Shown piece by piece: positions 1-64,000 of a stretch of 64,000 bases of DNA. This stretch comes from Alphaproteobacteria bacterium (GTDB taxonomy: Bacteria; Pseudomonadota; Alphaproteobacteria; Rs-D84). The first letter of the stretch is position 1. The number at the start of each line of letters is the position of its first letter. Below the pieces are notes generated by a model. That model saw only the letters and a list, made by a program, of their open reading frames with translations. It did not search any database and was not told where the DNA came from. The position numbers were made by a program, and so were the translations under genes. The stretch lies in NCBI GenBank assembly GCA_017615655.1, contig JAFZZS010000002.1, positions 195,114 to 259,113 on the forward strand, written 5' to 3'.

Positions 1-233
1 AGATAATATAAGTAATGCCCCGACAGAGAACCCTGTTGGCAAGGCGTGTTATTGTAAAGTACCGGGTTCAGCGGCTGGTTGGAAGAGGGTTAATGAATTC
101 GCTGGTAATACCGCCAAATCAGAATGCGCAAATAGATGTGCTGATTACTGTGGTTTCTTTGTTTTACAGAATCGTAATAATTTGCGTTCACTTTTGTTCG
201 TAGGACAATAGGATTTTCAGAGTATTTGAAAAA

Positions 234-257
234 CGGTTGCGTTTGCAACCGTTTTTT
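234..257. terminator. Rho-independent terminator hairpin CGGTTGC-GTTT-GCAACCG followed by T6; terminates minus-strand ccrM (A-run on the other side)
   Basis: Perfect 7-bp stem and T-run read directly from the sequence; it sits 19 nt beyond the ccrM stop. Confidence 0.6.
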
Positions 258-275
258 AGAATAGGTAATATTAAT

Positions 276-1388
276 CTAGGCGACCTTTTTCATTCCGGTC
301 TTGATATCGCGGACATATTTACGCAAATCATCAATTGAAACTAGTTGTCCATCACGTTTTTCAGCGGACCAGTAATCCCAGCCATTGTAACTGGTACAAT
401 GTTGTATACGTGCCGCCATCACATGAATAGATGCCTTGCCATACAGACTATGTACAAGATTACCATCAGATGAAATCATAACACGCTCGCCACGTGGACT
501 GACCAATGTTTGTCCAGGGTAGAGCAATCCACCATCAATAAGTTCACGAAACGCCACGCGAATTTCATCACGTTTTGGTTTAGATACTTCTATGTTCGAT
601 AAATCAATTGGTTGGACTTTTGCTACACGTTCACGTGCCGCGATAACATAAGATTCTTCGCGATCTATGCCGATAAATTGGCGACCAAGTTCCCGCGCGA
701 CTGCGGCGGTTGTGCCACTGCCAACAAATGGGTCAAGGATAATGTCCCCAGGTTTTGTGGAAGCCAAGATTACTCGACGCAACAGGTCCATTGGTTTTTG
801 TGTGTTGTGTAAACTTTTTCCGTTTGAATCTTTCAGGCGTTCTTCGCCTAGGCAAATATTCATTTCCCAATCGGACCGCATTTGTTTTCCACCATTCATG
901 CGTTTCATTGTTTCATAATTAAATGTATATTTACCAGTTTTGGTAGGAGTTGCCCATATCAACGTCTCGTGCGCATTGGTGAAACGTGTTCCCCGAAAGT
1001 TAGGCATAGGATTCGTTTTAACCCAAACGATATCATTTAATACCCAAAATCCCAGGTCTTGCAATATCGCACCGATTTGAAATATATTATGATATGTTCC
1101 AATAACCCACATTGCGCCGTCTGGACGTAAAACACGTTTGCACTCGGTAATCCATTCACGCGAAAATTTATTATATTCTGTGATAGATGCAAAAGAATCC
1201 CAATTGTCGCGTACGGCACGTGCCGCTGTTTGATCCTCGGGGCGATAGAGTGTTTTTTGTCCAAGTTGCAAGTTATAAGGAGAATCGGCAAATACGGCAT
1301 CAACCGAACCGTCGGGAATCCCGCGCATAAGTTCTATACAGTCGCCAAGCAAAATTTGGTTAATGTATTTGTTCATTCTCTCTGCCAT
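276..1388 (-). CDS. ccrM: Cell-cycle-regulated N6-adenine DNA methyltransferase CcrM (beta-class, GANTC family)
   Basis: Near full-length colinear similarity to Caulobacter CcrM. Motif IV FADSPYN precedes motif I ILDPFVGSGTT. No restriction-enzyme partner is nearby, so it is an orphan methyltransferase. Confidence 0.9.
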   Translation of the reverse strand: MAERMNKYINQILLGDCIELMRGIPDGSVDAVFADSPYNLQLGQKTLYRPEDQTAARAVRDNWDSFASITEYNKFSREWITECKRVLRPDGAMWVIGTYHNIFQIGAILQDLGFWVLNDIVWVKTNPMPNFRGTRFTNAHETLIWATPTKTGKYTFNYETMKRMNGGKQMRSDWEMNICLGEERLKDSNGKSLHNTQKPMDLLRRVILASTKPGDIILDPFVGSGTTAAVARELGRQFIGIDREESYVIAARERVAKVQPIDLSNIEVSKPKRDEIRVAFRELIDGGLLYPGQTLVSPRGERVMISSDGNLVHSLYGKASIHVMAARIQHCTSYNGWDYWSAEKRDGQLVSIDDLRKYVRDIKTGMKKVA

Positions 1389-1536
1389 ATCAGGTTAATT
1401 ATACCACATTTCGACCATAAAAAATTGCTTCTGATGGTGCGGATGATAAAAAAATGTCTTGATTTTTTATAAAAAAGCAATTTTTTGAGAATAAAATTGC
1501 TTTACACAAGACGAATAGATTGCTAAATTATTCTGC

Positions 1537-2037
1537 ATGAGATGTCCATATTGCAATTATGCTGACAGCAGGGTGGCGGATTCACGCCCAGATTTAGAAA
1601 GCGGCACTATTCGCCGCCGTCGTGTGTGTAATCAATGCGGGGCAAAGTTTACCACAGTTGAACGTGTGCAGATGCGTGATTTGGTCGTAAGAAAGAACAG
1701 TGGCAAGACAGAGGCGTTTGATCGTGACAAGTTACGGCGCAGTATTAAACTGGCGTGCCATAATCGTGATGTGGGTGACGAACAGATAGAGCGTCTTGTT
1801 GCGTCTATTCAGCGCAGATTAGAAACAGAAACAGCAGACGATATGGTAACAAGTGCCCAGATTGGTGAAATGGTTTCCGATTCGTTGTTAAATTTGGATC
1901 CAATTGCGTTTGTACGTTTCGTTTCTGTGTACCGTAAATTTTCAAAGGTTTCTGATTTCAAAAAGATTATTGATACAATCCCAGAGGTTACCGACGAAAC
2001 GATTGTTTGTAAGTTACCAAAAACCACGCTTTTCTAG
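1537..2037 (+). CDS. nrdR: Transcriptional repressor NrdR (zinc ribbon + ATP-cone)
   Basis: N-terminal MRCPYCN...CNQCG zinc ribbon plus an ATP-cone region, typical of NrdR. Confidence 0.9.
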   Translation: MRCPYCNYADSRVADSRPDLESGTIRRRRVCNQCGAKFTTVERVQMRDLVVRKNSGKTEAFDRDKLRRSIKLACHNRDVGDEQIERLVASIQRRLETETADDMVTSAQIGEMVSDSLLNLDPIAFVRFVSVYRKFSKVSDFKKIIDTIPEVTDETIVCKLPKTTLF

Positions 2038-2043
2038 GGTTAA

Positions 2044-3768
2044 ATGATGAAAAAAATTGTTGCCTTCATTTTTGCCTTGTTTGTGCCAGTTGCGTTGTTT
2101 GCGGCGCCGACGATTGATGTATTGGAAGATGCAGACGAAAGTTTATATTCACAAATTTTTATGTTGCAAGATTCAGAGAAGTTTTCTGTAGCGCAAAAGT
2201 TGGAACATCAGGTTTCTGATCCCATTTTAATGAATGAGGTTTTATATCAACGTTATTTTTCTAAGACTTATCATACTAAGGGAACCGAAGTTCAAGATTG
2301 GATGAATAAGTATAATGATATGCCTGGCGCGGCACGTATGGAAAAATTGGCTAAATTAAAGAAAGTAACGGTAAAATCGGCGCGTGTGCCAAGTATGTTG
2401 ACTGGTGGTGTGTCTATTGAAACGGCACAATCTGAAACATGGACAGCAAAACAGTATTCTGGATCAACAGATAAAAATATTACTAAATTTAAAAAGGCCA
2501 TTCGCGGTGGTAGTACGAAAACCGCACGCAATATTTTAGAAGATAAATCTTTTAAGCGTAAATTAACAGAATCTGACTATGGACGTTTGGCGGGGCGTTT
2601 ATCATATGTATATTATACTAATGGTGAATATGAATTGGCAAAAAAGTGGGGTTTTATTGCGTCTGATGCAGAGTCTGAATACGGTCTTTGGACAATGGGT
2701 TTAATTTATTTCAAAGAGCAGAAATACAAAGAAAGCGAAAAATATTTTAGTAAAATTTTGCAATTGAAGCAGATAAATAATGCACGTAAAACCGAGGCCG
2801 CTTTTTGGGCAGGGCGTGCTGCGGATATGCGAGGTGAACGTTCCAAAGCGCGTGATTATTGGCAGATTGCCGCAACCCATCCGATGGCTTTCTATGGTGC
2901 TTTGGCGGCAACTATGATGGGAAATGTTCCAGAATATGAATTTTTTGAACAAGAATTTACTTATGAAGATATCGAGGAATTGCGCCGTGACAAATATGGC
3001 AAGATGGCGTTGGCCTTGTTGCAAGTGAATCGTCGTGAACGTGCCGAAGCGTACCTAAAATATATGATAACATCCAAGGTTTCTGACAGAAATTTACATG
3101 CGATAAATGCTATTGCAACTGCATATGGGTTACCACGTGTCGCAATTCAGGCATCGGGTGTTATTCGCGATAGAGGAATTTTGGAAATTGATGACGATGT
3201 TATTTATACGGCGCAGTATCCATTGCCTGATTGGGAACCGATGGGTGGTTGGTCGATTGATAGGGCATTGCTGTTGGCAATCACAAAACAAGAAAGTGGT
3301 TTTAGAACAAATGTCACATCAAATGCAGGCGCAAATGGGTTGATGCAGATTATGCCCAGTACCGCGAAACGTGTTGCACGTGCCAACAAAGTTAATATGT
3401 CAGATATTGATATGTCGAATCCAGAGCATAACATGTTTTTGGGACAACAATATATTGTAGATTTGCTTATGCATCCGAATATAAATAATAACATTATTAA
3501 GATGTTGATAGCTTATAATGCGGGTATGGGGTCATTGGTAAAATTTGAAAAGTCTTTTGATACAAAAGATCCGTTGTTGTACATTGAAAGTTTTCCGGCA
3601 TACGAAACACGTGGATATATAAAGCGTGTGATGGCGAATTTATGGTTATATCGGGCGCGCCTGGGACAGCCATTAACCACATTGAAAGTTTTGGCTGATT
3701 CTGAATGGCCACTTTACAACAGCGAAGATGAATACGTGCGTGCCGAAGAGATTCCGTATTCTATTTAA
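2044..3768 (+). CDS. slt: Soluble lytic murein transglycosylase (Slt70-like), secreted
   Basis: Signal peptide and a superhelical N-terminal region. C-terminal SLT catalytic motif ITKQESGF...AGANGLMQIMPSTA. Confidence 0.85.
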   Translation: MMKKIVAFIFALFVPVALFAAPTIDVLEDADESLYSQIFMLQDSEKFSVAQKLEHQVSDPILMNEVLYQRYFSKTYHTKGTEVQDWMNKYNDMPGAARMEKLAKLKKVTVKSARVPSMLTGGVSIETAQSETWTAKQYSGSTDKNITKFKKAIRGGSTKTARNILEDKSFKRKLTESDYGRLAGRLSYVYYTNGEYELAKKWGFIASDAESEYGLWTMGLIYFKEQKYKESEKYFSKILQLKQINNARKTEAAFWAGRAADMRGERSKARDYWQIAATHPMAFYGALAATMMGNVPEYEFFEQEFTYEDIEELRRDKYGKMALALLQVNRRERAEAYLKYMITSKVSDRNLHAINAIATAYGLPRVAIQASGVIRDRGILEIDDDVIYTAQYPLPDWEPMGGWSIDRALLLAITKQESGFRTNVTSNAGANGLMQIMPSTAKRVARANKVNMSDIDMSNPEHNMFLGQQYIVDLLMHPNINNNIIKMLIAYNAGMGSLVKFEKSFDTKDPLLYIESFPAYETRGYIKRVMANLWLYRARLGQPLTTLKVLADSEWPLYNSEDEYVRAEEIPYSI

Positions 3769-3777
3769 TGGAGAATT

Positions 3778-4395
3778 ATGATTACTGTTGCGGATTTTTC
3801 CATTGAAAATGAAACGTGTGCAAAATTTGTTGCTGGTGTTGACGAAGCAGGGCGAGGACCACTGTGTGGACCAGTTGTTGCGGCTGCGGTGATTTTTCCT
3901 AATCGTGATATAGATATTCCAGTAATAATAAGAGATTCGAAAAAAATGTCACCACGCCAACGTGCGGTTGCATGCGATTGGATAAAAAAGAATACAATTT
4001 GGGCTACTGGTTCATGCAGTCCACAGGAGATAGATAATTTAAATATACTTTGGGCGTCTATGTGTGCGATGGAACGTGCAGTAGAAAAATTAGCCCAGTA
4101 TCCAGACTTGTGTTTGATTGATGGAAATCGTGTACCATCAGGGCTGCGTGGTCAAGCGGTGGTAAAAGGTGATGCAAAATCACTTTCTATTGCGGCGGCA
4201 TCCATTATTGCCAAAGAAACACGTGATAAAATTATGCATGATTTAGCAAAACAATTTCCGCAGTACGCATGGGATAAAAATTCTGGATATCCGACCACAG
4301 AACATTTGCAGGCAATTGAAAAATATGGTATAACACAATGGCATAGAAAAACATTTGGGCCGGTCAAAGAAAGGATAAAAAATGAAACTGCGTGA
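3778..4395 (+). CDS. rnhB: Ribonuclease HII
   Basis: GVDEAGRGPL...catalytic DE motif, typical of RNase HII; 205 aa. Confidence 0.9.
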   Translation: MITVADFSIENETCAKFVAGVDEAGRGPLCGPVVAAAVIFPNRDIDIPVIIRDSKKMSPRQRAVACDWIKKNTIWATGSCSPQEIDNLNILWASMCAMERAVEKLAQYPDLCLIDGNRVPSGLRGQAVVKGDAKSLSIAAASIIAKETRDKIMHDLAKQFPQYAWDKNSGYPTTEHLQAIEKYGITQWHRKTFGPVKERIKNETA

Positions 4396-5554
4396 TTTAA
4401 GTGGCTTGAATTTACGTGGCAAATACGTATTGCTGCGTGATGATTTTAATGTTCAGATTTTAGATGGCAAGATTACCGAAGTATTCCGTATTGAACGCAG
4501 CATGCCGACCATAGATTTTCTTCATACGGCCGGCGCACGCGTCGCAATTGTATCACACCTGGGGCGACCAAAAGGTGTACGTGATATGAAATATTCACTG
4601 CGTCCAATTGCGGATTATATGAAATTGCCGCTAATTGATGATTGCTTGTCGCGTGAATTTTTGGCAAACATGAATGATGGTGATGTGGTATTACTAGAAA
4701 ACGTCCGTTTTTATGCCGGCGAAGAGGCCAATGATCCGGAATTTTCGCGTATGTTGGCGAATGGTTTTGATTTGTTTGTAAATGATGCGTTTGCGGTTTC
4801 GCATCGTGCACACGCTAGTACCGTCGGGGTGACAAAGTTTTTGCCGTCTTATGCCGGGATGTTGTTGGAAAGCGAGATTGATAATATAACACGTGTTATG
4901 GGAAATCCAAAACATCCGGTACTGTCCATTGTTGCCGGGTCCAAGGTTTCAACAAAAATTGGTGTGTTGCGTGCGTTGGTCCGCCTGTCTGATACACTGA
5001 TTGTTGGTGGGGCATTAGGGACAACATTTAATTATGCACTGGGTGCGTCGGTTGGAAATTCGCTTTATGAACCAGATCAAAAAGAAAACGCATTAGAAAT
5101 TATAAAATATGCCACGGAAAATAATTGCAGATTGTTGGTGCCGTTGGACAAAGGGGTGGGACCAGAATTTAAACCGGATGCTAGGCGTACAGATAAAGAT
5201 ATAAATAATATCGCCCATGATGATGTTATTATTGATGGCGGTCCAAAAACCGCGGCGCGTGATGTTGATGAAATAGACCGGGCGGCAACAGTTATATGGA
5301 ATGGAACAGTTGGTATGGCAGAATGGATGCCAACATGGTCACATGGTTCATTTGCAATCGCGCGTGCCATTGCCCAGAATACTCGTGCAGGAAAATTACA
5401 CAGCATTGTTGGGGGTGGCGATACGGTCGCTGCACTGGATGCATGTGGTGTAATGAATGATATAACATATGTTTCAACAGGTGGTGGCGCCTTTCTTGAA
5501 TTTATTGAAGGTCGCCCACTGCCCGGAATAAAAGTTTTAGAAGACGGTGAGTAG
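4382..5554 (+). CDS. pgk: Phosphoglycerate kinase
   Basis: Full-length PGK similarity (N-terminal RxDFNVP-like motif; GGGA/GGGDT C-terminal motifs); 390 aa. Confidence 0.9.
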   Translation: MKLRDLSGLNLRGKYVLLRDDFNVQILDGKITEVFRIERSMPTIDFLHTAGARVAIVSHLGRPKGVRDMKYSLRPIADYMKLPLIDDCLSREFLANMNDGDVVLLENVRFYAGEEANDPEFSRMLANGFDLFVNDAFAVSHRAHASTVGVTKFLPSYAGMLLESEIDNITRVMGNPKHPVLSIVAGSKVSTKIGVLRALVRLSDTLIVGGALGTTFNYALGASVGNSLYEPDQKENALEIIKYATENNCRLLVPLDKGVGPEFKPDARRTDKDINNIAHDDVIIDGGPKTAARDVDEIDRAATVIWNGTVGMAEWMPTWSHGSFAIARAIAQNTRAGKLHSIVGGGDTVAALDACGVMNDITYVSTGGGAFLEFIEGRPLPGIKVLEDGE

Positions 5555-5574
5555 CTAACTTATAAGTATTATTT

Positions 5575-5603
5575 AACGGGGCGTTTGCCCCGTTTTAATT
5601 TTT
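5575..5603. terminator. Hairpin AACGGGGCG-TTT-GCCCCGTT plus T-rich tail between convergent pgk and ppiD
   Basis: Inverted repeat with a U-tract, read directly from the sequence. Confidence 0.5.
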
Positions 5604-5626
5604 ACACTTATTCCTAACAATAATCA

Positions 5627-7036
5627 CTATTTAACGAATCGGTTGTATGTTTTTTCGTTTATCTTGATTGGGTATTGACGTTCAAGATACGCATCGTAAT
5701 CAGCCTTGATATTTTGTGAAGATACTTTTGCAAGTTCATCTTTCAACGTGGCTAACTTTTTATCATCCACAGTCGGCACTTTTTCATCGCCAACATGCAT
5801 AACATAAAATGCGTCATCTGCATCAACAATGGTATTGTCACCGATATTCTTGTGAAATGCCTGGGTTAGCACTGGCATGGCGGCACCATCGGTTCGCGTG
5901 ACACTGATTGATTTTGCGCCATCCAATTTACCCGTTTTGTTTAAATCGACCAACAATTCATTGGCGCGTACGTATGCAGCTTTACGCTGTTCGGTGCGTG
6001 TCCAGTTGGTAACAATGTCCTTTTTCACAGAATCAAATTCCGCGTTATGTTCAGGTGTGATTTTATCAACACGGACGATTATAAAGCCCGCTTTGGTCTC
6101 GATAAGTTCACTTTCAGTATTTTCATCCATACTGAATATGCGCGCAATCATTGCATCATCAATATTTTTATCATCTGGTAATTTTGCCGATGATATATCT
6201 TTGTGTGTTTTATACTTTGCGCTATGTTTTTTCGCCGCATCCGCAAGGGTATCACCACCAATTATATCGTCTTCCAATTTTTGTGCGGACTTAAGACCTT
6301 TTTCGTACTCATCAGGTTTGTCCATTTCCACATCAATCATTACGTATGATATATCGCGTGTTTCTGCGATACGATGCGGATTTTTCGCATAGAAATCGTG
6401 CAATTCATCATCGGTTGGTGTTGGCACCTTGAAGTCTGAAAATTTTACAGTTGCCAAATCAACATTGCGTGATGCACCACGTGCATTATATGTTGCAAGC
6501 AGTGCAAATCGTGGTGTCTGTATTGCGGTTTCAATTGGGGTATTCACCATACTATTTAATGTTTTCATGCGGAGATCAGCAATAACATCCGATTCGGTTA
6601 ATCCAGAGTTCCGTAACACAACATCGTATGCCGCAGCCGAAAATTTTCCGTTTTCTTGGAATTGTGGAACGTTACGAATATCATTCGCAACATGGTGATC
6701 AGAAACCACATAGCCCAAATCACGTGCATGCTGTTCTGTTCTTTTCAACGAAGCGATATTTTTAATCACTTGGTCCTGGAAAACACTCATTGCCTTTGGA
6801 TCTGTATAAAGTGTGCGCTGCTCTTCACGCGATAACTTGGTCAACTCGTTTGATTTCATAGAGCTATATTGATTAATTGATACCTTTTCGCCACCAACAC
6901 GCATAAGTGTCGTGTCAGAAGATGTTAAACCAAACACCCATTCGGCAACACCCCACCCAACAAATGAAAAGATAAGAACACCCATTAAAATCTTTGCAAC
7001 AGGTTTATCTGCCGCATTACGTAAATATTCTAGCAT
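5627..7036 (-). CDS. ppiD: Periplasmic chaperone PpiD-like (SurA-N domain / degenerate parvulin PPIase), membrane anchored
   Basis: N-terminal TM anchor (ILMGVLIFSFVGWGV), SurA-N-like region and a C-terminal parvulin-like region. Start taken at the internal ATG (MLEYLRN) rather than the ORF-track start. Confidence 0.7.
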   Translation of the reverse strand: MLEYLRNAADKPVAKILMGVLIFSFVGWGVAEWVFGLTSSDTTLMRVGGEKVSINQYSSMKSNELTKLSREEQRTLYTDPKAMSVFQDQVIKNIASLKRTEQHARDLGYVVSDHHVANDIRNVPQFQENGKFSAAAYDVVLRNSGLTESDVIADLRMKTLNSMVNTPIETAIQTPRFALLATYNARGASRNVDLATVKFSDFKVPTPTDDELHDFYAKNPHRIAETRDISYVMIDVEMDKPDEYEKGLKSAQKLEDDIIGGDTLADAAKKHSAKYKTHKDISSAKLPDDKNIDDAMIARIFSMDENTESELIETKAGFIIVRVDKITPEHNAEFDSVKKDIVTNWTRTEQRKAAYVRANELLVDLNKTGKLDGAKSISVTRTDGAAMPVLTQAFHKNIGDNTIVDADDAFYVMHVGDEKVPTVDDKKLATLKDELAKVSSQNIKADYDAYLERQYPIKINEKTYNRFVK

Positions 7037-7102
7037 TTTGTCCCCTTTTGCGATAACATAGCAAAATATCGTGTTAAAATGCAACGGAAAAAAGGGAAAA
7101 AA

Positions 7103-7810
7103 ATGAAAATAATTGCGGGAAATTGGAAAATGAACGGTTCAGTAGGGGCTTTGGGCGAAATGACGGGGCGTTTAGCAGCAGTGAAAACAAAAAATAAGGT
7201 TATTTTGTGCGTTCCTTATACCATGTTGGGGGTCAAATCAAATAAAGTTGTCAACATCGGAGCCCAAGATATAAGCGTGCATAATCGTGGTGCCTATACG
7301 GGCGAGGTTTCTGGGGCAATGCTTGCGGAAATGGGTGTAAAATATGTGTTAGTGGGGCACAGTGAGCGTCGTATGTATCACGATGAAACCAACGATATTG
7401 TGCGTGCAAAGGCGGAAAGAGCACTGGAAAATGGCATCACACCAATTATTTGTGTTGGTGAAACCCTGGATGAGAAACGCGCAGGAAAAACACTGAAAAT
7501 TATTGAAACCGAGGTGCGGGAATCTGTGCCAGAAGAAGTACGGGGTAATATTATCGTTGCATACGAACCGCGTTGGGCAATCGGTGCGGGTCTGACGCCA
7601 ACAGCCCAAGAAATTGCCGATGCGCACAAGAGCATTGCAGATACATTGTCTTATATGGGCCTTGATGGGACCCCGATTTTATATGGTGCTAGTGTCAATG
7701 AGAATAATGTTGGGGATATTGTGTCTATTAAAAATGTGTCAGGCGTATTAGTTGGGGTTGCATCCTTGAAATCTGACGAGTTTATACCTATAATAAAGAA
7801 CGCAAAGTAA
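7103..7810 (+). CDS. tpiA: Triosephosphate isomerase
   Basis: AGNWKMNG...VGHSERR...GAS TIM signatures. Start at ATG 7103, which has an AAAGGGA RBS. Confidence 0.9.
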   Translation: MKIIAGNWKMNGSVGALGEMTGRLAAVKTKNKVILCVPYTMLGVKSNKVVNIGAQDISVHNRGAYTGEVSGAMLAEMGVKYVLVGHSERRMYHDETNDIVRAKAERALENGITPIICVGETLDEKRAGKTLKIIETEVRESVPEEVRGNIIVAYEPRWAIGAGLTPTAQEIADAHKSIADTLSYMGLDGTPILYGASVNENNVGDIVSIKNVSGVLVGVASLKSDEFIPIIKNAK

Positions 7811-7825
7811 CAAAAAGATGCTATT

Positions 7826-8365
7826 ATGGAAGACAAAGAAGTAAAAATTGAATCCGTATCCGTAAAGGATGTACAAAATACAGGTGAGCATGTCAAAAAA
7901 TCGGAATCAAAGCAAGAAACCGAATCATCAGAGCAGATGAAAATTAAAGAACTGACGGCGGAATTGGCAGATGTAAAAGATAAATATTTGCGGACGGCGG
8001 CGGAATTAGAAAATACGCGCAGGCGGGCCGCGTTGGATGCAGAATCGCGCGCACGTGTGCGGGCAATATCTGTTATTGAAAAGATTCTGCCAGTGGCGGA
8101 TGCCGTTGATGCGGCGTTAAAGCATGCGCCAGATGATGAAGGTATAAAATCTTTGGCTATGGCGTTGGAATCTGCATTTGTGACAATCGGTATTCATAAA
8201 ATGGAAACAGTAGGTAAAGCCTTGGATCCGCTGTTGCACAACGCAATTCAGGTCATAGAAGCCCCGGATGGTGTAGCGCAAAATACCGTTATAGAAGAAT
8301 TGCAGGCTGGATATATGCTTGATGATACGGTATTGAGGACCGCTATGGTAATTGTTGCAAAATAA
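7826..8365 (+). CDS. grpE: Nucleotide exchange factor GrpE
   Basis: Coiled-coil N-terminus and a GrpE C-terminal beta domain. Not linked to dnaK in this window. Confidence 0.85.
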   Translation: MEDKEVKIESVSVKDVQNTGEHVKKSESKQETESSEQMKIKELTAELADVKDKYLRTAAELENTRRRAALDAESRARVRAISVIEKILPVADAVDAALKHAPDDEGIKSLAMALESAFVTIGIHKMETVGKALDPLLHNAIQVIEAPDGVAQNTVIEELQAGYMLDDTVLRTAMVIVAK

Positions 8366-8379
8366 AATTTGTCACATAT

Positions 8380-8408
8380 TTGCGAACATGTTTTTTGTGT
8401 GGTATAAT
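8380..8408 (+). promoter_or_regulatory. Sigma70-type promoter TTGCGA-17 nt-TATAAT upstream of clpP
   Basis: Near-consensus -35 and -10 hexamers with a 17-nt spacer, 31 nt upstream of the clpP ATG. Confidence 0.5.
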
Positions 8409-8439
8409 CAAGAGTAATTAATTAGATAAGGATAGTGTT

Positions 8440-9021
8440 ATGTCGTTGATACCTGTTGTAATCGAAGAATCGCCACGTGGTGAGCGTTCTTTTGATATTT
8501 ATTCGCGTTTATTGCGGGACCGTATAGTTATGATAACTGGCGAAATTGAACCTGCGATGGCAAATACCGTTGTGGCCCAGTTGCTGTTCTTGGAATCAGA
8601 AAATCCTAATGCGGATATATCGTTGTACATTAATTCACCGGGTGGTGATGTGTCGGCCGGATGGGCAATTATGGATACTATGCAATACATTAAATCACCC
8701 GTTTCCACAATTGGTATGGGATTGGTCGCATCAATGGGTTCGGTTTTGTTGGCGGCCGGTGAAAAGGGTAAACGTTTTGCATTACCAAATGCTCAAATTA
8801 TGATTCATCAACCACTTAGTGGTATCCAGGGTCAGATTACCGATATGGAAATTGGTATGCGCAAGGCGCAAAGAATTAAAGATACAATGATAAAGCAGAT
8901 GTCTGAATTTACTGGTCGCAAGCCTAAAGAATTGCACGACGCAATGGAACGTGATAATTGGATGACGGCAGATCAGGCAAAAGATTTTGGCTTGATTGAT
9001 AGTATTTTAATCAGAAAATAA
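8440..9021 (+). CDS. clpP: ATP-dependent Clp protease proteolytic subunit ClpP
   Basis: Full-length ClpP similarity with the Ser-His-Asp triad context ([10 protein letters not shown]...HQP). Confidence 0.95.
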
Positions 9022-10296
9022 ATGGGTGTAAAAATGGGTGACGAGAAAAAGACGCCGGAAAAACAAGATGCTCATCAATTCTGTAGTTTTTGTGGCAAAG
9101 CTGTTTATGAAGTAAAAAAATTGGTCAGTGGTCGCAATGTTTGCATCTGTGACGAGTGTATCGCGCTGTGCAATGATATTATGGCTGACGATATGCGTAC
9201 CGAGGTCACGCGTGATGCAGAAAAGTTGCCAACCCCATCACAAATTTATGATTTTCTTAATGAATATATAATTGGTCAGGAATCTGCAAAGCGTACTTTG
9301 GCTGTGGCAGTTTATAACCATTATAAACGGCACAGTGTGGCGATTTCTTCTAATGTTGAAATTCAAAAGTCAAACGTACTGTTAATAGGTCCCACAGGAA
9401 CAGGTAAAACCTTGTTTGCACAAACACTTGCGCGCATATTAGATGTACCATTTGCAATTGCGGATGCAACAACTTTGACTGAGGCTGGATATGTTGGTGA
9501 TGATGTTGAAAGCGTTCTAACGCAACTTTTGCATAATGCTAATTTTGATGTTGAAAAGGCTCAGCGTGGAATAGTTTATATTGATGAAATAGACAAAATT
9601 GCGCGTAAATCTGAAAATCCGTCGTTGACGCGTGACGTGTCTGGCGAAGGTGTACAACAGGCGTTGCTTAAATTAGTGGAAGGAACAATCGCAAATGTTT
9701 CGGCTGGCGGGGCAGGGCGCAAGCATCCAGGTGAGGCGACTGTTCGACTGGATACATCAAAGATATTGTTTATATGTGGCGGTGCATTTGATGGTTTAAA
9801 TCGTGTAATTGCAAATCGCAAATGTGAACGTGCAGGCATCGGTTTCGGAGCAGAAGTTGCATCTAAAAAAGACCGCGAAGCCCAAAATCATATGGCGGAT
9901 GTTCAGCCCGAAGATTTGGTGAAGTTTGGAATCATTCCGGAATTGGTTGGGCGTTTACCAGTTGTTGCAACATTAACGGAATTGGATGAAAACGCATTGG
10001 TACGCATTTTGACCGAACCTAAAAATGCGATTGTAAAACAATATGTTGCGATGTTGGATATGGACAATGTAAAATTAACAATAACGCCTGATGGTCTGCG
10101 CGAGGTTGCACGTCTGGCATTGGCACGTAAAACAGGTGCACGTGGTTTGCGCAGTATTTTGGAAAAAATACTTTTGGAACCGATGTTCAATGCCCCAGAT
10201 AAAACTGACCTAGCCGAAATAGTCATAGACAAGAATGTTGTGCTTGGGAAAAAACCACCAGTGGAAATACTACGCGGGGCTAAAAAAGCAGCATAA
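9022..10296 (+). CDS. clpX: ATP-dependent Clp protease ATP-binding subunit ClpX
   Basis: C4 zinc finger (CSFCGK...CICDECI), Walker A GPTGTGKT and the ClpX GYVG pore loop. Confidence 0.95.
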
Positions 10297-10374
10297 TTAT
10301 TGTGTATCTTATGAATGATTTCTAATTTCTCCTTGCAGTGCAATTTTGTTTTTTGCTAGCATGTATTATCGGAG

Positions 10375-12738
10375 ATGAAAAAAGCAGTAGTTTCTATTGT
10401 TATGTGCGCATTTTGCGTAGGTTCTGCGTTGGCCGCGGTTCGCGGTTCTGACGTTGTTTTGCGTGTGCCAACGAATACCAGCAGAAGTTCGGAAAACGTT
10501 TCTTCGCGTGCGGCAACAACCAGTGTTGCGCCGCGTGCGGTTTTATCACGGTCTGGGGTCAATAATTTGCGGACCGTGTCTGGGCGTACAACAAAAACAA
10601 GGGTAATAAAATCTGCGCGAACGGCGAAGAATGTGACAAATCCGCGAGGCGCACTGATAAATGTTGATCAAACCAGTTCAGCACGTCCATCGCGCAGTGC
10701 TGTCAAGCAATCTAATGCACGCGCCGCGACAACAGACGTTAAGCCAAGTGTATTTGATGAAAATTATGAAGTGTGTCAAGTTGCGTACTTTACATGTATG
10801 GATCAATTTTGCGCATTACAGAATGAAACTTATCGCCGGTGTATTTGTTCATCAAAATTGGACAAGGTAAAATCGCGTGAGCGCGCACTATCACAAACAG
10901 CAGTTCAATTACAAGATTTCAAGGATTTGAATATAGATGCAATTCTTAAAACGCCTGCGGAAGTCAAAGCAATGTTGTCGGCAAGCGAAGGCGAACAAAA
11001 ACTGTCAATGATGCGCGATAATTCGAGTTCAATGAAGAAACTTAACGCAATAAGCGATGTTTTGGAAAATACGCGAAAAAATGCGGTTTCTACGGGGGGG
11101 CAATTAGACGTTGGGGGTGATATAAAACAAATATGGAATACTACAGATTTGATATCCGGGGCGAATATTGCAAATTTGACGGGTGAATCTTTGTATAACG
11201 CTGTACATTCGCAATGTGCCGAATTGGTCGCAGATCAATGTTCGTCACAAACCGCATTACAGATGGTTATGGCAGCGTACGGCATGTATATTGAAAATGA
11301 TTGTGCAACGTTATTATCTGCACTTGATAAACAGGCAAACAGTGCTAATACCGCAATTCGCCAAACAAATCGAGAGATGACAACTGCGCGTTTGGAAAAC
11401 TATAATGCGCATAATTCAGCGGCAATAAATGAATGTGTCGCGGGCGTACGTGAAAAATTAACTGAAGATACAGCATGTGGTGCGAATTATGTCCATTGTC
11501 TTGATTTGACGGGTCGTTACTTGAATAGGGTAACGGGCGAACCAATATATACAGCCAATTTTTATGAATTAAATGATCAGGTTTCTCTGGTTGGTGATGT
11601 GTTAACGAATACAACAAATGCAAAACTTGTTAATGAATTGAACCGCAAGCGTGAGATTGCGAAAAATGTGCTTGAAACATGTCGGGATATTGCAGATGAT
11701 GTGTGGAATGAATTCATGCGTCAGGCGATAACTGAAATTTACCAGGGTCAACAGTCCAGAATTCGCAAGGTCAAAAATGAATGCATGGATGTTGTTAATA
11801 AATGCTATGATGATACAGTAGGTCAATTGCGTGATTATAGTAATATTGAAGAACAAATGTTACTTGGGGATAGATTAGAGTTGTCCGAAGAAATGTGCAC
11901 AGAAAAAATGACAACCTGCAGCAATTTATATGGTGGGGGATCGGCAGGTTTACAATTGTTAATTGAAGAAATGCGCAGAATTACCGATCAAAAGATTTCG
12001 CAGAATTGCCTTGCGACATTAAAAGAATATTCCGAAAAATTATGTCGGGTTTCCGGATCTGATACTTTACATGCGTATCCGTATGGATGCCGCGTTTATA
12101 CGCCTGGAAATATATTCTATGCGACCAAACCTGAGTGTACGTACATAAACAATCCGACATACAGTGTGTCAAGTTTTGAACATGTTGCGCCTACTTCGCT
12201 GGGCAGTGTCAAGGTGTTAGGGACACAAACAGTTGTAAATGATCAAACCTTTTTGAATACTTATGCATGTTGGGATAACAGAATTTATTCAAGCTGTAAT
12301 GATGATTATTATTTGTGGGGTGGTAAATGTTATAAATGCCCAGAAGATTGGATATGTCAGGATGGTCAAATAAGGCCACAAAGTGTTGGGGGTGATACTT
12401 GTGGAAATTACATTGGTAGTCTATATCAGAAAATGGTTGTCTATGCATTGCAGTATTGTGTGCGTCCGTCCGAGGCTAATAATGCAATTCCAAACGAGGT
12501 TTTGGGGTACGTGAACATGACTATGGATTCTATACACGTGGATATGGCGTCTGCTTTGGCCCAGGAATGTGATAGACTTGGTGGGGAATGGGTAACAGAT
12601 TTCAAAAAGGTAGATGAAGATACTTGTGAACCCGAAGTCGACACCAAAAATTCAGATTTCTATAATCTGAGTAATGCGAATTTATGCTGGGGATTATGCA
12701 AAGAGAAAACGACAGACCAGGGCACAAACGGAGATTAA
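10375..12738 (+). CDS. Large secreted cysteine-rich protein, paralogue 1 (787 aa) of the CMDxFC family
   Basis: Signal peptide, then a Ser/Thr/Arg-rich low-complexity linker, then the conserved CQVAYFTCMDQFC...CICS core. More than 40 Cys. Colinear similarity to P2, P3 and P4 (for example CLDLTGRYLN and ETCRDIADDVWNEF blocks). Confidence 0.8.
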   Translation: MKKAVVSIVMCAFCVGSALAAVRGSDVVLRVPTNTSRSSENVSSRAATTSVAPRAVLSRSGVNNLRTVSGRTTKTRVIKSARTAKNVTNPRGALINVDQTSSARPSRSAVKQSNARAATTDVKPSVFDENYEVCQVAYFTCMDQFCALQNETYRRCICSSKLDKVKSRERALSQTAVQLQDFKDLNIDAILKTPAEVKAMLSASEGEQKLSMMRDNSSSMKKLNAISDVLENTRKNAVSTGGQLDVGGDIKQIWNTTDLISGANIANLTGESLYNAVHSQCAELVADQCSSQTALQMVMAAYGMYIENDCATLLSALDKQANSANTAIRQTNREMTTARLENYNAHNSAAINECVAGVREKLTEDTACGANYVHCLDLTGRYLNRVTGEPIYTANFYELNDQVSLVGDVLTNTTNAKLVNELNRKREIAKNVLETCRDIADDVWNEFMRQAITEIYQGQQSRIRKVKNECMDVVNKCYDDTVGQLRDYSNIEEQMLLGDRLELSEEMCTEKMTTCSNLYGGGSAGLQLLIEEMRRITDQKISQNCLATLKEYSEKLCRVSGSDTLHAYPYGCRVYTPGNIFYATKPECTYINNPTYSVSSFEHVAPTSLGSVKVLGTQTVVNDQTFLNTYACWDNRIYSSCNDDYYLWGGKCYKCPEDWICQDGQIRPQSVGGDTCGNYIGSLYQKMVVYALQYCVRPSEANNAIPNEVLGYVNMTMDSIHVDMASALAQECDRLGGEWVTDFKKVDEDTCEPEVDTKNSDFYNLSNANLCWGLCKEKTTDQGTNGD

Positions 12739-12742
12739 AAAA

Positions 12743-12768
12743 GGTTGCAATTTTTGCAACCTTTTTTA
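12743..12768. terminator. Bidirectional terminator GGTTGCAA-TTTT-TGCAACC flanked by A5/T6
   Basis: Perfect 8-bp stem between the convergent P1 gene and infA. Confidence 0.6.
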
Positions 12769-12781
12769 TAAAAACAGATAG

Positions 12782-13027
12782 TTATTCTTGGGTGTCACCT
12801 GGTGCACGTTTGCGTTCAACAAATGTTATGCGTCCCTTGGCTAAATCATAGGGGGTCATTTCAACGCGAACACGTTCGCCTACATTGACCCAAATGCGCG
12901 CTTTACGCATCTTGCCACAAACGGTTGCCAATATTTCGTGACCATTATCTAGTTTTACACGAAACATTGTGTTGGGTAATTTATCCTCGACTGTGCCGGT
13001 AAAAACAACAACATCATCTTTTGCCAT
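12782..13027 (-). CDS. infA: Translation initiation factor IF-1
   Basis: S1-like OB fold; GHEILA...GKMRK...VGDRV-type IF-1 signature; 81 aa. Confidence 0.9.
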
Positions 13028-13150
13028 ATTTATTCCTTGGGCTGTTTATTCATGAATAATATGTTGATTAGGCAAAAAAATCAAGAATTTTTTGTTGCCT
13101 GACCCCTATTGTTCTGATAAAATTATACAGAAGATGTAGGAAGGAAAAAT

Positions 13151-15298
13151 ATGAAAAAGATTCTTTTTGTCGGCCTGTTGGCTGTGATTCCATGTGTGGC
13201 ATTTACGGCGGAACGTGGTGGATCGCGCGTTGGTATTCGTGCATCTATGTCGTCGATGACGCCTGCGCCCAAGGTGCAAAGTATGCCAAAAGCAAAAGTG
13301 ACATCGAATGCGACATCAACGGTTAGCGCATCGGCACCTGTGGCTTCGCAACCCGAAGTTATTACCACAGAATCAGCAGAAGTTATCACAGAGGTTACAG
13401 AAACAAAATTAACCGTAGAAGAATGTCGTGATGCATACCGTGAATGCATGGATGAATTTTGTTTGCTGGATGAAGCTGAAGGTGGGCGCTGTTCATGTTC
13501 CGATAATATCAAGCAATCTAAGAGTTTGATTCAAACAATTCAATCTATTCAACAAGAGGCGGAATTGCTTTATACTGAAGGTGTTGAAAAAGAACGTCTT
13601 GGGGCAAAAGCAAAGTTTGTTAAATTTGGTGAAAGCGACAAGGCAAAAAAGTCTTCGCGTGTGTCGGGTATAGATTTGGTTGCGTGGATAAATGGCACCA
13701 CAAGTCAGAGTTTGGCGGCTGATGATGACATTGGTGATAATCTTTATGCTATGGCGGCGGATTCGTGTGAATATGTGTTAAGCAGTTGCGATGAAAAGCG
13801 CGCAGAAATGGAAGAAAAACTGTATCAGCGTGAAGTGGTCAAAGATTGCAAGGCTTTTGATGTATATTTGGCAGAACAGAAGAATGCCGCGGAATCGAAT
13901 AAAAGGACGGCACAGGCCGCGGTTCGTTCAGCAAAGTTAGATATGTTAGGAACCACAGAAAAATACAATCGTGGTGAGTGTTTAATTGCATATCGTGCGT
14001 GTATTGCAGACAAAGGTGGCTGTGGTGTTAATTTTGAAAACTGTTTAGATGCGGAATTGTTGGCGCGTCGTTCTAATGCTTGTGAAAACGTGCTTGATCA
14101 ATGTATGTCTGTGAAGACATATGTTTTGGAAGATTGGGAGGCGGAATCTAAAATGGTTCTTGCCGAAGCCGCAATTTACAGTGATAAAAATATGCGTTTA
14201 ACGTGTCTTGCACAAATTCAAGCATGTTTGGAAGACGGGTGCAGTACCTCTACGAATTCGGCGTGTTTGACAAACGTCCGGGTCGCTGCGGGTGTTTGCC
14301 CGATTATAACCGAATGTGAAGCTAAAATCCCGGGAATTCAAAGTGCAATTAATGACAAGTTGGCAGAATTGCGGACGCGTTTTTGTCAAAATGATGTTGA
14401 TAAATGTTTGCAAGATAAATGCGGTGTCAATTTTACTGCGCCAGAATGTGTTGGTAAGAAAACATCAGAAATTGTCGCGATGTGTCCTCAGGCTATGTTC
14501 GCGTCGTGTAAAAATGAAAAGTTTTTTGGTGTAATTGTTCAATCAACATTGTTGCAGATGGACTATCAAATGCTTGAAGGGTGTAAGAATTATTATGCCG
14601 ATGCATTGGGTAAGGTATGTGGAACAGATATGAATTGTTTGCCGGGCAGTACGGTGGTTGAGTCTTTAACAAAAACACCGGTCAGTGTTGGTGATGTTGA
14701 GGACGAAGTTCGTGCAGAAAGTAAGGCCGCGGTTAATGAATTCTTTAAACGTTTTGAAACCGAACAAACGGTTGCGGCATGTAAAAGTTCACAACAGCCT
14801 GTGGGATCTGGACGCAAGAGTTTAAAAGATGCAATGTTTACTTTCACCAAACAGGCGGCAGAAATTGCGGCTCAAAACCGTTATTTGACCGATTTGCGTT
14901 CAAAATTGGCGGAACTTTCGCGCAAGGACGATACGGCCAAGGCGGAACAAAATTGTTATGAACAATATAAAGTTGAAAAGAAGCCTGTAACCGATGATAG
15001 CGGATCTTATACGTATATTCGCAGCGTATCGTTTGAACCGTCATTGCGTAATTGTCATGTGTGTCGTATGCAACGTGTTTGCGAAGTGGGTGGCGAATCT
15101 AAAGCAACTTCCGCATTAAAAGCGGGTGCCGGTGGTTTGGCTGCGGGTGCGTCTGCAGGAACGATGATAAATGCAGGATGGGGAACCGCAATTGGTGCCG
15201 TTGTTGGTGGTGTCGGTGCCGGTGTACTGGGTGCGGTTTCGGGTGGCGAAAAAGAGTTCTGCCAAGAAATAGAATCTTGTGAAGATATAAATATGTAA
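13151..15298 (+). CDS. Large secreted cysteine-rich protein, paralogue 2 (715 aa) of the CMDxFC family
   Basis: Signal peptide, S/T/A/V-rich linker, then the EECRDAYRECMDEFC...CSCS core. A Gly/Ala-rich glycine-zipper-like tract (AGAGGLAAGASAG...GGVGAGVLGAVSGG) lies near the C-terminus, which ends ...CQEIESCEDINM. Confidence 0.8.
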   Translation: MKKILFVGLLAVIPCVAFTAERGGSRVGIRASMSSMTPAPKVQSMPKAKVTSNATSTVSASAPVASQPEVITTESAEVITEVTETKLTVEECRDAYRECMDEFCLLDEAEGGRCSCSDNIKQSKSLIQTIQSIQQEAELLYTEGVEKERLGAKAKFVKFGESDKAKKSSRVSGIDLVAWINGTTSQSLAADDDIGDNLYAMAADSCEYVLSSCDEKRAEMEEKLYQREVVKDCKAFDVYLAEQKNAAESNKRTAQAAVRSAKLDMLGTTEKYNRGECLIAYRACIADKGGCGVNFENCLDAELLARRSNACENVLDQCMSVKTYVLEDWEAESKMVLAEAAIYSDKNMRLTCLAQIQACLEDGCSTSTNSACLTNVRVAAGVCPIITECEAKIPGIQSAINDKLAELRTRFCQNDVDKCLQDKCGVNFTAPECVGKKTSEIVAMCPQAMFASCKNEKFFGVIVQSTLLQMDYQMLEGCKNYYADALGKVCGTDMNCLPGSTVVESLTKTPVSVGDVEDEVRAESKAAVNEFFKRFETEQTVAACKSSQQPVGSGRKSLKDAMFTFTKQAAEIAAQNRYLTDLRSKLAELSRKDDTAKAEQNCYEQYKVEKKPVTDDSGSYTYIRSVSFEPSLRNCHVCRMQRVCEVGGESKATSALKAGAGGLAAGASAGTMINAGWGTAIGAVVGGVGAGVLGAVSGGEKEFCQEIESCEDINM

Positions 15299-15308
15299 GG
15301 TTTTGATA

Positions 15309-17810
15309 ATGAAAAGAATCAAATATATTGCATTGATTACGGCTGTCGTTGCGCCATGTATCGCGTTGGCAGCAACAACCAAGAAACAGTCCGCAGTACA
15401 AAATGGAACTACTGTTCGTACTAAAGTTGCCGCCAAAGGTGTTTATTCTCAGGAATGTTACGATGAATACTACGGATGTATGGACCAGTTCTGTATTTCA
15501 GAAAATATCAATGGCGGTAGCTGCGCATGCAGTAACAAATCTATACAATACGAAGAAGAGTTAAAAGAGATAAATTCAATACTTGCAGAAGCAGATAGAA
15601 TCAAAACAGTAGAAGTTGAAAAGGTAAAACTTGGGGCAAACGCTGATATCGTTTTTAATGGTGAAAGAAAATATGACGAGAAGGGTAATGTTATAAGGGT
15701 ATCATCAAATTCTGATAGACCGAACAAAACTTCAAAACGTGAAGATTTGCTTAAGATGTTCGAAACAAATTTTGATGATGACGATGATGACGACGACGAT
15801 GTTATGAATAAAAGGGGCGCGGCGTTATTTAATGCGGCAAATGCGACATGTTCCAGTCAAGTTGATAGCTCTTGTGCAAAAGATTTAAAGATTTTAACCC
15901 AGATGTATCAGCGTCAAATTGAATCAGATTGTCAGGGGTTTGCAAATAGTATTGCACAACAAAAAGCCGCAGCGCAATCTGCAATGAATAGCGCGGAATC
16001 TGATGTTAGAACAGCATTAAAGGAAAGTTTTGATGCTGCGAACAAATACAACCAGGGCGAATGCATGGTTGAATTTAAAAAATGTATGACTGGTCCAGAT
16101 GCGTGTGGAACTGATTGGATAAATTGTGTTTCAACGATTGCGTCTGAGAATATGCAGAACAAGGCTGCAAAAAGTACGGCGGGAACAAAAACAAAGACAA
16201 CTGTTGCATATGACATAACACCGTCTGTTATGGAACGTTTGGAATCTAAACGAACTATTTGTGAACGCGTTCTGGATCAGTGTATGGCAGTACGTGATAC
16301 GGTTTGGACGGCATTTTTGCGAGAGGCGGCGCCAACACTTAAACTTGCGGAATTGCGCGCTGAATCAGATTTTCGTCAGTCTTGTTTAACAGAGATTACC
16401 AAGTGTATTCATACCGCGTGTAAAGATGATATTGCGGGCAAAGGTGTTGCAACAATGGATTCTTGTTTATCAAGGCCTGATATGGCACGTTCATTCTGCA
16501 AGGTTCAGATTGACCCTTGTGAACGCATGGAGCCATTAATTTGGGGATATGTTACAGACAAGTTAGCGGCGATGCGTGTCGATGCTTGTACCCAGGAAGT
16601 TAAAGATTGCTTTATGGATGATAATCGTTGTGGCAAAGACTTTATGAATTGTATAGGTATGGATTATGAATTTATACGAAATATATGTCCGTTGGATAAA
16701 TTGGTTGTTTGCAAGAAAAACAACAAGAATTTCAGTATGGCGGATATAGATTCTATGATTTCGGGACTGTATTTAAATATTGATAACAAGGCATTAGATA
16801 ATTGTCAAAAGATTGTCGAAGACAAAATGACCGAAGTTTGTGGTTCAACAACAGATTGTAATAAGTTTGCTGCTGATGACATAATGGGTACTAGCAGTTT
16901 ACGCAGCCAAAAAGATAAGAATATATATCGTATAACAGGGATGATATCGTTTGGTGTGTTACCAATTGCGACCTCGGGTGAAGATGTCGGCAAAATAGAT
17001 ATCACTGATTACATGTCAAAGGTGCGTGCAAATGCTGAAACGCAGGATGTGCCGAACAAGGATATGGTATTGGAAAATATCGAAACAGAATTAAAGAATG
17101 TTGCAAATAATATTAACCGTGTAATTGATTTAATTTCATCTGATACGAAGATACAATATTGTGTAACAGGGCGTAATCTTGCTCAAATTGTTGGGGAAAA
17201 AGATGCTCGTACAACCAAGGCACGTTTTCCAAATCTTTTGAATCAAATTAAAATTCAGATTGCAATGGCGGCGTTACGTAAAGCTCAGGATAATTATCAA
17301 GCCAAATATAATGAATATTTAGTTAAGGCGACAAAAGACGCGTCTGCGGATGTTGCGCAATATATGTGTCAGATGTTACCAGTTACAGGTGGTGCACCAG
17401 TTGGTGCGACAGGTGAAGAACAAACACAACTTGCCCCGCCGTATGCGATAAGTTACGAGGTTAGTACCGGATTAAATAACACATTGTTGTCGCAGGGGGG
17501 ACATGGGTCCTCTGCAACAGGAACAAGTGCAAAGGTTGATACTACTGCGGGTGCATCAAAGTTTGCGGGCGTTGTTGATGCGTTTACCGGGCTTGCTGGT
17601 CAAAAGGTAAAATCTGAAACCGGCAATGGAACGCGTGAAATGTGGTCTATATTTAATCGTGATACACGTATATGTCATTTCTGTACATCAACTGTGACAA
17701 AGAGCTGTTCAACTATTACAAAGAAGGGATTCCTTGGCATTGGATCCAAAGCCGAAGCGTCATGTACAGAATCTGATCCAGTTGAAAAGTGTGAAGATAT
17801 TGAAATGTAA
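15309..17810 (+). CDS. Large secreted cysteine-rich protein, paralogue 3 (about 833 aa) of the CMDxFC family
   Basis: Signal peptide, then the QECYDEYYGCMDQFC...CACS core. Poly-Asp run of 9 D followed by DV at 15773-15799. Colinear with P2. Ends ...EKCEDIEM. The ATG at 15309 is preferred over the TTG at 15303. Confidence 0.8.
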   Translation: MKRIKYIALITAVVAPCIALAATTKKQSAVQNGTTVRTKVAAKGVYSQECYDEYYGCMDQFCISENINGGSCACSNKSIQYEEELKEINSILAEADRIKTVEVEKVKLGANADIVFNGERKYDEKGNVIRVSSNSDRPNKTSKREDLLKMFETNFDDDDDDDDDVMNKRGAALFNAANATCSSQVDSSCAKDLKILTQMYQRQIESDCQGFANSIAQQKAAAQSAMNSAESDVRTALKESFDAANKYNQGECMVEFKKCMTGPDACGTDWINCVSTIASENMQNKAAKSTAGTKTKTTVAYDITPSVMERLESKRTICERVLDQCMAVRDTVWTAFLREAAPTLKLAELRAESDFRQSCLTEITKCIHTACKDDIAGKGVATMDSCLSRPDMARSFCKVQIDPCERMEPLIWGYVTDKLAAMRVDACTQEVKDCFMDDNRCGKDFMNCIGMDYEFIRNICPLDKLVVCKKNNKNFSMADIDSMISGLYLNIDNKALDNCQKIVEDKMTEVCGSTTDCNKFAADDIMGTSSLRSQKDKNIYRITGMISFGVLPIATSGEDVGKIDITDYMSKVRANAETQDVPNKDMVLENIETELKNVANNINRVIDLISSDTKIQYCVTGRNLAQIVGEKDARTTKARFPNLLNQIKIQIAMAALRKAQDNYQAKYNEYLVKATKDASADVAQYMCQMLPVTGGAPVGATGEEQTQLAPPYAISYEVSTGLNNTLLSQGGHGSSATGTSAKVDTTAGASKFAGVVDAFTGLAGQKVKSETGNGTREMWSIFNRDTRICHFCTSTVTKSCSTITKKGFLGIGSKAEASCTESDPVEKCEDIEM

Positions 17811-17824
17811 CAAAGGAAAAAATT

Positions 17825-18724
17825 ATGGAACCTAAAATTATAGAAGGTGGTGTTGTTGAAAATGCGGTAGAGGCTGTGCAGGCAGTGCCCGAAAAAGTTC
17901 AAGCCAGTGCTGCGGCATTAAAAGATATGATTTCGTCATTGACGGGAATGGCGGTGGATTTTGGTTTAAAACTGTTGGCGGCCATTGTTGTTTTGGCAGG
18001 TGGTATGTGGATTGCCAAGCGCATCGCAAAATCATTTAAAAGGATGCTGGAACGTCGTGGGGCGGATGCGTCGTTGGTGTCATTTTTGGGTTCATTTACG
18101 AACATATTGTTGCGTATTTTTGTTGTTATTATATCGCTGGCAACGGTTGGTGTTCAAATGACATCTATTGTGGCGGTACTTGGTGCGGCATCGTTAGCGG
18201 TTGGTATGGCGTTATCAGGCACGATGCAGAATTTTGCTGGCGGAATAATTATTATGTTTTTAAAACCATTTAAGGTTGATGACATTATTGTTACAACTGA
18301 TGGTAAAGTAGGTGTCGTTAAAAAGATTATGATTTTTACCACTGAATTGTACACTTTTGATAACCAGGTTGTATTGTTGCCTAATGGTGCACTTTCTAAC
18401 AGTCAGATTACAAATTTATCTATGACAGATACACGACGGGCAGATTTATCTGTGGCAATTTCTTATGGTGATGATGTTGATGTTGCACGTAAAGAAATAC
18501 TTGCCATAATCAAGGCAGATAAGCGTGTTTTGAAAAAACCGGAACCCGTGGTGTTTGTTGCAGAACTTGGGGAAAGTGCGGTTATATTGGGTGTTCGTTA
18601 TTGGACTTCATCGGCCGATATGTTACCAAGTCGTGGCATAATGATGGAAGAAATTTACAAGAAATTACCGAAAAAGAAAATACACTTCCCATTTCCGCAA
18701 ATGGATGTGCATGTGAAAAAATAG
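17825..18724 (+). CDS. mscS: Small-conductance mechanosensitive channel (MscS family)
   Basis: Three N-terminal TM helices plus the MscS beta-domain signature (NFAGGIIIM, TTDGKVGVVKKI). Confidence 0.85.
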   Translation: MEPKIIEGGVVENAVEAVQAVPEKVQASAAALKDMISSLTGMAVDFGLKLLAAIVVLAGGMWIAKRIAKSFKRMLERRGADASLVSFLGSFTNILLRIFVVIISLATVGVQMTSIVAVLGAASLAVGMALSGTMQNFAGGIIIMFLKPFKVDDIIVTTDGKVGVVKKIMIFTTELYTFDNQVVLLPNGALSNSQITNLSMTDTRRADLSVAISYGDDVDVARKEILAIIKADKRVLKKPEPVVFVAELGESAVILGVRYWTSSADMLPSRGIMMEEIYKKLPKKKIHFPFPQMDVHVKK

Positions 18725-18743
18725 TTATTAGTAAAAAAGATTT

Positions 18744-18770
18744 GGGCGCGAAATTGCGCCCTTGTTTTTT
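18744..18770 (+). terminator. Rho-independent terminator GGGCGCG-AAATT-GCGCCC + TTGTTTTTT after mscS
   Basis: GC-rich stem-loop and U-tract 20 nt after the mscS stop. Confidence 0.65.
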
Positions 18771-18801
18771 CGGAAAAAAGGTTTATAATGAGACACGATT
18801 T

Positions 18802-18878
18802 GTGCCCATGGCTCAATTGGATAGAGCAATTGCCTTCTAAGCAATAGGTTGCAGGTTCGAGTCCTGCTGGGCACGCCA
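18802..18878 (+). tRNA. tRNA-Arg (anticodon UCU)
   Basis: Manual cloverleaf: acceptor GTGCCCA/TGGGCAC, D-stem GCTC/GAGC, anticodon stem ATTGC/GCAAT with loop CTTCTAA, T-stem GCAGG/CCTGC, and an encoded CCA. Confidence 0.85.
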
Positions 18879-18986
18879 GAAATTTAAACCGGCCAATATG
18901 GTCGGTTTTTGATATCCGCTTTTCTTCCTGTGTTATGTATTGTATTGGTATGCTATAATTTTTGTATACAACCAAGGGGGGAATAT

Positions 18987-19466
18987 ATGATAAAAAAATG
19001 TATGTGGTTCATAATTGCCATAGCAATTTCTTTCTTACCGGGGATTTTTGGTGTGTTTTTTACACCGCATGGTAATTCAAATATTTGGTATAACGGATTG
19101 ATAAAATCCGGCCTTACGCCGCCGGGGTGGGTGTTTAGTATTGCGTGGACAATCTTATACATTTTGCTTGGCATTGCACTATACCTTGTTATTCGTCATA
19201 AGACCCGTGCTAATTCAGATAAAATTCGTGCGTATATTCTGTTTGCAGCGCAATTGATTTTAAATGGCCTTTGGTCATATATGTTCTTTGGTGCACATTT
19301 ACCCAGTTTTGCGTTGGTAAATTTATTATTGTTGTTTGTGGTGTCTGTTTGGATGGCACGTGTATTCAATACCATTGACAGACGGGCGGCATACCTGGTC
19401 ATTCCGTATATTTTGTGGATGATGTTTGCTTTCTATATGAATGCTTATATTGTTTTAATGAATTAA
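18987..19466 (+). CDS. tspO: Tryptophan-rich sensory protein TspO/MBR
   Basis: Five-TM Trp-rich profile (WYNGL...PPGWVFSIAWTILY). AAGGGGGGAA RBS before ATG 18987. Confidence 0.8.
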   Translation: MIKKCMWFIIAIAISFLPGIFGVFFTPHGNSNIWYNGLIKSGLTPPGWVFSIAWTILYILLGIALYLVIRHKTRANSDKIRAYILFAAQLILNGLWSYMFFGAHLPSFALVNLLLLFVVSVWMARVFNTIDRRAAYLVIPYILWMMFAFYMNAYIVLMN

Positions 19467-19819
19467 AGTTTAAGAACCTTAAAGGCCGGATCGCCGATGT
19501 TAAGGTAACGCAGCCCCAGTTCCTCAACGTAATCGGGGCTGTAACTTTGTAATAGGTGGATGTGGCGTTGCATGGTCTCAAGTTTTTGTTCTTCTTGTTT
19601 CAATTCAGTTTGCTCTGCGGAAAGATGCCATATGTTCGCTATAAAACGACCAACATTAACATCGCCATAAAATATACGAACAAACATAAATGTCGCAAAA
19701 AGTGCAAAGAATACGCCAATCTTGCCACGTATACCACCGCGCCATGCGCGTCCGATAAATCCAAATAAATTTTTGATTTTGTCTTTCATACATGGCATTA
19801 TATCACAGATGATACCCAA
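19463..19819 (-). CDS. ftsB: Septum formation initiator FtsB/DivIC-like
   Basis: Single TM followed by a coiled coil (EQTELKQEEQKLETMQRHI); small protein. The true start may be an internal ATG. Confidence 0.6.
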   Translation of the reverse strand: MGIICDIMPCMKDKIKNLFGFIGRAWRGGIRGKIGVFFALFATFMFVRIFYGDVNVGRFIANIWHLSAEQTELKQEEQKLETMQRHIHLLQSYSPDYVEELGLRYLNIGDPAFKVLKL

Positions 19820-20732
19820 GAATCAAATTTTTGCTGCGCCAATGGCGGGAATTTCTGATAAACCATTTCGTACAATGGTGCGAATGTTTGCACCAGATTT
19901 GCCAATGGTTACAGAGATGATATCGTGTCATTCACTGACGATGCAACACAAAAATTGTTTGCGTAATTTTGATAATTATGCCGACGAAGGAAACATTGGT
20001 GCCCAGATATTTGGTGCCGCACCGCGACTTATGGCGGATGCTGCGATGATGCTCCAAGATGCTGGTGCTGCGTGGATAGATATAAATATGGGGTGCCCGG
20101 TGCCAAAGGTTGCAACGCGTGCAGGCGCAGGTGCTTTTTTAATGCGTAATCATAAATTGGCAGGCGAGATAATAAATGCGGTTGTGCGTGCAGTGCAAAT
20201 TCCGGTATCAATTAAGACGCGACTTGGTTGGGACGATTCACATAAAGATTGGCAGAATTTAATACATATAGCCGCTGACAATGGTGCAAAGTTTGCGGTG
20301 TTGCATGGTCGAACACGCGCCGCGGGGTATGTTGGTTCGGCGACCCATCCTGAGATAAAGGATATGCCGATACCGATTATTGCAAATGGCGATATAAAAT
20401 CATCCCTGGATGTGCAGAATATGTTGCACTTAGGGTATGATGGTGCAATGATGGGGCGGGCAATGCTTGGTCGACCATGGATTTTTGGTCGGGTACTTGG
20501 GATTGCCAATGTTCCACAAGATATGGTAACGGTTGTTACGCGACATCTTGAGTTAATGATAGAATATTATGGCGAAAAAACCGCTGTTTCAATGTTTCGT
20601 AAGCATCTTGCGTGGTATTCGGCTGGAATGCCTAATTCTGCAGATTTTAGAACAAAAATCAATCAGTTAACTGATGTGTCCGCGATAAAGCAAGAAATTT
20701 TACAATTTTGGGGTTGCGTTGCGAATATATAG
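19809..20732 (+). CDS. dusB: tRNA-dihydrouridine synthase (DusB-like)
   Basis: Start region FAAPMAGISDKPFR, TIM-barrel FMN site, catalytic Cys context (MGCP). Start set at ATG 19809. Confidence 0.8.
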   Translation: MIPKNQIFAAPMAGISDKPFRTMVRMFAPDLPMVTEMISCHSLTMQHKNCLRNFDNYADEGNIGAQIFGAAPRLMADAAMMLQDAGAAWIDINMGCPVPKVATRAGAGAFLMRNHKLAGEIINAVVRAVQIPVSIKTRLGWDDSHKDWQNLIHIAADNGAKFAVLHGRTRAAGYVGSATHPEIKDMPIPIIANGDIKSSLDVQNMLHLGYDGAMMGRAMLGRPWIFGRVLGIANVPQDMVTVVTRHLELMIEYYGEKTAVSMFRKHLAWYSAGMPNSADFRTKINQLTDVSAIKQEILQFWGCVANI

Positions 20733-20770
20733 GTCTATTATAGAGAAAACCGAACCTAAAGAGGCCCGTT

Positions 20771-21709
20771 ATGACAGAAGAATTCCAAGAACCATCGTTT
20801 AATACCGAAATGACAGCGGGTGAAATGTTACGCGTTGCACGAACAACTGGGCGGCGTAAACGTGAAATATCGACTATTTCAAAACAGCTTTGCATACGTG
20901 AAGAATTTTTGCAGGCATTAGAAGACGGGGATTATACTGTATTACCAGAACTTGTTTACATTCTTGGGTTTGCGCGTAACTATGCAATGGAATTGGGATT
21001 AGACCCAGATGTTATCGTTTCAAAGATTAAACGGGAAATGGGGGTATATCCAACAGATTTACCAATTATCCATCAAAATGTGGCAGAGCCTGTGGATCAA
21101 AATAGATTACAGATAAAAGAAAAAATTGGTAAAAATTTTAAGCAATTTAAGGATAGCAAATCTTGCAAGTTTGTAGTTAAGTATTGGAAGTGGTTTTTAG
21201 GGGCAATAGTTTTGCTGGCTTTGGTTGGTGGAATAGTTGGGGTTTTGATGGCTACTGCCCAACCAGAAGATCCAGCAGCACCCGTTGAAATTATTGTTCC
21301 GACACCTGCTAATAGTGAGCCTGAATACAGGCAAACTGTACGTGAAAGATTTGGAACTGAAAATCGGGCAGATGCGGAAATAGTACTTCAGGCATTCGAA
21401 GAATCTTGGGTTAAAATCGAAGATGCGCGTGGCAAAACGGTGTTTAGTCGTGTTTTAGTCCCTGGTGATTTGTACTATGTACCAAGTGGAAATAAAAACA
21501 AAGCTACATTCGGTAATGTTGGTGGTGTTGATATTTGGGTGCGCGGTGAGTTGGTTCCAAAAGCTGGTAATGACCATACCCGTAAAACAGGTATTGTATT
21601 GGATCCTGATGTGTTAACAGGGAAAAGTTCTGACAAAGATACCAAAAAAGATGCGGAAAATAGCACCAAAAAAACAACTGATAACTCAGTGACAAGTAAA
21701 AAGTCTTAA
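20771..21709 (+). CDS. rodZ: RodZ-like cytoskeleton protein (XRE HTH, TM, DUF4115-like C-terminus)
   Basis: N-terminal HTH (GEMLRVARTTGRRKREISTISKQLCIREEFLQALE), a central TM helix and a Lys/Thr-rich tail. Confidence 0.6.
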   Translation: MTEEFQEPSFNTEMTAGEMLRVARTTGRRKREISTISKQLCIREEFLQALEDGDYTVLPELVYILGFARNYAMELGLDPDVIVSKIKREMGVYPTDLPIIHQNVAEPVDQNRLQIKEKIGKNFKQFKDSKSCKFVVKYWKWFLGAIVLLALVGGIVGVLMATAQPEDPAAPVEIIVPTPANSEPEYRQTVRERFGTENRADAEIVLQAFEESWVKIEDARGKTVFSRVLVPGDLYYVPSGNKNKATFGNVGGVDIWVRGELVPKAGNDHTRKTGIVLDPDVLTGKSSDKDTKKDAENSTKKTTDNSVTSKKS

Positions 21710-21764
21710 TGTAACAGTCGCTTGGTATTGAAATTCTTGATAAAAGTTCTATATTTTAGACGCT

Positions 21765-24599
21765 ATGTCCGGATTTATAAAGATTCGTGGTGCACGCGAA
21801 AACAATCTTAGAAATATTGATTTGGATCTGCCAAAAAATAAATTGGTGGTATTTACTGGTGTATCTGGATCTGGGAAATCATCACTGGCATTTAATACAA
21901 TTTATGCCGAGGGACAGCGTAGATATGTGGAGTCTTTGTCTAGTTACGCGCGGCAATTTTTGGATATGCAGAAAAAGCCGGATGTTGATTTAATCGAGGG
22001 GCTGGCGCCAGCAATTTCAATTGAGCAAAAAACTACATCAAAAAATCCGCGTTCAATTGTGGGAACTGTGACCGAAATTTATGATTATTTGCGTTTGTTA
22101 TGGGCGCGAATTGGGGTGCCGCATTCGCCTGTAACTGGTTTGCCGATTAAATCACAGACTATTTCTGAAATGGTTGATTTAACATTGAATATTCCGGCAG
22201 GTGCGCGTTTGTACATAATGGCGCCGTTAGTCCGTGATCGCAAGGGTGAATATAAAAAAGAATTGGCCTTTCTTGTAAAACAGGGTTATCAACGTGTTAT
22301 CATAGATAATGAATTATATGATTTAGCGGCACCACCCGCACTGGATAAAAATAAAAAACATAATATCTTCGTTATTATTGATAGAATGCAAATGCCAGAA
22401 ACCGATGCTGATATGGATGAATTTCGGTCACGAATGTATTCGTCATTTGAAGGGGCGTTACGGCTTGTTCCTGGTTCTGTATTGGTGCGTCGTTTGGATA
22501 CCAACGAAGATATTTTATATTCACAAAATTATGCTTGTCCGGTCAGTGGTTTCGCCGTTCCAAAAATTGAACCACGGTTATTTTCATTTAATGCGCCGAT
22601 GGGTGCATGCAGTGCCTGCGATGGCCTGGGAGTACAATTAAATATGTCCCCTGATTTGATAATTCCAGACCCATCAAAATCTATCTTGGATGGTGCAATT
22701 GCGCCATGGTCACGTGGCGGGGTGCTAAGTCAATTTACTCATTTATTGGATGCATTGCACAGGCAATATAAAATTCCACTTTCTAAACCATGGCATACAT
22801 TAACCCAAGAACAAAAGGATATTGTGCTTTATGGAACAGGTGATAAACCAATAAAAATAAATTGGAACGGGTTTGTTTATGAGAAACCTTTTGAAGGTGT
22901 CGTGCCAAACATAGAACGCAGATGGCGTGAATCTGAATCTGAAATGATGCGTTCCGAATTGGCAAAATATCAATCCGAGAAGCCATGTCCAGTGTGTCAC
23001 GGAAAACGTCTTAATATTCAGGCATTGTGTATAAAAATTAATGGTGCAGATATTATGGATGTTTGTGATATGTCCATAGATGATGCGTATAATTGGTTCG
23101 TTGATTTACCGAATCATTTAAGTAAACAAGAAAATGATATTGCACGTATGGTCTTGCGCGAAATAACCAGTCGTTTATTGTTTTTGAAAAATGTCGGATT
23201 GGGGTATTTAACTATGTCGCGGACTTCTGGGACACTTTCTGGGGGTGAAGCGCAGCGTATTCGTCTTGCATCACAAATTGGCAGTGGTTTATCTGGGGTT
23301 TTATATGTTTTAGATGAGCCATCTATTGGTCTGCATCAAAGCGACAATGATAAATTACTAGATACATTGAAAATGTTACGTGACAAGGATAATACGGTTA
23401 TCGTTGTTGAACATGATGAAGATGCTATGCGCGCAGCAGATTATCTGGTAGATATCGGTCGTGGCGCGGGTGTAAATGGTGGTAATATAATCGCCGCAGG
23501 AACACCTGATCAGGTTATAAAAAATAAAGATTCACTTACTGGACAATATTTGTCAGGTAAAAAGAAAATACCTGTGCCAAAGAAAAGACGCAATGGTAAT
23601 GGTAAATCTATTACGATATATGGTGCGCGTGAAAATAATCTTAAAAATATAGATGTTGAATTTCCGTTAGGTAAATTTATTGCATTAACCGGGGTTTCAG
23701 GTTCGGGAAAGTCAACGTTGTTATTAAATACACTTTACCCGGCATTGATGCGTGCGCTTTATGGTTCAAAAATGGAAACAGGTGCACACGATGTTATTCG
23801 CGGTATGGAAAATATCGACAAGGTTGTCGATATAGATCAATCACCAATCGGGCGCAGTCCACGCAGCAACCCTGCAACATATACAGGAGTGTTTTCTAAT
23901 ATTCGAGATTTCTTTGCCGAATTACCCGAGGCAAAAACACGTGGTTATGGCCCAGGACGTTTTTCATTTAATGTCAAAGGTGGTCGGTGCGAGGCCTGTC
24001 AGGGTGATGGTCAAATTAAAATAGAAATGAATTTCTTGGCTGATGTGTACGTAGAATGTGATAAATGCCATGGTTCGCGCTATAATGATGAAACTTTGGC
24101 TGTAAAGTATAAAGGTAAATCTATTGCTGATGTTTTAGATATGACGGTTGATGAAGCATACAGATTTTTTATCAATCATCCGCAGATAAGTCGCAAATTG
24201 GAATTATTAAAACGTGTTGGATTGGATTATATAAAACTTGGACAAAGTTCGCTTGACTTATCTGGGGGCGAGGCGCAACGTATCAAATTATCCAAAGAAC
24301 TTTCGGCGCGCAGTACTGGGCAAACACTTTATATTTTAGATGAACCGACAACAGGGCTACATTTCGAAGATATAAAACAATTACTGGGGGTTCTACATGA
24401 ATTTGTAGAGCAGGGTAATACCGTTATTGTAATCGAACATAATCTTGAAGTAATTAAAACGGCAGATTGGATAATAGATTTGGGACCAAATGGTGGTGCT
24501 GATGGTGGAACTGTTGTTGCAACTGGGACACCAGAACAAATTGCACAAATACCGGAATCTTTGACGGGAAAATATCTTAAGAAGTATCTGGACAAGTAA
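21765..24599 (+). CDS. uvrA: Excinuclease ABC subunit A
   Basis: Two ABC ATPase modules ([11 protein letters not shown] / [10 protein letters not shown]; LSGGE x2) and zinc-finger cysteines; 944 aa. Confidence 0.95.
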
Positions 24600-24642
24600 G
24601 ATTTTATCGCATAATATTAATCTAAATATCAAGGAGTAAAAA

Positions 24643-25137
24643 ATGTTTGGATTTGGTAAAAAGAAAAAAGCAGCCGCAGAAAATGTAACTAATGAAACCC
24701 AAGAACCTAAAATGCCAAAGGGTATGAAGGAAACTGCTGAACGTATGATGAATGGTCAATTTGATATGAATGATATGTTGGCGCAATTAAAGCAAATCAA
24801 AAAGATGAGCAATTTTAGTGGGTTGCTTAAAATGGTTCCTGGTATGTCAGGTGCCGTTAGTGCGATGAAAGAAAAAATCAAAGATGGCAGTGTGGATGCA
24901 CAAATTAAAATATTAGAGGCGATGACTGTTGCAGAACGTGCTGACCCAGAAAAAATATTTGCAAATGCCAAGACGCGTATTGCAGAAACTGCGGGTGTTA
25001 CAGTTCGTGATGTTGAGCATATTATTAAGCAATATACAAAAATGAAACAGCAGATGGCAATGATTCAGCGTATGGGCGGCATGGAGGCTGTTATGCAACG
25101 TATGCAATCCCAAGGTGGTGTGCCGGGTGCAAAGTAA
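24643..25137 (+). CDS. Stand-alone SRP54/Ffh M-domain-like protein (164 aa)
   Basis: Colinear similarity to the Ffh M domain: FDMNDMLAQLKQIKKMSNFSGLLKMVPGMSG aligns with the Ffh finger-loop region and RIAETAGVTVRDVEHIIKQYTKMKQQM with the C-terminal helices; Met-rich. Strong AAGGAG RBS 6 nt upstream. No NG domain upstream, because uvrA ends at 24599. Confidence 0.65.
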   Translation: MFGFGKKKKAAAENVTNETQEPKMPKGMKETAERMMNGQFDMNDMLAQLKQIKKMSNFSGLLKMVPGMSGAVSAMKEKIKDGSVDAQIKILEAMTVAERADPEKIFANAKTRIAETAGVTVRDVEHIIKQYTKMKQQMAMIQRMGGMEAVMQRMQSQGGVPGAK

Positions 25138-25151
25138 AAAAGGATTAAGTA

Positions 25152-25361
25152 ATGTTAAAGTATACTGATATAAAATCTGAACCAGTGTATTCTAAAAATT
25201 CAAAAAAATTAATAGGCTGGCGATTGTTCTGGACGGTAGAGACAGGCTATTATGATATTGATGGTCGTCGTTTTTTCAAAGAAACATGGTTTAGAAACAG
25301 TTACAAATCAATGTGTCGGTTTCAAAATAGATTATTAAAGCATAATGAAAATCACAAATAA
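25152..25361 (+). CDS. Hypothetical small protein (69 aa); doubtful
   Basis: ORF only, Trp/Tyr-rich, overlaps the rlmE start by 17 nt. No recognisable similarity. Confidence 0.2.
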   Translation: MLKYTDIKSEPVYSKNSKKLIGWRLFWTVETGYYDIDGRRFFKETWFRNSYKSMCRFQNRLLKHNENHK

Positions 25362-26004
25362 GAAAATCGCTAAACATAAATCTTCGGTTGCATGGATTCA
25401 GCGCCAGGCCGCCGATCCATATGTTGCGCGTGCGCATGCAGATGGATATCGGGCGCGGGCAGCGTATAAACTTATCGAGATAAATGAAAAATATAAATTC
25501 CTGGAAAATGGGCAAACGGTTGTTGACTTGGGCGCGGCGCCGGGTTCATGGTCGCAATTTATTGCACGAACTTTTCCCAAGACTAAAATATTTGCAATGG
25601 ATTTATTGAAAATAACCCCGATAAATAATGTTGAATTTTATCAGGGTGATTTTACGACTGATGCGGCATTGGATTGGTTGGAAGAAAAATTGAAACTGAA
25701 AGCTAATGCAGATGGTGTTGTTGATGTTGTCGTTTCTGATATGGCGCCGAATACCGTTGGCCATCAAAAGACTGACCATCTGCGTCAGATGGTTTTGTTG
25801 GAATATGCATTTGATTTCGCATGTCGCGCATTAAAGCCAGGTGGGGTTTTTGTAGCCAAATCTTTTACTGGTGGAACGACAAACGAATTGTTGAAACAGA
25901 TAAAAGAGCGTTTCGATGTCGTGCACCATGTAAAGCCAAATGCATCACGTAAAGATTCTGTAGAAATGTTTATTGTTGCATTGGGGTATAAAAATAAGAT
26001 ATAA
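25345..26004 (+). CDS. rlmE: 23S rRNA (uridine2552-2'-O)-methyltransferase RlmE/FtsJ
   Basis: Motifs WIQRQAADPYV, GYRARAAYKL, VVDLGAAPGSWSQ and DMAPN. Confidence 0.9.
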   Translation: MKITNKKIAKHKSSVAWIQRQAADPYVARAHADGYRARAAYKLIEINEKYKFLENGQTVVDLGAAPGSWSQFIARTFPKTKIFAMDLLKITPINNVEFYQGDFTTDAALDWLEEKLKLKANADGVVDVVVSDMAPNTVGHQKTDHLRQMVLLEYAFDFACRALKPGGVFVAKSFTGGTTNELLKQIKERFDVVHHVKPNASRKDSVEMFIVALGYKNKI

Positions 26005-26033
26005 TAAGACCATACAAAAAAGGGAGAATATTT

Positions 26034-26546
26034 ATGCCAACAGTTAAGAAAACAAAAACAACAACACGTCGGACGACAACACGCAAAACAACGACACGCA
26101 GGGTCACAAAGCCGGTTGTTACCGCGACACCACGTCGCACAATGGTTGGACCATTAACTGCGATTAAAAATTTCTGGGTGAAATATTTTGATTTCATGGG
26201 GCGTTCCACACGCAGCGAATTTTGGTTTGGACTTTTGTTCGTTCTGATTATGCATGCGTTATTCTATCGTTTTGGTGGCGCGTTGGCTGCGAATATTGCG
26301 GACGCGGTTATGTTTATACCGTTGATTGCACTGTTTGTACGTCGTTTTCGTGATGCAGGACTTTCGGTATGGTGGTATTTGATACCCGCATTATTGGTGT
26401 TTGCAATACCAGTTGTTCGTGGTGCTACATGGTATCGTATGTTGGCGGTTAATTATGTATCAAGCGGAATGTTAATGTACTCGTTTTTCTTTTTTGCGTT
26501 CTTGATATTCGAAATTGTGGTGGCATGTCTGCCGACTCAAAAGTAA
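26034..26546 (+). CDS. DUF805-family inner-membrane protein with a Thr/Arg/Lys-rich N-terminal extension
   Basis: RSEFWFGLLFVL and RRFRDAG motifs with TM helices (DUF805/YhaH-like). The first ~35 aa are MPTVKKTKTTTRRTTTRKTTTRRVTKP. Confidence 0.6.
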   Translation: MPTVKKTKTTTRRTTTRKTTTRRVTKPVVTATPRRTMVGPLTAIKNFWVKYFDFMGRSTRSEFWFGLLFVLIMHALFYRFGGALAANIADAVMFIPLIALFVRRFRDAGLSVWWYLIPALLVFAIPVVRGATWYRMLAVNYVSSGMLMYSFFFFAFLIFEIVVACLPTQK

Positions 26547-26565
26547 AAAGTATGCTTGGTTATTT

Positions 26566-26590
26566 AACGGCTGCGGGTGCAGCCGTTTTT
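26566..26590. terminator. Bidirectional terminator ACGGCTGC-GGGT-GCAGCCGT + T5 between the DUF805 gene and rnhA
   Basis: Perfect 8-bp stem; member of the AACGGTTGC hairpin family. Confidence 0.6.
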
Positions 26591-26595
26591 AGTTG

Positions 26596-27024
26596 CTATT
26601 TAAATTGTTCGGCGGCGGTACGTGCAAGTTCATCACAACGTTCATTTAATTCTTCGCCGTTATGACCGCGCACCCATACCCAATGAATTTTCATAGTGTT
26701 GGCAATTTCATCTAACTTTTGCCACAGATCTTGGTTCTTTACAGGTTTTTTATCCGCAGTACGCCAATTATTTTTACGCCAATTTTTTATCCACGTTTGC
26801 ATACCATTTTTTACATATTGGCTATCGGTGTGAATTTCAATTTCGTTATGTCGATGTGCCGCCGTGACCGCGCATAGAACGGCCATAAGTTCCATGCGAT
26901 TATTTGTCGTGTTTTTTTCGCCTCCGCTGCGTTCAGCACTGTGTACACCATCGGTTGCAACAAATGCCCAACCGCCCGGGCCAGGATTTCCAAGGCAACT
27001 GCCGTCTGTCCAAATTTTTAACAT
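26596..27024 (-). CDS. rnhA: Ribonuclease HI
   Basis: IWTDGSCLGNPGPGGWA...HTDSQY...WVKGHNG...NERCDELA; the canonical RNase H fold. Confidence 0.9.
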   Translation of the reverse strand: MLKIWTDGSCLGNPGPGGWAFVATDGVHSAERSGGEKNTTNNRMELMAVLCAVTAAHRHNEIEIHTDSQYVKNGMQTWIKNWRKNNWRTADKKPVKNQDLWQKLDEIANTMKIHWVWVRGHNGEELNERCDELARTAAEQFK

Positions 27025-27060
27025 TTATTTAACCTTTTGTTTATGATATAATATCACAAA

Positions 27061-28839
27061 ATGAACATAGATTCCAAGAATTTACACGAAATGTCAAATG
27101 TCGTGCGCGCGGATGCGTTGCGTGCGGTTCTTGGTGCGAAAAGTGGTCATATTGGAATTATTCTTGGGGCTGCTGATATTATCACCTTGGTTTATGCAGT
27201 TTTGTTGAATCCAACGCGTGATCGATTCGTTTTGTCGGCGGGACATGGGTCGGCTATGCTTTATGCGGTGTTAAAACTTGCCGGGTATAAAGTTGGTAAT
27301 TTAAATTCGTTTCGGCAATTAGGCGGGCTGCCCGGGCATCCGGAATTTGGCATTGATGGTGTTACTGCGACAACTGGACCACTGGGGCAGGGGGTTGCAA
27401 ATGCGGTTGGTATGGCTATCGCTGCAAAGCACAATAAAACAGGGGGAACGATATATTGCCTTTGTGGTGATGGGGATTTAATGGAGGGTGTCGCTCAAGA
27501 AGCTATCGCCTTTGCAGGACGCTATAACCTGGATAACTTGGTACTGTTATGGGATAATAATGGTATTAGTATGGATGGTGTTGCACAGGTTGATGTTGAT
27601 GTTTCAATGCGTATGCGTGCAGCAGGGTGGTCTGTCCGCAGTGCAAATGGTAACGATTTTGATGAAATGTACGATGCGATTGTTAAACCAGCGGTGGGTC
27701 CACGCTTTGTTAAGTGTGATACTATACTGGGATTAGGGTTAACAGTATCAGGGACGCCCAGGGCGCATGGCCTTGGAATAAGTGAGACTGAAATAGAACA
27801 ATTAATAGACTGTTTCGATTCTTTGCAAGGGCGTGAATTTTGGCGCATTTTGGCGCATGGGTATTCTGGGGCATATGCAATACATTACAAAAATCCTCCG
27901 AATATCACATTACCGGATGCACCACGTTTTATATCCACGCGTGAGATGTCTGGCATATGTCTTGATCGAATGATACGGCATGGTTTGAGTGCAATTATCG
28001 GCAGTGCGGATCTTGGGTCAAATACGAAAGTACACACTGATTCTGTGCGTGAAATAACCGCAGATAATTTTTCTGGTAACTATATCAATTATGGGGTGCG
28101 CGAACATGCGATGGCGGCGATTATGAATGGTATGGCGTATGTGGGTGTTCGTGCGGTTGGTTCAACGTTTTTGGTGTTCAGTGACTATATGCGTGGTGCA
28201 ATACGTTTGTCGGCATTGTCGGGATTACCCGTAGTGTATGTATTTAGTCATGATAGTATCGCAGTTGGTCCCGATGGTCCGACGCATCAACCTGTTGAAC
28301 AAATTGCAGGATTACGATTGATTCCGAATATGAATGTTTTTCGTCCGTATAATATGACCGAGGTTTTATGGTCTTGGCGAGTCGCACTTTCAGAAACAAA
28401 CCGTCCATCATGCATCATACTATCACGTCAAAAAATTTCTGGAATTGGTGGATGTGTATGGGGGTATGTGGACGCGGGTGGATATTTGGTATACCGGTCA
28501 AAATCAAAGCATATTCGTATTACGCTTGTTGCCACCGGATCTGAGGTTCCATTAGCAATATCTGTTGCGCGCAGGTTAAAGTGCGGAGTTCAGGTTGCGA
28601 GTATCCCATCGGTTGCACATTTCAGAAACAACAGCCGGGAATATAAACAAGAAATTCTGCGGGGGCATGTAATTGCTATCGAGGCAGGCGCAACATCATC
28701 TTGGTTTGAGTTCGCTGATGATGTTATCGGGGTTGATAGTTTTGGGGCATCTGGGGCAGGAGATGATATTTATCGTGAATATGGCTTTGATGCCGATGAA
28801 ATTGTGATGGCTATAAAAGCCAAGATAAAATATGTCTGA
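27061..28839 (+). CDS. tkt: Transketolase (compact, 592 aa)
   Basis: TPP-binding GHIG, GDGDLMEG, GHGS...Y and C-terminal domain motifs. Shorter than the canonical ~660 aa through several internal deletions. Confidence 0.85.
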   Translation: MNIDSKNLHEMSNVVRADALRAVLGAKSGHIGIILGAADIITLVYAVLLNPTRDRFVLSAGHGSAMLYAVLKLAGYKVGNLNSFRQLGGLPGHPEFGIDGVTATTGPLGQGVANAVGMAIAAKHNKTGGTIYCLCGDGDLMEGVAQEAIAFAGRYNLDNLVLLWDNNGISMDGVAQVDVDVSMRMRAAGWSVRSANGNDFDEMYDAIVKPAVGPRFVKCDTILGLGLTVSGTPRAHGLGISETEIEQLIDCFDSLQGREFWRILAHGYSGAYAIHYKNPPNITLPDAPRFISTREMSGICLDRMIRHGLSAIIGSADLGSNTKVHTDSVREITADNFSGNYINYGVREHAMAAIMNGMAYVGVRAVGSTFLVFSDYMRGAIRLSALSGLPVVYVFSHDSIAVGPDGPTHQPVEQIAGLRLIPNMNVFRPYNMTEVLWSWRVALSETNRPSCIILSRQKISGIGGCVWGYVDAGGYLVYRSKSKHIRITLVATGSEVPLAISVARRLKCGVQVASIPSVAHFRNNSREYKQEILRGHVIAIEAGATSSWFEFADDVIGVDSFGASGAGDDIYREYGFDADEIVMAIKAKIKYV

Positions 28840-29539
28840 ATTTGAATTTGTAACTTCGTGGGGTGAAAAGATCCCGATTGTCATAAATGTAAGACGCGGT
28901 CTGCGTAATATAACGTTGCGTCCACATTCTGGCGACAGCCGGCATATCAGCATATCACGACCTTGGTTATCATCAAATACAGCCGCCATGAAGTTTGTTG
29001 AACAAAAGCGACGTTGGTTAGAAAAATTTTTCATAAATGCTCCACAGAAAGTTCGTATAAAATCTGGTGATACAATCGAATTTCTAGATCGGCGGGTCGG
29101 TATCGTGTATGATGGAACTATTCATGCGAACAATTTTGTGTTGAATAATAATGGAACGTATACGCTATTTGTTGGTGGGGATGAAAAGATGCTAGAAAGT
29201 CGTGTTCGTAATTTTGTCAAGGCGGAATTATTAAAAGAAATAAAAAAATTAATACGCGGTGTGCCACGTGATTTCTGGCCACGACGAATTTGCCTGCGTG
29301 ATACAACATCGCGATGGGGGTCATGTTCCAGTACTGGAACAATGTCTTTTTCGTGGCGGTTAGCGTTTGCGCCGTATGATGTTATGCGGTATGTGGTCAT
29401 GCATGAATTATCGCATGTCAAACACATGGATCATTCTCCAGAATTCTGGGCGCAGGTAAGGGCACTTTATGGTTTTGGTGTTGAACGTGCAAAGCGATGG
29501 TTAAATCAAAACGGTTCGAAATTACATCAATACCTTTAA
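28832..29539 (+). CDS. YgjP/DUF45 (M48-like) zinc metallohydrolase
   Basis: C-terminal HELSHVKHMDHSPEFW (HExxH-type) motif characteristic of the YgjP family. Overlaps the tkt stop by 8 nt. Confidence 0.7.
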   Translation: MSEFEFVTSWGEKIPIVINVRRGLRNITLRPHSGDSRHISISRPWLSSNTAAMKFVEQKRRWLEKFFINAPQKVRIKSGDTIEFLDRRVGIVYDGTIHANNFVLNNNGTYTLFVGGDEKMLESRVRNFVKAELLKEIKKLIRGVPRDFWPRRICLRDTTSRWGSCSSTGTMSFSWRLAFAPYDVMRYVVMHELSHVKHMDHSPEFWAQVRALYGFGVERAKRWLNQNGSKLHQYL

Positions 29540-29781
29540 CGAGAAAGACTATTCAAAACAAATGTATTTGGTAATGTTGAGTCTCTCTTTGCGGTAATTG
29601 TATCAGATTGAAAGTTTCTGCGATCATTTTCAAGGCGAATTTGCGAGCGTTTACATTCATTAACCATAATTCCAGCAATCGCAGCAAGTATTATAACTGT
29701 TAGACAACCATTCAGTGGTATTGAAAATAATGTTCGTGTGGGTTGTTTTTGATTGTTTTCAGACTGTATAGTTTCTTTCAT
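29536..29781 (-). CDS. Hypothetical small membrane protein (81 aa)
   Basis: ORF with one TM helix (LTVIILAAIAGIMV); no recognisable similarity. Confidence 0.3.
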   Translation of the reverse strand: MKETIQSENNQKQPTRTLFSIPLNGCLTVIILAAIAGIMVNECKRSQIRLENDRRNFQSDTITAKRDSTLPNTFVLNSLSR

Positions 29782-29932
29782 ATTTTATTCTCCTTTTTCA
29801 TCCGCAAGTGTAGCATATTTTTATTGAATTTCAAGGAAAGGTGCCGAAACCATACCTAAACCCTTTTATCGCGCCTTACGGTATAATGCATATGTGTTAA
29901 AAAACACAGAATTACAACCAAAGGAAGAAAAA

Positions 29933-30301
29933 ATGAAGAAACTATCAATCATTGCAATTGCAGGTGTGATTGCGTCCGTCTCAGCATATGCGGGCTCAAA
30001 CAATACGATGAACAATAATACGAACAATACCGGTAATATGATGGAGGTTATGACCATAGAACAAGTCAGGGGTTTGTCTGATAATACACCGGTGATTATG
30101 CGCGGGTACCTGTTGCGCCAGAATGGTGAAAATTCTTATGTTTTTCAGGATACAACCGGCACAATCAATTTAGAAATTGACGAAGAAGATTGGGGTGGTT
30201 TGACTGTTTCACCTAATGATTTTATTGAAGTTTGGGGCGAGGTAGATAAAAATGGTACCTCTATGATAGAAGTTGATGTATCAGCGATGAAAAAATTATA
30301 A
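29933..30301 (+). CDS. ygiW: Periplasmic OB-fold protein, YgiW/BOF (DUF388) family
   Basis: Signal peptide plus TIEQVRGLSDNTPVIMRGYLLRQNGENSYVFQDTTGTINLEIDEEDWGGLTVSPNDFIEVWGEVD, colinear with BOF proteins. AAAGGAAG RBS before ATG 29933 (the ORF-track start is a GTG). Confidence 0.8.
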   Translation: MKKLSIIAIAGVIASVSAYAGSNNTMNNNTNNTGNMMEVMTIEQVRGLSDNTPVIMRGYLLRQNGENSYVFQDTTGTINLEIDEEDWGGLTVSPNDFIEVWGEVDKNGTSMIEVDVSAMKKL

Positions 30302-30323
30302 GAAATTTTCTAATGAAGCGATA

Positions 30324-30352
30324 AAAAACGGTTGCGTATGCAACCGTTTTTA
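30324..30352. terminator. Bidirectional terminator AAAAACGGTTGC-GTAT-GCAACCGTTTTT between the convergent ygiW-like gene and the motB-like gene
   Basis: Perfect 9-bp stem flanked by A5 and T5. Confidence 0.65.
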
Positions 30353-30365
30353 TCAACTTTAACCT

Positions 30366-31481
30366 CTATTTATTTGTTAACTGTAACTCAATGCGCCGGT
30401 TCTTTTGCAGGCTGACTGCATCGGTTCCAAGTTCAATTGGGTGCAAATCACCAAAGCCACTGGGGACCAAGCGTCTTGCCGATACACCATCGCGAATCAA
30501 TTCGTTCATGACCGCGCGTGCGCGCAAAATTGATAACTGCATATTATCAGCATAGGCACGATTTCCTGGGACAACAGGCTTTTTGTCAGTATGCCCATCA
30601 ATGCGAATAATCCAATTTATATCGGTTGGGATTTTTTCCTCTAGTCCTTTGATTACATTTGATATAAGGCGAACCTGATTCTTTCCTTCGGTTGATAATT
30701 TGTATGATCCTGTTTGGAACAGAATATCACTGGGGACAATGAATCTGTCGCCATCGGCCTGAACCGATGATGTATTACCAAGTGCGATTTTTATTGCTCT
30801 ATAAAATTCCGATTGATATTCTTCCATGGCTTTTAATTCGGCAACTTTGTCCGCCAGGGCTTTGTTAAGACGCGTTGACATTTCAATATATCTAACTTCC
30901 TGTTCCTTGGCAGATTTTTCTGCGATGGAAAGCGCATAAGTTAATTTGTCCAGTTCTTCTTGGTATTCTGCATCATATTCTTCAAGCTTCTGGGCTTGTA
31001 GTCGCATGGTTTCTTGCAGTTCAGCCTGTTTCTTGGCCAGTCCATCAGCCAGTTCACGTTGCGCGTTTTGTGAGGCATTTAACTGAGCTACCAGGTTCAG
31101 CATTTGTTGCTTGGTTGCCTCGTCTTGGGCCTGAAGGTCATTTACTTTGTTTTCATATGCGGTAATTAAATCTATGATAGAAAGGTCTTTTGATTCTAAA
31201 TCAGTTTGTGCGGATTCCAAACGGGCACGTGCCTGAATCAACAGACGCATTGCTTCCTGTTCGTCTGCGGTCATTTGGCGGATTTTTTCGCTTTGTTCTG
31301 CATTAGTTTGCTGTAATTCAGCGATAGTTTTCATTCCAGTTCTTTTGTTAAAGACACTTGTGGTTGTCCATAAAAACACGAATACAATCAACAAAAATAT
31401 CAATATGATGACCAGGTTCGAAAACAAATCGACGAACGCCGGCCATGTGTTTGTTCTATCACGAAATCTAAAGTTAAACAT
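30366..31481 (-). CDS. MotB/OmpA-like stator subunit with a ~200-aa coiled coil
   Basis: N-terminal TM/plug region (WPAFVDLFSNLVIILIFLLIVF), a long heptad-rich coiled coil, and a C-terminal OmpA-like peptidoglycan-binding domain (RIDGHTD...ILRARAV...RRIEL). Start taken at ATG 31481. Confidence 0.75.
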   Translation of the reverse strand: MFNFRFRDRTNTWPAFVDLFSNLVIILIFLLIVFVFLWTTTSVFNKRTGMKTIAELQQTNAEQSEKIRQMTADEQEAMRLLIQARARLESAQTDLESKDLSIIDLITAYENKVNDLQAQDEATKQQMLNLVAQLNASQNAQRELADGLAKKQAELQETMRLQAQKLEEYDAEYQEELDKLTYALSIAEKSAKEQEVRYIEMSTRLNKALADKVAELKAMEEYQSEFYRAIKIALGNTSSVQADGDRFIVPSDILFQTGSYKLSTEGKNQVRLISNVIKGLEEKIPTDINWIIRIDGHTDKKPVVPGNRAYADNMQLSILRARAVMNELIRDGVSARRLVPSGFGDLHPIELGTDAVSLQKNRRIELQLTNK

Positions 31482-31513
31482 TGTTTTCCTCTCTCGTTTT
31501 CTTATGCAGACAC

Positions 31514-32293
31514 CTAATTTTCTTCTTCGCAAACAGTATGAACGGTGTCATCAATGCGTTTAATAGAATTGACTATTTTGTCTAAACTGGACTCGATTCT
31601 TGGCCACATTCCTATTTCTGGGTGAGCAACATTGGTGCGCTTGGATAGGAAGTCTTCTAGTTCACGTATAATAGATCCCTGGGCCATATTTAGTTGTAAT
31701 GATAAAAATCCGACAACCAAGCTGCCCCCAAGGCCAAGTAACGAACTTGTAAATGCGGTAGCCATTCCACCAAGCGGACGGGTTAAACCAGACTGCATGG
31801 TTTCAAGAACCGTTTCATCATTAAAGTTAAGATTTCCAATTAATTCAGCAAAGCCACCAACCGTCAAAATCAATCCCCAAAATGTTCCCAATAGCCCCAA
31901 GAATACCAATGTGTTAGTAATATATCGGACGGATTCTCTATCATCTTCGAATCTAACAAGAACCGCATCTAATACACTGCGTAGACCACTTTCGGTCAAT
32001 TGATTCGGACGCGTCCGTAACATTAATGCAACGGAACTTAAAATACGGGGTTTAGGCATGTAACGGCGGGACCCGCCCGTATACGCATTTATCCAGCGAT
32101 GTTCCGGCAAAAGAGCAAACATTTTGATAAAACAAAGGATTATGCCGAATAGCGTTGTTCCAATAATTATGCCGTTAAGGTAAATATTTGCGGTCGCAAT
32201 TTCAAAAAAGGTGCGATAAAAGAATACTATTACGCACAGAATTATTGCCGTAAAAAGCGCCATTCTATTAAGGTTTCCGTGAAAAGTGCTCAT
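31514..32293 (-). CDS. MotA/TolQ/ExbB-family proton-channel subunit (259 aa, 4 TM)
   Basis: Two N-terminal TM helices, a ~70-aa cytoplasmic loop, then the family signature TFWGLILTVGGF...GGMATAFTSSLLGLGGSLVVGF. Lies immediately upstream of the motB-like gene. Confidence 0.75.
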   Translation of the reverse strand: MSTFHGNLNRMALFTAIILCVIVFFYRTFFEIATANIYLNGIIIGTTLFGIILCFIKMFALLPEHRWINAYTGGSRRYMPKPRILSSVALMLRTRPNQLTESGLRSVLDAVLVRFEDDRESVRYITNTLVFLGLLGTFWGLILTVGGFAELIGNLNFNDETVLETMQSGLTRPLGGMATAFTSSLLGLGGSLVVGFLSLQLNMAQGSIIRELEDFLSKRTNVAHPEIGMWPRIESSLDKIVNSIKRIDDTVHTVCEEEN

Positions 32294-32454
32294 ATGTCTT
32301 CCCCCATTACAATTGCATATTAGTAAAAAATTAAAACCCGTGTCAACAGGGATTATTATAAAATACTTGATTTTTTATAAAAAATTGCAATAATTGCGTC
32401 TGTTCCTGCTGTAGTCAATGGTGGTTACGGCTGATATAAACCAAAGGAAATAAA

Positions 32455-32793
32455 ATGGCTTACTATGAAAGTGTCCTGGTTTTTCGCCAGGATTTGACCG
32501 AGCCGCAGGTCAAAGAAAAAGCGGACAAATATGCTAGTATTATTAAAGAACTGGGTGGGGATGTTAAATCTACCGAATTTTGGGGATTGAAAAATCTTGC
32601 CTATATTATTCGTAAAAACCGCAAGGCGCACTATGTTATGATGAACGTAGAAATGCCAGGAACTGCGGTTGCTGAATTAGAACGTCGCTGCCGCATTGAC
32701 GAAGATATTATTCGTTTCTTGAATGTGCGTGTCGAAAAATTGGCAGATGGTCCATCTATCATGATGAAAAAGAATACCGAGGAGGCAGAATAA
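32455..32793 (+). CDS. rpsF: 30S ribosomal protein S6
   Basis: [14 protein letters not shown]... is the canonical S6 N-terminus. Confidence 0.9.
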
Positions 32794-33020
32794 TGGCAGT
32801 TCGTGCAGCAATTTATCGTAAAAAAGCCAACCCATTAAAGGGCAAGGTTATCGATTACAAAGATGTTAAAATGTTGGGACACTATATCACAGAACGTGGT
32901 AAGATTGTTCCAAGTCGTATCAGTGGCGTTTCTCAGAAAGATCAACGTTTGTTGACACGTGCGATCAAACGCGCACGTCATTTAGGGTTGTTGCCATTTG
33001 TTCGTAATAACATTGGTTAA
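32793..33020 (+). CDS. rpsR: 30S ribosomal protein S18
   Basis: [46 protein letters not shown] is the S18 signature. Confidence 0.9.
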
Positions 33021-33069
33021 TTAAAATATTTGGGTTTTACCCTAACTTACAACAATAAGGACAGATAAA

Positions 33070-33678
33070 ATGAAAGTTATTTTGACAGAAAAAATTACTC
33101 GTTTAGGAAATATTGGTGACACAGTAGAGGTAAAGACTGGTTATGCGCGTAATTTCTTGTTGCCAAACAACAAGGCTTTGCGCTGGTCACGTGAAAATGT
33201 TGCATTGTTCGAAGCACAAAAAGCGGAACTTCAGGCACGTCACGAGGCAGCTAAGAAATCCGCAGAATCCAAGGTCGATGCTGTCAAGAATGCCAAGATG
33301 TATATGATTCGTCAGGCTGGGGATACGGGTCAACTTTATGGTTCTGTATCTAGTCGCGACATTGCACGTACATTGAAAGAAATTGCAAATGTTGACATTT
33401 CTTCTGCTCAGGTTTTGCTAGGCGCACCAATCAAATCGATTGGGGCATTTGATACAAAAATTGCATTACACCCTGATGTTGTTGTCCCAATCAAAGTCTA
33501 TGTTGCGCGGACCAATGATGAAATTGAAGCGTTGGTTGCAGGCAAGGTTTTGACTTTCGGAACCAAGAAAGTTGAAGAAGATGCAAAAGAAGAAGTCAAA
33601 GAAGTAGCGGAAACACCCGAAAAACCAAAAGCGGATAACGTTGAATCTGCGGAACCAGTTGCGGATGTTGCGGAATAA
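33070..33678 (+). CDS. rplI: 50S ribosomal protein L9
   Basis: MKVILTEKITRLGNIGDTVEVKTGYARNFLLP is the canonical L9 N-domain, plus an acidic C-terminal tail. Confidence 0.9.
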   Translation: MKVILTEKITRLGNIGDTVEVKTGYARNFLLPNNKALRWSRENVALFEAQKAELQARHEAAKKSAESKVDAVKNAKMYMIRQAGDTGQLYGSVSSRDIARTLKEIANVDISSAQVLLGAPIKSIGAFDTKIALHPDVVVPIKVYVARTNDEIEALVAGKVLTFGTKKVEEDAKEEVKEVAETPEKPKADNVESAEPVADVAE

Positions 33679-33780
33679 TATCTTGTTATAAATACCCCAC
33701 ATTTGTGGGGTATTTGCACTATTTTTTATATTAAAGCGATAATGTGATGCGGATAATTTCAAATTAGGAGTTTAATAAAC

Positions 33781-34869
33781 ATGGTTAAAGAAAAATGCCC
33801 GAAAGTTTCTGTATTGGTACCATGCTATAACTCTGAGCGTTATATTGACGAATGCATCACCAGCATTATAAATCAATCTTTAAAAGATATAGAAGTTATC
33901 TGTATAAATGACGGATCGACTGATAATACCCTGGATATAATCAAAAAATATGCCGATTTAGATAGTCGGGTTTTGGTTATTGATAAACCAAACGAAGGCT
34001 ATGGTAAGACCATGAATCGTGGTCTGAACATTGCAAGTGGCGAGTATATCGCGATTGTTGAGTGCGATGATTGGATTGAAAAAAATGCACTGGAATTACT
34101 TTATACAACCGCAAAACAAAATGATGCCGATATGGTAAAAGCGGATTTTGTTTTGTTTGATAATGATACTCGTGTTGAAACGCCATCAAGGTGTTTCGGG
34201 GTCAGCCCAAAAATGTATGGCAAGGTATTTTGCCCGATGACAGATAATTCGGATGTCGCATGGACCGGTCACCCAAGTATTTGGACATGTTTATATCGAA
34301 ATGATATGATTCAGAAATATAAAATACGTTTTGCAGAAACACCTGGTGCGTCGTTTCAGGATATGGGATTTAAACCTAAAACTTTTATAGCCGCACGTTC
34401 ATTTGTATACATACCAAATGTTATACTGCATTATCGCAAACACGCCAATAATTCCGATAAGACAAATAGCAAGATTTTTGAAGTTTGCGAAGTTCATAAT
34501 GATGCGGACAGATGGTTACAGCAAAGCGGGTTGGAATCAAAACGTGCGTGGGATATACTGAATGTCTCACGATTTTCCAATTATGTTTGGAATTTGCGTC
34601 GATTAAGTGGTGATGCCAAGGCGCAATTTACACAAAGATTTCAATCTGATTTTGACAAGATTTTATCCGCAGGAAAACTTAATAGGAATTTCTTCAACGA
34701 TAAATTATGGTTAAAAGTGTGTATAATGGTATATCCAAATAATCCTTGGTGGCGAATTTTGCGTACACTGACCACTTTAATTTGGCCGATATACCGCAAT
34801 AAAGTAGTGTTTGGACACAAAGTATATTACTTGTTCGGGGGGATTGTTTTGAGAAAGGTAAAAGTGTAA
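33781..34869 (+). CDS. Family 2 glycosyltransferase
   Basis: GT-A fold: VSVLVPCYNSERYIDECITSI...ICINDGSTDNT...VECDDW (DxD-like). Confidence 0.8.
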   Translation: MVKEKCPKVSVLVPCYNSERYIDECITSIINQSLKDIEVICINDGSTDNTLDIIKKYADLDSRVLVIDKPNEGYGKTMNRGLNIASGEYIAIVECDDWIEKNALELLYTTAKQNDADMVKADFVLFDNDTRVETPSRCFGVSPKMYGKVFCPMTDNSDVAWTGHPSIWTCLYRNDMIQKYKIRFAETPGASFQDMGFKPKTFIAARSFVYIPNVILHYRKHANNSDKTNSKIFEVCEVHNDADRWLQQSGLESKRAWDILNVSRFSNYVWNLRRLSGDAKAQFTQRFQSDFDKILSAGKLNRNFFNDKLWLKVCIMVYPNNPWWRILRTLTTLIWPIYRNKVVFGHKVYYLFGGIVLRKVKV

Positions 34870-34885
34870 AGGTTGGTATGATAAA

Positions 34886-35719
34886 ATGAACAAGAAAATC
34901 GCAGTTATTGGTGCCAGTGCTTATTTGGCCGAAAATATATCAAATATATCAAAAAATGTTTTGTTGTTTTCACGCGCAGATGATTGGGCTAAGTCTGGTA
35001 ATGCTGATGATTTTGATTGGGTTATAAATTTTTCTATTCAGCCAGAATTTCAGAAAAAAATTTTACCGGAATCTGAATTGATTGATGTTAATATCGCCAA
35101 GATAATTCAAGGCATGAAGACAAAATTCGTAATGATTTCGTCAAGAAAAGTGTATGGGACTTGTAAAACATTAAATATTTTCTATGAAACCGACGAGTGT
35201 CATCCAGCCGATTTTTATGCGAAAAACAAATTAGCAACCGAGCATAAAGTACTAGATTTATTGCCCGAACAATCACTGATTGTGCGTGTATCAAATATTA
35301 TTGATTTTCCATCTAGGCGTCCTGAACAACGTGTGTTTATGGGATGGATTAGGGATTCTATGCGCGAAAAAGGTGAATTGAATATCACTGAAAATCCAGA
35401 TGTAAAAAAAGATTTTATAACACGAGATTATTTTCAACGCGCATTGCGTGATTTAATGAACAAAGACGAATTGGGAATATTTAATGTCGGTGCCGGATTT
35501 GCGGTCAGTCTGCGTGAATTGTTACCTAGGATAGTTGGACGTGGTAACTGTGTGTTTAGTGGCAAGAACAAGGAACTAGCAGATCAATTTATATTAAATA
35601 CTGACAAATTGCATATGGTAATGAAAGCTTTTTCTGTGGACGAATTATATACAAAGTGTGATAATATTCGCAAGGTGATGTTTGATAATATGGGGGCGCA
35701 TGATAATGGCAAAAATTAA
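34886..35719 (+). CDS. NAD(P)-binding sugar-nucleotide epimerase/reductase-like protein (RmlD-like)
   Basis: N-terminal Rossmann motif (IAVIGASAYLA); SDR-like architecture; located inside the glycan locus. Confidence 0.5.
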   Translation: MNKKIAVIGASAYLAENISNISKNVLLFSRADDWAKSGNADDFDWVINFSIQPEFQKKILPESELIDVNIAKIIQGMKTKFVMISSRKVYGTCKTLNIFYETDECHPADFYAKNKLATEHKVLDLLPEQSLIVRVSNIIDFPSRRPEQRVFMGWIRDSMREKGELNITENPDVKKDFITRDYFQRALRDLMNKDELGIFNVGAGFAVSLRELLPRIVGRGNCVFSGKNKELADQFILNTDKLHMVMKAFSVDELYTKCDNIRKVMFDNMGAHDNGKN

Positions 35720-36893
35720 ACACCTTGTTGTTGGCGCCGGAATTTCTGGGGCGACATTGGCGGAAAGAATTGCGAATGTTCTGCATGAACCAGTTGTCGT
35801 TATTGATTCCAGAAATCATATCGGTGGAAATTGTTTTGACTATGTTGATAAAACCGGAATCCGTATTCACAAATATGGTCCGCATATTTTTCATACCAAT
35901 AATCAGGATGTTTGGGATTATTTATCCCAATTTACGTCATGGCATCCGTTTTTCCTGCGTGTACGTGCATATATAGATGGCAAAACTGTTCCTTTTTCGT
36001 TTAATTTGAATAGTATTGCAGAATCTTTTCCACCAACCATGGCACAGCGGTTAACAGAAAAATTGATAGAAAAGTTAGGTTATGGACATAGGATTTCTAT
36101 TTTGCAATTGCGTGAATCTAAAGATGCGGATTTGGCGTTTTTGGCAGATTTTATTTATAACAAAGGTTTTTTAAATTATTATAAAAAACAATGGGGTTGT
36201 ACCCCCGAGGAACTTGATGCATCGGTTGCGGAACGGGTTCCAATTAGTATTTCTACATCGGATGATTATTTTATTGATAGGTATCAAGGTATACCGTCAA
36301 ATGGATGGACACCGATGATTAGGAAAATGCTGGATAATCCATTAATAACAGTTCGTTTGAATACCCCATTTGATAAATCAATGGAATATGAGAACTTATA
36401 TTACACGGGTCCAATTGATGAGTTTTTTAATTTCGAATTCGGCGAATTACCATACAGAAGTTTGACATTTGATATTCGTACATATAATCAGGAATATTTT
36501 CAAAATAATGTTGTGGTTAGTTATCCTAATAATTACGATTTTACGCGTATTTGTGAACATAAGTACTTTCTGGATGATAAATCTGATAAGACAGTTGTAT
36601 CTTTTGAGTATCCATCGGCGTTTGTAAACGGAAAAAATGAACGCTATTATCCGATACCACGTCCGGAAAATGCACGGTTATACGAAAAATATTTGGTTAA
36701 GGCACAAACAGAGTGTGGGAATACGTTCTTCTTTGGTCGGTTGGGGGATTACAAGTATTATAACATTGATATGGCAGTTGCCAGGGCATTAAATTTATTT
36801 GACGAGATAAAAAAACGTGAGGGTGGGAATGTCCAACAAACCAAAAGTTTCGGTTGTTGTGCCAATTTATGGTGGCGAAAAATATTTAAGTAA
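35706..36893 (+). CDS. glf: UDP-galactopyranose mutase
   Basis: FAD-binding VVGAGISGATLA...IDSRNHIGGNCFD...KYGPHIFHTNN, colinear with Glf. Confidence 0.9.
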   Translation: MAKIKHLVVGAGISGATLAERIANVLHEPVVVIDSRNHIGGNCFDYVDKTGIRIHKYGPHIFHTNNQDVWDYLSQFTSWHPFFLRVRAYIDGKTVPFSFNLNSIAESFPPTMAQRLTEKLIEKLGYGHRISILQLRESKDADLAFLADFIYNKGFLNYYKKQWGCTPEELDASVAERVPISISTSDDYFIDRYQGIPSNGWTPMIRKMLDNPLITVRLNTPFDKSMEYENLYYTGPIDEFFNFEFGELPYRSLTFDIRTYNQEYFQNNVVVSYPNNYDFTRICEHKYFLDDKSDKTVVSFEYPSAFVNGKNERYYPIPRPENARLYEKYLVKAQTECGNTFFFGRLGDYKYYNIDMAVARALNLFDEIKKREGGNVQQTKSFGCCANLWWRKIFK

Positions 36894-37971
36894 GTGTGTT
36901 GATTCTATATTGGATCAGACCCTTGCCAATATAGAAGTAATTTTAGTTGATGATGGGTCGCCTGATAAATGTCCAGAAATTATTGATAAATATGCCGAAA
37001 GTGATAGTCGTGTTGTCGCGCTGCACAAAGAAAATGGTGGCTACGGTTCCGCAGTCAATATGGGTATTGCGCATGCCAGGGGTGAATATATTGGTATTGT
37101 AGAAGGTGATGATTGGATTGAACCGACAATGTATAAGAAATTATATACAAATGCGGTTAAAAATGATTCGGATGTCGTTAAGTGTGGATTCTATAAATAT
37201 AATTCTTTGGCCCAAAAAGCAAAAAATATAAATAGAAAATGGCATGTTTCATACATGAATTTATTTGATGCCCCAAGTGGTACTTTTACAATTGCTGATT
37301 GGCCAAAGATAATGATGTGGCACGCGAGTGTTTGGGCGGCACTGTATAAAGCAGATTTTGTTAAAAATATAAAGATGCCAGAAACCAAATCTGCGGCATA
37401 CCAAGATTTTCCGTTTACTTGTGAAGTTATGGCGCGTGCAGCACGAATATCAGTTGTAAAAGAATATCTGGTTCATTATCGTATGGAACAAGGGCAGGGA
37501 AATTCCGCAGTTTGCAGAAATAAACGTGGCATTATGATGGCAACGCAATCAATCGCAGGTATAGATATTTTGTGTAAATACAATGTGTTAGATTTATGCA
37601 AAGAAGAAATATACTATCATGCGTATATTGCATCACGCGGATTTTTTGACAGGATAATGTGGCAATATAAATCTGAATTTTTTGATGAACTTTACAGGTT
37701 ATTGGAACCATTACGTAAAGATAAAAAATTTAAATGGCAGTATTTTAATTCTGCGGACAGGTATTTCTGTAACCATGTGATAATGAATGATTTAATTGGT
37801 GCGGTGCGTGTATGGTATCCACTGACGATTGCGTCATTACGTAAAGTGTTGATATCGGTACGTATGCCGCAAAAGGATTATTTTTCTGGTTGGCGAATTC
37901 AGTTGCTGGGTATCCAAATTGGGTCGCATCTAGATTATTCTGTACCCGCACTTATTAGAATAAAAATGTAG
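36829..37971 (+). CDS. Family 2 glycosyltransferase
   Basis: VSVVVPIYGGEKYLSKCVDSI...ILVDDGSPDKC...VEGDDW. Overlaps the glf 3' end by 65 nt if ATG 36829 is the start. Confidence 0.8.
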   Translation: MSNKPKVSVVVPIYGGEKYLSKCVDSILDQTLANIEVILVDDGSPDKCPEIIDKYAESDSRVVALHKENGGYGSAVNMGIAHARGEYIGIVEGDDWIEPTMYKKLYTNAVKNDSDVVKCGFYKYNSLAQKAKNINRKWHVSYMNLFDAPSGTFTIADWPKIMMWHASVWAALYKADFVKNIKMPETKSAAYQDFPFTCEVMARAARISVVKEYLVHYRMEQGQGNSAVCRNKRGIMMATQSIAGIDILCKYNVLDLCKEEIYYHAYIASRGFFDRIMWQYKSEFFDELYRLLEPLRKDKKFKWQYFNSADRYFCNHVIMNDLIGAVRVWYPLTIASLRKVLISVRMPQKDYFSGWRIQLLGIQIGSHLDYSVPALIRIKM

Positions 37972-38043
37972 CATTATAGAAAAAAATATGATAGTTTTCC
38001 TTGTGTGCGATTATAATGTTTTTATTAACCAAGGAAAACGTTT

Positions 38044-38949
38044 ATGCCGAAAAAACAAAAACCAATAAATATATTGTTTGCTGCAACATCGGATTATTTA
38101 CCTTATGCCATTGTTACGGCACGTTCCGCGATTGAACGTGCAAATGGTCGGCCAGTAAATATACATTTTATGTATGCGGATATTGTTAAACCAATTCCCG
38201 ATCAGGTAAGGGAATGTTGCTTTGAAATGGCGCGACGCAGTTTGGATGATGTAGATGCGACAATAAATTTCTATGATATTTCTGATAAAATGTTTTTGTT
38301 AGAAGGACAGAATGTCGGCATGTGGGGCCAGGCGATTTCTATGACGCATTATTTTTATCTGTTGTCGCCACTGGTGTTACCAAAAGATGTGGACAAAGTA
38401 ATCTATCTTGATACAGATATGATAGTTAACTGTGATTTAGGTGTCGCCTATGATACCAAGATGAGTTCTCATTTGATTGCGATGGGTGCTCCGCGTGGGG
38501 TTGAAGAAATGGGTGATGATGTTTCAAATTCGGGATTTTCGGTTTTGAATTTGAAAATGTGGCGTGCTGAAAATACGTTAGATACATTATTGGCGTTTGG
38601 GCGTGCATTACCACGTGCGCGTTTTTGTGACCAATACTTGTTGCATGAATATTTCAAGAAAAATCATGTTGATAGAATGATGTTTTTGGCACCCGAATAC
38701 AATTTGTTTCCGCAGTGTGCGATGCATGTTGCATTACAAGATATTAAGATACTGCATTTTACTGGTTACGGTGCATTTAAACCATGGCAAGATGTTTGTG
38801 GACGTCAGCGTGGTGCGCATTTGTGGTGGCGCAGTGCACGCCATACAGAGTTTTATGAAAAATTCATTATGGATATGGTTGCGGTGGGGTATAAAAGCAA
38901 ATCACAACATCATTCATTTTGGTGGCATTTAGTAAGAATGAAATTCTAA
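38044..38949 (+). CDS. Family 8 glycosyltransferase (LPS alpha-1,3-galactosyl/glucosyltransferase-like)
   Basis: NILFAATSDYLPY... and the YLDTDMIV DxD motif typical of GT8. Confidence 0.75.
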   Translation: MPKKQKPINILFAATSDYLPYAIVTARSAIERANGRPVNIHFMYADIVKPIPDQVRECCFEMARRSLDDVDATINFYDISDKMFLLEGQNVGMWGQAISMTHYFYLLSPLVLPKDVDKVIYLDTDMIVNCDLGVAYDTKMSSHLIAMGAPRGVEEMGDDVSNSGFSVLNLKMWRAENTLDTLLAFGRALPRARFCDQYLLHEYFKKNHVDRMMFLAPEYNLFPQCAMHVALQDIKILHFTGYGAFKPWQDVCGRQRGAHLWWRSARHTEFYEKFIMDMVAVGYKSKSQHHSFWWHLVRMKF

Positions 38950-38966
38950 CTATGGGATAAAAAGCA

Positions 38967-39910
38967 ATGCGTTTTTTTAATTTTAAACGAAAAACAGAAA
39001 AATCAAGTGCGGTTGTATCTGACCCAATTCGTATCATTGCCGAAAATGTTTTTACGCATGATGGTTGTGATGAATTTGAATATGAATTCTTGAAACACGT
39101 TTTTCAAAACAAACGCGTTTTGGCAAGTTATGATAACAAGGTGGCGTGGCTGGTTTGTATAACGGCATTGGCGTTGCATGATGATATTGCTGCGGCAAGA
39201 AGTCTTTTCTTGATGTATTATAAACGTTTCGGAATGAATGGTGTTGAATCTTATGAACCAATTTGCCGAATTGCAAAATCACTAGGACTGGGAAATGATT
39301 TAACTAATAAAACCATCGCGGTATATGACAAGGTTAAAAAAATTCGTTCAAAAAAGCGTTTTGAAAATATTATTAAAAAGGCAAAATCTGTTGCAATAGT
39401 CGGGCGTTCACCGGCATTGATTGGTAAAAAATTGGGGCATGAAATTGTGATGCACATGATGTCGTTATTCGGTTTAATATGGCGGATGTTTCCGGCAAAT
39501 ATTCGGTTGATTTTGGCGTAAAAAACGATGTGATGGTTATAAATTGTTGGAATAAAACTGACAATAACGCATTTTATTTATACAAAGATTTTCGGTTATA
39601 TGGTGCATTTTCGGGTGTTATGGATTCTGTTTATAATGATGAGTGTAAAAATGCAGATTTCCTTGATTTTGGGCTAAAGGCGGAATGTTGTCGTGAATCT
39701 GGATTGGTTGATCCGACAAGTGGGGCACTTGCAATAATGTGGGTTAAGAAAATATTGGGTAATTTAGACAAAGTGGACATATATGGCTTTGCGTTCCAGG
39801 ATGAAAATATGAATCTTGGGCATTATGATGGTAAATATGTCATAAATGATGACATTCACAATATGCGAGCAGAAGTAGAATACTTGCGGCAGATTGCAAA
39901 CAAAGATTAA
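38967..39910 (+). pseudogene. GT29-type (animal-like) sialyltransferase homologue interrupted by a 2-bp insertion
   Basis: Frame 1 gives the sialylmotif-L start VAIVGRSPALIGKKLGHEI. Frame 2 (from 39449) continues DAHDVVIRFN, then motif S PTSGALAIMWVKKILGNLDKVDIYGFAF, motif III HYDG and motif VS HNMRAE. Removing TG at 39447-39448 (TTG[TG]ATG) restores a single ~314-aa ORF. Confidence 0.65.
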
Positions 39911-39927
39911 CTGGTTGGTAATTTTAA

Positions 39928-40467
39928 ATGAAGCGGCTAATTTCTAAATTTTCATTGTTGTCACGAATAATATATGGTCAGTCCAAACGTGAACTGCAAC
40001 GCGATATTTACACCCGGTCAATTCAAAAACAGGTTAAATCATGTGGTCTTGGGTTGCGGGTAAATGCGCCGTGTTCTATGACACATAACACAATTTTAGG
40101 TGACCATTGTAATTTTAATGGGATGCGAATAACTGGTTCTGGAATGTGCAAAATTGGAAATTATTTTCATTTTGGTGATGGGTGTCGTATATTGACCGAA
40201 AATCATAATTACGAAGGGGATGAAATACCATACGATTCCACATACATTTCCAAAGATGTAATTATTGGTGATTTTGTGTGGTTGGGTATAAATGTAATAA
40301 TTTTGCCCGGAACCGAGATAGGCGATGGTGCCATTATTCAGGCGGGGGCGGTTGTTCACGGGAAAATACCACCATATGCAATTGTTGGTGGTAATCCTGC
40401 GGTTGTGTTCAAATACCGTGATAAAGAACATTTTGAAAAACTAAGAAAATCAAAGAAATTTCATTAA
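39928..40467 (+). CDS. Hexapeptide-repeat sugar O-acetyltransferase (NeuD/WbbJ/LacA-like)
   Basis: Left-handed beta-helix hexapeptide repeats (IGDFVWLGINVIILPGTEIGDGAIIQAGAVV). Confidence 0.75.
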   Translation: MKRLISKFSLLSRIIYGQSKRELQRDIYTRSIQKQVKSCGLGLRVNAPCSMTHNTILGDHCNFNGMRITGSGMCKIGNYFHFGDGCRILTENHNYEGDEIPYDSTYISKDVIIGDFVWLGINVIILPGTEIGDGAIIQAGAVVHGKIPPYAIVGGNPAVVFKYRDKEHFEKLRKSKKFH

Positions 40468-40482
40468 ACAAAAGGATGAAAA

Positions 40483-41364
40483 ATGACAAGACCAGTAGTC
40501 GTTGCCGAAGTCGGCTGTAATCACAAAGGGGATATGGAAATTGCCCACCGTATGATTAAACTTTTGGGTTGTTTTAAAACATTAAATCCAGATGCAGCGA
40601 TTGATATTGTTAAGTTTCAAAAGCGGACTAACAAGGAACTTTTGACCCCCGAAGAATATAATGCGCCGCATCCACATCCGGAAAATAGTTATGGTAAAAC
40701 ATATGGCGAGCATCGTGAATTTTTGGAATTTAGTGCCGATCAACATAAACTGTTGAAGCAATGGTGCGAAGAAGAAGGGTTAACATATTCTACATCAACG
40801 TGGGATTTAACCGCGGCCAAAGAAATTGTGGCGTTGCATCCGTCATTAATCAAGGTTCCATCAGCAAGTAATTTAGACTTTGATATGTTGGGTTACTTAC
40901 GGGACAACTATGATGGCGAAGTGCATTTGTCTTTTGGTATGACGACCAAAGAAGAAGAAAAAAAGATTGTGAATTTCTTTAAAGAGAAAAACCGTGCCAA
41001 AGATTTGGTTCTTTACGCATGCACGTCGGGTTATCCGGTACCGTTTGAAGATATTTGCCTTAATGAAATAACACGTTTGCGTGAAACATTCGGTAATGAT
41101 GTCAAGGCAATCGGTTTTTCGGGACATCATTTGGGTATTGCGGTTGATATTGCTGCATTGGCATTGGGTGCAACATATTTTGAACGCCATTTCACACTTG
41201 ATCGCACATGGAAAGGAACCGATCATGCGGCGTCGTTGGAACCAACAGGTATGCTAAAGTTAGCACGTGATTTGCGTAATGTGTCCAAGGCATTAACATC
41301 AAAATCCGAAGATATTTTGGATATTGAAAAGGTTCAACGTAAAAAACTGAAACGGAAAATCTGA
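40483..41364 (+). CDS. neuB: Nonulosonic (sialic/legionaminic/pseudaminic) acid synthase, NeuB family, lacking the C-terminal SAF/antifreeze-like domain
   Basis: TIM-barrel NeuB signature (VVAEVGCNHKGDMEIA...IKFQKRTN...GFSGHHLGIAVDIAALALGATYFERHFTLDR). Only 293 aa. Confidence 0.8.
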   Translation: MTRPVVVAEVGCNHKGDMEIAHRMIKLLGCFKTLNPDAAIDIVKFQKRTNKELLTPEEYNAPHPHPENSYGKTYGEHREFLEFSADQHKLLKQWCEEEGLTYSTSTWDLTAAKEIVALHPSLIKVPSASNLDFDMLGYLRDNYDGEVHLSFGMTTKEEEKKIVNFFKEKNRAKDLVLYACTSGYPVPFEDICLNEITRLRETFGNDVKAIGFSGHHLGIAVDIAALALGATYFERHFTLDRTWKGTDHAASLEPTGMLKLARDLRNVSKALTSKSEDILDIEKVQRKKLKRKI

Positions 41365-42377
41365 TGTCTAATATTGCGTTTATTCCAGTACGAGGTGGGT
41401 CAAAATCAATACCACTGAAAAATATCAAATTGCTGGCGGGGCGGCCATTGGTTTATTGGACCGCGGCGGCGGCGAATAATGCAAGGTGTGTCGATCGCGT
41501 AATAATCGCAACCGACAGTGATGAAATTCGTGCCGCAGTTCGCACATTTGCCAATTTGAAAAAAGTGGAACTGTATAATCGTGATGCCGAAAATGCGACT
41601 GATACTGCATCAACTGAAAGTGTTATGTTGGAATATATCAATAAATCAAATTTGAAAAATGATGATATGTTTTTCTTGATTCAGGCGACATCACCATTGT
41701 TGAAATCAGAACATATTGATGAAATGTTCGCAAAAATGCATCGTGATGGCGCGGATTCGGCGTTGTCGTGTGTGCGGAATAAACGTTTTTTCTGGGGCGC
41801 TGATGGAAAATCAATGAACTATGATTATTGTGCACGTCCACGTCGCCAGGATTTTGAAGGTATGCTGATGGAAAATGGGGCGTGTTATATAAATTCTGTG
41901 GGAAATATTCTGTGTAATAAAAATCGGTTATCAGGAAAAATATCGGTTTATGAAATGCCAGAATATACCGCAACAGAAATTGATGAACCTGATGACTTTT
42001 TGATAATTGAAAAGTTAATGGCAAAGTATAACAAACCGCAATTACCCACCGGTAAGACATTTTGTTTTGATATAGATGGGGTGTTGGGGCTGTTTGCAGA
42101 TATCAAAGATATGGCAGGCGATTATGCAAATAATGTGCCAAATATCGAAATGATAGAAATCTGTAATAAATTATATGATGCAGGAAACAAAATTGTTCTG
42201 CATACCGCACGGGGCAGTGGCAGCGGAATTGATTGGTCTGATAAAACCAAGGCGCAGTTGGCGCGATGGGGGGTGCGTTATCATGCATTGACCTTTGGCA
42301 AGCCCGCTGCCGATTTTTATATTGATGATAAAATGTTATCATTGGAACGCTTGAGAATGATGACAAAGTCGCGATAG
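41364..42377 (+). CDS. neuA: CMP-nonulosonate (acylneuraminate) cytidylyltransferase with a C-terminal HAD-like phosphatase domain
   Basis: N-terminal IAFIPVRGGSKSIPLKNIKLLAGRPLVYW (CMP-NeuAc/KDO synthetase fold). C-terminal FCFDIDGVLG...GKP..DFYIDD HAD motifs I-IV. Confidence 0.8.
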   Translation: MSNIAFIPVRGGSKSIPLKNIKLLAGRPLVYWTAAAANNARCVDRVIIATDSDEIRAAVRTFANLKKVELYNRDAENATDTASTESVMLEYINKSNLKNDDMFFLIQATSPLLKSEHIDEMFAKMHRDGADSALSCVRNKRFFWGADGKSMNYDYCARPRRQDFEGMLMENGACYINSVGNILCNKNRLSGKISVYEMPEYTATEIDEPDDFLIIEKLMAKYNKPQLPTGKTFCFDIDGVLGLFADIKDMAGDYANNVPNIEMIEICNKLYDAGNKIVLHTARGSGSGIDWSDKTKAQLARWGVRYHALTFGKPAADFYIDDKMLSLERLRMMTKSR

Positions 42378-42384
42378 AATAATA

Positions 42385-43239
42385 TTATTCAGTGGTTGCT
42401 GCGATACCTTTTACTTCCCATAGGATTGAACTGTTGGCACTGGAATAAACCCTGACCACAAACGTGGTTGTGGTAAGGTTCCAAACTGAATCCGTTTGTT
42501 CGTTTGCGGAACCACTGCCGGGGGTTGTTGTTCCAAAGTTTCTTTGTTTTGTGATAAAGTAATTATTATCCGCCATTTCTATGGGCATTGTAACAGTTAA
42601 ATTTGTCGCGCTGGATTGCGCTGGTAAACGTCCGCCTTGTTCAACCCAACCACTTTTGTATTTGCGATACCATGTATAATTATTCTCGGCAGTTGGATTT
42701 TGCGATGCCACAACATAATCGTAACCGTTTAAAGTGTTTATCGCCGTGGTATGTCCACTAACAGTATCGTTTAATGTTGTTAAATTATCCGTGGTAACAA
42801 AACCAGTCAATTGAGTATGTATTGTTGTCAATTCAGATAATAATTCCGCCAAGGTCGGTGTCGTCGCCAACGAAATCAAATTGTTTATTTTAGTTGTTAA
42901 TTCTTTTAATATTTCAATACATTGATTGAAATCTTGGTTTAGTTGATGTGATTGTAGTTGGGCGGTTGGTTGATAGTCAATATGTCGTGTTAAATCAATA
43001 TCACGCCACACTTTGATAGTGGAATTATTTGTTGGGGCAACCGCGAAATCTATGCGCCCCCCGGTATATGGGATATCTGGTGCGTCGCCAGATGTAGTAT
43101 TTGGGTAAACCGTGAAAGCATCAGATGTTTGTGTGACGTTATTTATACTAACGTGAATATCATTTGTTCCAAAGAACGCAAATGTAAAATAAAAACTGGT
43201 GGTGTTTCCATCGCCATTAAAAGTTTGTGTATTAGCCAT
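42385..43239 (-). CDS. Orphan phage tail-fibre protein with a T7 gp17-type N-terminal tail-attachment domain
   Basis: N-terminal ~120 aa (FNGDGNTTSFYFTFAFF...IHVSINNV...IDFAVAPTNNSTIKVWRDIDLTRHIDYQ...LNQDFNQ) is colinear with the T7 tail-fibre N-domain pattern. A Thr/Asn-rich fibrous middle and a distinct C-terminal domain follow. AAGGAAAAC RBS. Confidence 0.6.
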   Translation of the reverse strand: MANTQTFNGDGNTTSFYFTFAFFGTNDIHVSINNVTQTSDAFTVYPNTTSGDAPDIPYTGGRIDFAVAPTNNSTIKVWRDIDLTRHIDYQPTAQLQSHQLNQDFNQCIEILKELTTKINNLISLATTPTLAELLSELTTIHTQLTGFVTTDNLTTLNDTVSGHTTAINTLNGYDYVVASQNPTAENNYTWYRKYKSGWVEQGGRLPAQSSATNLTVTMPIEMADNNYFITKQRNFGTTTPGSGSANEQTDSVWNLTTTTFVVRVYSSANSSILWEVKGIAATTE

Positions 43240-43279
43240 GATATGTTTTCCTTTCTTTGTTTAATATTAAATAAAAAAA

Positions 43280-43299
43280 GTCTGAACACGGGTTCAGAC
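43280..43299 (-). terminator. Terminator hairpin GTCTGAAC-ACGG-GTTCAGAC with a T7 tract on the minus strand (downstream of dsbA)
   Basis: Perfect 8-bp stem. The A7 run on the plus strand at 43273-43279 is the U-tract on the minus strand. Confidence 0.5.
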
Positions 43300-43398
43300 A
43301 AAATACAAACGGTGACGCAAATTCGTCACCATCTTGGGCAGAATTATATCAAAAAAAGCTCCAAAAGTCAATATGTTTTAATCAAATAAAAACAAAAA

Positions 43399-43417
43399 AT
43401 CCGCCATATTGGCGGAT
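43399..43417. terminator. Bidirectional terminator ATCCGCCA-TATT-GGCGGAT flanked by A6/T5, immediately after the dsbA stop
   Basis: Perfect 7-8-bp stem with flanking A/T runs. Confidence 0.55.
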
Positions 43418-43438
43418 TTTTAACTTGGTATCCAATCA

Positions 43439-44254
43439 TTATCTATCCAGGGCATCGATAATCTGATCATAAGGAATCGCGCCAGGAAACGCTTTTTCAC
43501 CGATAATCAAATATGGTGTTCCGCTGATGTCAAATTTCTGTGCCAAATCACGGACGTTTTTAAGTTCACGTGCGACGACTGGTCCCTTCATATCACGTTC
43601 TAATTGTGCGGTGTCCAAACCGACTTCGGCAGCCATAGCCATAACATTCTTGTGGACTCTATCACCCAATTTTGAACGATCTTTCATATCATCTTGGCTG
43701 TAATATTCTTTTTCCATCAACTTTCTATCCAATGCAGCCGCTTTATCATTGCCTTGCAATTTTGCAGCGATAACTGCTTTGGCAGGTGCATCAGACAAAT
43801 CGCCATGAATCGAGAAGTTCTTTAATACAACGCGAACATCATTGCGGCTTTCCATTACACGTGCCAATTCGCTGTGAACACGACGGCAATATGGGCATGA
43901 ATAGTCAGACCACAAAAAGATTGTCTTTTTGGCATCTTCGTTGCCCCAAACCGGTGCATCTGCGATCATTTCGCCCATGTTGGAACGGACATATGCGCGA
44001 ACAGCTTTATTCTTTTCGGCATTTTGTTGTTCCTGCATAGCGGTAACCATTTCTTGCAAGATTGATGGATTTGTATGCGTCAGATAGATTGGTGTGTAAA
44101 GACGGCATACACAGCCAGCAATCAACAAAATGGAAACCAATTTGATTAATTTTGTTGTAAGAGTTGTAGGCTTTTTACCATCTTGCTTGGCAATCATATC
44201 GCCAAACAAAAACAGTGCAACGCCAACAATCAGAACGACTATTGTCCAAAACAT
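43439..44254 (-). CDS. dsbA: DsbA-family thiol:disulfide oxidoreductase (membrane-anchored)
   Basis: N-terminal TM helix and a thioredoxin fold with the CPYC active site (WSDYSCPYCRRVH). AAGGAG RBS. Confidence 0.85.
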   Translation of the reverse strand: MFWTIVVLIVGVALFLFGDMIAKQDGKKPTTLTTKLIKLVSILLIAGCVCRLYTPIYLTHTNPSILQEMVTAMQEQQNAEKNKAVRAYVRSNMGEMIADAPVWGNEDAKKTIFLWSDYSCPYCRRVHSELARVMESRNDVRVVLKNFSIHGDLSDAPAKAVIAAKLQGNDKAAALDRKLMEKEYYSQDDMKDRSKLGDRVHKNVMAMAAEVGLDTAQLERDMKGPVVARELKNVRDLAQKFDISGTPYLIIGEKAFPGAIPYDQIIDALDR

Positions 44255-44322
44255 GTTTTTCTCCTTTGCTTGTTGAACGGTGTTATCTTAGCAAAAAAAA
44301 AATCGAAATTGCAACAAAAATG

Positions 44323-44985
44323 TTAAATTTTTTTGTTATTTAAAAATATGCGTGCGTTGGGGACCCGGGCACCCTGGGTTGTACAGATTTTTTCAAGAAA
44401 TTTTAATGTGATATCCAATGTTACCGGCATTTTATAAAGTTGTGCCAGATATGGCGCTGCGCAATTATCGCATACCGCACGTGCCGTTTTTGGTGATATG
44501 TAATGTAGGTCTGATGTTTTTCCGCACCCCGAACAATGTGATAAATCCATTGCGTATCCCAATTCCCCAAGCAATTCGATTTCCCACTTTAGATATTCAG
44601 AATATGCATCAGTTGTATCAGATAAATCGTTTAGTAATTTAACTGTACCGTTGTATAAGTTTATATATGGTTCGCGTTCAGGTAACATTGTGCATATTAA
44701 ATCAAATGCGGCATTCATATAAGACAGTGCCAGTGAATTCATCATAATCGGTACAGCCAGGTTTTTTTCACTTTCCCAATGAAAGACACCCAATGCAGAA
44801 TCTAGTCGCGCATTCCATGTCATCGAACCAATTTGTCCTACAAGCGGTTTGTTTGTTTTCGTTGTAATTGCGCCACGTAACATTCCGGTCATTAAACCGC
44901 AATCGCGCGTAAGTATATGTGCGATAGCATTTTTTTCGTCAAACGGTCGCAATGCAACCAAAATTCCAATGGATTCAAGTTTCAT
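44323..44985 (-). CDS. recO: DNA repair protein RecO
   Basis: N-terminal OB fold (GILVALRPFDEKNAIAHILTRDCGLMTGMLRG) and a C-terminal Cys4 zinc motif (CSGCG...CDNC). Confidence 0.85.
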   Translation of the reverse strand: MKLESIGILVALRPFDEKNAIAHILTRDCGLMTGMLRGAITTKTNKPLVGQIGSMTWNARLDSALGVFHWESEKNLAVPIMMNSLALSYMNAAFDLICTMLPEREPYINLYNGTVKLLNDLSDTTDAYSEYLKWEIELLGELGYAMDLSHCSGCGKTSDLHYISPKTARAVCDNCAAPYLAQLYKMPVTLDITLKFLEKICTTQGARVPNARIFLNNKKI

Positions 44986-45082
44986 CGGACAACATTATAT
45001 AAACTTTGGTTATATTGTAGCAAGTGAATAGTGGGAAGAGGGTAGTTGTTAGTGATTAGTGTAAGTTGTAAGTGGTAAATGA

Positions 45083-45112
45083 AAACGGTTGCAGAAATGC
45101 AACCGTTTTTTA
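45083..45112 (-). terminator. groEL terminator AAAACGGTTGC-AGAAA-TGCAACCGTTTTTT
   Basis: Perfect 10-bp stem with flanking A/T runs, 20 nt after the groEL stop. Confidence 0.65.
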
Positions 45113-45131
45113 ACTAACCACTAACACTAAC

Positions 45132-46751
45132 CTACATCATTCCTGGCATGCCACCCGGCATTTGTGGGGTGGATGATTTTTCTTCTGGAATTTCAGACAT
45201 CACCGCACCAGTCGTTAACAACACGCCTGCGGTGGATGCCGCTGCCATAATTGCAGTTTTGACCACTTTTGCTGGGTCAATAATCCCTGCTTTCATCATA
45301 TCGACATATTCGTCAGTTTGTGCATTATAACCAAAATTGTAATCTTTAGATTCAGATACTTTACCTACGACAATCTCGCCTGATACGCCGGCATTTTCAG
45401 CAATTTGTGCGCATGGCGCAACAATTGCACGGCGAACAATGTCGATGCCAACATTTTGATCGGTATTTTCACCTTTGACTTTATCCAAGGCGGTTGTTGC
45501 ACGAACCAATGCGACGCCACCACCGGCGACAATACCATCCGCGACTGCGGCACGTGTTGCCGCCAATGCGTCATCAACACGGTCTTTCTTTTCTTTGACT
45601 TCTACTTCGGTCATGCCGCCAACCTTAATCACCGCGACACCACCAACCAATTTAGCCAGACGTTCTGCTAATTTTTCACGGTCATAATCACTGGTGCTTT
45701 CTTTGATTTGTTTACGGATTTCATCAGCACGATTTGCAATTGTGACTTTGTCACCCGTGCCACCGACAATAAGGGTCGAAGATTTATCAACCACTATACG
45801 TTTAGCAGAGCCCAAAACCGCCGGTGTTATATTGTCAAATGTCATACCCATATCATCAGATATAACCGTTGCGCCGGTTACTATTGCTATATCTTGTAAC
45901 ATTGCTTTGCGGCGGTCGCCGAATCCCGGGGCTTTGACCGCGCATACTTTTAGGCCACCGCGCAGGCGGTTCAGAACTAATGTCGCCAATGCTTCGGATT
46001 CGACATCCTCGGCAATAATAAGTAATGGGCGACCCTGTTGTGCGATTGGTTCCAATATAGGTAACAATGCCTGGAGACCAGTAATTTTCTTTTCTGATAC
46101 CAAAACTTGTGCGCCATCTAATTCGGCCAGCATTTTTTCACTGTTGCTGACGAAATAGGGCGACATGAATCCTTGATCAAACTGCATACCCTCGACAACG
46201 TCAATTTCGGTGTCCAAACCTTTTGCTTCTTCAACGGTAATGACGCCTTCTTTGCCAACTTTCTCCATTGCGTCTGCAATCTTTTTACCAATATCAGAAT
46301 CACCGTTTGCAGAAATTGTTGCGACCTGTGCTATCTCGGAACTGTTTTTGACAGGACGCGCATGTGATTCAATATCGGCAACGACCGCGTTTGTGGCAAG
46401 GTCAATTCCGCGTTTAATATCCATTGGGTTCATGCCAGCTGCGATAACGCGACGCCCTTCGCGGACAATCTTTTGTGCAAGTACTGTTGCAGTTGTTGTC
46501 CCGTCCCCAGCATCATCGCCCGCCTTTTTGGCAACTTCTTGAATCATGCGAGCCCCGATATTTTCTGCCGGATCTTTTAGCGATACAGCCTTGGCCACCG
46601 TAACACCATCTTTGGTTGCGACTGGGGCACCATAAGATTTATCTATAACAACGGTGCGTCCCTTTGGACCCATCGTAATTTTGACCGCATTGGCTAATTT
46701 ATCAACGCCTGCGGCAAGTTTATCTGTATCAAATGCAATATCTTTTGCCAT
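45132..46751 (-). CDS. groEL: Chaperonin GroEL
   Basis: Full-length GroEL similarity, including the C-terminal GGM-type tail (GGMPGMM); 539 aa. Confidence 0.97.
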
Positions 46752-46764
46752 AATCTATACCTCT

Positions 46765-47052
46765 TTATTCAATAATACCCAAAATGTCAGATTCTTTGAT
46801 AAGAACATATTCGTTTCCATCTATTTTGACCTCGTTGGCCGAAGATGCCCATTTTGCAAATAAAACCGTATCATTTGGTTTAACCGTCATTGGTACGCGT
46901 GCACCATGGTCAAATATTCCATCACCAACCGCAATTACACGACCGCGTGATGGTTTTTCCTTGGCAGTGTCAGGAATAATGATTCCACCGGCGGTTTTGT
47001 TTTCTTCTTCAATTCTTTGGATTAAAACATAGTTATTTAATGGTTTAAACAT
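46765..47052 (-). CDS. groES: Co-chaperonin GroES
   Basis: MFKPLNNYVLIQRIEEENKTAGGIIIPD... is canonical GroES; 95 aa. Confidence 0.95.
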   Translation of the reverse strand: MFKPLNNYVLIQRIEEENKTAGGIIIPDTAKEKPSRGRVIAVGDGIFDHGARVPMTVKPNDTVLFAKWASSANEVKIDGNEYVLIKESDILGIIE

Positions 47053-47093
47053 AATAACTCCTTTTTATATACATATATTATGCCGTTGCACAA

Positions 47094-47122
47094 AATATAG
47101 GGCATAAAAATATAATTTCAAG
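47094..47122 (-). promoter_or_regulatory. RpoH (sigma32)-type promoter CTTGAA-14 nt-CCCTATAT upstream of groES
   Basis: The minus strand reads CTTGAAattatatttttatgCCCTATAT, which matches the sigma32 consensus CTTGAA-N13-15-CCCCATnT. No CIRCE inverted repeat was found. Confidence 0.5.
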
Positions 47123-47201
47123 TGAGCATTTCTTGAATATACCCCCAGAATATGATAACATTCATGTCGGGTTGGGTTATTATGTAAAGAAAGGAGAGAT
47201 T

Positions 47202-48452
47202 ATGAAAACCAAGTTAGGTCTGTTTGTAAGTATGATTGCGGCGGTTGCGGTAACAGGTGCATTTGGTGCGGCATCTATTCGTACAGGTGCCCCAACGAAT
47301 ACAGTGAAAACACAGGCAATAACAATGCCGACAAATACGGGGGTAGCACGTGCGGGTTCGTTGAAAGTATCGCCAAATATTGTAAATAGTGACCAGCCAG
47401 TAGCCGATTCAACAAATGCACGTTTGGCGTTATCTAAATCAATGTTAAGCAAGTTAAAAGAAACGTCTACTAAAACAGACAATAATGCTCGTGATAATTC
47501 TGGTACAGCGGTTAAACCAAATCCAACTACTATCCAATCGTCTGATATAGCCGAATTGGACAAGCGGGTTACCGAAGTCGAGAAAAAAATGGATAAAATG
47601 GAAGATGTAACCGGTGATTTACCAATCGTTATAGATGATGAATTGTCAACAACCAGTACGAATCCTGTTCAGAATCGGGTTGTAACGAATGCATTGGATG
47701 GTAAACAGAATAAATCAACAGCATCGACTAGTATAGCCGGACCGAATGGAACATGGATTCCTGTGGGAGATGGCGATTACGTGAATAAACAATTTGCTGA
47801 TGGCGGTCCAGCAGCAATGAGATTTGATATAAGACCAGATAGAGTTATACGAACCGTTAATGGTATAACATCGGATGCAACAGGTTTGGTTCAGGGTAGG
47901 GCGGTATACGAGGCATTACAGGCACTTAGCACAGATTCGAATATAAAAATCGCGGAAGTGACGTATACTGAACCACAGTTTATAAGCGGTGGAATAGTGG
48001 GGTCAATAAGGGGGTATACTACACTGATTGTTGTAGTACCAGATTGCACAGCACCGGGTACGGCTTGCAGACAACGAGTGCGGATCAATGATGAATGCAA
48101 ATTGACACGTATTTACGATGGACTTGCCCGTTATGAGTGCATTCGTGAAGATATGAGACCTGATGAGCCAGGTGCACGCTATGTCATTATTGATAGTGTG
48201 CCTTCTGATTATACAACTTATTTGTACGGAACGGATGGAACAGAAGAAAATCTTGCATCAGATGGTTTGTTGTATCAAATGAACGAGGTCCGCAATACAC
48301 TGTATGGCGAGAATGGTTCAGTGACCGAGCCTGCACTGGATAGTGTCGCGTATGATATACATGATTTGTTATTAAGGGTGCATTACGCGGAACAGACGAT
48401 ACAAGATTTGGCAACAAGGGTATCTGCATTAGAAAATCCCGCTAGTAAATAA
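47202..48452 (+). CDS. Secreted hypothetical protein (~416 aa) with central and C-terminal coiled coils
   Basis: Signal peptide (MKTKLGLFVSMIAAVAVTGAFGAAS), a Thr/Asn-rich N-terminal region, coiled coils (IAELDKRVTEVEKKMDKMEDV; IHDLLLRVHYAEQTIQDLATRVSALE) and four Cys near the C-terminus. AAAGGAGAG RBS before ATG 47202. Confidence 0.55.
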   Translation: MKTKLGLFVSMIAAVAVTGAFGAASIRTGAPTNTVKTQAITMPTNTGVARAGSLKVSPNIVNSDQPVADSTNARLALSKSMLSKLKETSTKTDNNARDNSGTAVKPNPTTIQSSDIAELDKRVTEVEKKMDKMEDVTGDLPIVIDDELSTTSTNPVQNRVVTNALDGKQNKSTASTSIAGPNGTWIPVGDGDYVNKQFADGGPAAMRFDIRPDRVIRTVNGITSDATGLVQGRAVYEALQALSTDSNIKIAEVTYTEPQFISGGIVGSIRGYTTLIVVVPDCTAPGTACRQRVRINDECKLTRIYDGLARYECIREDMRPDEPGARYVIIDSVPSDYTTYLYGTDGTEENLASDGLLYQMNEVRNTLYGENGSVTEPALDSVAYDIHDLLLRVHYAEQTIQDLATRVSALENPASK

Positions 48453-48596
48453 ATCTGGTATATAAATTTAGACACACATCTTTGTGGTGTGTGTTTTTTG
48501 TTGTCAAATTGGCGTGTAACACCATGTTTTAGTGGTAAGATATTTGCATATGTTGCGAAAAAGTGATACAATGCAAAGAACCGAGGAGATATGCCA

Positions 48597-49625
48597 ATGG
48601 ATTACATTTATAAGTATCCGGATGTTCGTGATGTTTTGATGGTATTGACTGCAAGTTTATTCAATGGTAACGATTTGTTAAATGAAAATATGGCTCTGCG
48701 TGGTTGGGCTGTTTTGACGTCACGTGATAAACAATCTAGCGAAGATTTGCAAAAATTCTTAGATTTAAATAATGTTAAATTTCAGGCTATTCCCGGGGTG
48801 TTTGGTGATGAAATAAAATTCAAATTTGGTCAAAATGTGAAAATAGATGATACTGTTCAGCAAATGTGTGACGACCGGGCTACGAAACGGGTAAATCAAA
48901 TTCTGTTAACCGCAAAAAATCACAGAATTAAAGCGGCGGAAGAAAATGTGGTAGATACTGAAATCAGTAAACAAGAAATATTAAATCAGTTAAAAGTGGG
49001 CGGGCGCGAAGTTTCCAAAAAGGATGCTGTGGCACGATTAAAAGAGTTAATGCGAGATGTTGGACGTTTGCCATATAAAGAAGAGTCAACACAGCCAGAA
49101 AATCTATTTTATTGCTTCTATTTTGATGAAGATGTATTGGACGAGGCACAAAATTTGATGAATCAAGTTGGAATTCCAACACATAAAAAACGCAATCACG
49201 ATGGTAATGCATACTTATTATATGCTGTCCCAAAGGGGCAATTGTCAGACGAAGTTGTCGACATAGTAAATGAATTTATTGATACAATCATAGAAAAGGA
49301 AAAAAATACTAGGCAGGAAGCACTTGATAAATTAAAAACAATGATAATGAGTGTTAAATACGCTGGATACGAAAATAGACCTGATAAATACTATTATTTC
49401 TATTTTCCGCTGCGCAGTATTTCCGAGGCGAAATCTTTGATGCAAATCTATACTGGGGTTGCCCCAGAAGAGCATATTAGTAATGGAACAGGAATCCAAA
49501 CAACAGTTTTGCGGTACAAAACAGAACCAAAATCCCAAGATGTACAGACATTGGTTGAAGAATTGAAAAAAACGGTTGCGCTGCGGGCAAGTGCGCATCA
49601 CAAAGGTGGTAGGTTTGAAATATAG
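48597..49625 (+). CDS. Hypothetical protein built from three ~100-aa internal repeats
   Basis: Repeat B (LKELMRDVGRLPYKEESTQPENLFYCFYFDE...EAQNLM) is colinear with repeat C (LKTMIMSVKYAGYENRPDKYYYFYFPLRSISEAKSLM). A weaker repeat A lies upstream. GAGGAG RBS. Confidence 0.5.
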   Translation: MDYIYKYPDVRDVLMVLTASLFNGNDLLNENMALRGWAVLTSRDKQSSEDLQKFLDLNNVKFQAIPGVFGDEIKFKFGQNVKIDDTVQQMCDDRATKRVNQILLTAKNHRIKAAEENVVDTEISKQEILNQLKVGGREVSKKDAVARLKELMRDVGRLPYKEESTQPENLFYCFYFDEDVLDEAQNLMNQVGIPTHKKRNHDGNAYLLYAVPKGQLSDEVVDIVNEFIDTIIEKEKNTRQEALDKLKTMIMSVKYAGYENRPDKYYYFYFPLRSISEAKSLMQIYTGVAPEEHISNGTGIQTTVLRYKTEPKSQDVQTLVEELKKTVALRASAHHKGGRFEI

Positions 49626-49696
49626 AATTCTTTTTAATTGAATTTGGCTTTGTATTTTTGATAAAATCCCCGATTGGAAACCAAAAGGGGATTTTT

Positions 49697-50083
49697 ATGT
49701 ATGATTCAAATAATATTTTTGCAAAGATAATTCGTGGTGAGATTCCATCAAAAAAAGTTGTCGAAAACGAATATGCAATATCTTTTTATGATGTTAACCC
49801 AATGTGTGAAAAACATGTGCTGATTGTGCCACGTGGTGAATACGAGAATATTCTTGATTTTGCAAAAAACGCATCCGCAGCCGAACAGGCGGGTTTTTGG
49901 GATTGCTTTGTTAAGACTGCTGCGGCACTTGGGGTTGATGGTGAATTTAATGTGTTTGCAAATGCGGGGTTATCGGCACCACTTTTCAACCAAAGTGTGT
50001 TCCATTTTCACCTGCATTTGATTGCTGGTGAAAAAACATCTGCATGCATAACGCTTATGAAGGATATGTTATGCGAAAAATAA
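49697..50083 (+). CDS. HIT-family (histidine triad) nucleotide hydrolase
   Basis: IFAKIIRGEIP N-terminus and the HFHLHLI triad motif. Confidence 0.85.
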   Translation: MYDSNNIFAKIIRGEIPSKKVVENEYAISFYDVNPMCEKHVLIVPRGEYENILDFAKNASAAEQAGFWDCFVKTAAALGVDGEFNVFANAGLSAPLFNQSVFHFHLHLIAGEKTSACITLMKDMLCEK

Positions 50084-50295
50084 ATGTGCGGGTAATTCCG
50101 CGCGCCCGTCAGAATAAAATAGATATTGATGAAAATGGTGTTTATCGGGTGCATATAACCGCTGCACCAGTTGATGGCGCGGCAAATGTTGCGGTTATTA
50201 AAATGATGGCGGAATACTTTGGGGTACCAAAATCGCAGATAAAAATCATTCGTGGTGAAACATCACGTGATAAAATTATCGAAATTCCCGGATAA
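50071..50295 (+). CDS. yggU: DUF167/YggU-family protein
   Basis: VRVIPRARQNKID...VHITAAPVDGAANVAVIKMMAEYFGVPKSQIKIIRGETSRDKIIEI is colinear with UPF0235. AAGGA RBS. Confidence 0.75.
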   Translation: MRKINVRVIPRARQNKIDIDENGVYRVHITAAPVDGAANVAVIKMMAEYFGVPKSQIKIIRGETSRDKIIEIPG

Positions 50296-50297
50296 AA

Positions 50298-50855
50298 TTA
50301 TTTATTGTAATTTGTAATTTGTTTAAATAATTCTTCGGGGGTGTCCGCCACATGAACGTGGTAATCGTCGACACTTTCGATAAAACCATTGTCTTGCATA
50401 GTTAAAAATACACGTGAAAAAGATTCCCAAAATTTCGCGGTGTTCATAAAGAATAATGGCTTTGCGGACTCACCGATTTGCTGCATGGTTAAAATATCAG
50501 TAAACTCATTTAGGGTTCCAATACCCCCTGGTAATATAATAAACCCATCAGATAATTCATACATTCTTTGTTTACGCTCGTTAACTCCGCTGACAACCTC
50601 TACCGCGATTTCATCATGTGCGGGTTCTTGTTTGGCAACAACATTATGGGTTGTTACACCAAGGACAAGACCGCCATTACGCAATGCGGATGTCGCCGTT
50701 GCGCCCATCAGACCAACATTGCCACCACCAAATATCATACGAATTTTATTACGTGCTAATAATTCGCCAACACGAACTGCATCACGTTCAAATTGGGGAT
50801 TAGTTCCAAATTCGTGTCCGCAATATACCGCCAAAGAATTTAATTTATGTGCCAT
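50298..50855 (-). CDS. LOG-family protein (TIGR00730; cytokinin riboside 5'-monophosphate phosphoribohydrolase-like)
   Basis: AVYCGHEFG...MIFGGGNVGLMGATA...ILPGGIGTLNEF (the PGGxGTxxE motif). Confidence 0.8.
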   Translation of the reverse strand: MAHKLNSLAVYCGHEFGTNPQFERDAVRVGELLARNKIRMIFGGGNVGLMGATATSALRNGGLVLGVTTHNVVAKQEPAHDEIAVEVVSGVNERKQRMYELSDGFIILPGGIGTLNEFTDILTMQQIGESAKPLFFMNTAKFWESFSRVFLTMQDNGFIESVDDYHVHVADTPEELFKQITNYNK

Positions 50856-50901
50856 ATTTTTCCCTTTATTTTTCAGAATTATAGCATAAAATGTTCTGGT
50901 T

Positions 50902-51885
50902 ATGAACAAAAACTTTGTCGATTTTATGGATAGATACCGCGGTCAAAAAATGGCCGTTGGTGTCAGTGGCGGTGTTGATTCTGTTGCATTGTTACACTGG
51001 TTGGTTGAAATGGGTATGGATGTAGTTTGTTTACATGTAAATCACTGTTTGCGGGCTGCCGCTGATACCGAGGCCACATATGTTCAAGATTTATGCAAGA
51101 AATTAAATGTTCCATGTCATATTTTCCGGTGGTGTGGTGAAAAGCCGGATACAGGAATCGAGGATGCCGCGCGCCTTGCACGATATAAATTCATGACAGA
51201 CTTTTGTCATGAAAATAACATTAAATATATTGTCACTGCTCACCAAGCTGATGATCAAATTGAAACTTTCTGGATGAATCTTGCCAGGGGCAGTGGGGTT
51301 TATGGGCTTGCCGCGATGCGAGGTGTTGGAATGAACGATGGGGTTACTATTTTACGACCGTTGTTGAATGTATTTAGAATGGAATTGAAAAAGTATTGTG
51401 ATGATAACAAAATTAAGTATTTTTCCGATGAAATGAATGATGATCCGCATTATACCCGGGTAAAAATCCGACAAAATCGTCACATGCTTCAGGATGCTAT
51501 TGGGGTATCTGATGAGCGTATGTTGCTTGCTATCCAGAATCTTGGGCGTGTGCGGACAAGTTTGGAAAAAAATGTGGCATATTTGGTGCGTCGGGTTATG
51601 AAAAATAATTATGCGTTGTTCGATGACACTTTTCTGTTTGACCTTGGACCTGATATTAGGCTAAAGTTTCTTGGTAGCATTATTCAAAAAATTGGGGGGG
51701 GCAGATATCAGGCGCGCTTGAATTCTTTATCTGGGGCACTAAGTAAATTACGTGCAGATTGTAAATTTACACTTGGACATTGCACAGTAAGACGCCTGCG
51801 TGGTCAAATCTTGATTGTTCCCGAAGGTGAAAAAACAAGTTTTAGAAAAAGAAATGGGAAAAGATATGTTAAACAAAAAAAATAA
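50902..51885 (+). CDS. tilS: tRNA(Ile)-lysidine synthetase (short form, 327 aa)
   Basis: PP-loop VGVSGGVDSVALLHWL and the TilS N-domain. Lacks the long C-terminal domain found in E. coli TilS. Confidence 0.8.
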   Translation: MNKNFVDFMDRYRGQKMAVGVSGGVDSVALLHWLVEMGMDVVCLHVNHCLRAAADTEATYVQDLCKKLNVPCHIFRWCGEKPDTGIEDAARLARYKFMTDFCHENNIKYIVTAHQADDQIETFWMNLARGSGVYGLAAMRGVGMNDGVTILRPLLNVFRMELKKYCDDNKIKYFSDEMNDDPHYTRVKIRQNRHMLQDAIGVSDERMLLAIQNLGRVRTSLEKNVAYLVRRVMKNNYALFDDTFLFDLGPDIRLKFLGSIIQKIGGGRYQARLNSLSGALSKLRADCKFTLGHCTVRRLRGQILIVPEGEKTSFRKRNGKRYVKQKK

Positions 51886-53728
51886 ATCGTGGAATAATTC
51901 AACAATTTTTCTTGTTTTATTTGCTGGTCTGTTTGCGGTTGTGATTGGGCACGCATTTATGGCGCATAATGCGGAAACAGTTACCTCTGATGGTGTGGTG
52001 GTTTCGACGGAACCTGTAAAGTTATCTTTTTCTGATGTGTTGCGTCGCGCCCACGACATAAAAACAATGAATATTCGCGGTGATAATGCCACAGGTGTTA
52101 TGAATGATGGAACGAAATACACCGCTGTTATGGTGTATAATCCGGAATTGTTGGAAAAATTTTCTAATGACGGAACCGCAGTTTCAATAGATACATCGCG
52201 TGGTTGGGTGGGATACCTTGAAACATGGGTTCCAATTCTGATGGGTGTGTTATTTATTTTGTGGATTTTCCGTGGCATGCGTGGTGCAGGGGGTGGTATA
52301 GGACGCGCGTTGTTGGGGCAAAATCCAACCAAGATTGTGACTGGAAAGCCCAAGACCACGTTCAAAGATGTTGCAGGTATAGATTCAGAAAAGCAGGAAT
52401 TGATGGAGGTTGTAGATTTTCTGCGTGATAAATCTAAATTTGCGGCGCTGGGTGCACGTGTTCCACGTGGTATACTGCTTTCTGGAGAACCGGGAACCGG
52501 AAAGACATTATTGGCGCGCGCCATTGCGGGCGAGGCGAATGTACCGTTCTTTGCGGCATCGGGCAGTGATTTTTCTGGTATTATCGTGGGTCTTGGCGTT
52601 GCAAAAATTAAAGAAATATTTGAAATGGCAAAACGGAATGCTCCGTGCTTGCTGTTCATAGATGAAATTGACGCAATTGGGCAAAGACGCAGTCAAAATT
52701 CATATAATGATCAAGACCGTGAACAAACACTGAATCAATTATTGATTGAAATGGACGGTTTCTCGAATGAAACTGGAATAATCGTTATTGGTGCAACGAA
52801 TCGTCAAGATATGTTAGACCCAGCGTTGTTGCGCCCGGGTCGTTTTGATAGGCAGGTCTATATCGAGTTGCCCGATATGAATGGTCGACGCGAGATTTTG
52901 GAATTGCACGCAAAAAAAATTAAAATGGAAAAGGACGTGAACCTTGGAGATTTAGCGCGTGGAACGACCGGATTTTCGGGGGCGGATTTGGAAAACCTGT
53001 TAAACGAATCTGCATTGCATGCAGTACGGGCAGGACACAAGTTGGTTAACCAGGAAGATATAGAAGAGGCACGTGATAAATTGATGATGGGGCCACGCAA
53101 GTTCCGTAAAATGCGTCCAGAAGATATTAAATTGACCGCCTATCACGAAGCGGGCCACGCATTTGTTAGTACAATTTATTCTGATGTTACAGACCCAATT
53201 CACAAAGCGACAATTATTCCGCGTGGACGTGCGTTGGGTATGGTTCAGCATCTGCCCCTAGATGATAAAGTGTCAATGTCCATTGCTGAAGTGCGTGCGA
53301 CTTTGGCTATTGAAATGGCTGGTCGTGCGTCCGAGGAAGTTTTCTTTGGCCCCGATAAAATTACCACTGGTGCCGAGGCTGATATTGCGATGGCGACGCG
53401 TCTTGCACGGCGTTCTATTACAACCGCGGGTATGTCTAGTAAGATCGGTATGGTTGCGGTAAATCAGGTACAAAATTTTGGACACAGACTACCGTTGGAA
53501 AGTGCGTCTGAGAAAACTGCGGAAAAAGTTGATGCAGAAATCAAAGAATGGACTGATAATGCATATCGTGATGCAGTAAAAATTATTAGTAAAAATAAAT
53601 CTGTTGTAAAAAAGTTAGCCGAAGAATTGTTGGAACGCGAAACACTTACAGGTGAAGAAATCAAGGAAATTGTTTTGGGCAAGAAGGCAAAATCTGTAAC
53701 TAAAAAGAAAAAAGTTGCCAGAAAATAA
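51866..53728 (+). CDS. ftsH: ATP-dependent zinc metalloprotease FtsH
   Basis: Two N-terminal TM helices, AAA+ Walker A GEPGTGKTLLARAIAGEA, SRH, and the HEAGHA zinc site. An alternative start at ATG 51854 is possible. Confidence 0.95.
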   Translation: MLNKKNKSWNNSTIFLVLFAGLFAVVIGHAFMAHNAETVTSDGVVVSTEPVKLSFSDVLRRAHDIKTMNIRGDNATGVMNDGTKYTAVMVYNPELLEKFSNDGTAVSIDTSRGWVGYLETWVPILMGVLFILWIFRGMRGAGGGIGRALLGQNPTKIVTGKPKTTFKDVAGIDSEKQELMEVVDFLRDKSKFAALGARVPRGILLSGEPGTGKTLLARAIAGEANVPFFAASGSDFSGIIVGLGVAKIKEIFEMAKRNAPCLLFIDEIDAIGQRRSQNSYNDQDREQTLNQLLIEMDGFSNETGIIVIGATNRQDMLDPALLRPGRFDRQVYIELPDMNGRREILELHAKKIKMEKDVNLGDLARGTTGFSGADLENLLNESALHAVRAGHKLVNQEDIEEARDKLMMGPRKFRKMRPEDIKLTAYHEAGHAFVSTIYSDVTDPIHKATIIPRGRALGMVQHLPLDDKVSMSIAEVRATLAIEMAGRASEEVFFGPDKITTGAEADIAMATRLARRSITTAGMSSKIGMVAVNQVQNFGHRLPLESASEKTAEKVDAEIKEWTDNAYRDAVKIISKNKSVVKKLAEELLERETLTGEEIKEIVLGKKAKSVTKKKKVARK

Positions 53729-53744
53729 ATTTGAAATCTTTCGT

Positions 53745-54353
53745 ATGCCACCAGAAAACACCAATTCGGTTTTGGTGACATCAGGTGGGCATTGTGTAAT
53801 ATTTGATGCGTGGGGTCGTGCAGACGATTGGGACAACATATTAAAAAATCGTGGGTTGCAACTTGCCGCAATTTATTCAACCCATGGACACAGTGATCAT
53901 ATTTCGGCGGCACCGGAATTGGCACGTCGGCATAATGTTCCATGGTTTCTGAAAAAAGAAGATTTATCTTTGATACTTTGGGGAAATCAGATACTGGATT
54001 TTTGGGAGTTACCGCATATTTCCGATAATTTTATACAACCACAGGATTTGAATGCAGGAAAGGTTAAAATCCTGAATGACATAGATATGGAGGTTATATT
54101 ATCCCCTGGACATTCACGTGGTGGTGTTATGTTTTATTTTCCAGAATATAAGATACTTTTAACGGGTGATACAATTTTTCATGACAGTATAGGACGTAAT
54201 GATTTGCCAGGTGGCGATATCGCGCAATTACAAGAATCTATATCGAATTTAATTGGGCGCGATTTACCAGATGACACATATGTTGTTCATGGACACGGCG
54301 AAGATTCAATGATTGGGACATTGAAAAAATGTAACCCGTATTTCAAAGCGTAA
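53745..54353 (+). CDS. MBL-fold metallo-hydrolase (glyoxalase II-like)
   Basis: STHGHSDHISAAPEL is an HxHxDH motif; further H/D ligands lie downstream. Confidence 0.75.
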   Translation: MPPENTNSVLVTSGGHCVIFDAWGRADDWDNILKNRGLQLAAIYSTHGHSDHISAAPELARRHNVPWFLKKEDLSLILWGNQILDFWELPHISDNFIQPQDLNAGKVKILNDIDMEVILSPGHSRGGVMFYFPEYKILLTGDTIFHDSIGRNDLPGGDIAQLQESISNLIGRDLPDDTYVVHGHGEDSMIGTLKKCNPYFKA

Positions 54354-55107
54354 ATATTAATACGCGTTTTATACCGCCAAGGTCTGATTCGCCGCGAACA
54401 AATTTCCAACCATGTGATATAAATATTTTCTTTACGGCATTATATTGTCCCATGCCGATTTCAAGATATATTTTCCCGGTTTTCTTTATCCAATTTTTTG
54501 CATTGGTTGCAATTTGTTCATATGCGGCAAGGCCATTATTTTTCGCATAAAGTGCAATTTTAGGATCGTGCATTGCACTAGCATTGACCCTATTATCACC
54601 ATATGCAATGTATGGCGGGTTGGATACAATAATATCAAACTTTTCTGTTGTTAGATTTTTATTTGCAAAAGATTGATGTACTAGATCTATTTTTTTATTC
54701 AATTTCAGATTTGTTACATTACGTTGCGCAACGCGCAATGCTCTGCGGGATGTGTCAATTCCCAGTCCTGTTGAATTTTGTATATTTTTTACAAGTGCGA
54801 TAATTATGCAACCTGTGCCCGTTCCAAGATCCAGTATTCTGGGGCGCTGTGGATTATCTGATATAACCGCAGCGACTAATGTTTCCGTATCTGGTCTGGG
54901 ATCCAGTGTATATTTATTTGTGTAAAATGGCAGTCCATAAAACCATTTTTTATGAATTAATTTGGCCACAGGCACACCATGTCGTAATTTATGTGCGAAA
55001 TAATACACACGCCACCATGGCAAATATTTTATGTTATCTGTGATAATTCGGGCGGTTCGAATATCCCCCGCGTTTTTTAAAAGGTCAAATGCTTGATTTA
55101 TTGTCAT
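54343..55107 (-). CDS. prmC: Release-factor glutamine N5-methyltransferase PrmC (HemK)
   Basis: SAM motif LDLGTGTGCI and the catalytic IVSNPPYI. Confidence 0.85.
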   Translation of the reverse strand: MTINQAFDLLKNAGDIRTARIITDNIKYLPWWRVYYFAHKLRHGVPVAKLIHKKWFYGLPFYTNKYTLDPRPDTETLVAAVISDNPQRPRILDLGTGTGCIIIALVKNIQNSTGLGIDTSRRALRVAQRNVTNLKLNKKIDLVHQSFANKNLTTEKFDIIVSNPPYIAYGDNRVNASAMHDPKIALYAKNNGLAAYEQIATNAKNWIKKTGKIYLEIGMGQYNAVKKIFISHGWKFVRGESDLGGIKRVLIFTL

Positions 55108-55119
55108 AAAACTATTATA

Positions 55120-56397
55120 ATGGACGCCATGGAAAAAGCAAAAAATATTATTTTGTCACGCAAAGTTGTGCGTGCTGTTTTGTGGCTGGCGGGGGTTCTT
55201 GCCATTGTTGCAGTTGTTGGGGTTTTGGTGTTTTCTGGCGGACGTACTGATAGTGGCGATACTGATTTGGTTTCAGATAATACAACTGTGGTTCAGGTCG
55301 CCGCAGGGGACACTTTGTCAAAAATTCTTGCAGATAAAGGTTTTTCGGGCGCAGATATAAATAAGATTGCTGATATTTTAAAAACCAAGGCAAATATAAC
55401 GGGGTTACGCGCCGATAAAGATAAAATTGAATTTACTCGTGATGGTGGACCTGATACCCCTATAACAAAAATAACACTTTTGCCGGGGCCATGGCGTCGT
55501 GTGGAATTAACCTGTGATGACGGTGGCGTTTGGAATTGTAACGCAATTGATATAGAACGTGATACACGTCTTGTTTATCGTCAGGGCGAGATTTTGGATG
55601 GTGATAGTTTTTATCTTGCCGGGATGCGTGCCGATATTCCCGCGGGAATTTTGGCAGATGTTTATGATTTGTTAGCATTCGAAATGGATTTTGAACGCGA
55701 TGTTCGGGCTGGTCAAAAATTTTCGGTGGTTTTTGAAGAAAACTACTCTAATAACAAAAAAATTGATAATGGTTCAGTAATTGCAGTGTCTTTTGATGCT
55801 TTGCGCGGAAATGTTAAAATGTACCGATACAGAAAGTCAGATAAGATAGTTGGTTATTATGATCCGGATGGTAACGGTGCTATTAAATCTTTAAAACGTA
55901 CGCCGATAAATAATGCCAAGGTTACCAGTAGTTTTTCTACGCGCCGCAAACATCCGGTCCTTGGGTTCACACGTGCGCACAAAGGGGTTGATTTTCGTGC
56001 ATCCACAGGAACACCAATTCCAGCAGCGGGCGCAGGGCGTGTCGTCGCGCGCGGATTTAATCGTGGTCATGGTAATTTTGTTAAGATTCGGCATAATAAA
56101 ACATTTGAAACGCTTTATGCACATATGTCAAAGTTTGCTAAAAATGTAAATGTTGGAACTGCGGTAAGACAGGGCCAAACCATTGGATATGTTGGTTCAA
56201 CGGGGTTGTCAACGGGACCGCATTTGCATTATGAGGTCATTAAAGATGGCAAACATGTAAATCCGTTGACGGTTAAATTACCGGCTATAGATAATTTGGA
56301 TGCAACCAATAAAAAGAAGTTTTTGGAATATCGAAAAACTTTGGACAAAGCCATAGAAGAATTGGTCAAAAATCCAAAATTATTTATTCAAATGTAA
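55120..56397 (+). CDS. M23-family (LytM-domain) peptidase, membrane anchored
   Basis: N-terminal TM helix and a C-terminal LytM domain (HKGVDFRAS...GHGNFVKIRH...HLHYEV). Confidence 0.85.
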   Translation: MDAMEKAKNIILSRKVVRAVLWLAGVLAIVAVVGVLVFSGGRTDSGDTDLVSDNTTVVQVAAGDTLSKILADKGFSGADINKIADILKTKANITGLRADKDKIEFTRDGGPDTPITKITLLPGPWRRVELTCDDGGVWNCNAIDIERDTRLVYRQGEILDGDSFYLAGMRADIPAGILADVYDLLAFEMDFERDVRAGQKFSVVFEENYSNNKKIDNGSVIAVSFDALRGNVKMYRYRKSDKIVGYYDPDGNGAIKSLKRTPINNAKVTSSFSTRRKHPVLGFTRAHKGVDFRASTGTPIPAAGAGRVVARGFNRGHGNFVKIRHNKTFETLYAHMSKFAKNVNVGTAVRQGQTIGYVGSTGLSTGPHLHYEVIKDGKHVNPLTVKLPAIDNLDATNKKKFLEYRKTLDKAIEELVKNPKLFIQM

Positions 56398-56403
56398 TTG
56401 ATT

Positions 56404-59172
56404 TTATTTACCCCAGAATGGTGCAATGACATAATCCGCGCGCAACGGAACAGAAATAGTTGTTGCATTTTCCATAATGTTTTTGATTTTTTCTGCGAAG
56501 TCTTGAGCCAAGTTTTTATCACATTCAAAAACCATTTCATCATGAACCTGCATAATAAGTTTTATTTTGTCGTGGTTTGGAACGACTATTTCATTATATG
56601 TTTTTATCATGGCAAGGCGCATTAAATCTGCTTCGAACCCCTGAATTGGCGCATTGATTGCGGCACGCATCGCGTATGCACGCATACGTGGATTCTTGGC
56701 TTCGGGCAATTCGATTCGCCGTCCCCATGGTGTGTAAACGCAGGCATGCTCGGATGCGTATTTTTTTACAGAATCTATATAGTCTTTGATTTCTGGTAAT
56801 CCAGCGAGGTAGGAGTCTATGATTTCTTGGGCTTTGGTACGTGACATATTTAATTGTGCGGCCAACCCAAAGGATGAAATTCCATATATAATTGAAAAGT
56901 TTACTGTTTTGGCAGCACGACGTAAGTCTTTTGGTACGATTGTGGATTCTGGGATGTTGAAAATTTTGCGCGCGGTCTGTTCATGAATGTCATGACCTGC
57001 GATAAACGTATCTTTGAATGTCTTGATGTTTGCTACATCGGCCAGCAGGCGTAACTGAATCTGGGAATAATCGGCGGCGATAAGTACGCGTCCCGATGGT
57101 GCAACAAAACATCTACGTATTTCTTCGCCTAGGTTAGTTTTTATTGGAATATTTTGCAGATTGGGGTCACGACTGGACAGACGACCTGTATTTGTACTTG
57201 TTTGTAAGTATGTAGTGTGTATGCGCCCATCTGCTCCTATCTGATGGGGCAGGGAATCCGCATAAGTTCCAGCAAGTTTCGCAATTGAACGCCAATTTAG
57301 TATTTTTTCAATAATTGGGTGATTGTCTATTAATTCATTTAATGTGTCGGCATCCGTAGAACGTTTTCTGTTTTCGGGCAAATGCATTTCATCAAAAAGC
57401 ACGGTTGCCAATTGCTTTGGACTGGCGATATTAAATTCGTGTCCTGTCATTTCCCAAATCTCGTTGCTTATGTCAGTAAGTTGTTGGTGAAATACACCAG
57501 ACAATTGGTTAAGGCGCGCACGATCAACCAAAACGCCGGCCCGTTCCATCATGGTAAGTACCATAAGCAGTGGGCGATCACATTTATCGTATAAATCAGC
57601 CAGTTTTTTGTTTGAATCTAATTTTGGGCGCATGTGTTTATAAAGGGCCATTGTAACAGCGGCATCTTCGGCGGCATATGGATAGGCCTTGTCAATGGGT
57701 AATATATCAAAGTGCATATCAGCATCGCGCGTTTTTGGTGGAAATAATGATGCAAAAGTTATGTTGTTGTGATTAAGGTATTTTACCGCCAGTTCATCCA
57801 AGCTGTGTGAATGCAGGGTTCCGTTTAATGCGTACGATATCAACATAGTATCATCAATTGGTGATATTTGTTCTATGTCCCAGCCTTCATTTGCCATGAT
57901 ATGCAGGTCGAATTTTATATTATGTCCGACCTTGGTAATTTTTTTATTGGTCAGTATTGGCCATATTTTTTTATATAGGTCTTTTACAGAAATTTGGTTG
58001 GGTGCCATTTGTGTATTACCGAACAAATCTGCGGTACCTGTTTGATGGCGCAGGGGAATATATACCCCGTGGTCAGAATTTATTGATAAAGACATGCCGA
58101 CCATCTTGTCGTTTTCTTGGTTCAGACCAGTTGTCTCGGTATCCAATGCAATTACATCGCGGACATTCGCCAAAAAATTTTCAAGTTCGGGTATGGTTGA
58201 AATTTTACTAAACGTCATGTTAAGTTCATTTTTTGGGGTGACACTGGTTACAGGGATTTCTGTTGGGCAAACAGAACCCGGAAAATCAAATGCCGGCGTT
58301 GTGTCACATCTTTTTGCGTCTGCAAACGTACGTGATATCTTGTCATATAAAGAATTACTTTCCAATTCGTTACGAACAAATGCCAAGGCCCCATCGCGAT
58401 TAAAACAAAACGGTGCAATGGAAAGTCCTGATAAATCAACATCGCGTTTCAGCGTTACAAGTTGTTTAGATATATATGCCATATCGTGTGCATCACGTAA
58501 CATGTTGCGGGTTCGTTCATTTTTTATCTTGTCAATATTTGCATATAAATTATCCAGTGTACCAAATTCATTGATAAGTTCAGCGGCTTTCTTGGGACCG
58601 ATTCCGCGAACACCGGGGACATTATCTGACGAATCGCCCATCAGTGATTGGACATCAATAACTTGTTCTGGGGTGACACCAAATTTTTCTAAAACTTCGG
58701 TGCGACCTATGGTTTTTTGCTTCATGCCATCATACAGGTATATGCAATCAGATACTAATTGCATTAAATCTTTGTCGCCGGTCATAATGCGTGTTTTATC
58801 GGCAATTTGACAACTCTGTGTGGCAAGTGTTGCGATAACATCGTCTGCTTCGACACCGGGAATGCATAGAACCGGAACCCCCATTTCACCAAGTGCACGT
58901 TGCACCATTATTGATTGTGATATTAAATCAGCAGGTGTTTCATCACGGTTTGCCTTATATTCTGGATATATTTTTTGGCGAAATGTTTGACGTGATGCAT
59001 CAAATACACATACAAATTTGTCGTTTGGTTTTGCCGCCGCAAACACTGGCAACATCATGTTAAGGAACGTATACACCGCACCAGTAGGGGTGCCATCAGA
59101 TCGCGTAAGTCTACTGTGAACACCATAATATGCACGGAATAAAATTGAGTTTCCATCAATCAGTGTCAGCAT
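56404..59172 (-). CDS. polA: DNA polymerase I
   Basis: 5'-3' exonuclease N-domain, 3'-5' exo/Klenow linker, and the polymerase motifs (DYSQIQLRLLA, RRAAKTVNFSIIYG, QVHDE); 922 aa. Confidence 0.95.
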   Translation of the reverse strand: MLTLIDGNSILFRAYYGVHSRLTRSDGTPTGAVYTFLNMMLPVFAAAKPNDKFVCVFDASRQTFRQKIYPEYKANRDETPADLISQSIMVQRALGEMGVPVLCIPGVEADDVIATLATQSCQIADKTRIMTGDKDLMQLVSDCIYLYDGMKQKTIGRTEVLEKFGVTPEQVIDVQSLMGDSSDNVPGVRGIGPKKAAELINEFGTLDNLYANIDKIKNERTRNMLRDAHDMAYISKQLVTLKRDVDLSGLSIAPFCFNRDGALAFVRNELESNSLYDKISRTFADAKRCDTTPAFDFPGSVCPTEIPVTSVTPKNELNMTFSKISTIPELENFLANVRDVIALDTETTGLNQENDKMVGMSLSINSDHGVYIPLRHQTGTADLFGNTQMAPNQISVKDLYKKIWPILTNKKITKVGHNIKFDLHIMANEGWDIEQISPIDDTMLISYALNGTLHSHSLDELAVKYLNHNNITFASLFPPKTRDADMHFDILPIDKAYPYAAEDAAVTMALYKHMRPKLDSNKKLADLYDKCDRPLLMVLTMMERAGVLVDRARLNQLSGVFHQQLTDISNEIWEMTGHEFNIASPKQLATVLFDEMHLPENRKRSTDADTLNELIDNHPIIEKILNWRSIAKLAGTYADSLPHQIGADGRIHTTYLQTSTNTGRLSSRDPNLQNIPIKTNLGEEIRRCFVAPSGRVLIAADYSQIQLRLLADVANIKTFKDTFIAGHDIHEQTARKIFNIPESTIVPKDLRRAAKTVNFSIIYGISSFGLAAQLNMSRTKAQEIIDSYLAGLPEIKDYIDSVKKYASEHACVYTPWGRRIELPEAKNPRMRAYAMRAAINAPIQGFEADLMRLAMIKTYNEIVVPNHDKIKLIMQVHDEMVFECDKNLAQDFAEKIKNIMENATTISVPLRADYVIAPFWGK

Positions 59173-59224
59173 GTATAGTCCTTTTTAGATGTCAAGTTCG
59201 GGGCGTTTTGCCGCCCCGTTATCT

Positions 59225-59764
59225 TTAAAAAACATATCTGATTTTAATTCTTGCATCATAGTGCAATAAATCGGGTTTATCATCGCCGACCTTGGCAATA
59301 TCAGGAATATAAAGTGCGCGTCCTTCGACATCGAATTTGAATGGCAACGCAGGCACGCTAAATGTTACACCAAGCATTCCTTGGTATGCGGCGGATGTAT
59401 CTAAATCAATATGGGTTTTATCATTTTCACCATTAAACATTGCGCCAACGCCAAGTCCAAAATATGGTTTAACAACAGTTGATGTCATTTTGAAATATGC
59501 GTTTAACATTGCTAAATTAGCATGAGAATCAGATTCATTAATGTAATTATATTCTGCCTCGATACGAAAGACCGGTAAATCAAGTCCGAACATCGCGCCG
59601 AATGATTGTGCAGAATTAGTTTCGTCCTTGTCATCAATAAATACAGTTTGTCCCCCGGCACCAACGAAAACCCCCGCGTATAAGTCCCATACAGGATTAG
59701 CAATTGCTGGGGCAGATGTTGCGGTAATTAAAGAACATAAAATAATTGACGTTTTTAACTTCAT
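59225..59764 (-). CDS. Small outer-membrane beta-barrel protein (OmpW/OmpA-like porin family)
   Basis: Signal peptide (MKLKTSIILCSLITATSAPAIA), alternating amphipathic beta-strands and a C-terminal aromatic residue (RYVF). AAGGAG RBS before ATG 59764. Confidence 0.65.
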   Translation of the reverse strand: MKLKTSIILCSLITATSAPAIANPVWDLYAGVFVGAGGQTVFIDDKDETNSAQSFGAMFGLDLPVFRIEAEYNYINESDSHANLAMLNAYFKMTSTVVKPYFGLGVGAMFNGENDKTHIDLDTSAAYQGMLGVTFSVPALPFKFDVEGRALYIPDIAKVGDDKPDLLHYDARIKIRYVF

Positions 59765-59810
59765 CTTTATCTCCTTTGTGTGATAATATAATATAAAAAG
59801 AGAGTTATAT

Positions 59811-60335
59811 ATGCAAGAAAATAAACCGATTTTAATTGTTGGACTTGGCAATCCCGGGACGGAATATGCCCGTACACGTCATAATGTTGGATTTATGGCG
59901 GTTCAGTATTTGGCTGGCAATGATGCTACATGGAAAAGCGAACATTTTGCAAAAACATCCGCGGTAAATATAGATGGCCATCGTATTATCTTTGCAATGC
60001 CACAAACATTCATGAATGACAGTGGTCGCGCAGTTCGTGCGATAATGGGTTTCTATAAGATACCTGTTGAAAATCTTGTTGTGATACATGATGATATGGA
60101 TTTAAAAACTGGGGATGTTCGAACCAAGGTTGGTGGTGGCAGTGCGGGGCACAACGGTATAAAATCGATTGATGCAAATGTTGGTCGTGAATATTTGCGA
60201 ATTCGAATCGGTATTGATCATCCGCGTAATTTTGGGTTGTCTATGGATCCAGCCGATTGGGTTTTGGGTAAATTTACTGATGAACAATTATCAATAATCC
60301 AAGATACAATCAAGAATATAAACTATAATATGTAA
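59811..60335 (+). CDS. pth: Peptidyl-tRNA hydrolase
   Basis: ILIVGLGNPG..Y..TRHNVGF...HNG signature; 174 aa. Confidence 0.9.
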   Translation: MQENKPILIVGLGNPGTEYARTRHNVGFMAVQYLAGNDATWKSEHFAKTSAVNIDGHRIIFAMPQTFMNDSGRAVRAIMGFYKIPVENLVVIHDDMDLKTGDVRTKVGGGSAGHNGIKSIDANVGREYLRIRIGIDHPRNFGLSMDPADWVLGKFTDEQLSIIQDTIKNINYNM

Positions 60336-60340
60336 GTTTT

Positions 60341-61321
60341 TTACATCGGACTCCAACCGCCACCGGCAATACTGCTTATAGATTTACAATTTGTTCCATC
60401 GCCATCACATATTTGCGCATTAGCACTATATTGACACGCTTGGGCAGTGGTTGACCCTGCTGGTGATGTCGTACCACGTGGACATTGTGTCGGAACACAA
60501 TTTGGCATACTGTTCAGGTTCTGGGCATTCCACGTACACTGTTGCGTCAAATATGTTCCAGCGGGGCTCTGGTCGCATTGACATACAACTACACTGGCCC
60601 CCGCAGGTGGCGTACAATCGGTGTTTGGCGCGTTATTTGGTATGTATCCATTATCACAACTTGTACAGTAATAAGAACCGACAGAAAAACTAATAGACCC
60701 ACCCCCCAGGGTAGTAGGACCGTTTGGACCGGTTGCAGTGTAACGTTCTGTTGCGGTACAGTGTTCACTTGCCATAGATTGGTTAGTCTGATCGTAATAA
60801 CAGTTCAATACATTCCAATATCTGTGGGTTTCGTCCCATTGCGCCTGACCACTATATGTTGTAACCCATGAAGAACAGGCCGCTGTATTCGATTCACATG
60901 AATAATTGGTACCCCCCTCATAATGATAATTAGTTGGGGCACTGCCAAATGTATTACCGTTGATAGTTAATAATTCTGGATTGTTATCATTATATCTGAC
61001 CGCCGCACCTGTTTCCCCACAAGTTACACTTGCATAACAATCATCAATACTTTCTGTGCCAAGAAAACTGTTGTTAAATTGTGCAGGACAATTACATTTT
61101 CCATCCGAACTGCCACATCCTGCATCTTGAGGTGGACAATAATAACCATGATCACCACTTGTTTGAGGACATTTATTACAATTAGTTCCATCAAAATAAC
61201 ACCCCGCTTCGTCTATGCAACCTTGTGAATTGTTTGTTTGATTAAAACCGCCACAAAGGGTGGCGTCAGCGCTTGCAACTAGTGGTATAAACAATGAAAT
61301 TAATAAAAGAAACATCCTCAT
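60341..61321 (-). CDS. Secreted cysteine-rich protein (326 aa) resembling the C-terminal module of the large CMDxFC-family proteins
   Basis: Signal peptide and ~40 Cys in CxxC/CxC spacing (GCYFDGTNCNKCPQTSGDHGYYCPP). Compare P1 CNDDYYLWGGKCYKCPEDWIC and the C-terminal third of P4. Confidence 0.65.
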   Translation of the reverse strand: MRMFLLLISLFIPLVASADATLCGGFNQTNNSQGCIDEAGCYFDGTNCNKCPQTSGDHGYYCPPQDAGCGSSDGKCNCPAQFNNSFLGTESIDDCYASVTCGETGAAVRYNDNNPELLTINGNTFGSAPTNYHYEGGTNYSCESNTAACSSWVTTYSGQAQWDETHRYWNVLNCYYDQTNQSMASEHCTATERYTATGPNGPTTLGGGSISFSVGSYYCTSCDNGYIPNNAPNTDCTPPAGASVVVCQCDQSPAGTYLTQQCTWNAQNLNSMPNCVPTQCPRGTTSPAGSTTAQACQYSANAQICDGDGTNCKSISSIAGGGWSPM

Positions 61322-61412
61322 GCTCTAGAATTTAGCAAATTGTTTTGCGGGTTTCAATAATAAAAAGGCGAGATCGCCTTTTTATATTTGTTATTTTATG
61401 ACAATCAATAAT

Positions 61413-61922
61413 TTACCTGGTTTTATCTGGAAATACAAATCTGCATCCTTGTTTTTCAAACCACTCTTTGTCATAAGGTGTGATTCCTACCTCTTGTTGT
61501 CCCCAATCATGACCGGGTGCATTCGCATAAAGTACATAAAAACTGCCAGAAAGCTTTACTTTTGTTGAATCAATATTAATACGGGTTTGCAGGCTATCAC
61601 GTGCTTGATGAAATGCCCCAGGGTAAAAACCGCTGCAATTTATTGGAAAACCGACACCATCATTACCAATTAAACTTATCGTTACAAATTTTACACTATC
61701 CTGATCCGTATAATATTTGACTGTATCTTTCGGTGGGGCGCGTCCGACCCCAGCATCCCAGTTCCAAAGAATAGTAATCTCTTTTGTTGGAATTATTGGG
61801 GTCGGACCAGGGTCTGGCGTTGGAATTGGATCTTTGTTGCACGCATTCGCCAATGCCATAAGACCGGTTAATGTCAGAATTTTACCTAATTTATACGGGA
61901 TCTTTTTCTTCATAAGTTTCAT
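61413..61922 (-). CDS. Lipoprotein with a Pro-rich linker (169 aa)
   Basis: Lipobox LANAC, then PIPTPDPGPTPIIP, then a beta-rich domain. Lies between two Cys-rich family genes on the same strand. Confidence 0.55.
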   Translation of the reverse strand: MKLMKKKIPYKLGKILTLTGLMALANACNKDPIPTPDPGPTPIIPTKEITILWNWDAGVGRAPPKDTVKYYTDQDSVKFVTISLIGNDGVGFPINCSGFYPGAFHQARDSLQTRINIDSTKVKLSGSFYVLYANAPGHDWGQQEVGITPYDKEWFEKQGCRFVFPDKTR

Positions 61923-62004
61923 AAAGAATCCTTTTGTTTGTCAATATGTATTATGTGCCAAAATATCAACTTTGTCAAGATTTTACGAGAGCCACAATTG
62001 ACCC

Positions 62005-64000
62005 TTAGTTACCGTATCGTATAAATCCACCACTAGTTGTATCCTGGGGCAGCGAATGTGTATTATTACCGCTGTTGTAATAAACGTGGTGTGGTGTATT
62101 GGCATCTATTGTTTGACTTGTGGGGGTTGAATATGTGTGCGAGTCCTTGTTAATTAACACAAATCTACCACCGGTGCATGTTATACTATCGCCACTGGTA
62201 TTGACGGTGCCACCAACACAAACTATATAATGGGTGCCATTTTTCATTACTGGATCTAAATTGGTATTTTGTGGCAGGCAGACATAAAATGCGTCATTGT
62301 CAATTGCCTCGGTTCGACCTGTTTCACAACATGGTCCATTGTTACTCATTGGTATATGCCCCCAGCTATTACTTTGTGCGTAACAACAATTTGTAATACC
62401 GCCAGGAACCGACATTTGTATGTTTGACGGGTTTGTATTGGTGGGGCAATACATCCCATCACTGGTCATATCACTTGGGCTGTAATTAAGTGGCATACAT
62501 ATTGCTGCCCCGTTTGCCCCTGTTGCGTATTCGCCAGACGAACAACGTGTGTTCACACAACTGCGTGAATCAGCAATAACGGTCGTTCCATTTACAGTTG
62601 CAGTTCCAGTATTGATCGCAAACCATGCCAACAATGTTGATTGTGGTGATGTTGGAATAAGTATTCGGTTGGTCCCCTTGTTTTGTGGGGTTTGTTCACA
62701 GTTACCCCAAATACGTTCAGCAATACGACATTTTGCGCATTCGGCGTCTGATACTGTATCATCACACGTGCACATATTCCAAATCGGATTTGGGTTTCGT
62801 GTATTATACATTTCATCATAGAATGCGTATTTATTGATGCCACTTTGTGGTTTATTCAATAGTTCAATAATTTTTATTAATGCGTCATCGCCCGCCGCAC
62901 CAACACATTCATTCAATTCGGGCCAGCATGATGTGCGTTCAAGAATTGCGTGACGATTCGCCGAAAAATCGATGTCATCGCACAAATCAAAGTTTCCAGA
63001 AATGGATTTGCACGCCTGAATAATGCAATTACGACCAACCTGAGTACAACTGGATATAATAGAATCATATGTTTTTTGGGTGGCAATATCTGTCATCCCG
63101 GTTTCCCACGTAATCGATTCGTTTTGCGTTTCTAAATCCATATCAATCAATTTTGCACAGGCGGTTTGGACGCTGGCACATATTGAATTTACCGTTCTGT
63201 CCGCAGAAACCCCAAATATTGAAAGTGCACGTGCATCAAACCCCTCGATTGTTTCAGCCGCCGATGTTAAACATTCGGTGGTTAATGTGGTGCATGCCTG
63301 ACGTACTTCTTCAAGTTTCGAAATTTGGGCCAATTTAATCTGTGCTAGTGCATCTTCAATAAAGGCATCCCATACAGAATCGGCAATGTCTTGACAATTT
63401 TCCATTGCAGATGCCAAATAGTTCTTTTTCCCGCGCAGGTATGTTAAAAATGGACTGGAACCATTGGCGGATGTCCACGTTTGGTTCACGCCAGGGCGTA
63501 TAATCAAGTCCGCCAAATCGGCCAGATTTACCGTTAAAAATGCGCTGCCTGTGGTGGGGTCAATATATTTACCGGTCATATCAAGGCAGTTTTGCAGGTT
63601 TTTACCACAGACGCTTTGATCGGTTAGCATATCTAACATTTTACGTTTACATGTTAACATGTCATCTGAATTGCGAGTCTGGTATGCATCAAGGCGCGAC
63701 ATATCTAATAGTGCGCTGCTTTCAAAAACCTTGGTTCGTGCGGCATCTACCTGGGTCTGATATGATTTGTATACCGTATTGCAATCTTGTTCCATTAACA
63801 TTTGATAGCCACTGATGGCAAGTGACAGTTCGTCTTCGGTGCAAACCTCAGTTGCAATTTCACGACATACTGGAATTGCCGCATTATACAGTGCCGGTCC
63901 AGATTTCGATGTTGTGTCGGAACCCATAAATGAATCAACAGTATCAAATGCAGAATCTATGTTTAATGACAATGACACCGGCGCCAGTGATCCACTGGAA
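62005..64000 (-). CDS. Large secreted cysteine-rich protein, paralogue 4 of the CMDxFC family (5' end beyond the window)
   Basis: Open reading frame from the window edge to the stop at 62005, with no in-frame stop. Colinear with P1 (CLDMTGKYIDPTTG vs CLDLTGRYLNRVTG; ENCQDIADSVWDAF vs ETCRDIADDVWNEF). Highly Cys-rich C-terminal third. Confidence 0.75.
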   Translation of the reverse strand, partial: SSGSLAPVSLSLNIDSAFDTVDSFMGSDTTSKSGPALYNAAIPVCREIATEVCTEDELSLAISGYQMLMEQDCNTVYKSYQTQVDAARTKVFESSALLDMSRLDAYQTRNSDDMLTCKRKMLDMLTDQSVCGKNLQNCLDMTGKYIDPTTGSAFLTVNLADLADLIIRPGVNQTWTSANGSSPFLTYLRGKKNYLASAMENCQDIADSVWDAFIEDALAQIKLAQISKLEEVRQACTTLTTECLTSAAETIEGFDARALSIFGVSADRTVNSICASVQTACAKLIDMDLETQNESITWETGMTDIATQKTYDSIISSCTQVGRNCIIQACKSISGNFDLCDDIDFSANRHAILERTSCWPELNECVGAAGDDALIKIIELLNKPQSGINKYAFYDEMYNTRNPNPIWNMCTCDDTVSDAECAKCRIAERIWGNCEQTPQNKGTNRILIPTSPQSTLLAWFAINTGTATVNGTTVIADSRSCVNTRCSSGEYATGANGAAICMPLNYSPSDMTSDGMYCPTNTNPSNIQMSVPGGITNCCYAQSNSWGHIPMSNNGPCCETGRTEAIDNDAFYVCLPQNTNLDPVMKNGTHYIVCVGGTVNTSGDSITCTGGRFVLINKDSHTYSTPTSQTIDANTPHHVYYNSGNNTHSLPQDTTSGGFIRYGN

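Follow-up and report, generated by a model that had tools for sequence, protein, structure and literature searches.

A glycan-locus-linked phage-type tail fibre gene in an Rs-D84 alphaproteobacterium as the possible trans-encoded fibre of a domesticated T7-like particle

The 64 kb stretch of alphaproteobacterial (Rs-D84) DNA analysed here, which we call the window, carries at the end of a glycan-biosynthesis locus a gene that encodes a genuine phage-style receptor-binding tail fibre. We read this gene, with a confidence that lies just on the favourable side of even, as supplying in trans the receptor-binding fibre for a domesticated T7-like particle, likely a gene transfer agent (GTA). The N-terminal domain of the fibre would dock at the gp11/gp12 adaptor-nozzle junction, as in T7-like phages, where gp11 and gp12 are known to receive the N-domain of gp17; the partner particle, most likely a GTA, would come from a 10.5 kb cluster around dnaB that is seen in relatives and would be inherited vertically in the Rs-D84/Enterousia lineage; and the C-terminal knob would bind a surface glycan. 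The fibre gene would be retained where the hypervariable glycan locus ends, not in the cluster, and therefore the tropism of the particle, set by the knob tip, and the glycotype of the cell would be inherited and exchanged together, with one recombination unit setting both the displayed glycan and particle binding as a built-in self-recognition rule. Attachment of the fibre to the particle, the packaging and transfer of DNA, binding to the cell's own type of glycan, and the presence of the cluster in the window genome are the steps that we infer. The wider proposal, that the Rs-D84/Enterousia lineage maintains an undescribed T7-like GTA with genes around dnaB, fibres moved to the ends of glycan loci and leader-gated expression, is put forward tentatively, as a possibility that falls short of probable.

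The fibre gene is an intact open reading frame of 284 aa with an ATG start, preceded by the ribosome-binding site AAAGGAAAA. The identity of its product rests on family-level and structural evidence, single-sequence searches being weak or empty: the window protein matches PF03906, the family to which the initial annotation had pointed, with E=0.087 and 12.9 bits, under the Pfam cutoff of 25.2, a PDB sequence search returned nothing meaningful, and neither the NCBIfam and PADLOC (defence-system) profiles nor a tblastn search of 50,697 phage genomes gave a match. At the family level, the PHROG tail-fibre family phrog_32829 matches aa 5-173 (E=2.5e-8), and PF03906, missed by the window protein itself, is matched by 20 of 34 aligned relatives at E<0.01 (best E=2.7e-9), with a precomputed match in two relatives. 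The AlphaFold model has a pLDDT of 80, with the N-domain mostly above 85, and Foldseek places this domain against the N-domains of podovirus fibres in the PDB, with probability 1.00 for LME-1 (9efk_AE, E=2.7e-5), Carin-1 (8ck1_B, 4.8e-5), PhiM1 (8vbx_S, 2.6e-4) and T7 gp17 (7boz_b, 9.3e-3), and with further fold matches in the tails of P-SCSP1u and Kp7. The original assignment as a T7-type tail fibre is borne out by the PHROG, family and fold matches. Fourteen N-domain columns are invariant across the orphan fibres and those resident in the cluster described below.

Beyond the anchor, the stretch at aa 97-164, first described as a Thr/Asn-rich fibre region, is predicted to be helical (H97-126, H130-147 and H150-164) and probably forms a coiled coil, trimeric by analogy with phage fibres. 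The distinct C-terminal domain that had been proposed is retained, and is modelled as a beta domain (aa 176-280) with the knob fold of the R1/R2 pyocin fibre feet and AP22 gp53 (Foldseek E of 4.2e-5 for 6ct8, 1.2e-4 for 6cl6_A, 2.3e-4 for 6cl5_A, 3.6e-4 for 6cxb and 1.2e-3 for 4mtm); the knob (aa 170-284) has YDYV..PTAENNYTWYRKYKSGWVEQGG as its conserved entry and, beyond this, a tip that is hypervariable. PF21882 (Gp53-like_C) is matched by 7 of the 34 relatives (best E=1.7e-5), the window protein itself being without a match. By sequence and model, the protein has three modules: an anchor of T7 gp17 type, a shaft of helices and a knob like those of R-pyocins and gp53 (Table 1).

Table 1. Features of the fibre gene, its leader and its surroundings, in window coordinates
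Feature	Position	Strand	Basis and remarks
rplI (ribosomal protein L9)	33070..33678	(+)	Pfam context in L001, L005, L006
Glycan-biosynthesis operon, convergent with fibre	33781..42377	(+)	Pfam; ends 7 nt from fibre stop codon
Fibre ORF	42385..43239	(-)	ORF list and sequence; 897 homologues, nearly all 261-333 aa
C-terminal knob, aa 170-284	42388..42732	(-)	Foldseek; PF21882 in relatives
Helical shaft, aa 97-164	42748..42951	(-)	Three predicted helices
N-terminal anchor domain, aa 1-95, T7 gp17 N-domain type	42955..43239	(-)	PHROG; PF03906 in relatives; Foldseek
12-bp palindrome TTTAATATTAAA, candidate operator	43260..43271		Between hairpin 2 and ribosome-binding site
Leader hairpin 2, GTCTGAACCCGTGTTCAGAC then T-run, terminator-like	43280..43299	(-)	Terminator scan
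Leader hairpin 1, then T-rich run, terminator-like	43307..43334	(-)	Terminator scan
Near-consensus sigma-70 promoter, TTGACT-17-TATAAT, TG extension, 11/12 matches	43343..43371	(-)	Promoter scan
Terminator of upstream dsbA	43395..43421	(-)	Terminator scan; directly after dsbA stop codon
dsbA and recO	43439..44985	(-)	Pfam; housekeeping flank on fibre's upstream side in this clade

The gene stands alone among the phage functions of the window, as the initial annotation had maintained. Across the 64 kb, the Pfam context of all called genes is free of capsid, portal, terminase and integrase genes, and neither PHROGs scans of the ORFs that lacked annotation nor tblastn with the proteins of the T7-like cluster brought up other phage genes; the adjacent capsid, terminase, integrase and lysis genes that mark an ordinary prophage were not found within the 64 kb window, and nothing resembling RcGTA (HK97-type capsid and portal, siphovirus-like tail) was seen in it. 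The adaptor and nozzle partners of the gp11/gp12 type are likewise absent from the 64 kb window and are present in related genomes. The reported flanks are correct, with a NeuA-like protein and NeuB on one side and DsbA and RecO on the other. The glycan operon runs in the order GT2, epimerase, UDP-galactopyranose mutase, GT2, GT8, a split and frameshifted sialyltransferase-like gene, hexapeptide acetyltransferase, NeuB and NeuA-like; rplI, with rpsF and rpsR, forms the conserved far boundary of this variable locus. The dsbA/recO flank recurs in the related loci L005, L006 and L009, and other clades have other flanks.

The position beside a polysaccharide locus, singled out at the start as striking, proves to be shared by the whole family. 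The fibre family comprises about 900 protein clusters, and all 63 genome matches are gut or rumen alphaproteobacterial MAGs, those that are named belonging to Ca. Enterousia, of the order Rs-D84, with genomes below 1 Mb. In 36 of 36 related loci the fibre is followed 3' by a convergent gene, in a tail-to-tail arrangement with a variable glycan operon, and all of the top 25 Pfam families in the three genes that follow belong to glycan biosynthesis, the upstream flank being made up of housekeeping genes that vary from locus to locus. Variants that carry a different C-domain follow the same linkage. Adjacency to the polysaccharide locus is therefore a family-wide rule and not a coincidence. Within the protein, a conserved N-domain stands against a shuffled knob tip: median pairwise identity is 28% for the tip against 58% for the N-domain, and the two are uncorrelated (rho 0.01). 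Similar tips accompany similar glycan genes, since four of the five tip pairs that are at least 50% identical have at least 40% of their glycan genes in common, as against 5 of the 523 other pairs, an association (permutation p about 5e-5) that depends on these five high-identity pairs and for which hitch-hiking by physical linkage alone could be sufficient. Against the main reading, five pairs have common glycan genes and unlike tips, and in L131 the neuA and neuB genes are 72-82% identical to those of the window and the tip comes from a different family.

The 199-bp spacer between dsbA and the fibre gene holds three terminator-like hairpins. Two terminators had been described as isolating the fibre from dsbA; only one of the three ends dsbA, and the other two lie inside the fibre's own leader, downstream of the promoter. 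The -35 and extended -10 elements (TGATATAAT) are kept across the family loci. Hairpin 2 is also found in the leaders of relatives, with differing stem sequences, and two hairpins, each followed by a U-run, are present in 32 of 34 leaders; this count comes from the folding of individual sequences, read by eye, an approach that was used because the MAFFT leader alignment, from which RNAalifold recovered only part of hairpin 1, is not structure-aware. No Rfam family matched the leaders above threshold. The palindrome TTTAATATTAAA has a single exact copy in the window; its equivalent, TTGTTATAACAA, has 44 copies across the related loci, which add up to 1.55 Mb, and 43 of these copies stand directly 5' of the ribosome-binding site of a fibre-family gene. 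The leader order common to the family copies is strong promoter, two terminator hairpins, palindrome and ribosome-binding site. The capsid operon of the T7-like cluster also has a hairpin and a T-run in its leader before the ribosome-binding site, and a comparison of fibre leaders with capsid-operon leaders found no common sequence motif. We propose that fibre expression would be kept off by the two tandem terminators between the strong promoter and the gene, and that antitermination, as the architecture of the leader suggests, or the action of a factor on the neighbouring palindrome would release it.

The putative partner of the fibre is found in related MAGs and in 115 or so metagenome contigs as one collinear T7-like cluster of 10.5 kb around dnaB. 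It begins with the capsid (PF19821), gp11-like, gp12-like and p116 genes, an optional fibre of 183 aa and TerL-N, continues on the opposite strand with p218, an HTH regulator and DnaB, and ends with TerL-C, a T7-type portal (PF12236), p62 and p78; about 35 plus 25 contigs keep this order of 13 genes. Two ORFs (TerL-N and TerL-C) make up the large terminase, which might for that reason be inactive. In the cluster of relatives we identified neither a small terminase nor internal core proteins of T7 type, and no clear lysis genes either, the sole lysis candidates being a membrane protein of 78 aa and, upstream, a Hydrolase_2 match that stays below threshold; its annotated ORFs include no integrase or att site, and neither an excisionase nor a DNA polymerase was found with it. 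Judged from these sequences, the cluster behaves as a vertically inherited host trait rather than a mobile phage, since no integrase is seen, its divergence resembles that of flanking housekeeping genes (cluster proteins of L026 and L068 are 76-93% identical, and the flanking PpiD, TpiA and GrpE 74-78%), and its upstream flank is syntenic in five contigs, the downstream flanks differing between genomes. The contigs that carry it measure 696-935 kb (among them 935 kb, 851 kb and 696 kb), and genomes of this lineage are smaller than 1 Mb; the closest cultured phage portal is only 33% identical. The relatives thus combine what is characteristic of GTAs, namely a structural cluster with which no integration or replication modules were found, vertical inheritance, and accessory structural genes, the fibres, at separate loci.

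Several observations connect the orphan fibre with this cluster. The N-domain of the window fibre and the fibre resident in the cluster are 40% identical (E=5e-21). Of 25 complete clusters sampled around the portal, 13 are without any T7-type fibre gene over a distance of 10 kb, and the gene content suggests that such a cluster would need a fibre supplied from elsewhere; L026 and L068, the two cases in which a fibre-less cluster and a fibre of the glycan-linked type were seen in one genome, have the fused 280-aa type of fibre 3 kb downstream. Clusters with the 183-aa fibre have a short receptor-binding protein of Mtd_N type after p78 (L064, L087, L131 and others). In L026, L068 and L113 the cluster site adjoins ppiD-tpiA-grpE; the same position in the window, at 5.6-8.4 kb, is free of the cluster, and its neighbours there are PGK, RNase HII, SLT and NrdR. 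By GC content, cluster-bearing contigs were not assignable to the clade of the window, and in a protein search with the portal the 120 matches listed all came from the query's own sublineage.

The components find parallels in several known systems. T7 gp17 and other podovirus fibres with an N-domain of gp17 type (LME-1, Carin-1, PhiM1, P-SCSP1u and Kp7) are built on the same plan: a beta domain with the pattern GDG.T..F.F.FP.F ... R..DYQP ... LN.D.N takes up roughly the first 100 aa and leads into a shaft of helices, with the binding domain at the distal end; the window fibre is, at 284 aa, much shorter than gp17, with its 553 aa, and differs from T7-type fibres in being chromosomal, far from any tail gene and below the Pfam cutoff. 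The R-type pyocin foot (PA0620; 6ct8, 6cl6) and the AP22 gp53 tip (4mtm; PF21882) have the same knob fold, and knobs of this type bind LPS sugars, whereas the window knob sits on a podovirus-type anchor instead of a myovirus fibre and is not followed by an assembly chaperone gene. In the SP6/K1-5 type of tail, a short protein of gp17 N-domain type is an adaptor that carries separate receptor-binding proteins; the 183-aa cluster fibre and its Mtd_N-type companion resemble this arrangement, with an adaptor role suggested by analogy, and the window protein would be the fused, single-chain version. A strong promoter followed by one or more terminators upstream of structural genes recalls the late-gene antitermination systems of lambda Q, at pR'-tR', and of GafYZ in the Caulobacter GTA; no Q- or GafYZ-like protein was identified, and the palindrome here is confined to fibre genes.

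Among GTAs, that of Rhodobacter capsulatus (RcGTA) combines a capsid of HK97 type with a long tail like that of siphoviruses, whereas the cluster of the relatives is T7-like, with a PF12236 portal, a PF19821 capsid and gp11/gp12-like short-tail proteins. We know of no report of RcGTA fibre genes at the end of a polysaccharide locus, nor of a described RcGTA counterpart of the tandem-terminator leader. The likeness lies in receptor-binding proteins that are unlinked from the structural cluster and in the vertical inheritance of a phage-derived cluster; the genes for the fibre and head spikes of RcGTA lie outside the main cluster, and its receptor-binding proteins attach to the capsular polysaccharide of the recipient (PMC10218006). 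The GTA idea of the initial annotation is thus supported in a modified form, with the T7-like cluster of the relatives in place of one of RcGTA type. Another parallel is FpGTA of the gut bacterium Faecalibacterium prausnitzii, called the first podovirus-like GTA, whose head and packaging genes, of the short-tailed-phage type, form an operon of 10.5 kb, with a separate operon for fibre, receptor-binding protein and lysis 125 kb from it (PMC12946183, Nat Commun 2026). FpGTA belongs to a Firmicutes host and has experimental particle and packaging evidence, whereas here a single receptor-binding gene is tied to glycan loci and the Rs-D84 system is known from its genes.

Against the gene-transfer reading itself stand the absence of the T7-like cluster from the 64 kb window and, in the cluster of relatives, the split large terminase and the lack of an identified small terminase, of T7-type internal core proteins and of clear lysis genes. 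A rival reading is a killing particle of the PBSX, tailocin or efagin kind, whose fibre would be aimed at the glycans of competitors and whose linkage to the producer's own locus would protect the producers themselves. R-pyocin fibres, whose fold the knob has, bind LPS, headed PBSX-like elements act as bacteriocins, a caveat also made in the FpGTA paper (PMC12946183), and tight transcriptional gating would suit a lethal product; yet capsid, portal and both terminase halves are under purifying selection, and a pure killing device needs none of them, and the accompaniment of similar tips by similar own-glycan genes is a prediction of self-recognition that non-self targeting does not require. We regard a killing function as unlikely. 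Still less credit is given to the 10.5 kb cluster being an active minimal temperate or satellite-like phage, with the orphan fibres as recombined host-range cassettes (morons): the cluster is listed as viral in IMG/VR, an HTH regulator and a helicase of DnaB type are among its products, and its downstream flanks vary between genomes, but neither an integrase or excisionase nor att sites or a DNA polymerase came to light, divergence matches that of the flanking housekeeping genes next to a syntenic upstream flank, and the fibre has no tblastn match among the phage genomes searched. Moreover, the IMG/VR contigs run from the capsid ATG to the p62 stop (checked in L081) and are therefore trimmed chromosomal regions, not free genomes.

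The initial annotation had offered a prophage remnant reused as an adhesin as its alternative, and both halves of that idea lose ground. A fibre co-opted as a stand-alone surface lectin or adhesin, serving independently of any particle in, for example, the attachment of presumed symbionts to partner cells, would fit bacteria of the Rs-D84/Enterousia lineage, which are predicted to depend on other cells and probably do depend on such partners, and would fit a 64 kb window with no particle genes nearby; we consider it improbable, on a par with the active phage, because the N-terminus, inspected by eye, does not resemble a signal peptide, no secretion partner was seen, the invariant N-domain residues held in common with cluster-resident fibres are hard to explain without a partner of gp11/gp12 type, and the tandem-terminator leader is unlike that of a constitutive surface protein. 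That the gene is simply a decaying prophage remnant without current function seems very improbable indeed: it is alone in the window and beside a frameshifted sialyltransferase-like gene, but the family is intact and conserved in length in about 900 protein clusters, the N-domain, promoter, leader and ribosome-binding site are conserved, and the gene is kept in genomes of less than 1 Mb with a coding density of 89-91% (published Enterousia MAGs).

If the trans-encoded fibre does belong to a T7-like GTA, the system would be the second of podovirus type and the first T7-like one in Alphaproteobacteria, on what is a very short list. That genomes below 1 Mb keep more than 10 kb of phage-derived genes and one or more fibres implies that selection is strong, and recombination as a counter to genome decay is one example of what it may favour. 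The linkage of fibre and glycan locus would provide a testable mechanism by which a gene-exchange particle is matched to the population's own, fast-changing surface glycan, which is relevant to kin-restricted gene transfer and to the coupling of capsule and O-antigen diversity to phage-like particles. In practical terms, the N-domain, the leader and the palindrome are markers with which such fibres and glycan loci can be located in gut and rumen metagenomes, and the swappable knobs may constitute a natural library of glycan-binding modules.

Two further candidates were considered and set aside. A 439-aa signal-peptide protein at 47133-48452, which looks fibre-like by eye, was rejected, being without PHROG, Pfam or PDB support. 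Interference by convergent transcription between the fibre gene and the glycan operon was rejected as a general mechanism because most relatives have a clean bidirectional terminator in a gap of 25-45 nt; in the window, this gap measures just 7 nt and is free of hairpins.

The orphan gene is most economically read as encoding a receptor-binding fibre that would act in trans on a domesticated T7-like particle. This particle is probably a gene transfer agent (GTA), since the ~10.5 kb cluster found in relatives keeps its capsid, portal, and terminase genes. By single-sequence search, the fibre is only weakly recognisable: the Pfam profile PF03906 (Phage_T7_tail) returns E=0.087, under the family cutoff, a PDB sequence search gave nothing meaningful, and the PHROG profile phrog_32829 ("tail fiber protein") matches aa 5-173 with E=2.5e-8. 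At the level of the family, the case is much stronger. In a database search, 897 homologues were found, nearly all of 261-333 aa, with all named ones coming from uncultured "Alphaproteobacteria bacterium" MAGs, and among 34 aligned homologues PF03906 is matched by 20 (best E=2.7e-9) and PF21882 (Gp53-like_C) by seven. An AlphaFold model built on this alignment (mean pLDDT 80) bears out the three-part architecture proposed in the initial annotation, although the middle segment, described there as a Thr/Asn-rich fibre region, is modelled as a helical shaft. Foldseek matches of the model to the PDB fall cleanly into two groups: the N-domain resembles those of podovirus tail fibres (LME-1, Carin-1, PhiM1, P-SCSP1u, Kp7, HRP29, and T7 gp17, 7boz_b), and the C-domain resembles the R1 and R2 pyocin fibre feet and the AP22 gp53 tip.

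Features of the window and of related loci (L-numbers denote loci or contigs fetched for comparison)
Feature	Location	Strand	Remarks
Fibre ORF, 284 aa	window 42385..43239	minus	intact; ATG start; good ribosome-binding site
N-domain	aa 4-79		beta-rich (AlphaFold model)
Shaft	aa 97-164		three helices (AlphaFold model)
C-domain	aa 176-280		beta (AlphaFold model)
Palindrome TTTAATATTAAA, 12 bp	window 43260-43271		between last leader hairpin and ribosome-binding site; only copy in window
Palindromes in related loci	L008 9977; L020 3340; L072 3610		
Fibre/neuA stop-codon gap, 7 nt	window 42378-42384		no hairpin
Glycan operon			GT2, epimerase, UDP-galactopyranose mutase, GT2, GT8, split sialyltransferase-like gene, acetyltransferase, NeuB, NeuA-like (in order; Pfam)
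Sialyltransferase-like gene	window 38967-39910	plus	weak GT29 match; overlapping ORFs of 184 and 143 aa
439-aa protein	window 47133-48452	plus	signal-peptide-like N-terminus
344-aa protein	window 48591-49625	plus	342 aa per gene caller
ORFs of 787, 715, and 835 aa	window 10375-17810	plus	consecutive; downstream of clpX
YadA-anchor protein, 1658 aa	L108 1-1650		~2 kb before window start
759-aa fibre-family member	L016 10001-12280		Ca. Enterousia sp., window's clade
~100-aa ORFs after alternative-C-domain fibres	L052 10950-11255; L053 1161-1466; L059 10827-11132; L070 10866-11168	same as fibre	
Cluster genes 1-3			capsid (PF19821), p76, gp11-like tail protein (phrog_394)
Cluster genes 4-6			gp12-like tail protein (phrog_376), p116, 183-aa fibre (N-domain and coil only)
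Cluster gene 7			large-terminase ATPase half
Cluster genes 8		opposite	p218, tandem-HTH regulator, full DnaB helicase
Cluster genes 9-12			large-terminase nuclease half, T7-type portal (PF12236), p62 (Phage_Bbp19), 78-aa membrane protein
Split large terminase	L081 4243-4890 and 8196-9047		also L064, L026, L112, and ~60 other loci
Cluster, then Mtd_N-type receptor-binding protein	L131 12333-15591		935 kb metagenome contig; convergent with neuA/neuB
183-aa fibre with Mtd_N-type protein	L064, L087, L088, L103, L126, L129, L131		

The flanks are as initially annotated, with dsbA, recO, and groEL/ES upstream of the fibre and, on its downstream side, a convergent glycan operon that begins after rpsF-rpsR-rplI and ends in the NeuB and NeuA-like genes. 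The stated lack of other phage genes nearby extends to all 64 kb: the Pfam context of every called gene comprises only housekeeping and unannotated genes, and PHROGs scans of ten unannotated ORFs gave nothing phage-like. What had appeared to be a striking position beside a polysaccharide locus is a family-wide rule. When GTDB was scanned with each species represented by a single genome, 63 fibre-family loci came up, all in gut or rumen alphaproteobacterial MAGs, many of them Candidatus Enterousia, and in the first four contexts inspected the fibre lies tail-to-tail with a glycan operon whose gene content differs in each. Among the 36 GTDB loci with a pyocin-type knob, the gene past the fibre is on the opposite strand in every case, as are 104 of 105 next genes, and the 25 commonest Pfam families among these genes all belong to glycan biosynthesis (including GT2, GT1/4, GT11, GT-D, acetyltransferases, epimerases, dehydratases, pyruvyl transferases, glycerophosphotransferases, RgpF, and flippases). 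On the opposite flank, the nearest three are varied housekeeping genes (e.g., S1 and adenylate kinase, DsbA and RecO, CorA, GrpE and TpiA). The fibre gene thus goes with the glycan locus and has no fixed place in the chromosome. The same convergent linkage is seen in family members whose C-domain is of another kind; in a few of these (MPDY...TAP.DG...F.P.KG type), a ~100-aa ORF, which could be a tail-fibre assembly chaperone, precedes the glycan operon. Several MAGs hold two or three copies of the fibre gene. The linkage is broken by the 759-aa member in L016, which has an N-domain 69% identical to that of the window's fibre and a long, repeat-rich C-terminal region, and whose gene directly adjoins rplI with no glycan locus between.

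Evolution of the fibre is modular. In pairwise comparisons, the conserved N-domain has a median identity of 58% and the tip, the variable part after the GWVEQGG motif, one of 28% (14% for shuffled sequences); the two identities are uncorrelated (rho 0.01). Discrete tip types are common to distant lineages, as in L034 and L048, with N-domains 44% and tips 71% identical, and in some members the whole knob is replaced. Similar tips go with similar adjacent glycan genes: of the five pairs whose tips are 50% or more identical, four share at least 40% of neighbouring glycan genes, vs 5/523 other pairs, and mean sharing is 0.39 vs 0.034 (label permutation p ~5e-5; Fisher p=2e-7). The association persists within bins of N-domain identity, but the sample is small, the pairs are few, exceptions exist, and physical linkage alone could cause it. 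In one such exception, L131, neuA and neuB are 72% and 82% identical to those of the window and the knob belongs to another family; these values, far above the roughly 50-65% identity that housekeeping proteins of the window show to those of other lineages, suggest that the nonulosonic-acid module has been exchanged horizontally.

IMG/VR matches to the N-domain are mostly "viral contigs" of ~10.5 kb; one inspected in full (L081) begins exactly at a capsid ATG, and its last base closes a stop codon, so these are apparently pieces of chromosome cut at gene boundaries. They encode one collinear cluster (genes 1-12 of the table), whose gene order recurs in ~35 IMG/VR contigs, the MAG loci L064, L026, and L068, one 483 kb scaffold, and 80 metagenome loci centred on the portal; the contigs of some of the latter measure 935, 851, and 696 kb. 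The best cultured-phage match of the portal is a T7-like pelagiphage, at 33%. The cluster behaves as a trait of the host: its proteins share 76-93% identity between L026 and L068, where the adjacent PpiD, TpiA, and GrpE share 74-78%, five contigs show synteny on its upstream side, and no integrase occurs among the annotated ORFs. The two large-terminase ORFs match a single PHROG profile, at positions 268-460 and 468-703, and lie 3.3 kb apart around an opposite-strand segment of p218, the tandem-HTH regulator, and full-length DnaB; every locus seen has this arrangement, with both ORFs conserved, and the split terminase could be inactive.

Several lines connect the orphan fibre with this cluster. 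Its N-domain is 40% identical to that of the cluster-resident fibre (E=5e-21), with 14 invariant columns in common; in T7, the gp17-type N-domain docks to gp11/gp12-type proteins, which the cluster encodes in relatives. In the unbiased portal-centred sample, the 183-aa fibre is present in 12 complete clusters, and a further 13 lack any T7-type fibre gene within 10 kb. Loci that show both partners are complementary: the fibre-less clusters L026 and L068 have a fused 280-aa fibre, the type found in the window, 3 kb downstream and convergent with a glycan operon, and in clusters that carry the 183-aa fibre, p78 is directly followed by a short receptor-binding protein (Mtd_N domain plus knob), convergent with glycan genes.

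The initial annotation had invoked GTAs with unlinked fibres; this suggestion holds in changed form, the proposed particle being T7-like and probably a GTA. In Rhodobacter capsulatus, the GTA (RcGTA) likewise has fibres that are encoded apart from the head cluster and bind capsule (PMC10218006), and the podovirus-like GTA of Faecalibacterium prausnitzii (FpGTA) has a receptor-binding-protein operon separate from its head genes (PMC12946183). We found no description of the Rs-D84 system in the searchable literature, whose coverage is incomplete. Enterousia is assigned to the order Rs-D84 in a 2025 paper, which reports genomes of ~0.75-1.0 Mb that lack respiration and most biosynthesis, and presumes dependence on other cells (PMC12306168). 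That the fibre gene is kept in genomes of this kind argues for function. A dead remnant is of lower probability. So is a still-active minimal phage; the host-trait features of the cluster are hallmarks used to separate GTAs from prophages. We also rate as less probable that the fibre, with its pyocin-type knob, serves a bacteriocin-like particle, or that, standing alone in the window, it is an adhesin in its own right. Under the preferred reading of a domesticated T7-like particle, the fibre would be kept linked to the cell's own variable glycan locus.

Expression of the fibre may be regulated. Two terminators had been thought to isolate it from dsbA; there are three hairpins, of which the first ends dsbA and the other two lie in the fibre's own leader, past the promoter. 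This leader consists of a near-consensus promoter (TTGACT-17-TATAAT with TG, 11/12 matches), two tandem terminator-like hairpins with T-runs, the palindrome, and the ribosome-binding site. It is conserved family-wide, with stem sequences varying and pairing kept, and 32 of 34 leaders, folded individually and read by eye, have two hairpins each followed by a U-run. In the cluster, the leader of the capsid operon likewise carries a hairpin and T-run that immediately precede its ribosome-binding site. Late genes controlled by antitermination, e.g., those under lambda Q or Caulobacter GafYZ, are built in this way, with terminators blocking a strong promoter, and by analogy of leader design the fibre promoter would be blocked by its tandem terminators and released by antitermination; no antiterminator was found. 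The palindrome, a candidate operator, occupies the same position at essentially every fibre-family gene; the window's clade has TTTAATATTAAA, and elsewhere it reads TTGTTATAACAA, often lengthened to the 16-bp TTTTGTTATAACAAAA. In 1.55 Mb of fetched loci, TTGTTATAACAA occurs 44 times (~0.4 estimated by chance), 43 of them directly upstream of a fibre-family ribosome-binding site.

Some further observations concern the surroundings of the fibre. Most relatives have a clean bidirectional terminator within a 25-45 nt fibre/glycan gap; given the 7-nt gap of the window, transcripts of fibre and neuA should each run antisense into the other gene. The two ORFs of the sialyltransferase-like gene align to residues 121-199 and 287-355 of one 362-aa L131 protein; the frame changes near 39445-39450, and as no homopolymer tract lies there and three other assemblies of the species are called alike, this is probably a real frameshift. 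The 439- and 344-aa proteins, encoded next to each other and present as a pair in the other assemblies of the species too, have no significant Pfam, PHROG, or PDB match (MutL_C is sub-threshold for the latter). The three large ORFs, which match no Pfam family and give hardly any PHROG signal, may encode envelope proteins specific to the lineage. The YadA-anchor protein, a trimeric autotransporter adhesin, bears on the presumed cell-associated lifestyle.

Follow-up and report, generated by a model that had tools for sequence, protein, structure and literature searches.

A hypervariable island of cysteine-rich and lipoprotein genes beside a conserved CMDxFC-family gene in Ca. Enterousia (order Rs-D84)

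At the end of the window, by which we mean the whole 64,000-nucleotide stretch of DNA that was analysed, three open reading frames follow each other on the minus strand: P4, whose 5′ end lies past the window edge, g2, which encodes a putative lipoprotein of 169 aa, and g3, which encodes a secreted protein of 326 aa. The locus raises the question of whether it is a three-gene module built from one repeated cysteine-rich domain, with the 326-aa protein as a separate-gene copy of the C-terminal part of P4, or an assembly of a different kind. All three reading frames were found where they had been predicted, and the P4 frame stays open up to the window edge (664 codons, zero stops). The features of the locus are as follows.

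59811-60335, plus strand: pth, peptidyl-tRNA hydrolase (Pfam PF01195, E 1.8e-58)
60341-61321, minus strand: g3, 326-aa secreted protein with 26 Cys (ORF call and family alignments)
61329-61357, minus strand: weaker promoter-like site TTGAAA-17-TAAATT with TG, directly upstream of g3 (consensus match only)
61360-61385, minus strand: hairpin AAAAGGCG-ATCT-CGCCTTTT, then TATTATTG, between g2 and g3
61413-61922, minus strand: g2, 169-aa probable lipoprotein (Cys28 codon at 61839-61841)
61950-61978, minus strand: sigma-70-like promoter TTGACA-17-CATAAT, 11/12, in the P4-g2 spacer (consensus match only)
62005-62643, minus strand: P4 C-terminal beta-rich Cys module (‘head’), residues ~725-936 and stop codon
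62008-62412, minus strand: strain-replaceable part of the P4 head, last ~135 codons
62644-64000, minus strand: P4 conserved helical Cys-stapled region; residues 273-724 of 936 lie in the window
past the edge, ~window-equivalent 64001-64815, minus strand: P4 start codon, signal peptide, R/T/S-rich disordered region and CMDEFC core

The missing part of P4 was recovered from a public contig that is 100% identical to the window (L001:3426-6236). The full-length protein has 936 aa, and its N-terminus, the extension of which had been proposed as a check, carries the CMDxFC core. The protein starts with MKRIKLFFGVCLGMLAFHNVSAS..., followed by ~130 R/T/S-rich residues and by CRQIYYECMDEFCATKDANLRRCACS; the family core reads CRQIYYECMDEFC...RRCACS and is invariant in 89 orthologues. 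Sequence and structure prediction together suggest that P4 consists of a Sec signal peptide, a disordered stretch formed by these R/T/S-rich residues, a Cys-stapled helical stalk and a beta-rich Cys head. In the AF2 model, residues 147-720 are predicted to form long helices and the head is beta-rich with a pLDDT of ~90. Cysteine makes up 5.0% of P4, compared to a median of 1.2% in the window, and 11 Cys fall within the last 212 residues. No match to the P4 fold was observed in PDB or BFVD, the P4 profile gave 0 hits among PDB sequences, and no recognisable surface-export or anchor domain was found in addition to the Sec signal. A Pfam scan of 30 P4 orthologues returned only noise; one of the 30 showed a sub-threshold match (E 0.042) to an unrelated chlamydial Pmp middle domain. 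Searching Pfam and NCBIfam with all five Cys-rich or lipoprotein ORFs of the window likewise yielded no family. The genes neighbouring P4 are envelope genes and encode a Pom-like porin, a DUF3078 outer membrane protein (OMP) and an OMP beta-barrel.

Based on profile comparison, P4 is one of four paralogues of the CMDxFC family in Ca. Enterousia (order Rs-D84), an uncharacterised family that has no Pfam model. The other three are found in the window:

10375-12738: P4 paralogue of 787 aa
13151-15298: P4 paralogue P1
15303-17810: P4 paralogue P2

Alignment of the P4 profile with hhalign gave E 1.4e-42 for the 787-aa paralogue, E 2.4e-17 for P2 and E 2.4e-10 for P1 (96.8% probability, P4 165-413 / P1 88-301), and BLASTP of P4 against P1 gave E 3e-5 across 107 residues. 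A signal peptide, an S/T-rich disordered stretch, a CxxxYxxCMDxFC..RCxCS core and Cys-stapled helices are common to all four proteins. P4 had been described as colinear with P1, and this holds for the N-terminal core but not beyond it. All paralogue alignments stop short of the C-terminal part: homology ends at P4 residue ~413 for P1, ~599 for P2 and ~581 for the 787-aa paralogue. A profile of the P4 head matched only P4 itself and none of the other ORFs in the window, P1 and P2 included, and the C-termini of P1 and P2 finish in CEDI[NE]M, unlike P4. The proposed C-terminal module common to P1 and P4 is thus not borne out, whereas the predicted family layout, in which the core and helical region are conserved and the C-terminal part diverges, agrees with the alignments to all three paralogues. 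The C-terminal parts are specific to each paralogue, and only P4 has a beta-rich head and downstream variable genes.

With 26 Cys (8.0%), g3 has the highest cysteine content of the window. Its signal peptide is MRMFLLLISLFIPLVASA. The N-terminal part contains a C..C...GCY..C..CP motif, the body is hypervariable, and the C-terminal tail (~60344-60448) is conserved. Ten Cys are invariant in the family alignment of 42 sequences. The g3 family weakly resembles the cysteine-rich domains of TNFR and ephrin receptors: 11 of the 42 members matched Pfam Ephrin_rec_like (PF07699; best E 5.4e-8), and the family profile matched DR6 (E 2.9e-6) and EphB2 (E 2.9e-3). The g3 of the window itself showed no match in Pfam at E≤0.1. 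In word-indexed searches, the single sequence found only 2 distant relatives and the 42-sequence profile only 10 hits, too few to reach a good multiple alignment; the AF2 model from a 6-sequence alignment had a pLDDT of 32. In contig L003 the 326-aa gene looks split, but the gap is a run of N in the scaffold, and a pseudogene was rejected. We compared g3 directly with P4 and P1. BLASTP showed nothing significant against either protein. In hhalign, profile-profile comparison with P4 gave 1.8% probability, with a 10-column CxxGxY motif alone aligned, and that with the isolated P4 C-terminus gave 0.2%. With hmmsearch --max at E≤10, searches between g3 and the P4 C-terminus were empty in both directions. 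An exhaustive search of 1.84 billion proteins with the g3 profile returned 74 representatives and no P4 orthologue among them. These sequence comparisons contradict the original prediction, which saw in the 326-aa protein a stand-alone copy of a C-terminal module of P1 and P4; a profile comparison that yields no significant alignment had been named beforehand as an outcome that would refute it.

The g2 protein begins with a signal peptide, after which residue 28 is a Cys. In 38 aligned homologues this Cys is invariant and the -1 position is always A, G or S, which supports the prediction of a lipoprotein between the two other genes; however, the lipobox in the window is A-N-A-C with L at -4 and not the canonical L at -3. 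A canonical LAAC lipobox is present in several relatives. The C-terminus shows a DSLW..GWTI-like family motif, which reads DKEWFEKQGCRF in the window, and g2 gave no hits in Pfam and NCBIfam.

P4, g2 and g3, which had been predicted to form a minus-strand operon, lie on one strand with spacers of 82 and 91 nt, but a single operon is doubtful. The hairpin between g2 and g3 looks like an intrinsic terminator for g2; 18 of 22 related loci have a hairpin with a T-run in this position, and the changes in its stem are compensatory. The P4-g2 spacer contains the 11/12 promoter-like site, and the -35 element of the second site, upstream of g3, overlaps the conserved TATTATTGAAA 3′ of the hairpin; the region holds no more promoter-like sites than expected from shuffled sequence. 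The covarying hairpin and the promoter-like sites argue against a single P4-g2-g3 operon, and judging from these elements transcription of g2 and of g3 probably starts at a separate promoter for each. P4 is also kept in 19 loci that have neither g2 nor g3.

Comparison across related genomes showed that the P4 tail, the lipoprotein gene and the 326-aa gene form a hypervariable island, a new result for this locus. Its conserved right border is pth, which is convergent with g3 and lies 5 nt from the g3 stop; synteny of P4 and pth is observed in 73 of 89 loci. The gap between P4 and pth was compared across 68 related loci: it is empty in 19, holds the Cys-rich gene alone in 12 and holds it together with 1-4 lipoprotein genes in 37, so that the presence of g2 and g3 varies between genomes. 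The copy numbers (g2, g3) are (1,1) in 28 loci, (2,1) in 8, (4,1) in 1, (0,1) in 12 and (0,0) in 19. Copies of g2 are arranged in tandem and never occur without g3.

Between near-identical backgrounds, one allele takes the place of another: where the flanks of two strains agree to 96-100%, the enclosed alleles are only 35-46% identical, and the breakpoints are sharp. Between L005 and L011, identity is 99.4% in pth, 99.6% in the P4 core and 97.7% in the P4 head, but only 46% in g3; the last 34 g3 residues and the g2 signal peptide are common to both, and everything between them is different. For L020, L023 and L024, flanks of 96-98% surround g3 alleles of 35-42%. L008 and L020 are 96% identical in the P4 core, 58% in the head and 33% in g3, and here the step in DNA identity falls at P4 codon ~800. 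The identity steps are sharp, spanning tens of bases, and identity is back to 98-100% at pth or just before. The breakpoints lie in conserved ‘handles’, namely the g2 signal peptide, the g3 C-terminal tail and the P4 head. These comparisons of near-identical flanks are between relatives, and all contigs of the window's own strain carry one and the same allele. Many of the sequences are metagenome-assembled genomes, for which chimeric assembly is conceivable; three independent assemblies (L005, L006 and L007) have the same P0122 gene, the same gene order and identical matches to the proteins of the window. Apart from the hairpin, repeats flanking the island were only chance-level short matches, and a search of the window turned up no further copies, silent ones included, of g2, g3 or the P4 head. 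Identities of g2 and g3 covary only weakly (Spearman 0.27); co-evolution as a cognate pair was therefore set aside, and a specific g2-g3 partnership would be tentative.

The best explanation, in which we place about even confidence, is that the locus combines a conserved envelope gene, P4, with a hypervariable island exchanged by recombination, and is not a three-gene module made from one repeated domain. The island would comprise the P4 head, 0-4 small lipoprotein genes and exactly one g3, with g3 presumably secreted and built from TNFR/ephrin-receptor-like cysteine-rich repeats. The variable parts may be exported and rich in disulfides and may face the outside of the cell, the only pointers to surface exposure being their variability and cysteine content. 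They might mediate recognition of, or attachment to, a partner cell, a host surface or a ligand, and a diversifying pressure such as immunity, phage or partner specificity would favour the replacement of alleles by homologous recombination. In this arrangement g2 could have an accessory role for g3, perhaps by anchoring it to the membrane or by aiding its export. We infer that variable cell-surface recognition is the likely function of the locus.

It seems unlikely that the genes instead encode periplasmic structural envelope proteins, cross-linked by disulfides like chlamydial OmcA/OmcB, with a divergence that reflects relaxed constraint in a reduced genome. The succession of a large Cys-rich protein, a small lipoprotein and a further Cys-rich protein beside a Protochlamydia-type Pom porin and other OMP genes would fit this explanation, as would four Cys-rich paralogues in a genome of <1 Mb. 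On the other hand, P4, 30 of its orthologues, g2 and g3 showed no similarity to any chlamydial Cys-rich family in Pfam, and the step-like allele replacement beside 98-100% identical flanks is unlike drift. Additionally, 19 genomes manage without both g2 and g3, and peptidoglycan synthases are encoded in the genomes.

Lipoproteins are common immunity proteins against toxins that act in the periplasm. If g3 were a polymorphic toxin or bacteriocin and g2 the cognate immunity lipoprotein, the two being swapped as a pair for inter-strain competition, this would be in line with the joint replacement of the g2 mature part and g3 in L005/L011 and with the finding that g2 never appears without g3. We nevertheless regard this as very unlikely, since g3 stands without g2 in 12 of 49 occupied loci, where a toxin without immunity would harm its own cell, and since orphan immunity genes, which are usually common in such systems, are absent. 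Moreover, the putative immunity gene is located upstream and not downstream of the putative toxin, no toxin domain was observed in Pfam or NCBIfam, g3 varies along its whole body and not just at the C-terminal tip, and the g2-g3 covariation is weak. That one domain exists both fused in P4/P1 and free as the 326-aa protein is extremely improbable: g3 and the P4 head are both Cys-, Gly-, Thr- and Asn-rich, exported, hypervariable and exchangeable together, but the CxxGxY hairpin motif (TSCDNG-YIP / TRCSSGEYAT) is the sole stretch that the profiles align, and the searches described above separate g3 from P4 and the P4 head from P1 and P2. The lipoprotein and receptor-like Cys-rich genes are swapped wholesale between near-identical strains, so the small protein is very probably no free-standing copy of the P4 tail, and a domain-shuffling origin for it is attractive but, as judged by sequence comparison, wrong.

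Ca. Enterousia is a reduced-genome, probably partner-dependent bacterium. Both Ca. Enterousia and the order Rs-D84 as a whole are widespread in gut and rumen, with genomes under 1 Mb that lack most biosynthetic functions, and are believed to rely on other cells (PMC12306168). The locus is a concrete candidate for how Rs-D84 bacteria contact other cells, and the allele swapping between near-identical strains is what one would expect if a recognition surface were exposed. A further-reaching and quite unlikely proposal is that CMDxFC proteins with a stalk and a swappable head, together with the TNFR/ephrin-receptor-like g3, form an undescribed attachment or recognition apparatus that docks Rs-D84 onto a partner or host, its specificity being re-assorted by cassette exchange. 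If this were true, g3 proteins would bind host or partner ligands and, in the extreme case, be bacterial decoys of eukaryotic receptor-ligand systems. In the literature, we found no paper linking Rs-D84 to cysteine-rich proteins. The four paralogues represent a lineage-specific family without a Pfam model and without a fold match in PDB, and the breakpoints and conserved handles could serve to type strains or to amplify alleles from metagenomes.

The cysteine-rich domains of TNFR and ephrin receptors are binding modules that are rich in disulfides and lie outside the cell. These domains (PF07699 Ephrin_rec_like, PF23091 TNFR_ELAPOR1_6th; DR6 4yn0, EphB2 7s7k) are the nearest known relatives in appearance of the g3 family, with which they share the CxxCPxGxY...C spacing. 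Unlike the receptors, g3 is bacterial, has a Sec signal peptide, lacks a transmembrane or kinase part and carries its own N-terminal (GCYW) and C-terminal (CDxxGC...W) motifs; the family is also rare, the 74 representatives being all that were found. In the chlamydial omcA-omcB pair, which encodes a small Cys-rich lipoprotein and a 60-kDa Cys-rich envelope protein, a lipoprotein gene likewise adjoins Cys-rich exported-protein genes, and the outer-membrane gene neighbourhood of P4 with its Protochlamydia-type Pom porin adds to this likeness. However, no homology between the two could be detected, the genes differ in order and size, and hypervariability and dispensability set the P4 locus apart. 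Variable surface-protein loci whose alleles are exchanged at conserved flanks by homologous recombination are known, with examples in Giardia VSP-like Cys-rich antigens and in allele replacement of bacterial antigens and receptor-binding proteins. The P4 locus differs from these in having no silent donor cassettes, invertase or repeats in the window, and the variation observed in it is between strains. What it has in common with them are conserved handles around a hypervariable exported Cys-rich protein, and unrelated alleles in near-identical backgrounds.

Three open reading frames are present on the minus strand of 60341-64000, as the original prediction had described. They are given here with the pth gene and with three tandem paralogues of P4, each of which carries the CMDxFC core.

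10375-12738, plus strand: 787-aa paralogue of P4
13151-15298, plus strand: P1, paralogue of 715 aa
15303-17810, plus strand: P2, paralogue of 835 aa
59811-60335, plus strand: pth, peptidyl-tRNA hydrolase gene
60341-61321, minus strand: g3, 326-aa ORF, Cys-rich secreted protein
61413-61922, minus strand: g2, 169-aa ORF, probable lipoprotein
stop at 62005, frame open to the window edge, minus strand: P4, large Cys-rich protein of the CMDxFC family, 664 codons inside the window

With 26 Cys residues (8.0%), g3 has the highest Cys content among window ORFs of at least 150 aa; P4 and its three paralogues range from 4.2 to 5.2%, and the window median is 1.2%. Each tandem ORF contains the CMDxFC DNA pattern once, giving three occurrences in the window where chance would give 0.01. 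The g3 and pth genes are convergent, with 5 nt between their stop codons (60335-60341), so that neither could accommodate a terminator of its own without entering the other. The 208-aa ORF listed at 59225-59851 (minus strand, TTG start) overlaps pth at its start. An internal ATG at 59764 (179 aa, MKLKTSIILCSL...) agrees with public gene calls and with a Pfam OMP_b-brl match, and leaves a 46-nt divergent spacer to pth.

An exact-protein look-up of g2 led to a 19-kb ENA contig (L001), which matches the final 8 kb of the window with 100% identity. On this contig, full-length P4 comprises 936 aa and starts with the signal peptide MKRIKLFFGVCLGMLAFHNVSAS, followed by about 130 R/T/S-rich residues and NYAGCRQIYYECMDEFCATKDANLRRCACS; the family core predicted for the missing N-terminus was thus recovered. 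An AF2 model of P4, built on an alignment of 89 sequences, shows disorder in residues 1-149, long helices in 147-720 and a beta-rich domain at about 725-923 (pLDDT about 90). This fold had no Foldseek match at E≤0.001 in PDB or BFVD, the family profile had zero matches among PDB sequences, and nothing was returned from Pfam or NCBIfam. Upstream of P4, at a distance of 72 nt, is a tRNA-Leu(AAG) gene (L001:3270-3354, plus strand; approximately window-equivalent 64887-64971, minus strand, past the edge). Several public gene calls extend P4 orthologues spuriously at the N-terminus (MGVQVPLSAP..., ...WGFKSPYPHH...), and these extensions look like read-through translations of this tRNA gene. Past the tRNA and outside the window, a three-gene envelope cluster divergent from P4 is conserved in every relative inspected.

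within L001:66-3171, minus strand: Pom-like porin (PF17251 'Protochlamydia outer membrane protein', E 1.5e-10)
within L001:66-3171, minus strand: ORF for a 206-aa exported protein with no known identity
within L001:66-3171, minus strand: outer membrane protein annotated as DUF3078-like

Using hhalign, the P4 orthologue profile was aligned colinearly with all three window paralogues, of which the 787-aa protein is by far the nearest.

hhalign comparison of P4 with its window paralogues
787-aa paralogue (10375-12738): 100% probability, E 1.4e-42, P4 148-581 with paralogue 111-540
P2 (15303-17810): 98.9% probability, E 2.4e-17, P4 167-599 with P2 50-438
P1 (13151-15298): 96.8% probability, E 2.4e-10, P4 165-413 with P1 88-301

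In every case homology ends ahead of the C-terminal part. The proposed colinearity of P4 with P1 therefore holds for the core and stalk (the helical region), but not for the C-terminal part, as the alignment ends at P4 residue 413. P1 and P4 share no C-terminal module: a profile of the P4 C-terminus matched no other window ORF at E≤1. The C-termini of P1 and P2 read ...CEDI[NE]M (variant form ...C(E/x)DI(N/E)M), and the Cys-rich region at the end of P4 is a different one. In P1, a Gly/Ala-rich hydrophobic stretch immediately precedes the C-terminal ending.

The 326-aa protein had been proposed to be this C-terminal module as a separate gene. BLASTP of g3 against P4 and P1 gave no significant match. 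A g3 profile was constructed from 48 positional homologues gathered from related loci, 42 of which were aligned. Its comparison with the P4 profile gave 1.8% probability, the sole aligned stretch being 10 columns of a CxxGxY motif, and with the isolated P4 C-terminal alignment 0.2% (hhalign); hmmsearch --max between g3 and the P4 C-terminus was empty at E≤10 in both directions. A g3 profile run exhaustively with HMMER against 1.84 billion representatives returned just 74 proteins, nearly all stand-alone, of 300-400 aa and matched end-to-end, with no P4 orthologue among them. The AF2 model of g3 reached a pLDDT of 32. Profile comparison thus gave no significant alignment, the very outcome that the original prediction had named as refuting its modular picture. 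The apparent likeness is best explained by one short hairpin motif and a composition (Cys, Gly, Thr, Asn) that the proteins have in common.

Members of the g3 family share a signal peptide, 10 invariant cysteines, the N-terminal motif C..C...GCYW...C..CPxGxYC and the conserved C-terminal tail CQY...CDxxGC...W. Pfam Ephrin_rec_like is matched by 11 of 42 members (best E 5.4e-8) and a TNFR-like model by three of 42. The family profile matches the TNFR-superfamily receptor DR6 (4yn0, E 2.9e-6) and EphB2 (7s7k, E 2.9e-3). Since g3 of the window does not itself reach any Pfam threshold, receptor-like membership is inferred for the family as a whole. In the public scaffold L003, a run of N at 804-813, not a frameshift, splits the 326-aa gene into apparent 55-aa and 144-aa genes.

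The gene between P4 and g3 probably encodes a lipoprotein, as predicted. Its 38 homologues have a basic N-terminus (often ...PYKLK...), a hydrophobic stretch, an invariant Cys that in all of them follows A, G or S, and a C-terminal DSLW..GWTI motif. These features fit a lipoprotein. The lipobox of the window protein, A-N-A-C, is not canonical; no known domain was found in Pfam or NCBIfam. In L078 (9816-11324), and also in L042, L045, L050, L067 and L079, g2 is duplicated in tandem two to three times, the copies having very similar N-termini and diverged mature parts.

The three genes had been described as an operon. The P4-g2 spacer carries a promoter-like TTGACA-17-CATAAT (11/12, a consensus match only). 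The g2-g3 spacer contains a hairpin (61360-61385) followed by TATTATTGAAA, with a promoter-like site directly after the hairpin. An equivalent hairpin and T-run occur in 18 of 22 related loci with stems that differ but compensate (GGCG/CGCC, GGCA/TGCC, CGGCAT/ATGCCG, CCGACC/GGTCGG), which is good comparative evidence that the hairpin functions in termination or processing. Given these promoter-like sites and the conserved hairpin, a single tricistronic P4-g2-g3 operon would not be the most likely arrangement.

Synteny of P4 and pth was observed in 73 of 89 loci. Copies were counted by HMM in the 68 loci with the canonical arrangement, all of which retain P4. One copy each of g2 and g3 was found in 28 loci, two g2 with one g3 in 8, four g2 with one g3 in 1, g3 without g2 in 12 and neither gene in 19. 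Wherever present, g3 is single, and g2 never occurs without it. At L029, the P4-pth gap is empty (74 nt); a weak g3-like stretch missed by the HMM scan of ORFs lies on the opposite strand, about 3.5 kb upstream of P4 (1651-2424, minus strand; tblastn E 3e-7).

Identity between pairs of loci (P4 head: C-terminal beta-rich Cys part)
L005 / L011: pth 99.4%, P4 core 99.6%, P4 head 97.7%, g3 46%
L020 / L024: pth 98.3%, P4 core 97.4%, P4 head 95.8%, g3 42%
L008 / L020: pth 94.8%, P4 core 96.1%, P4 head 57.7%, g3 33%

Sliding DNA identity across loci changes in steps, without gradients. Between L005 and L011, identity is 93-100% up to about 90 nt into g2, just beyond the signal peptide and lipobox, falls to about 40% over the remaining g2 and g3, and is 100% again over the final ~105 nt of g3 (34 identical C-terminal residues). 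For L020/L024 and L020/L023, the steps lie at the start of g3 and ~60-130 nt ahead of its stop. The left step of L008/L020 falls within P4 at about codon 800, so that the exchanged block comprises g2, g3 and the final ~135 residues of the P4 head. These patterns indicate allele replacement by recombination at conserved handles rather than fast drift; no silent copies, repeats or recombinase genes were found in the window region. Identities of g2 and g3 covary weakly (Spearman 0.27), and we therefore do not claim a strict cognate pair.

All 842 word-indexed homologues of P4 are 'hypothetical proteins' encoded in Alphaproteobacteria MAGs from gut or rumen. When one genome per species was scanned, relatives of P4 were located at 486 loci, and nearly all of the best 80 carry the label Candidatus Enterousia, Alphaproteobacteria or 'uncultured proteobacterium'. 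Ca. Enterousia is a member of order Rs-D84; its genomes are below 1 Mb, lack most biosynthetic pathways, and it is thought to depend on partner cells (PMC12306168). The alphaproteobacterial P4-pth locus also occurs in L045 (CAVGNU010000008.1) and L074 (OZ246409.1), labelled 'Bacteroides fragilis' and 'uncultured Muribaculaceae bacterium' (716-kb chromosome), which are probably taxonomic mislabels of Enterousia-like genomes.

Export signals are present in the products of P4, g2 and g3, each of which is either rich in Cys or carries a lipobox, and the locus has outer-membrane genes as its neighbours. The P4 head, g2 and g3 vary in presence and are replaced as blocks, whereas the P4 core is conserved. 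The variable parts may be exposed at the cell surface and act there in recognition or attachment, with immunity, phage or partner specificity as the source of diversifying pressure; g2 may serve as an accessory of g3. A periplasmic disulfide-linked envelope scaffold, similar to chlamydial OmcA/OmcB, is argued against by the lack of homology, the step-like allele exchange and the dispensability. A pair of toxin (g3) and immunity protein (g2) is contradicted by g3-only genomes, by the contrary gene order and by the failure to find a toxin domain in Pfam or NCBIfam. The domain duplication originally predicted, with g3 as a copied P4 or P1 tail, is refuted at the level of sequence.

P4 belongs, as a conserved member, to an uncharacterised Cys-rich family specific to Enterousia, and the P4 head together with the genes for the lipoprotein and the receptor-like CRD protein is a strain-variable island exchanged by recombination. 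Variable surface-protein loci are a known phenomenon, of which this island would be a case built from uncharacterised protein families.
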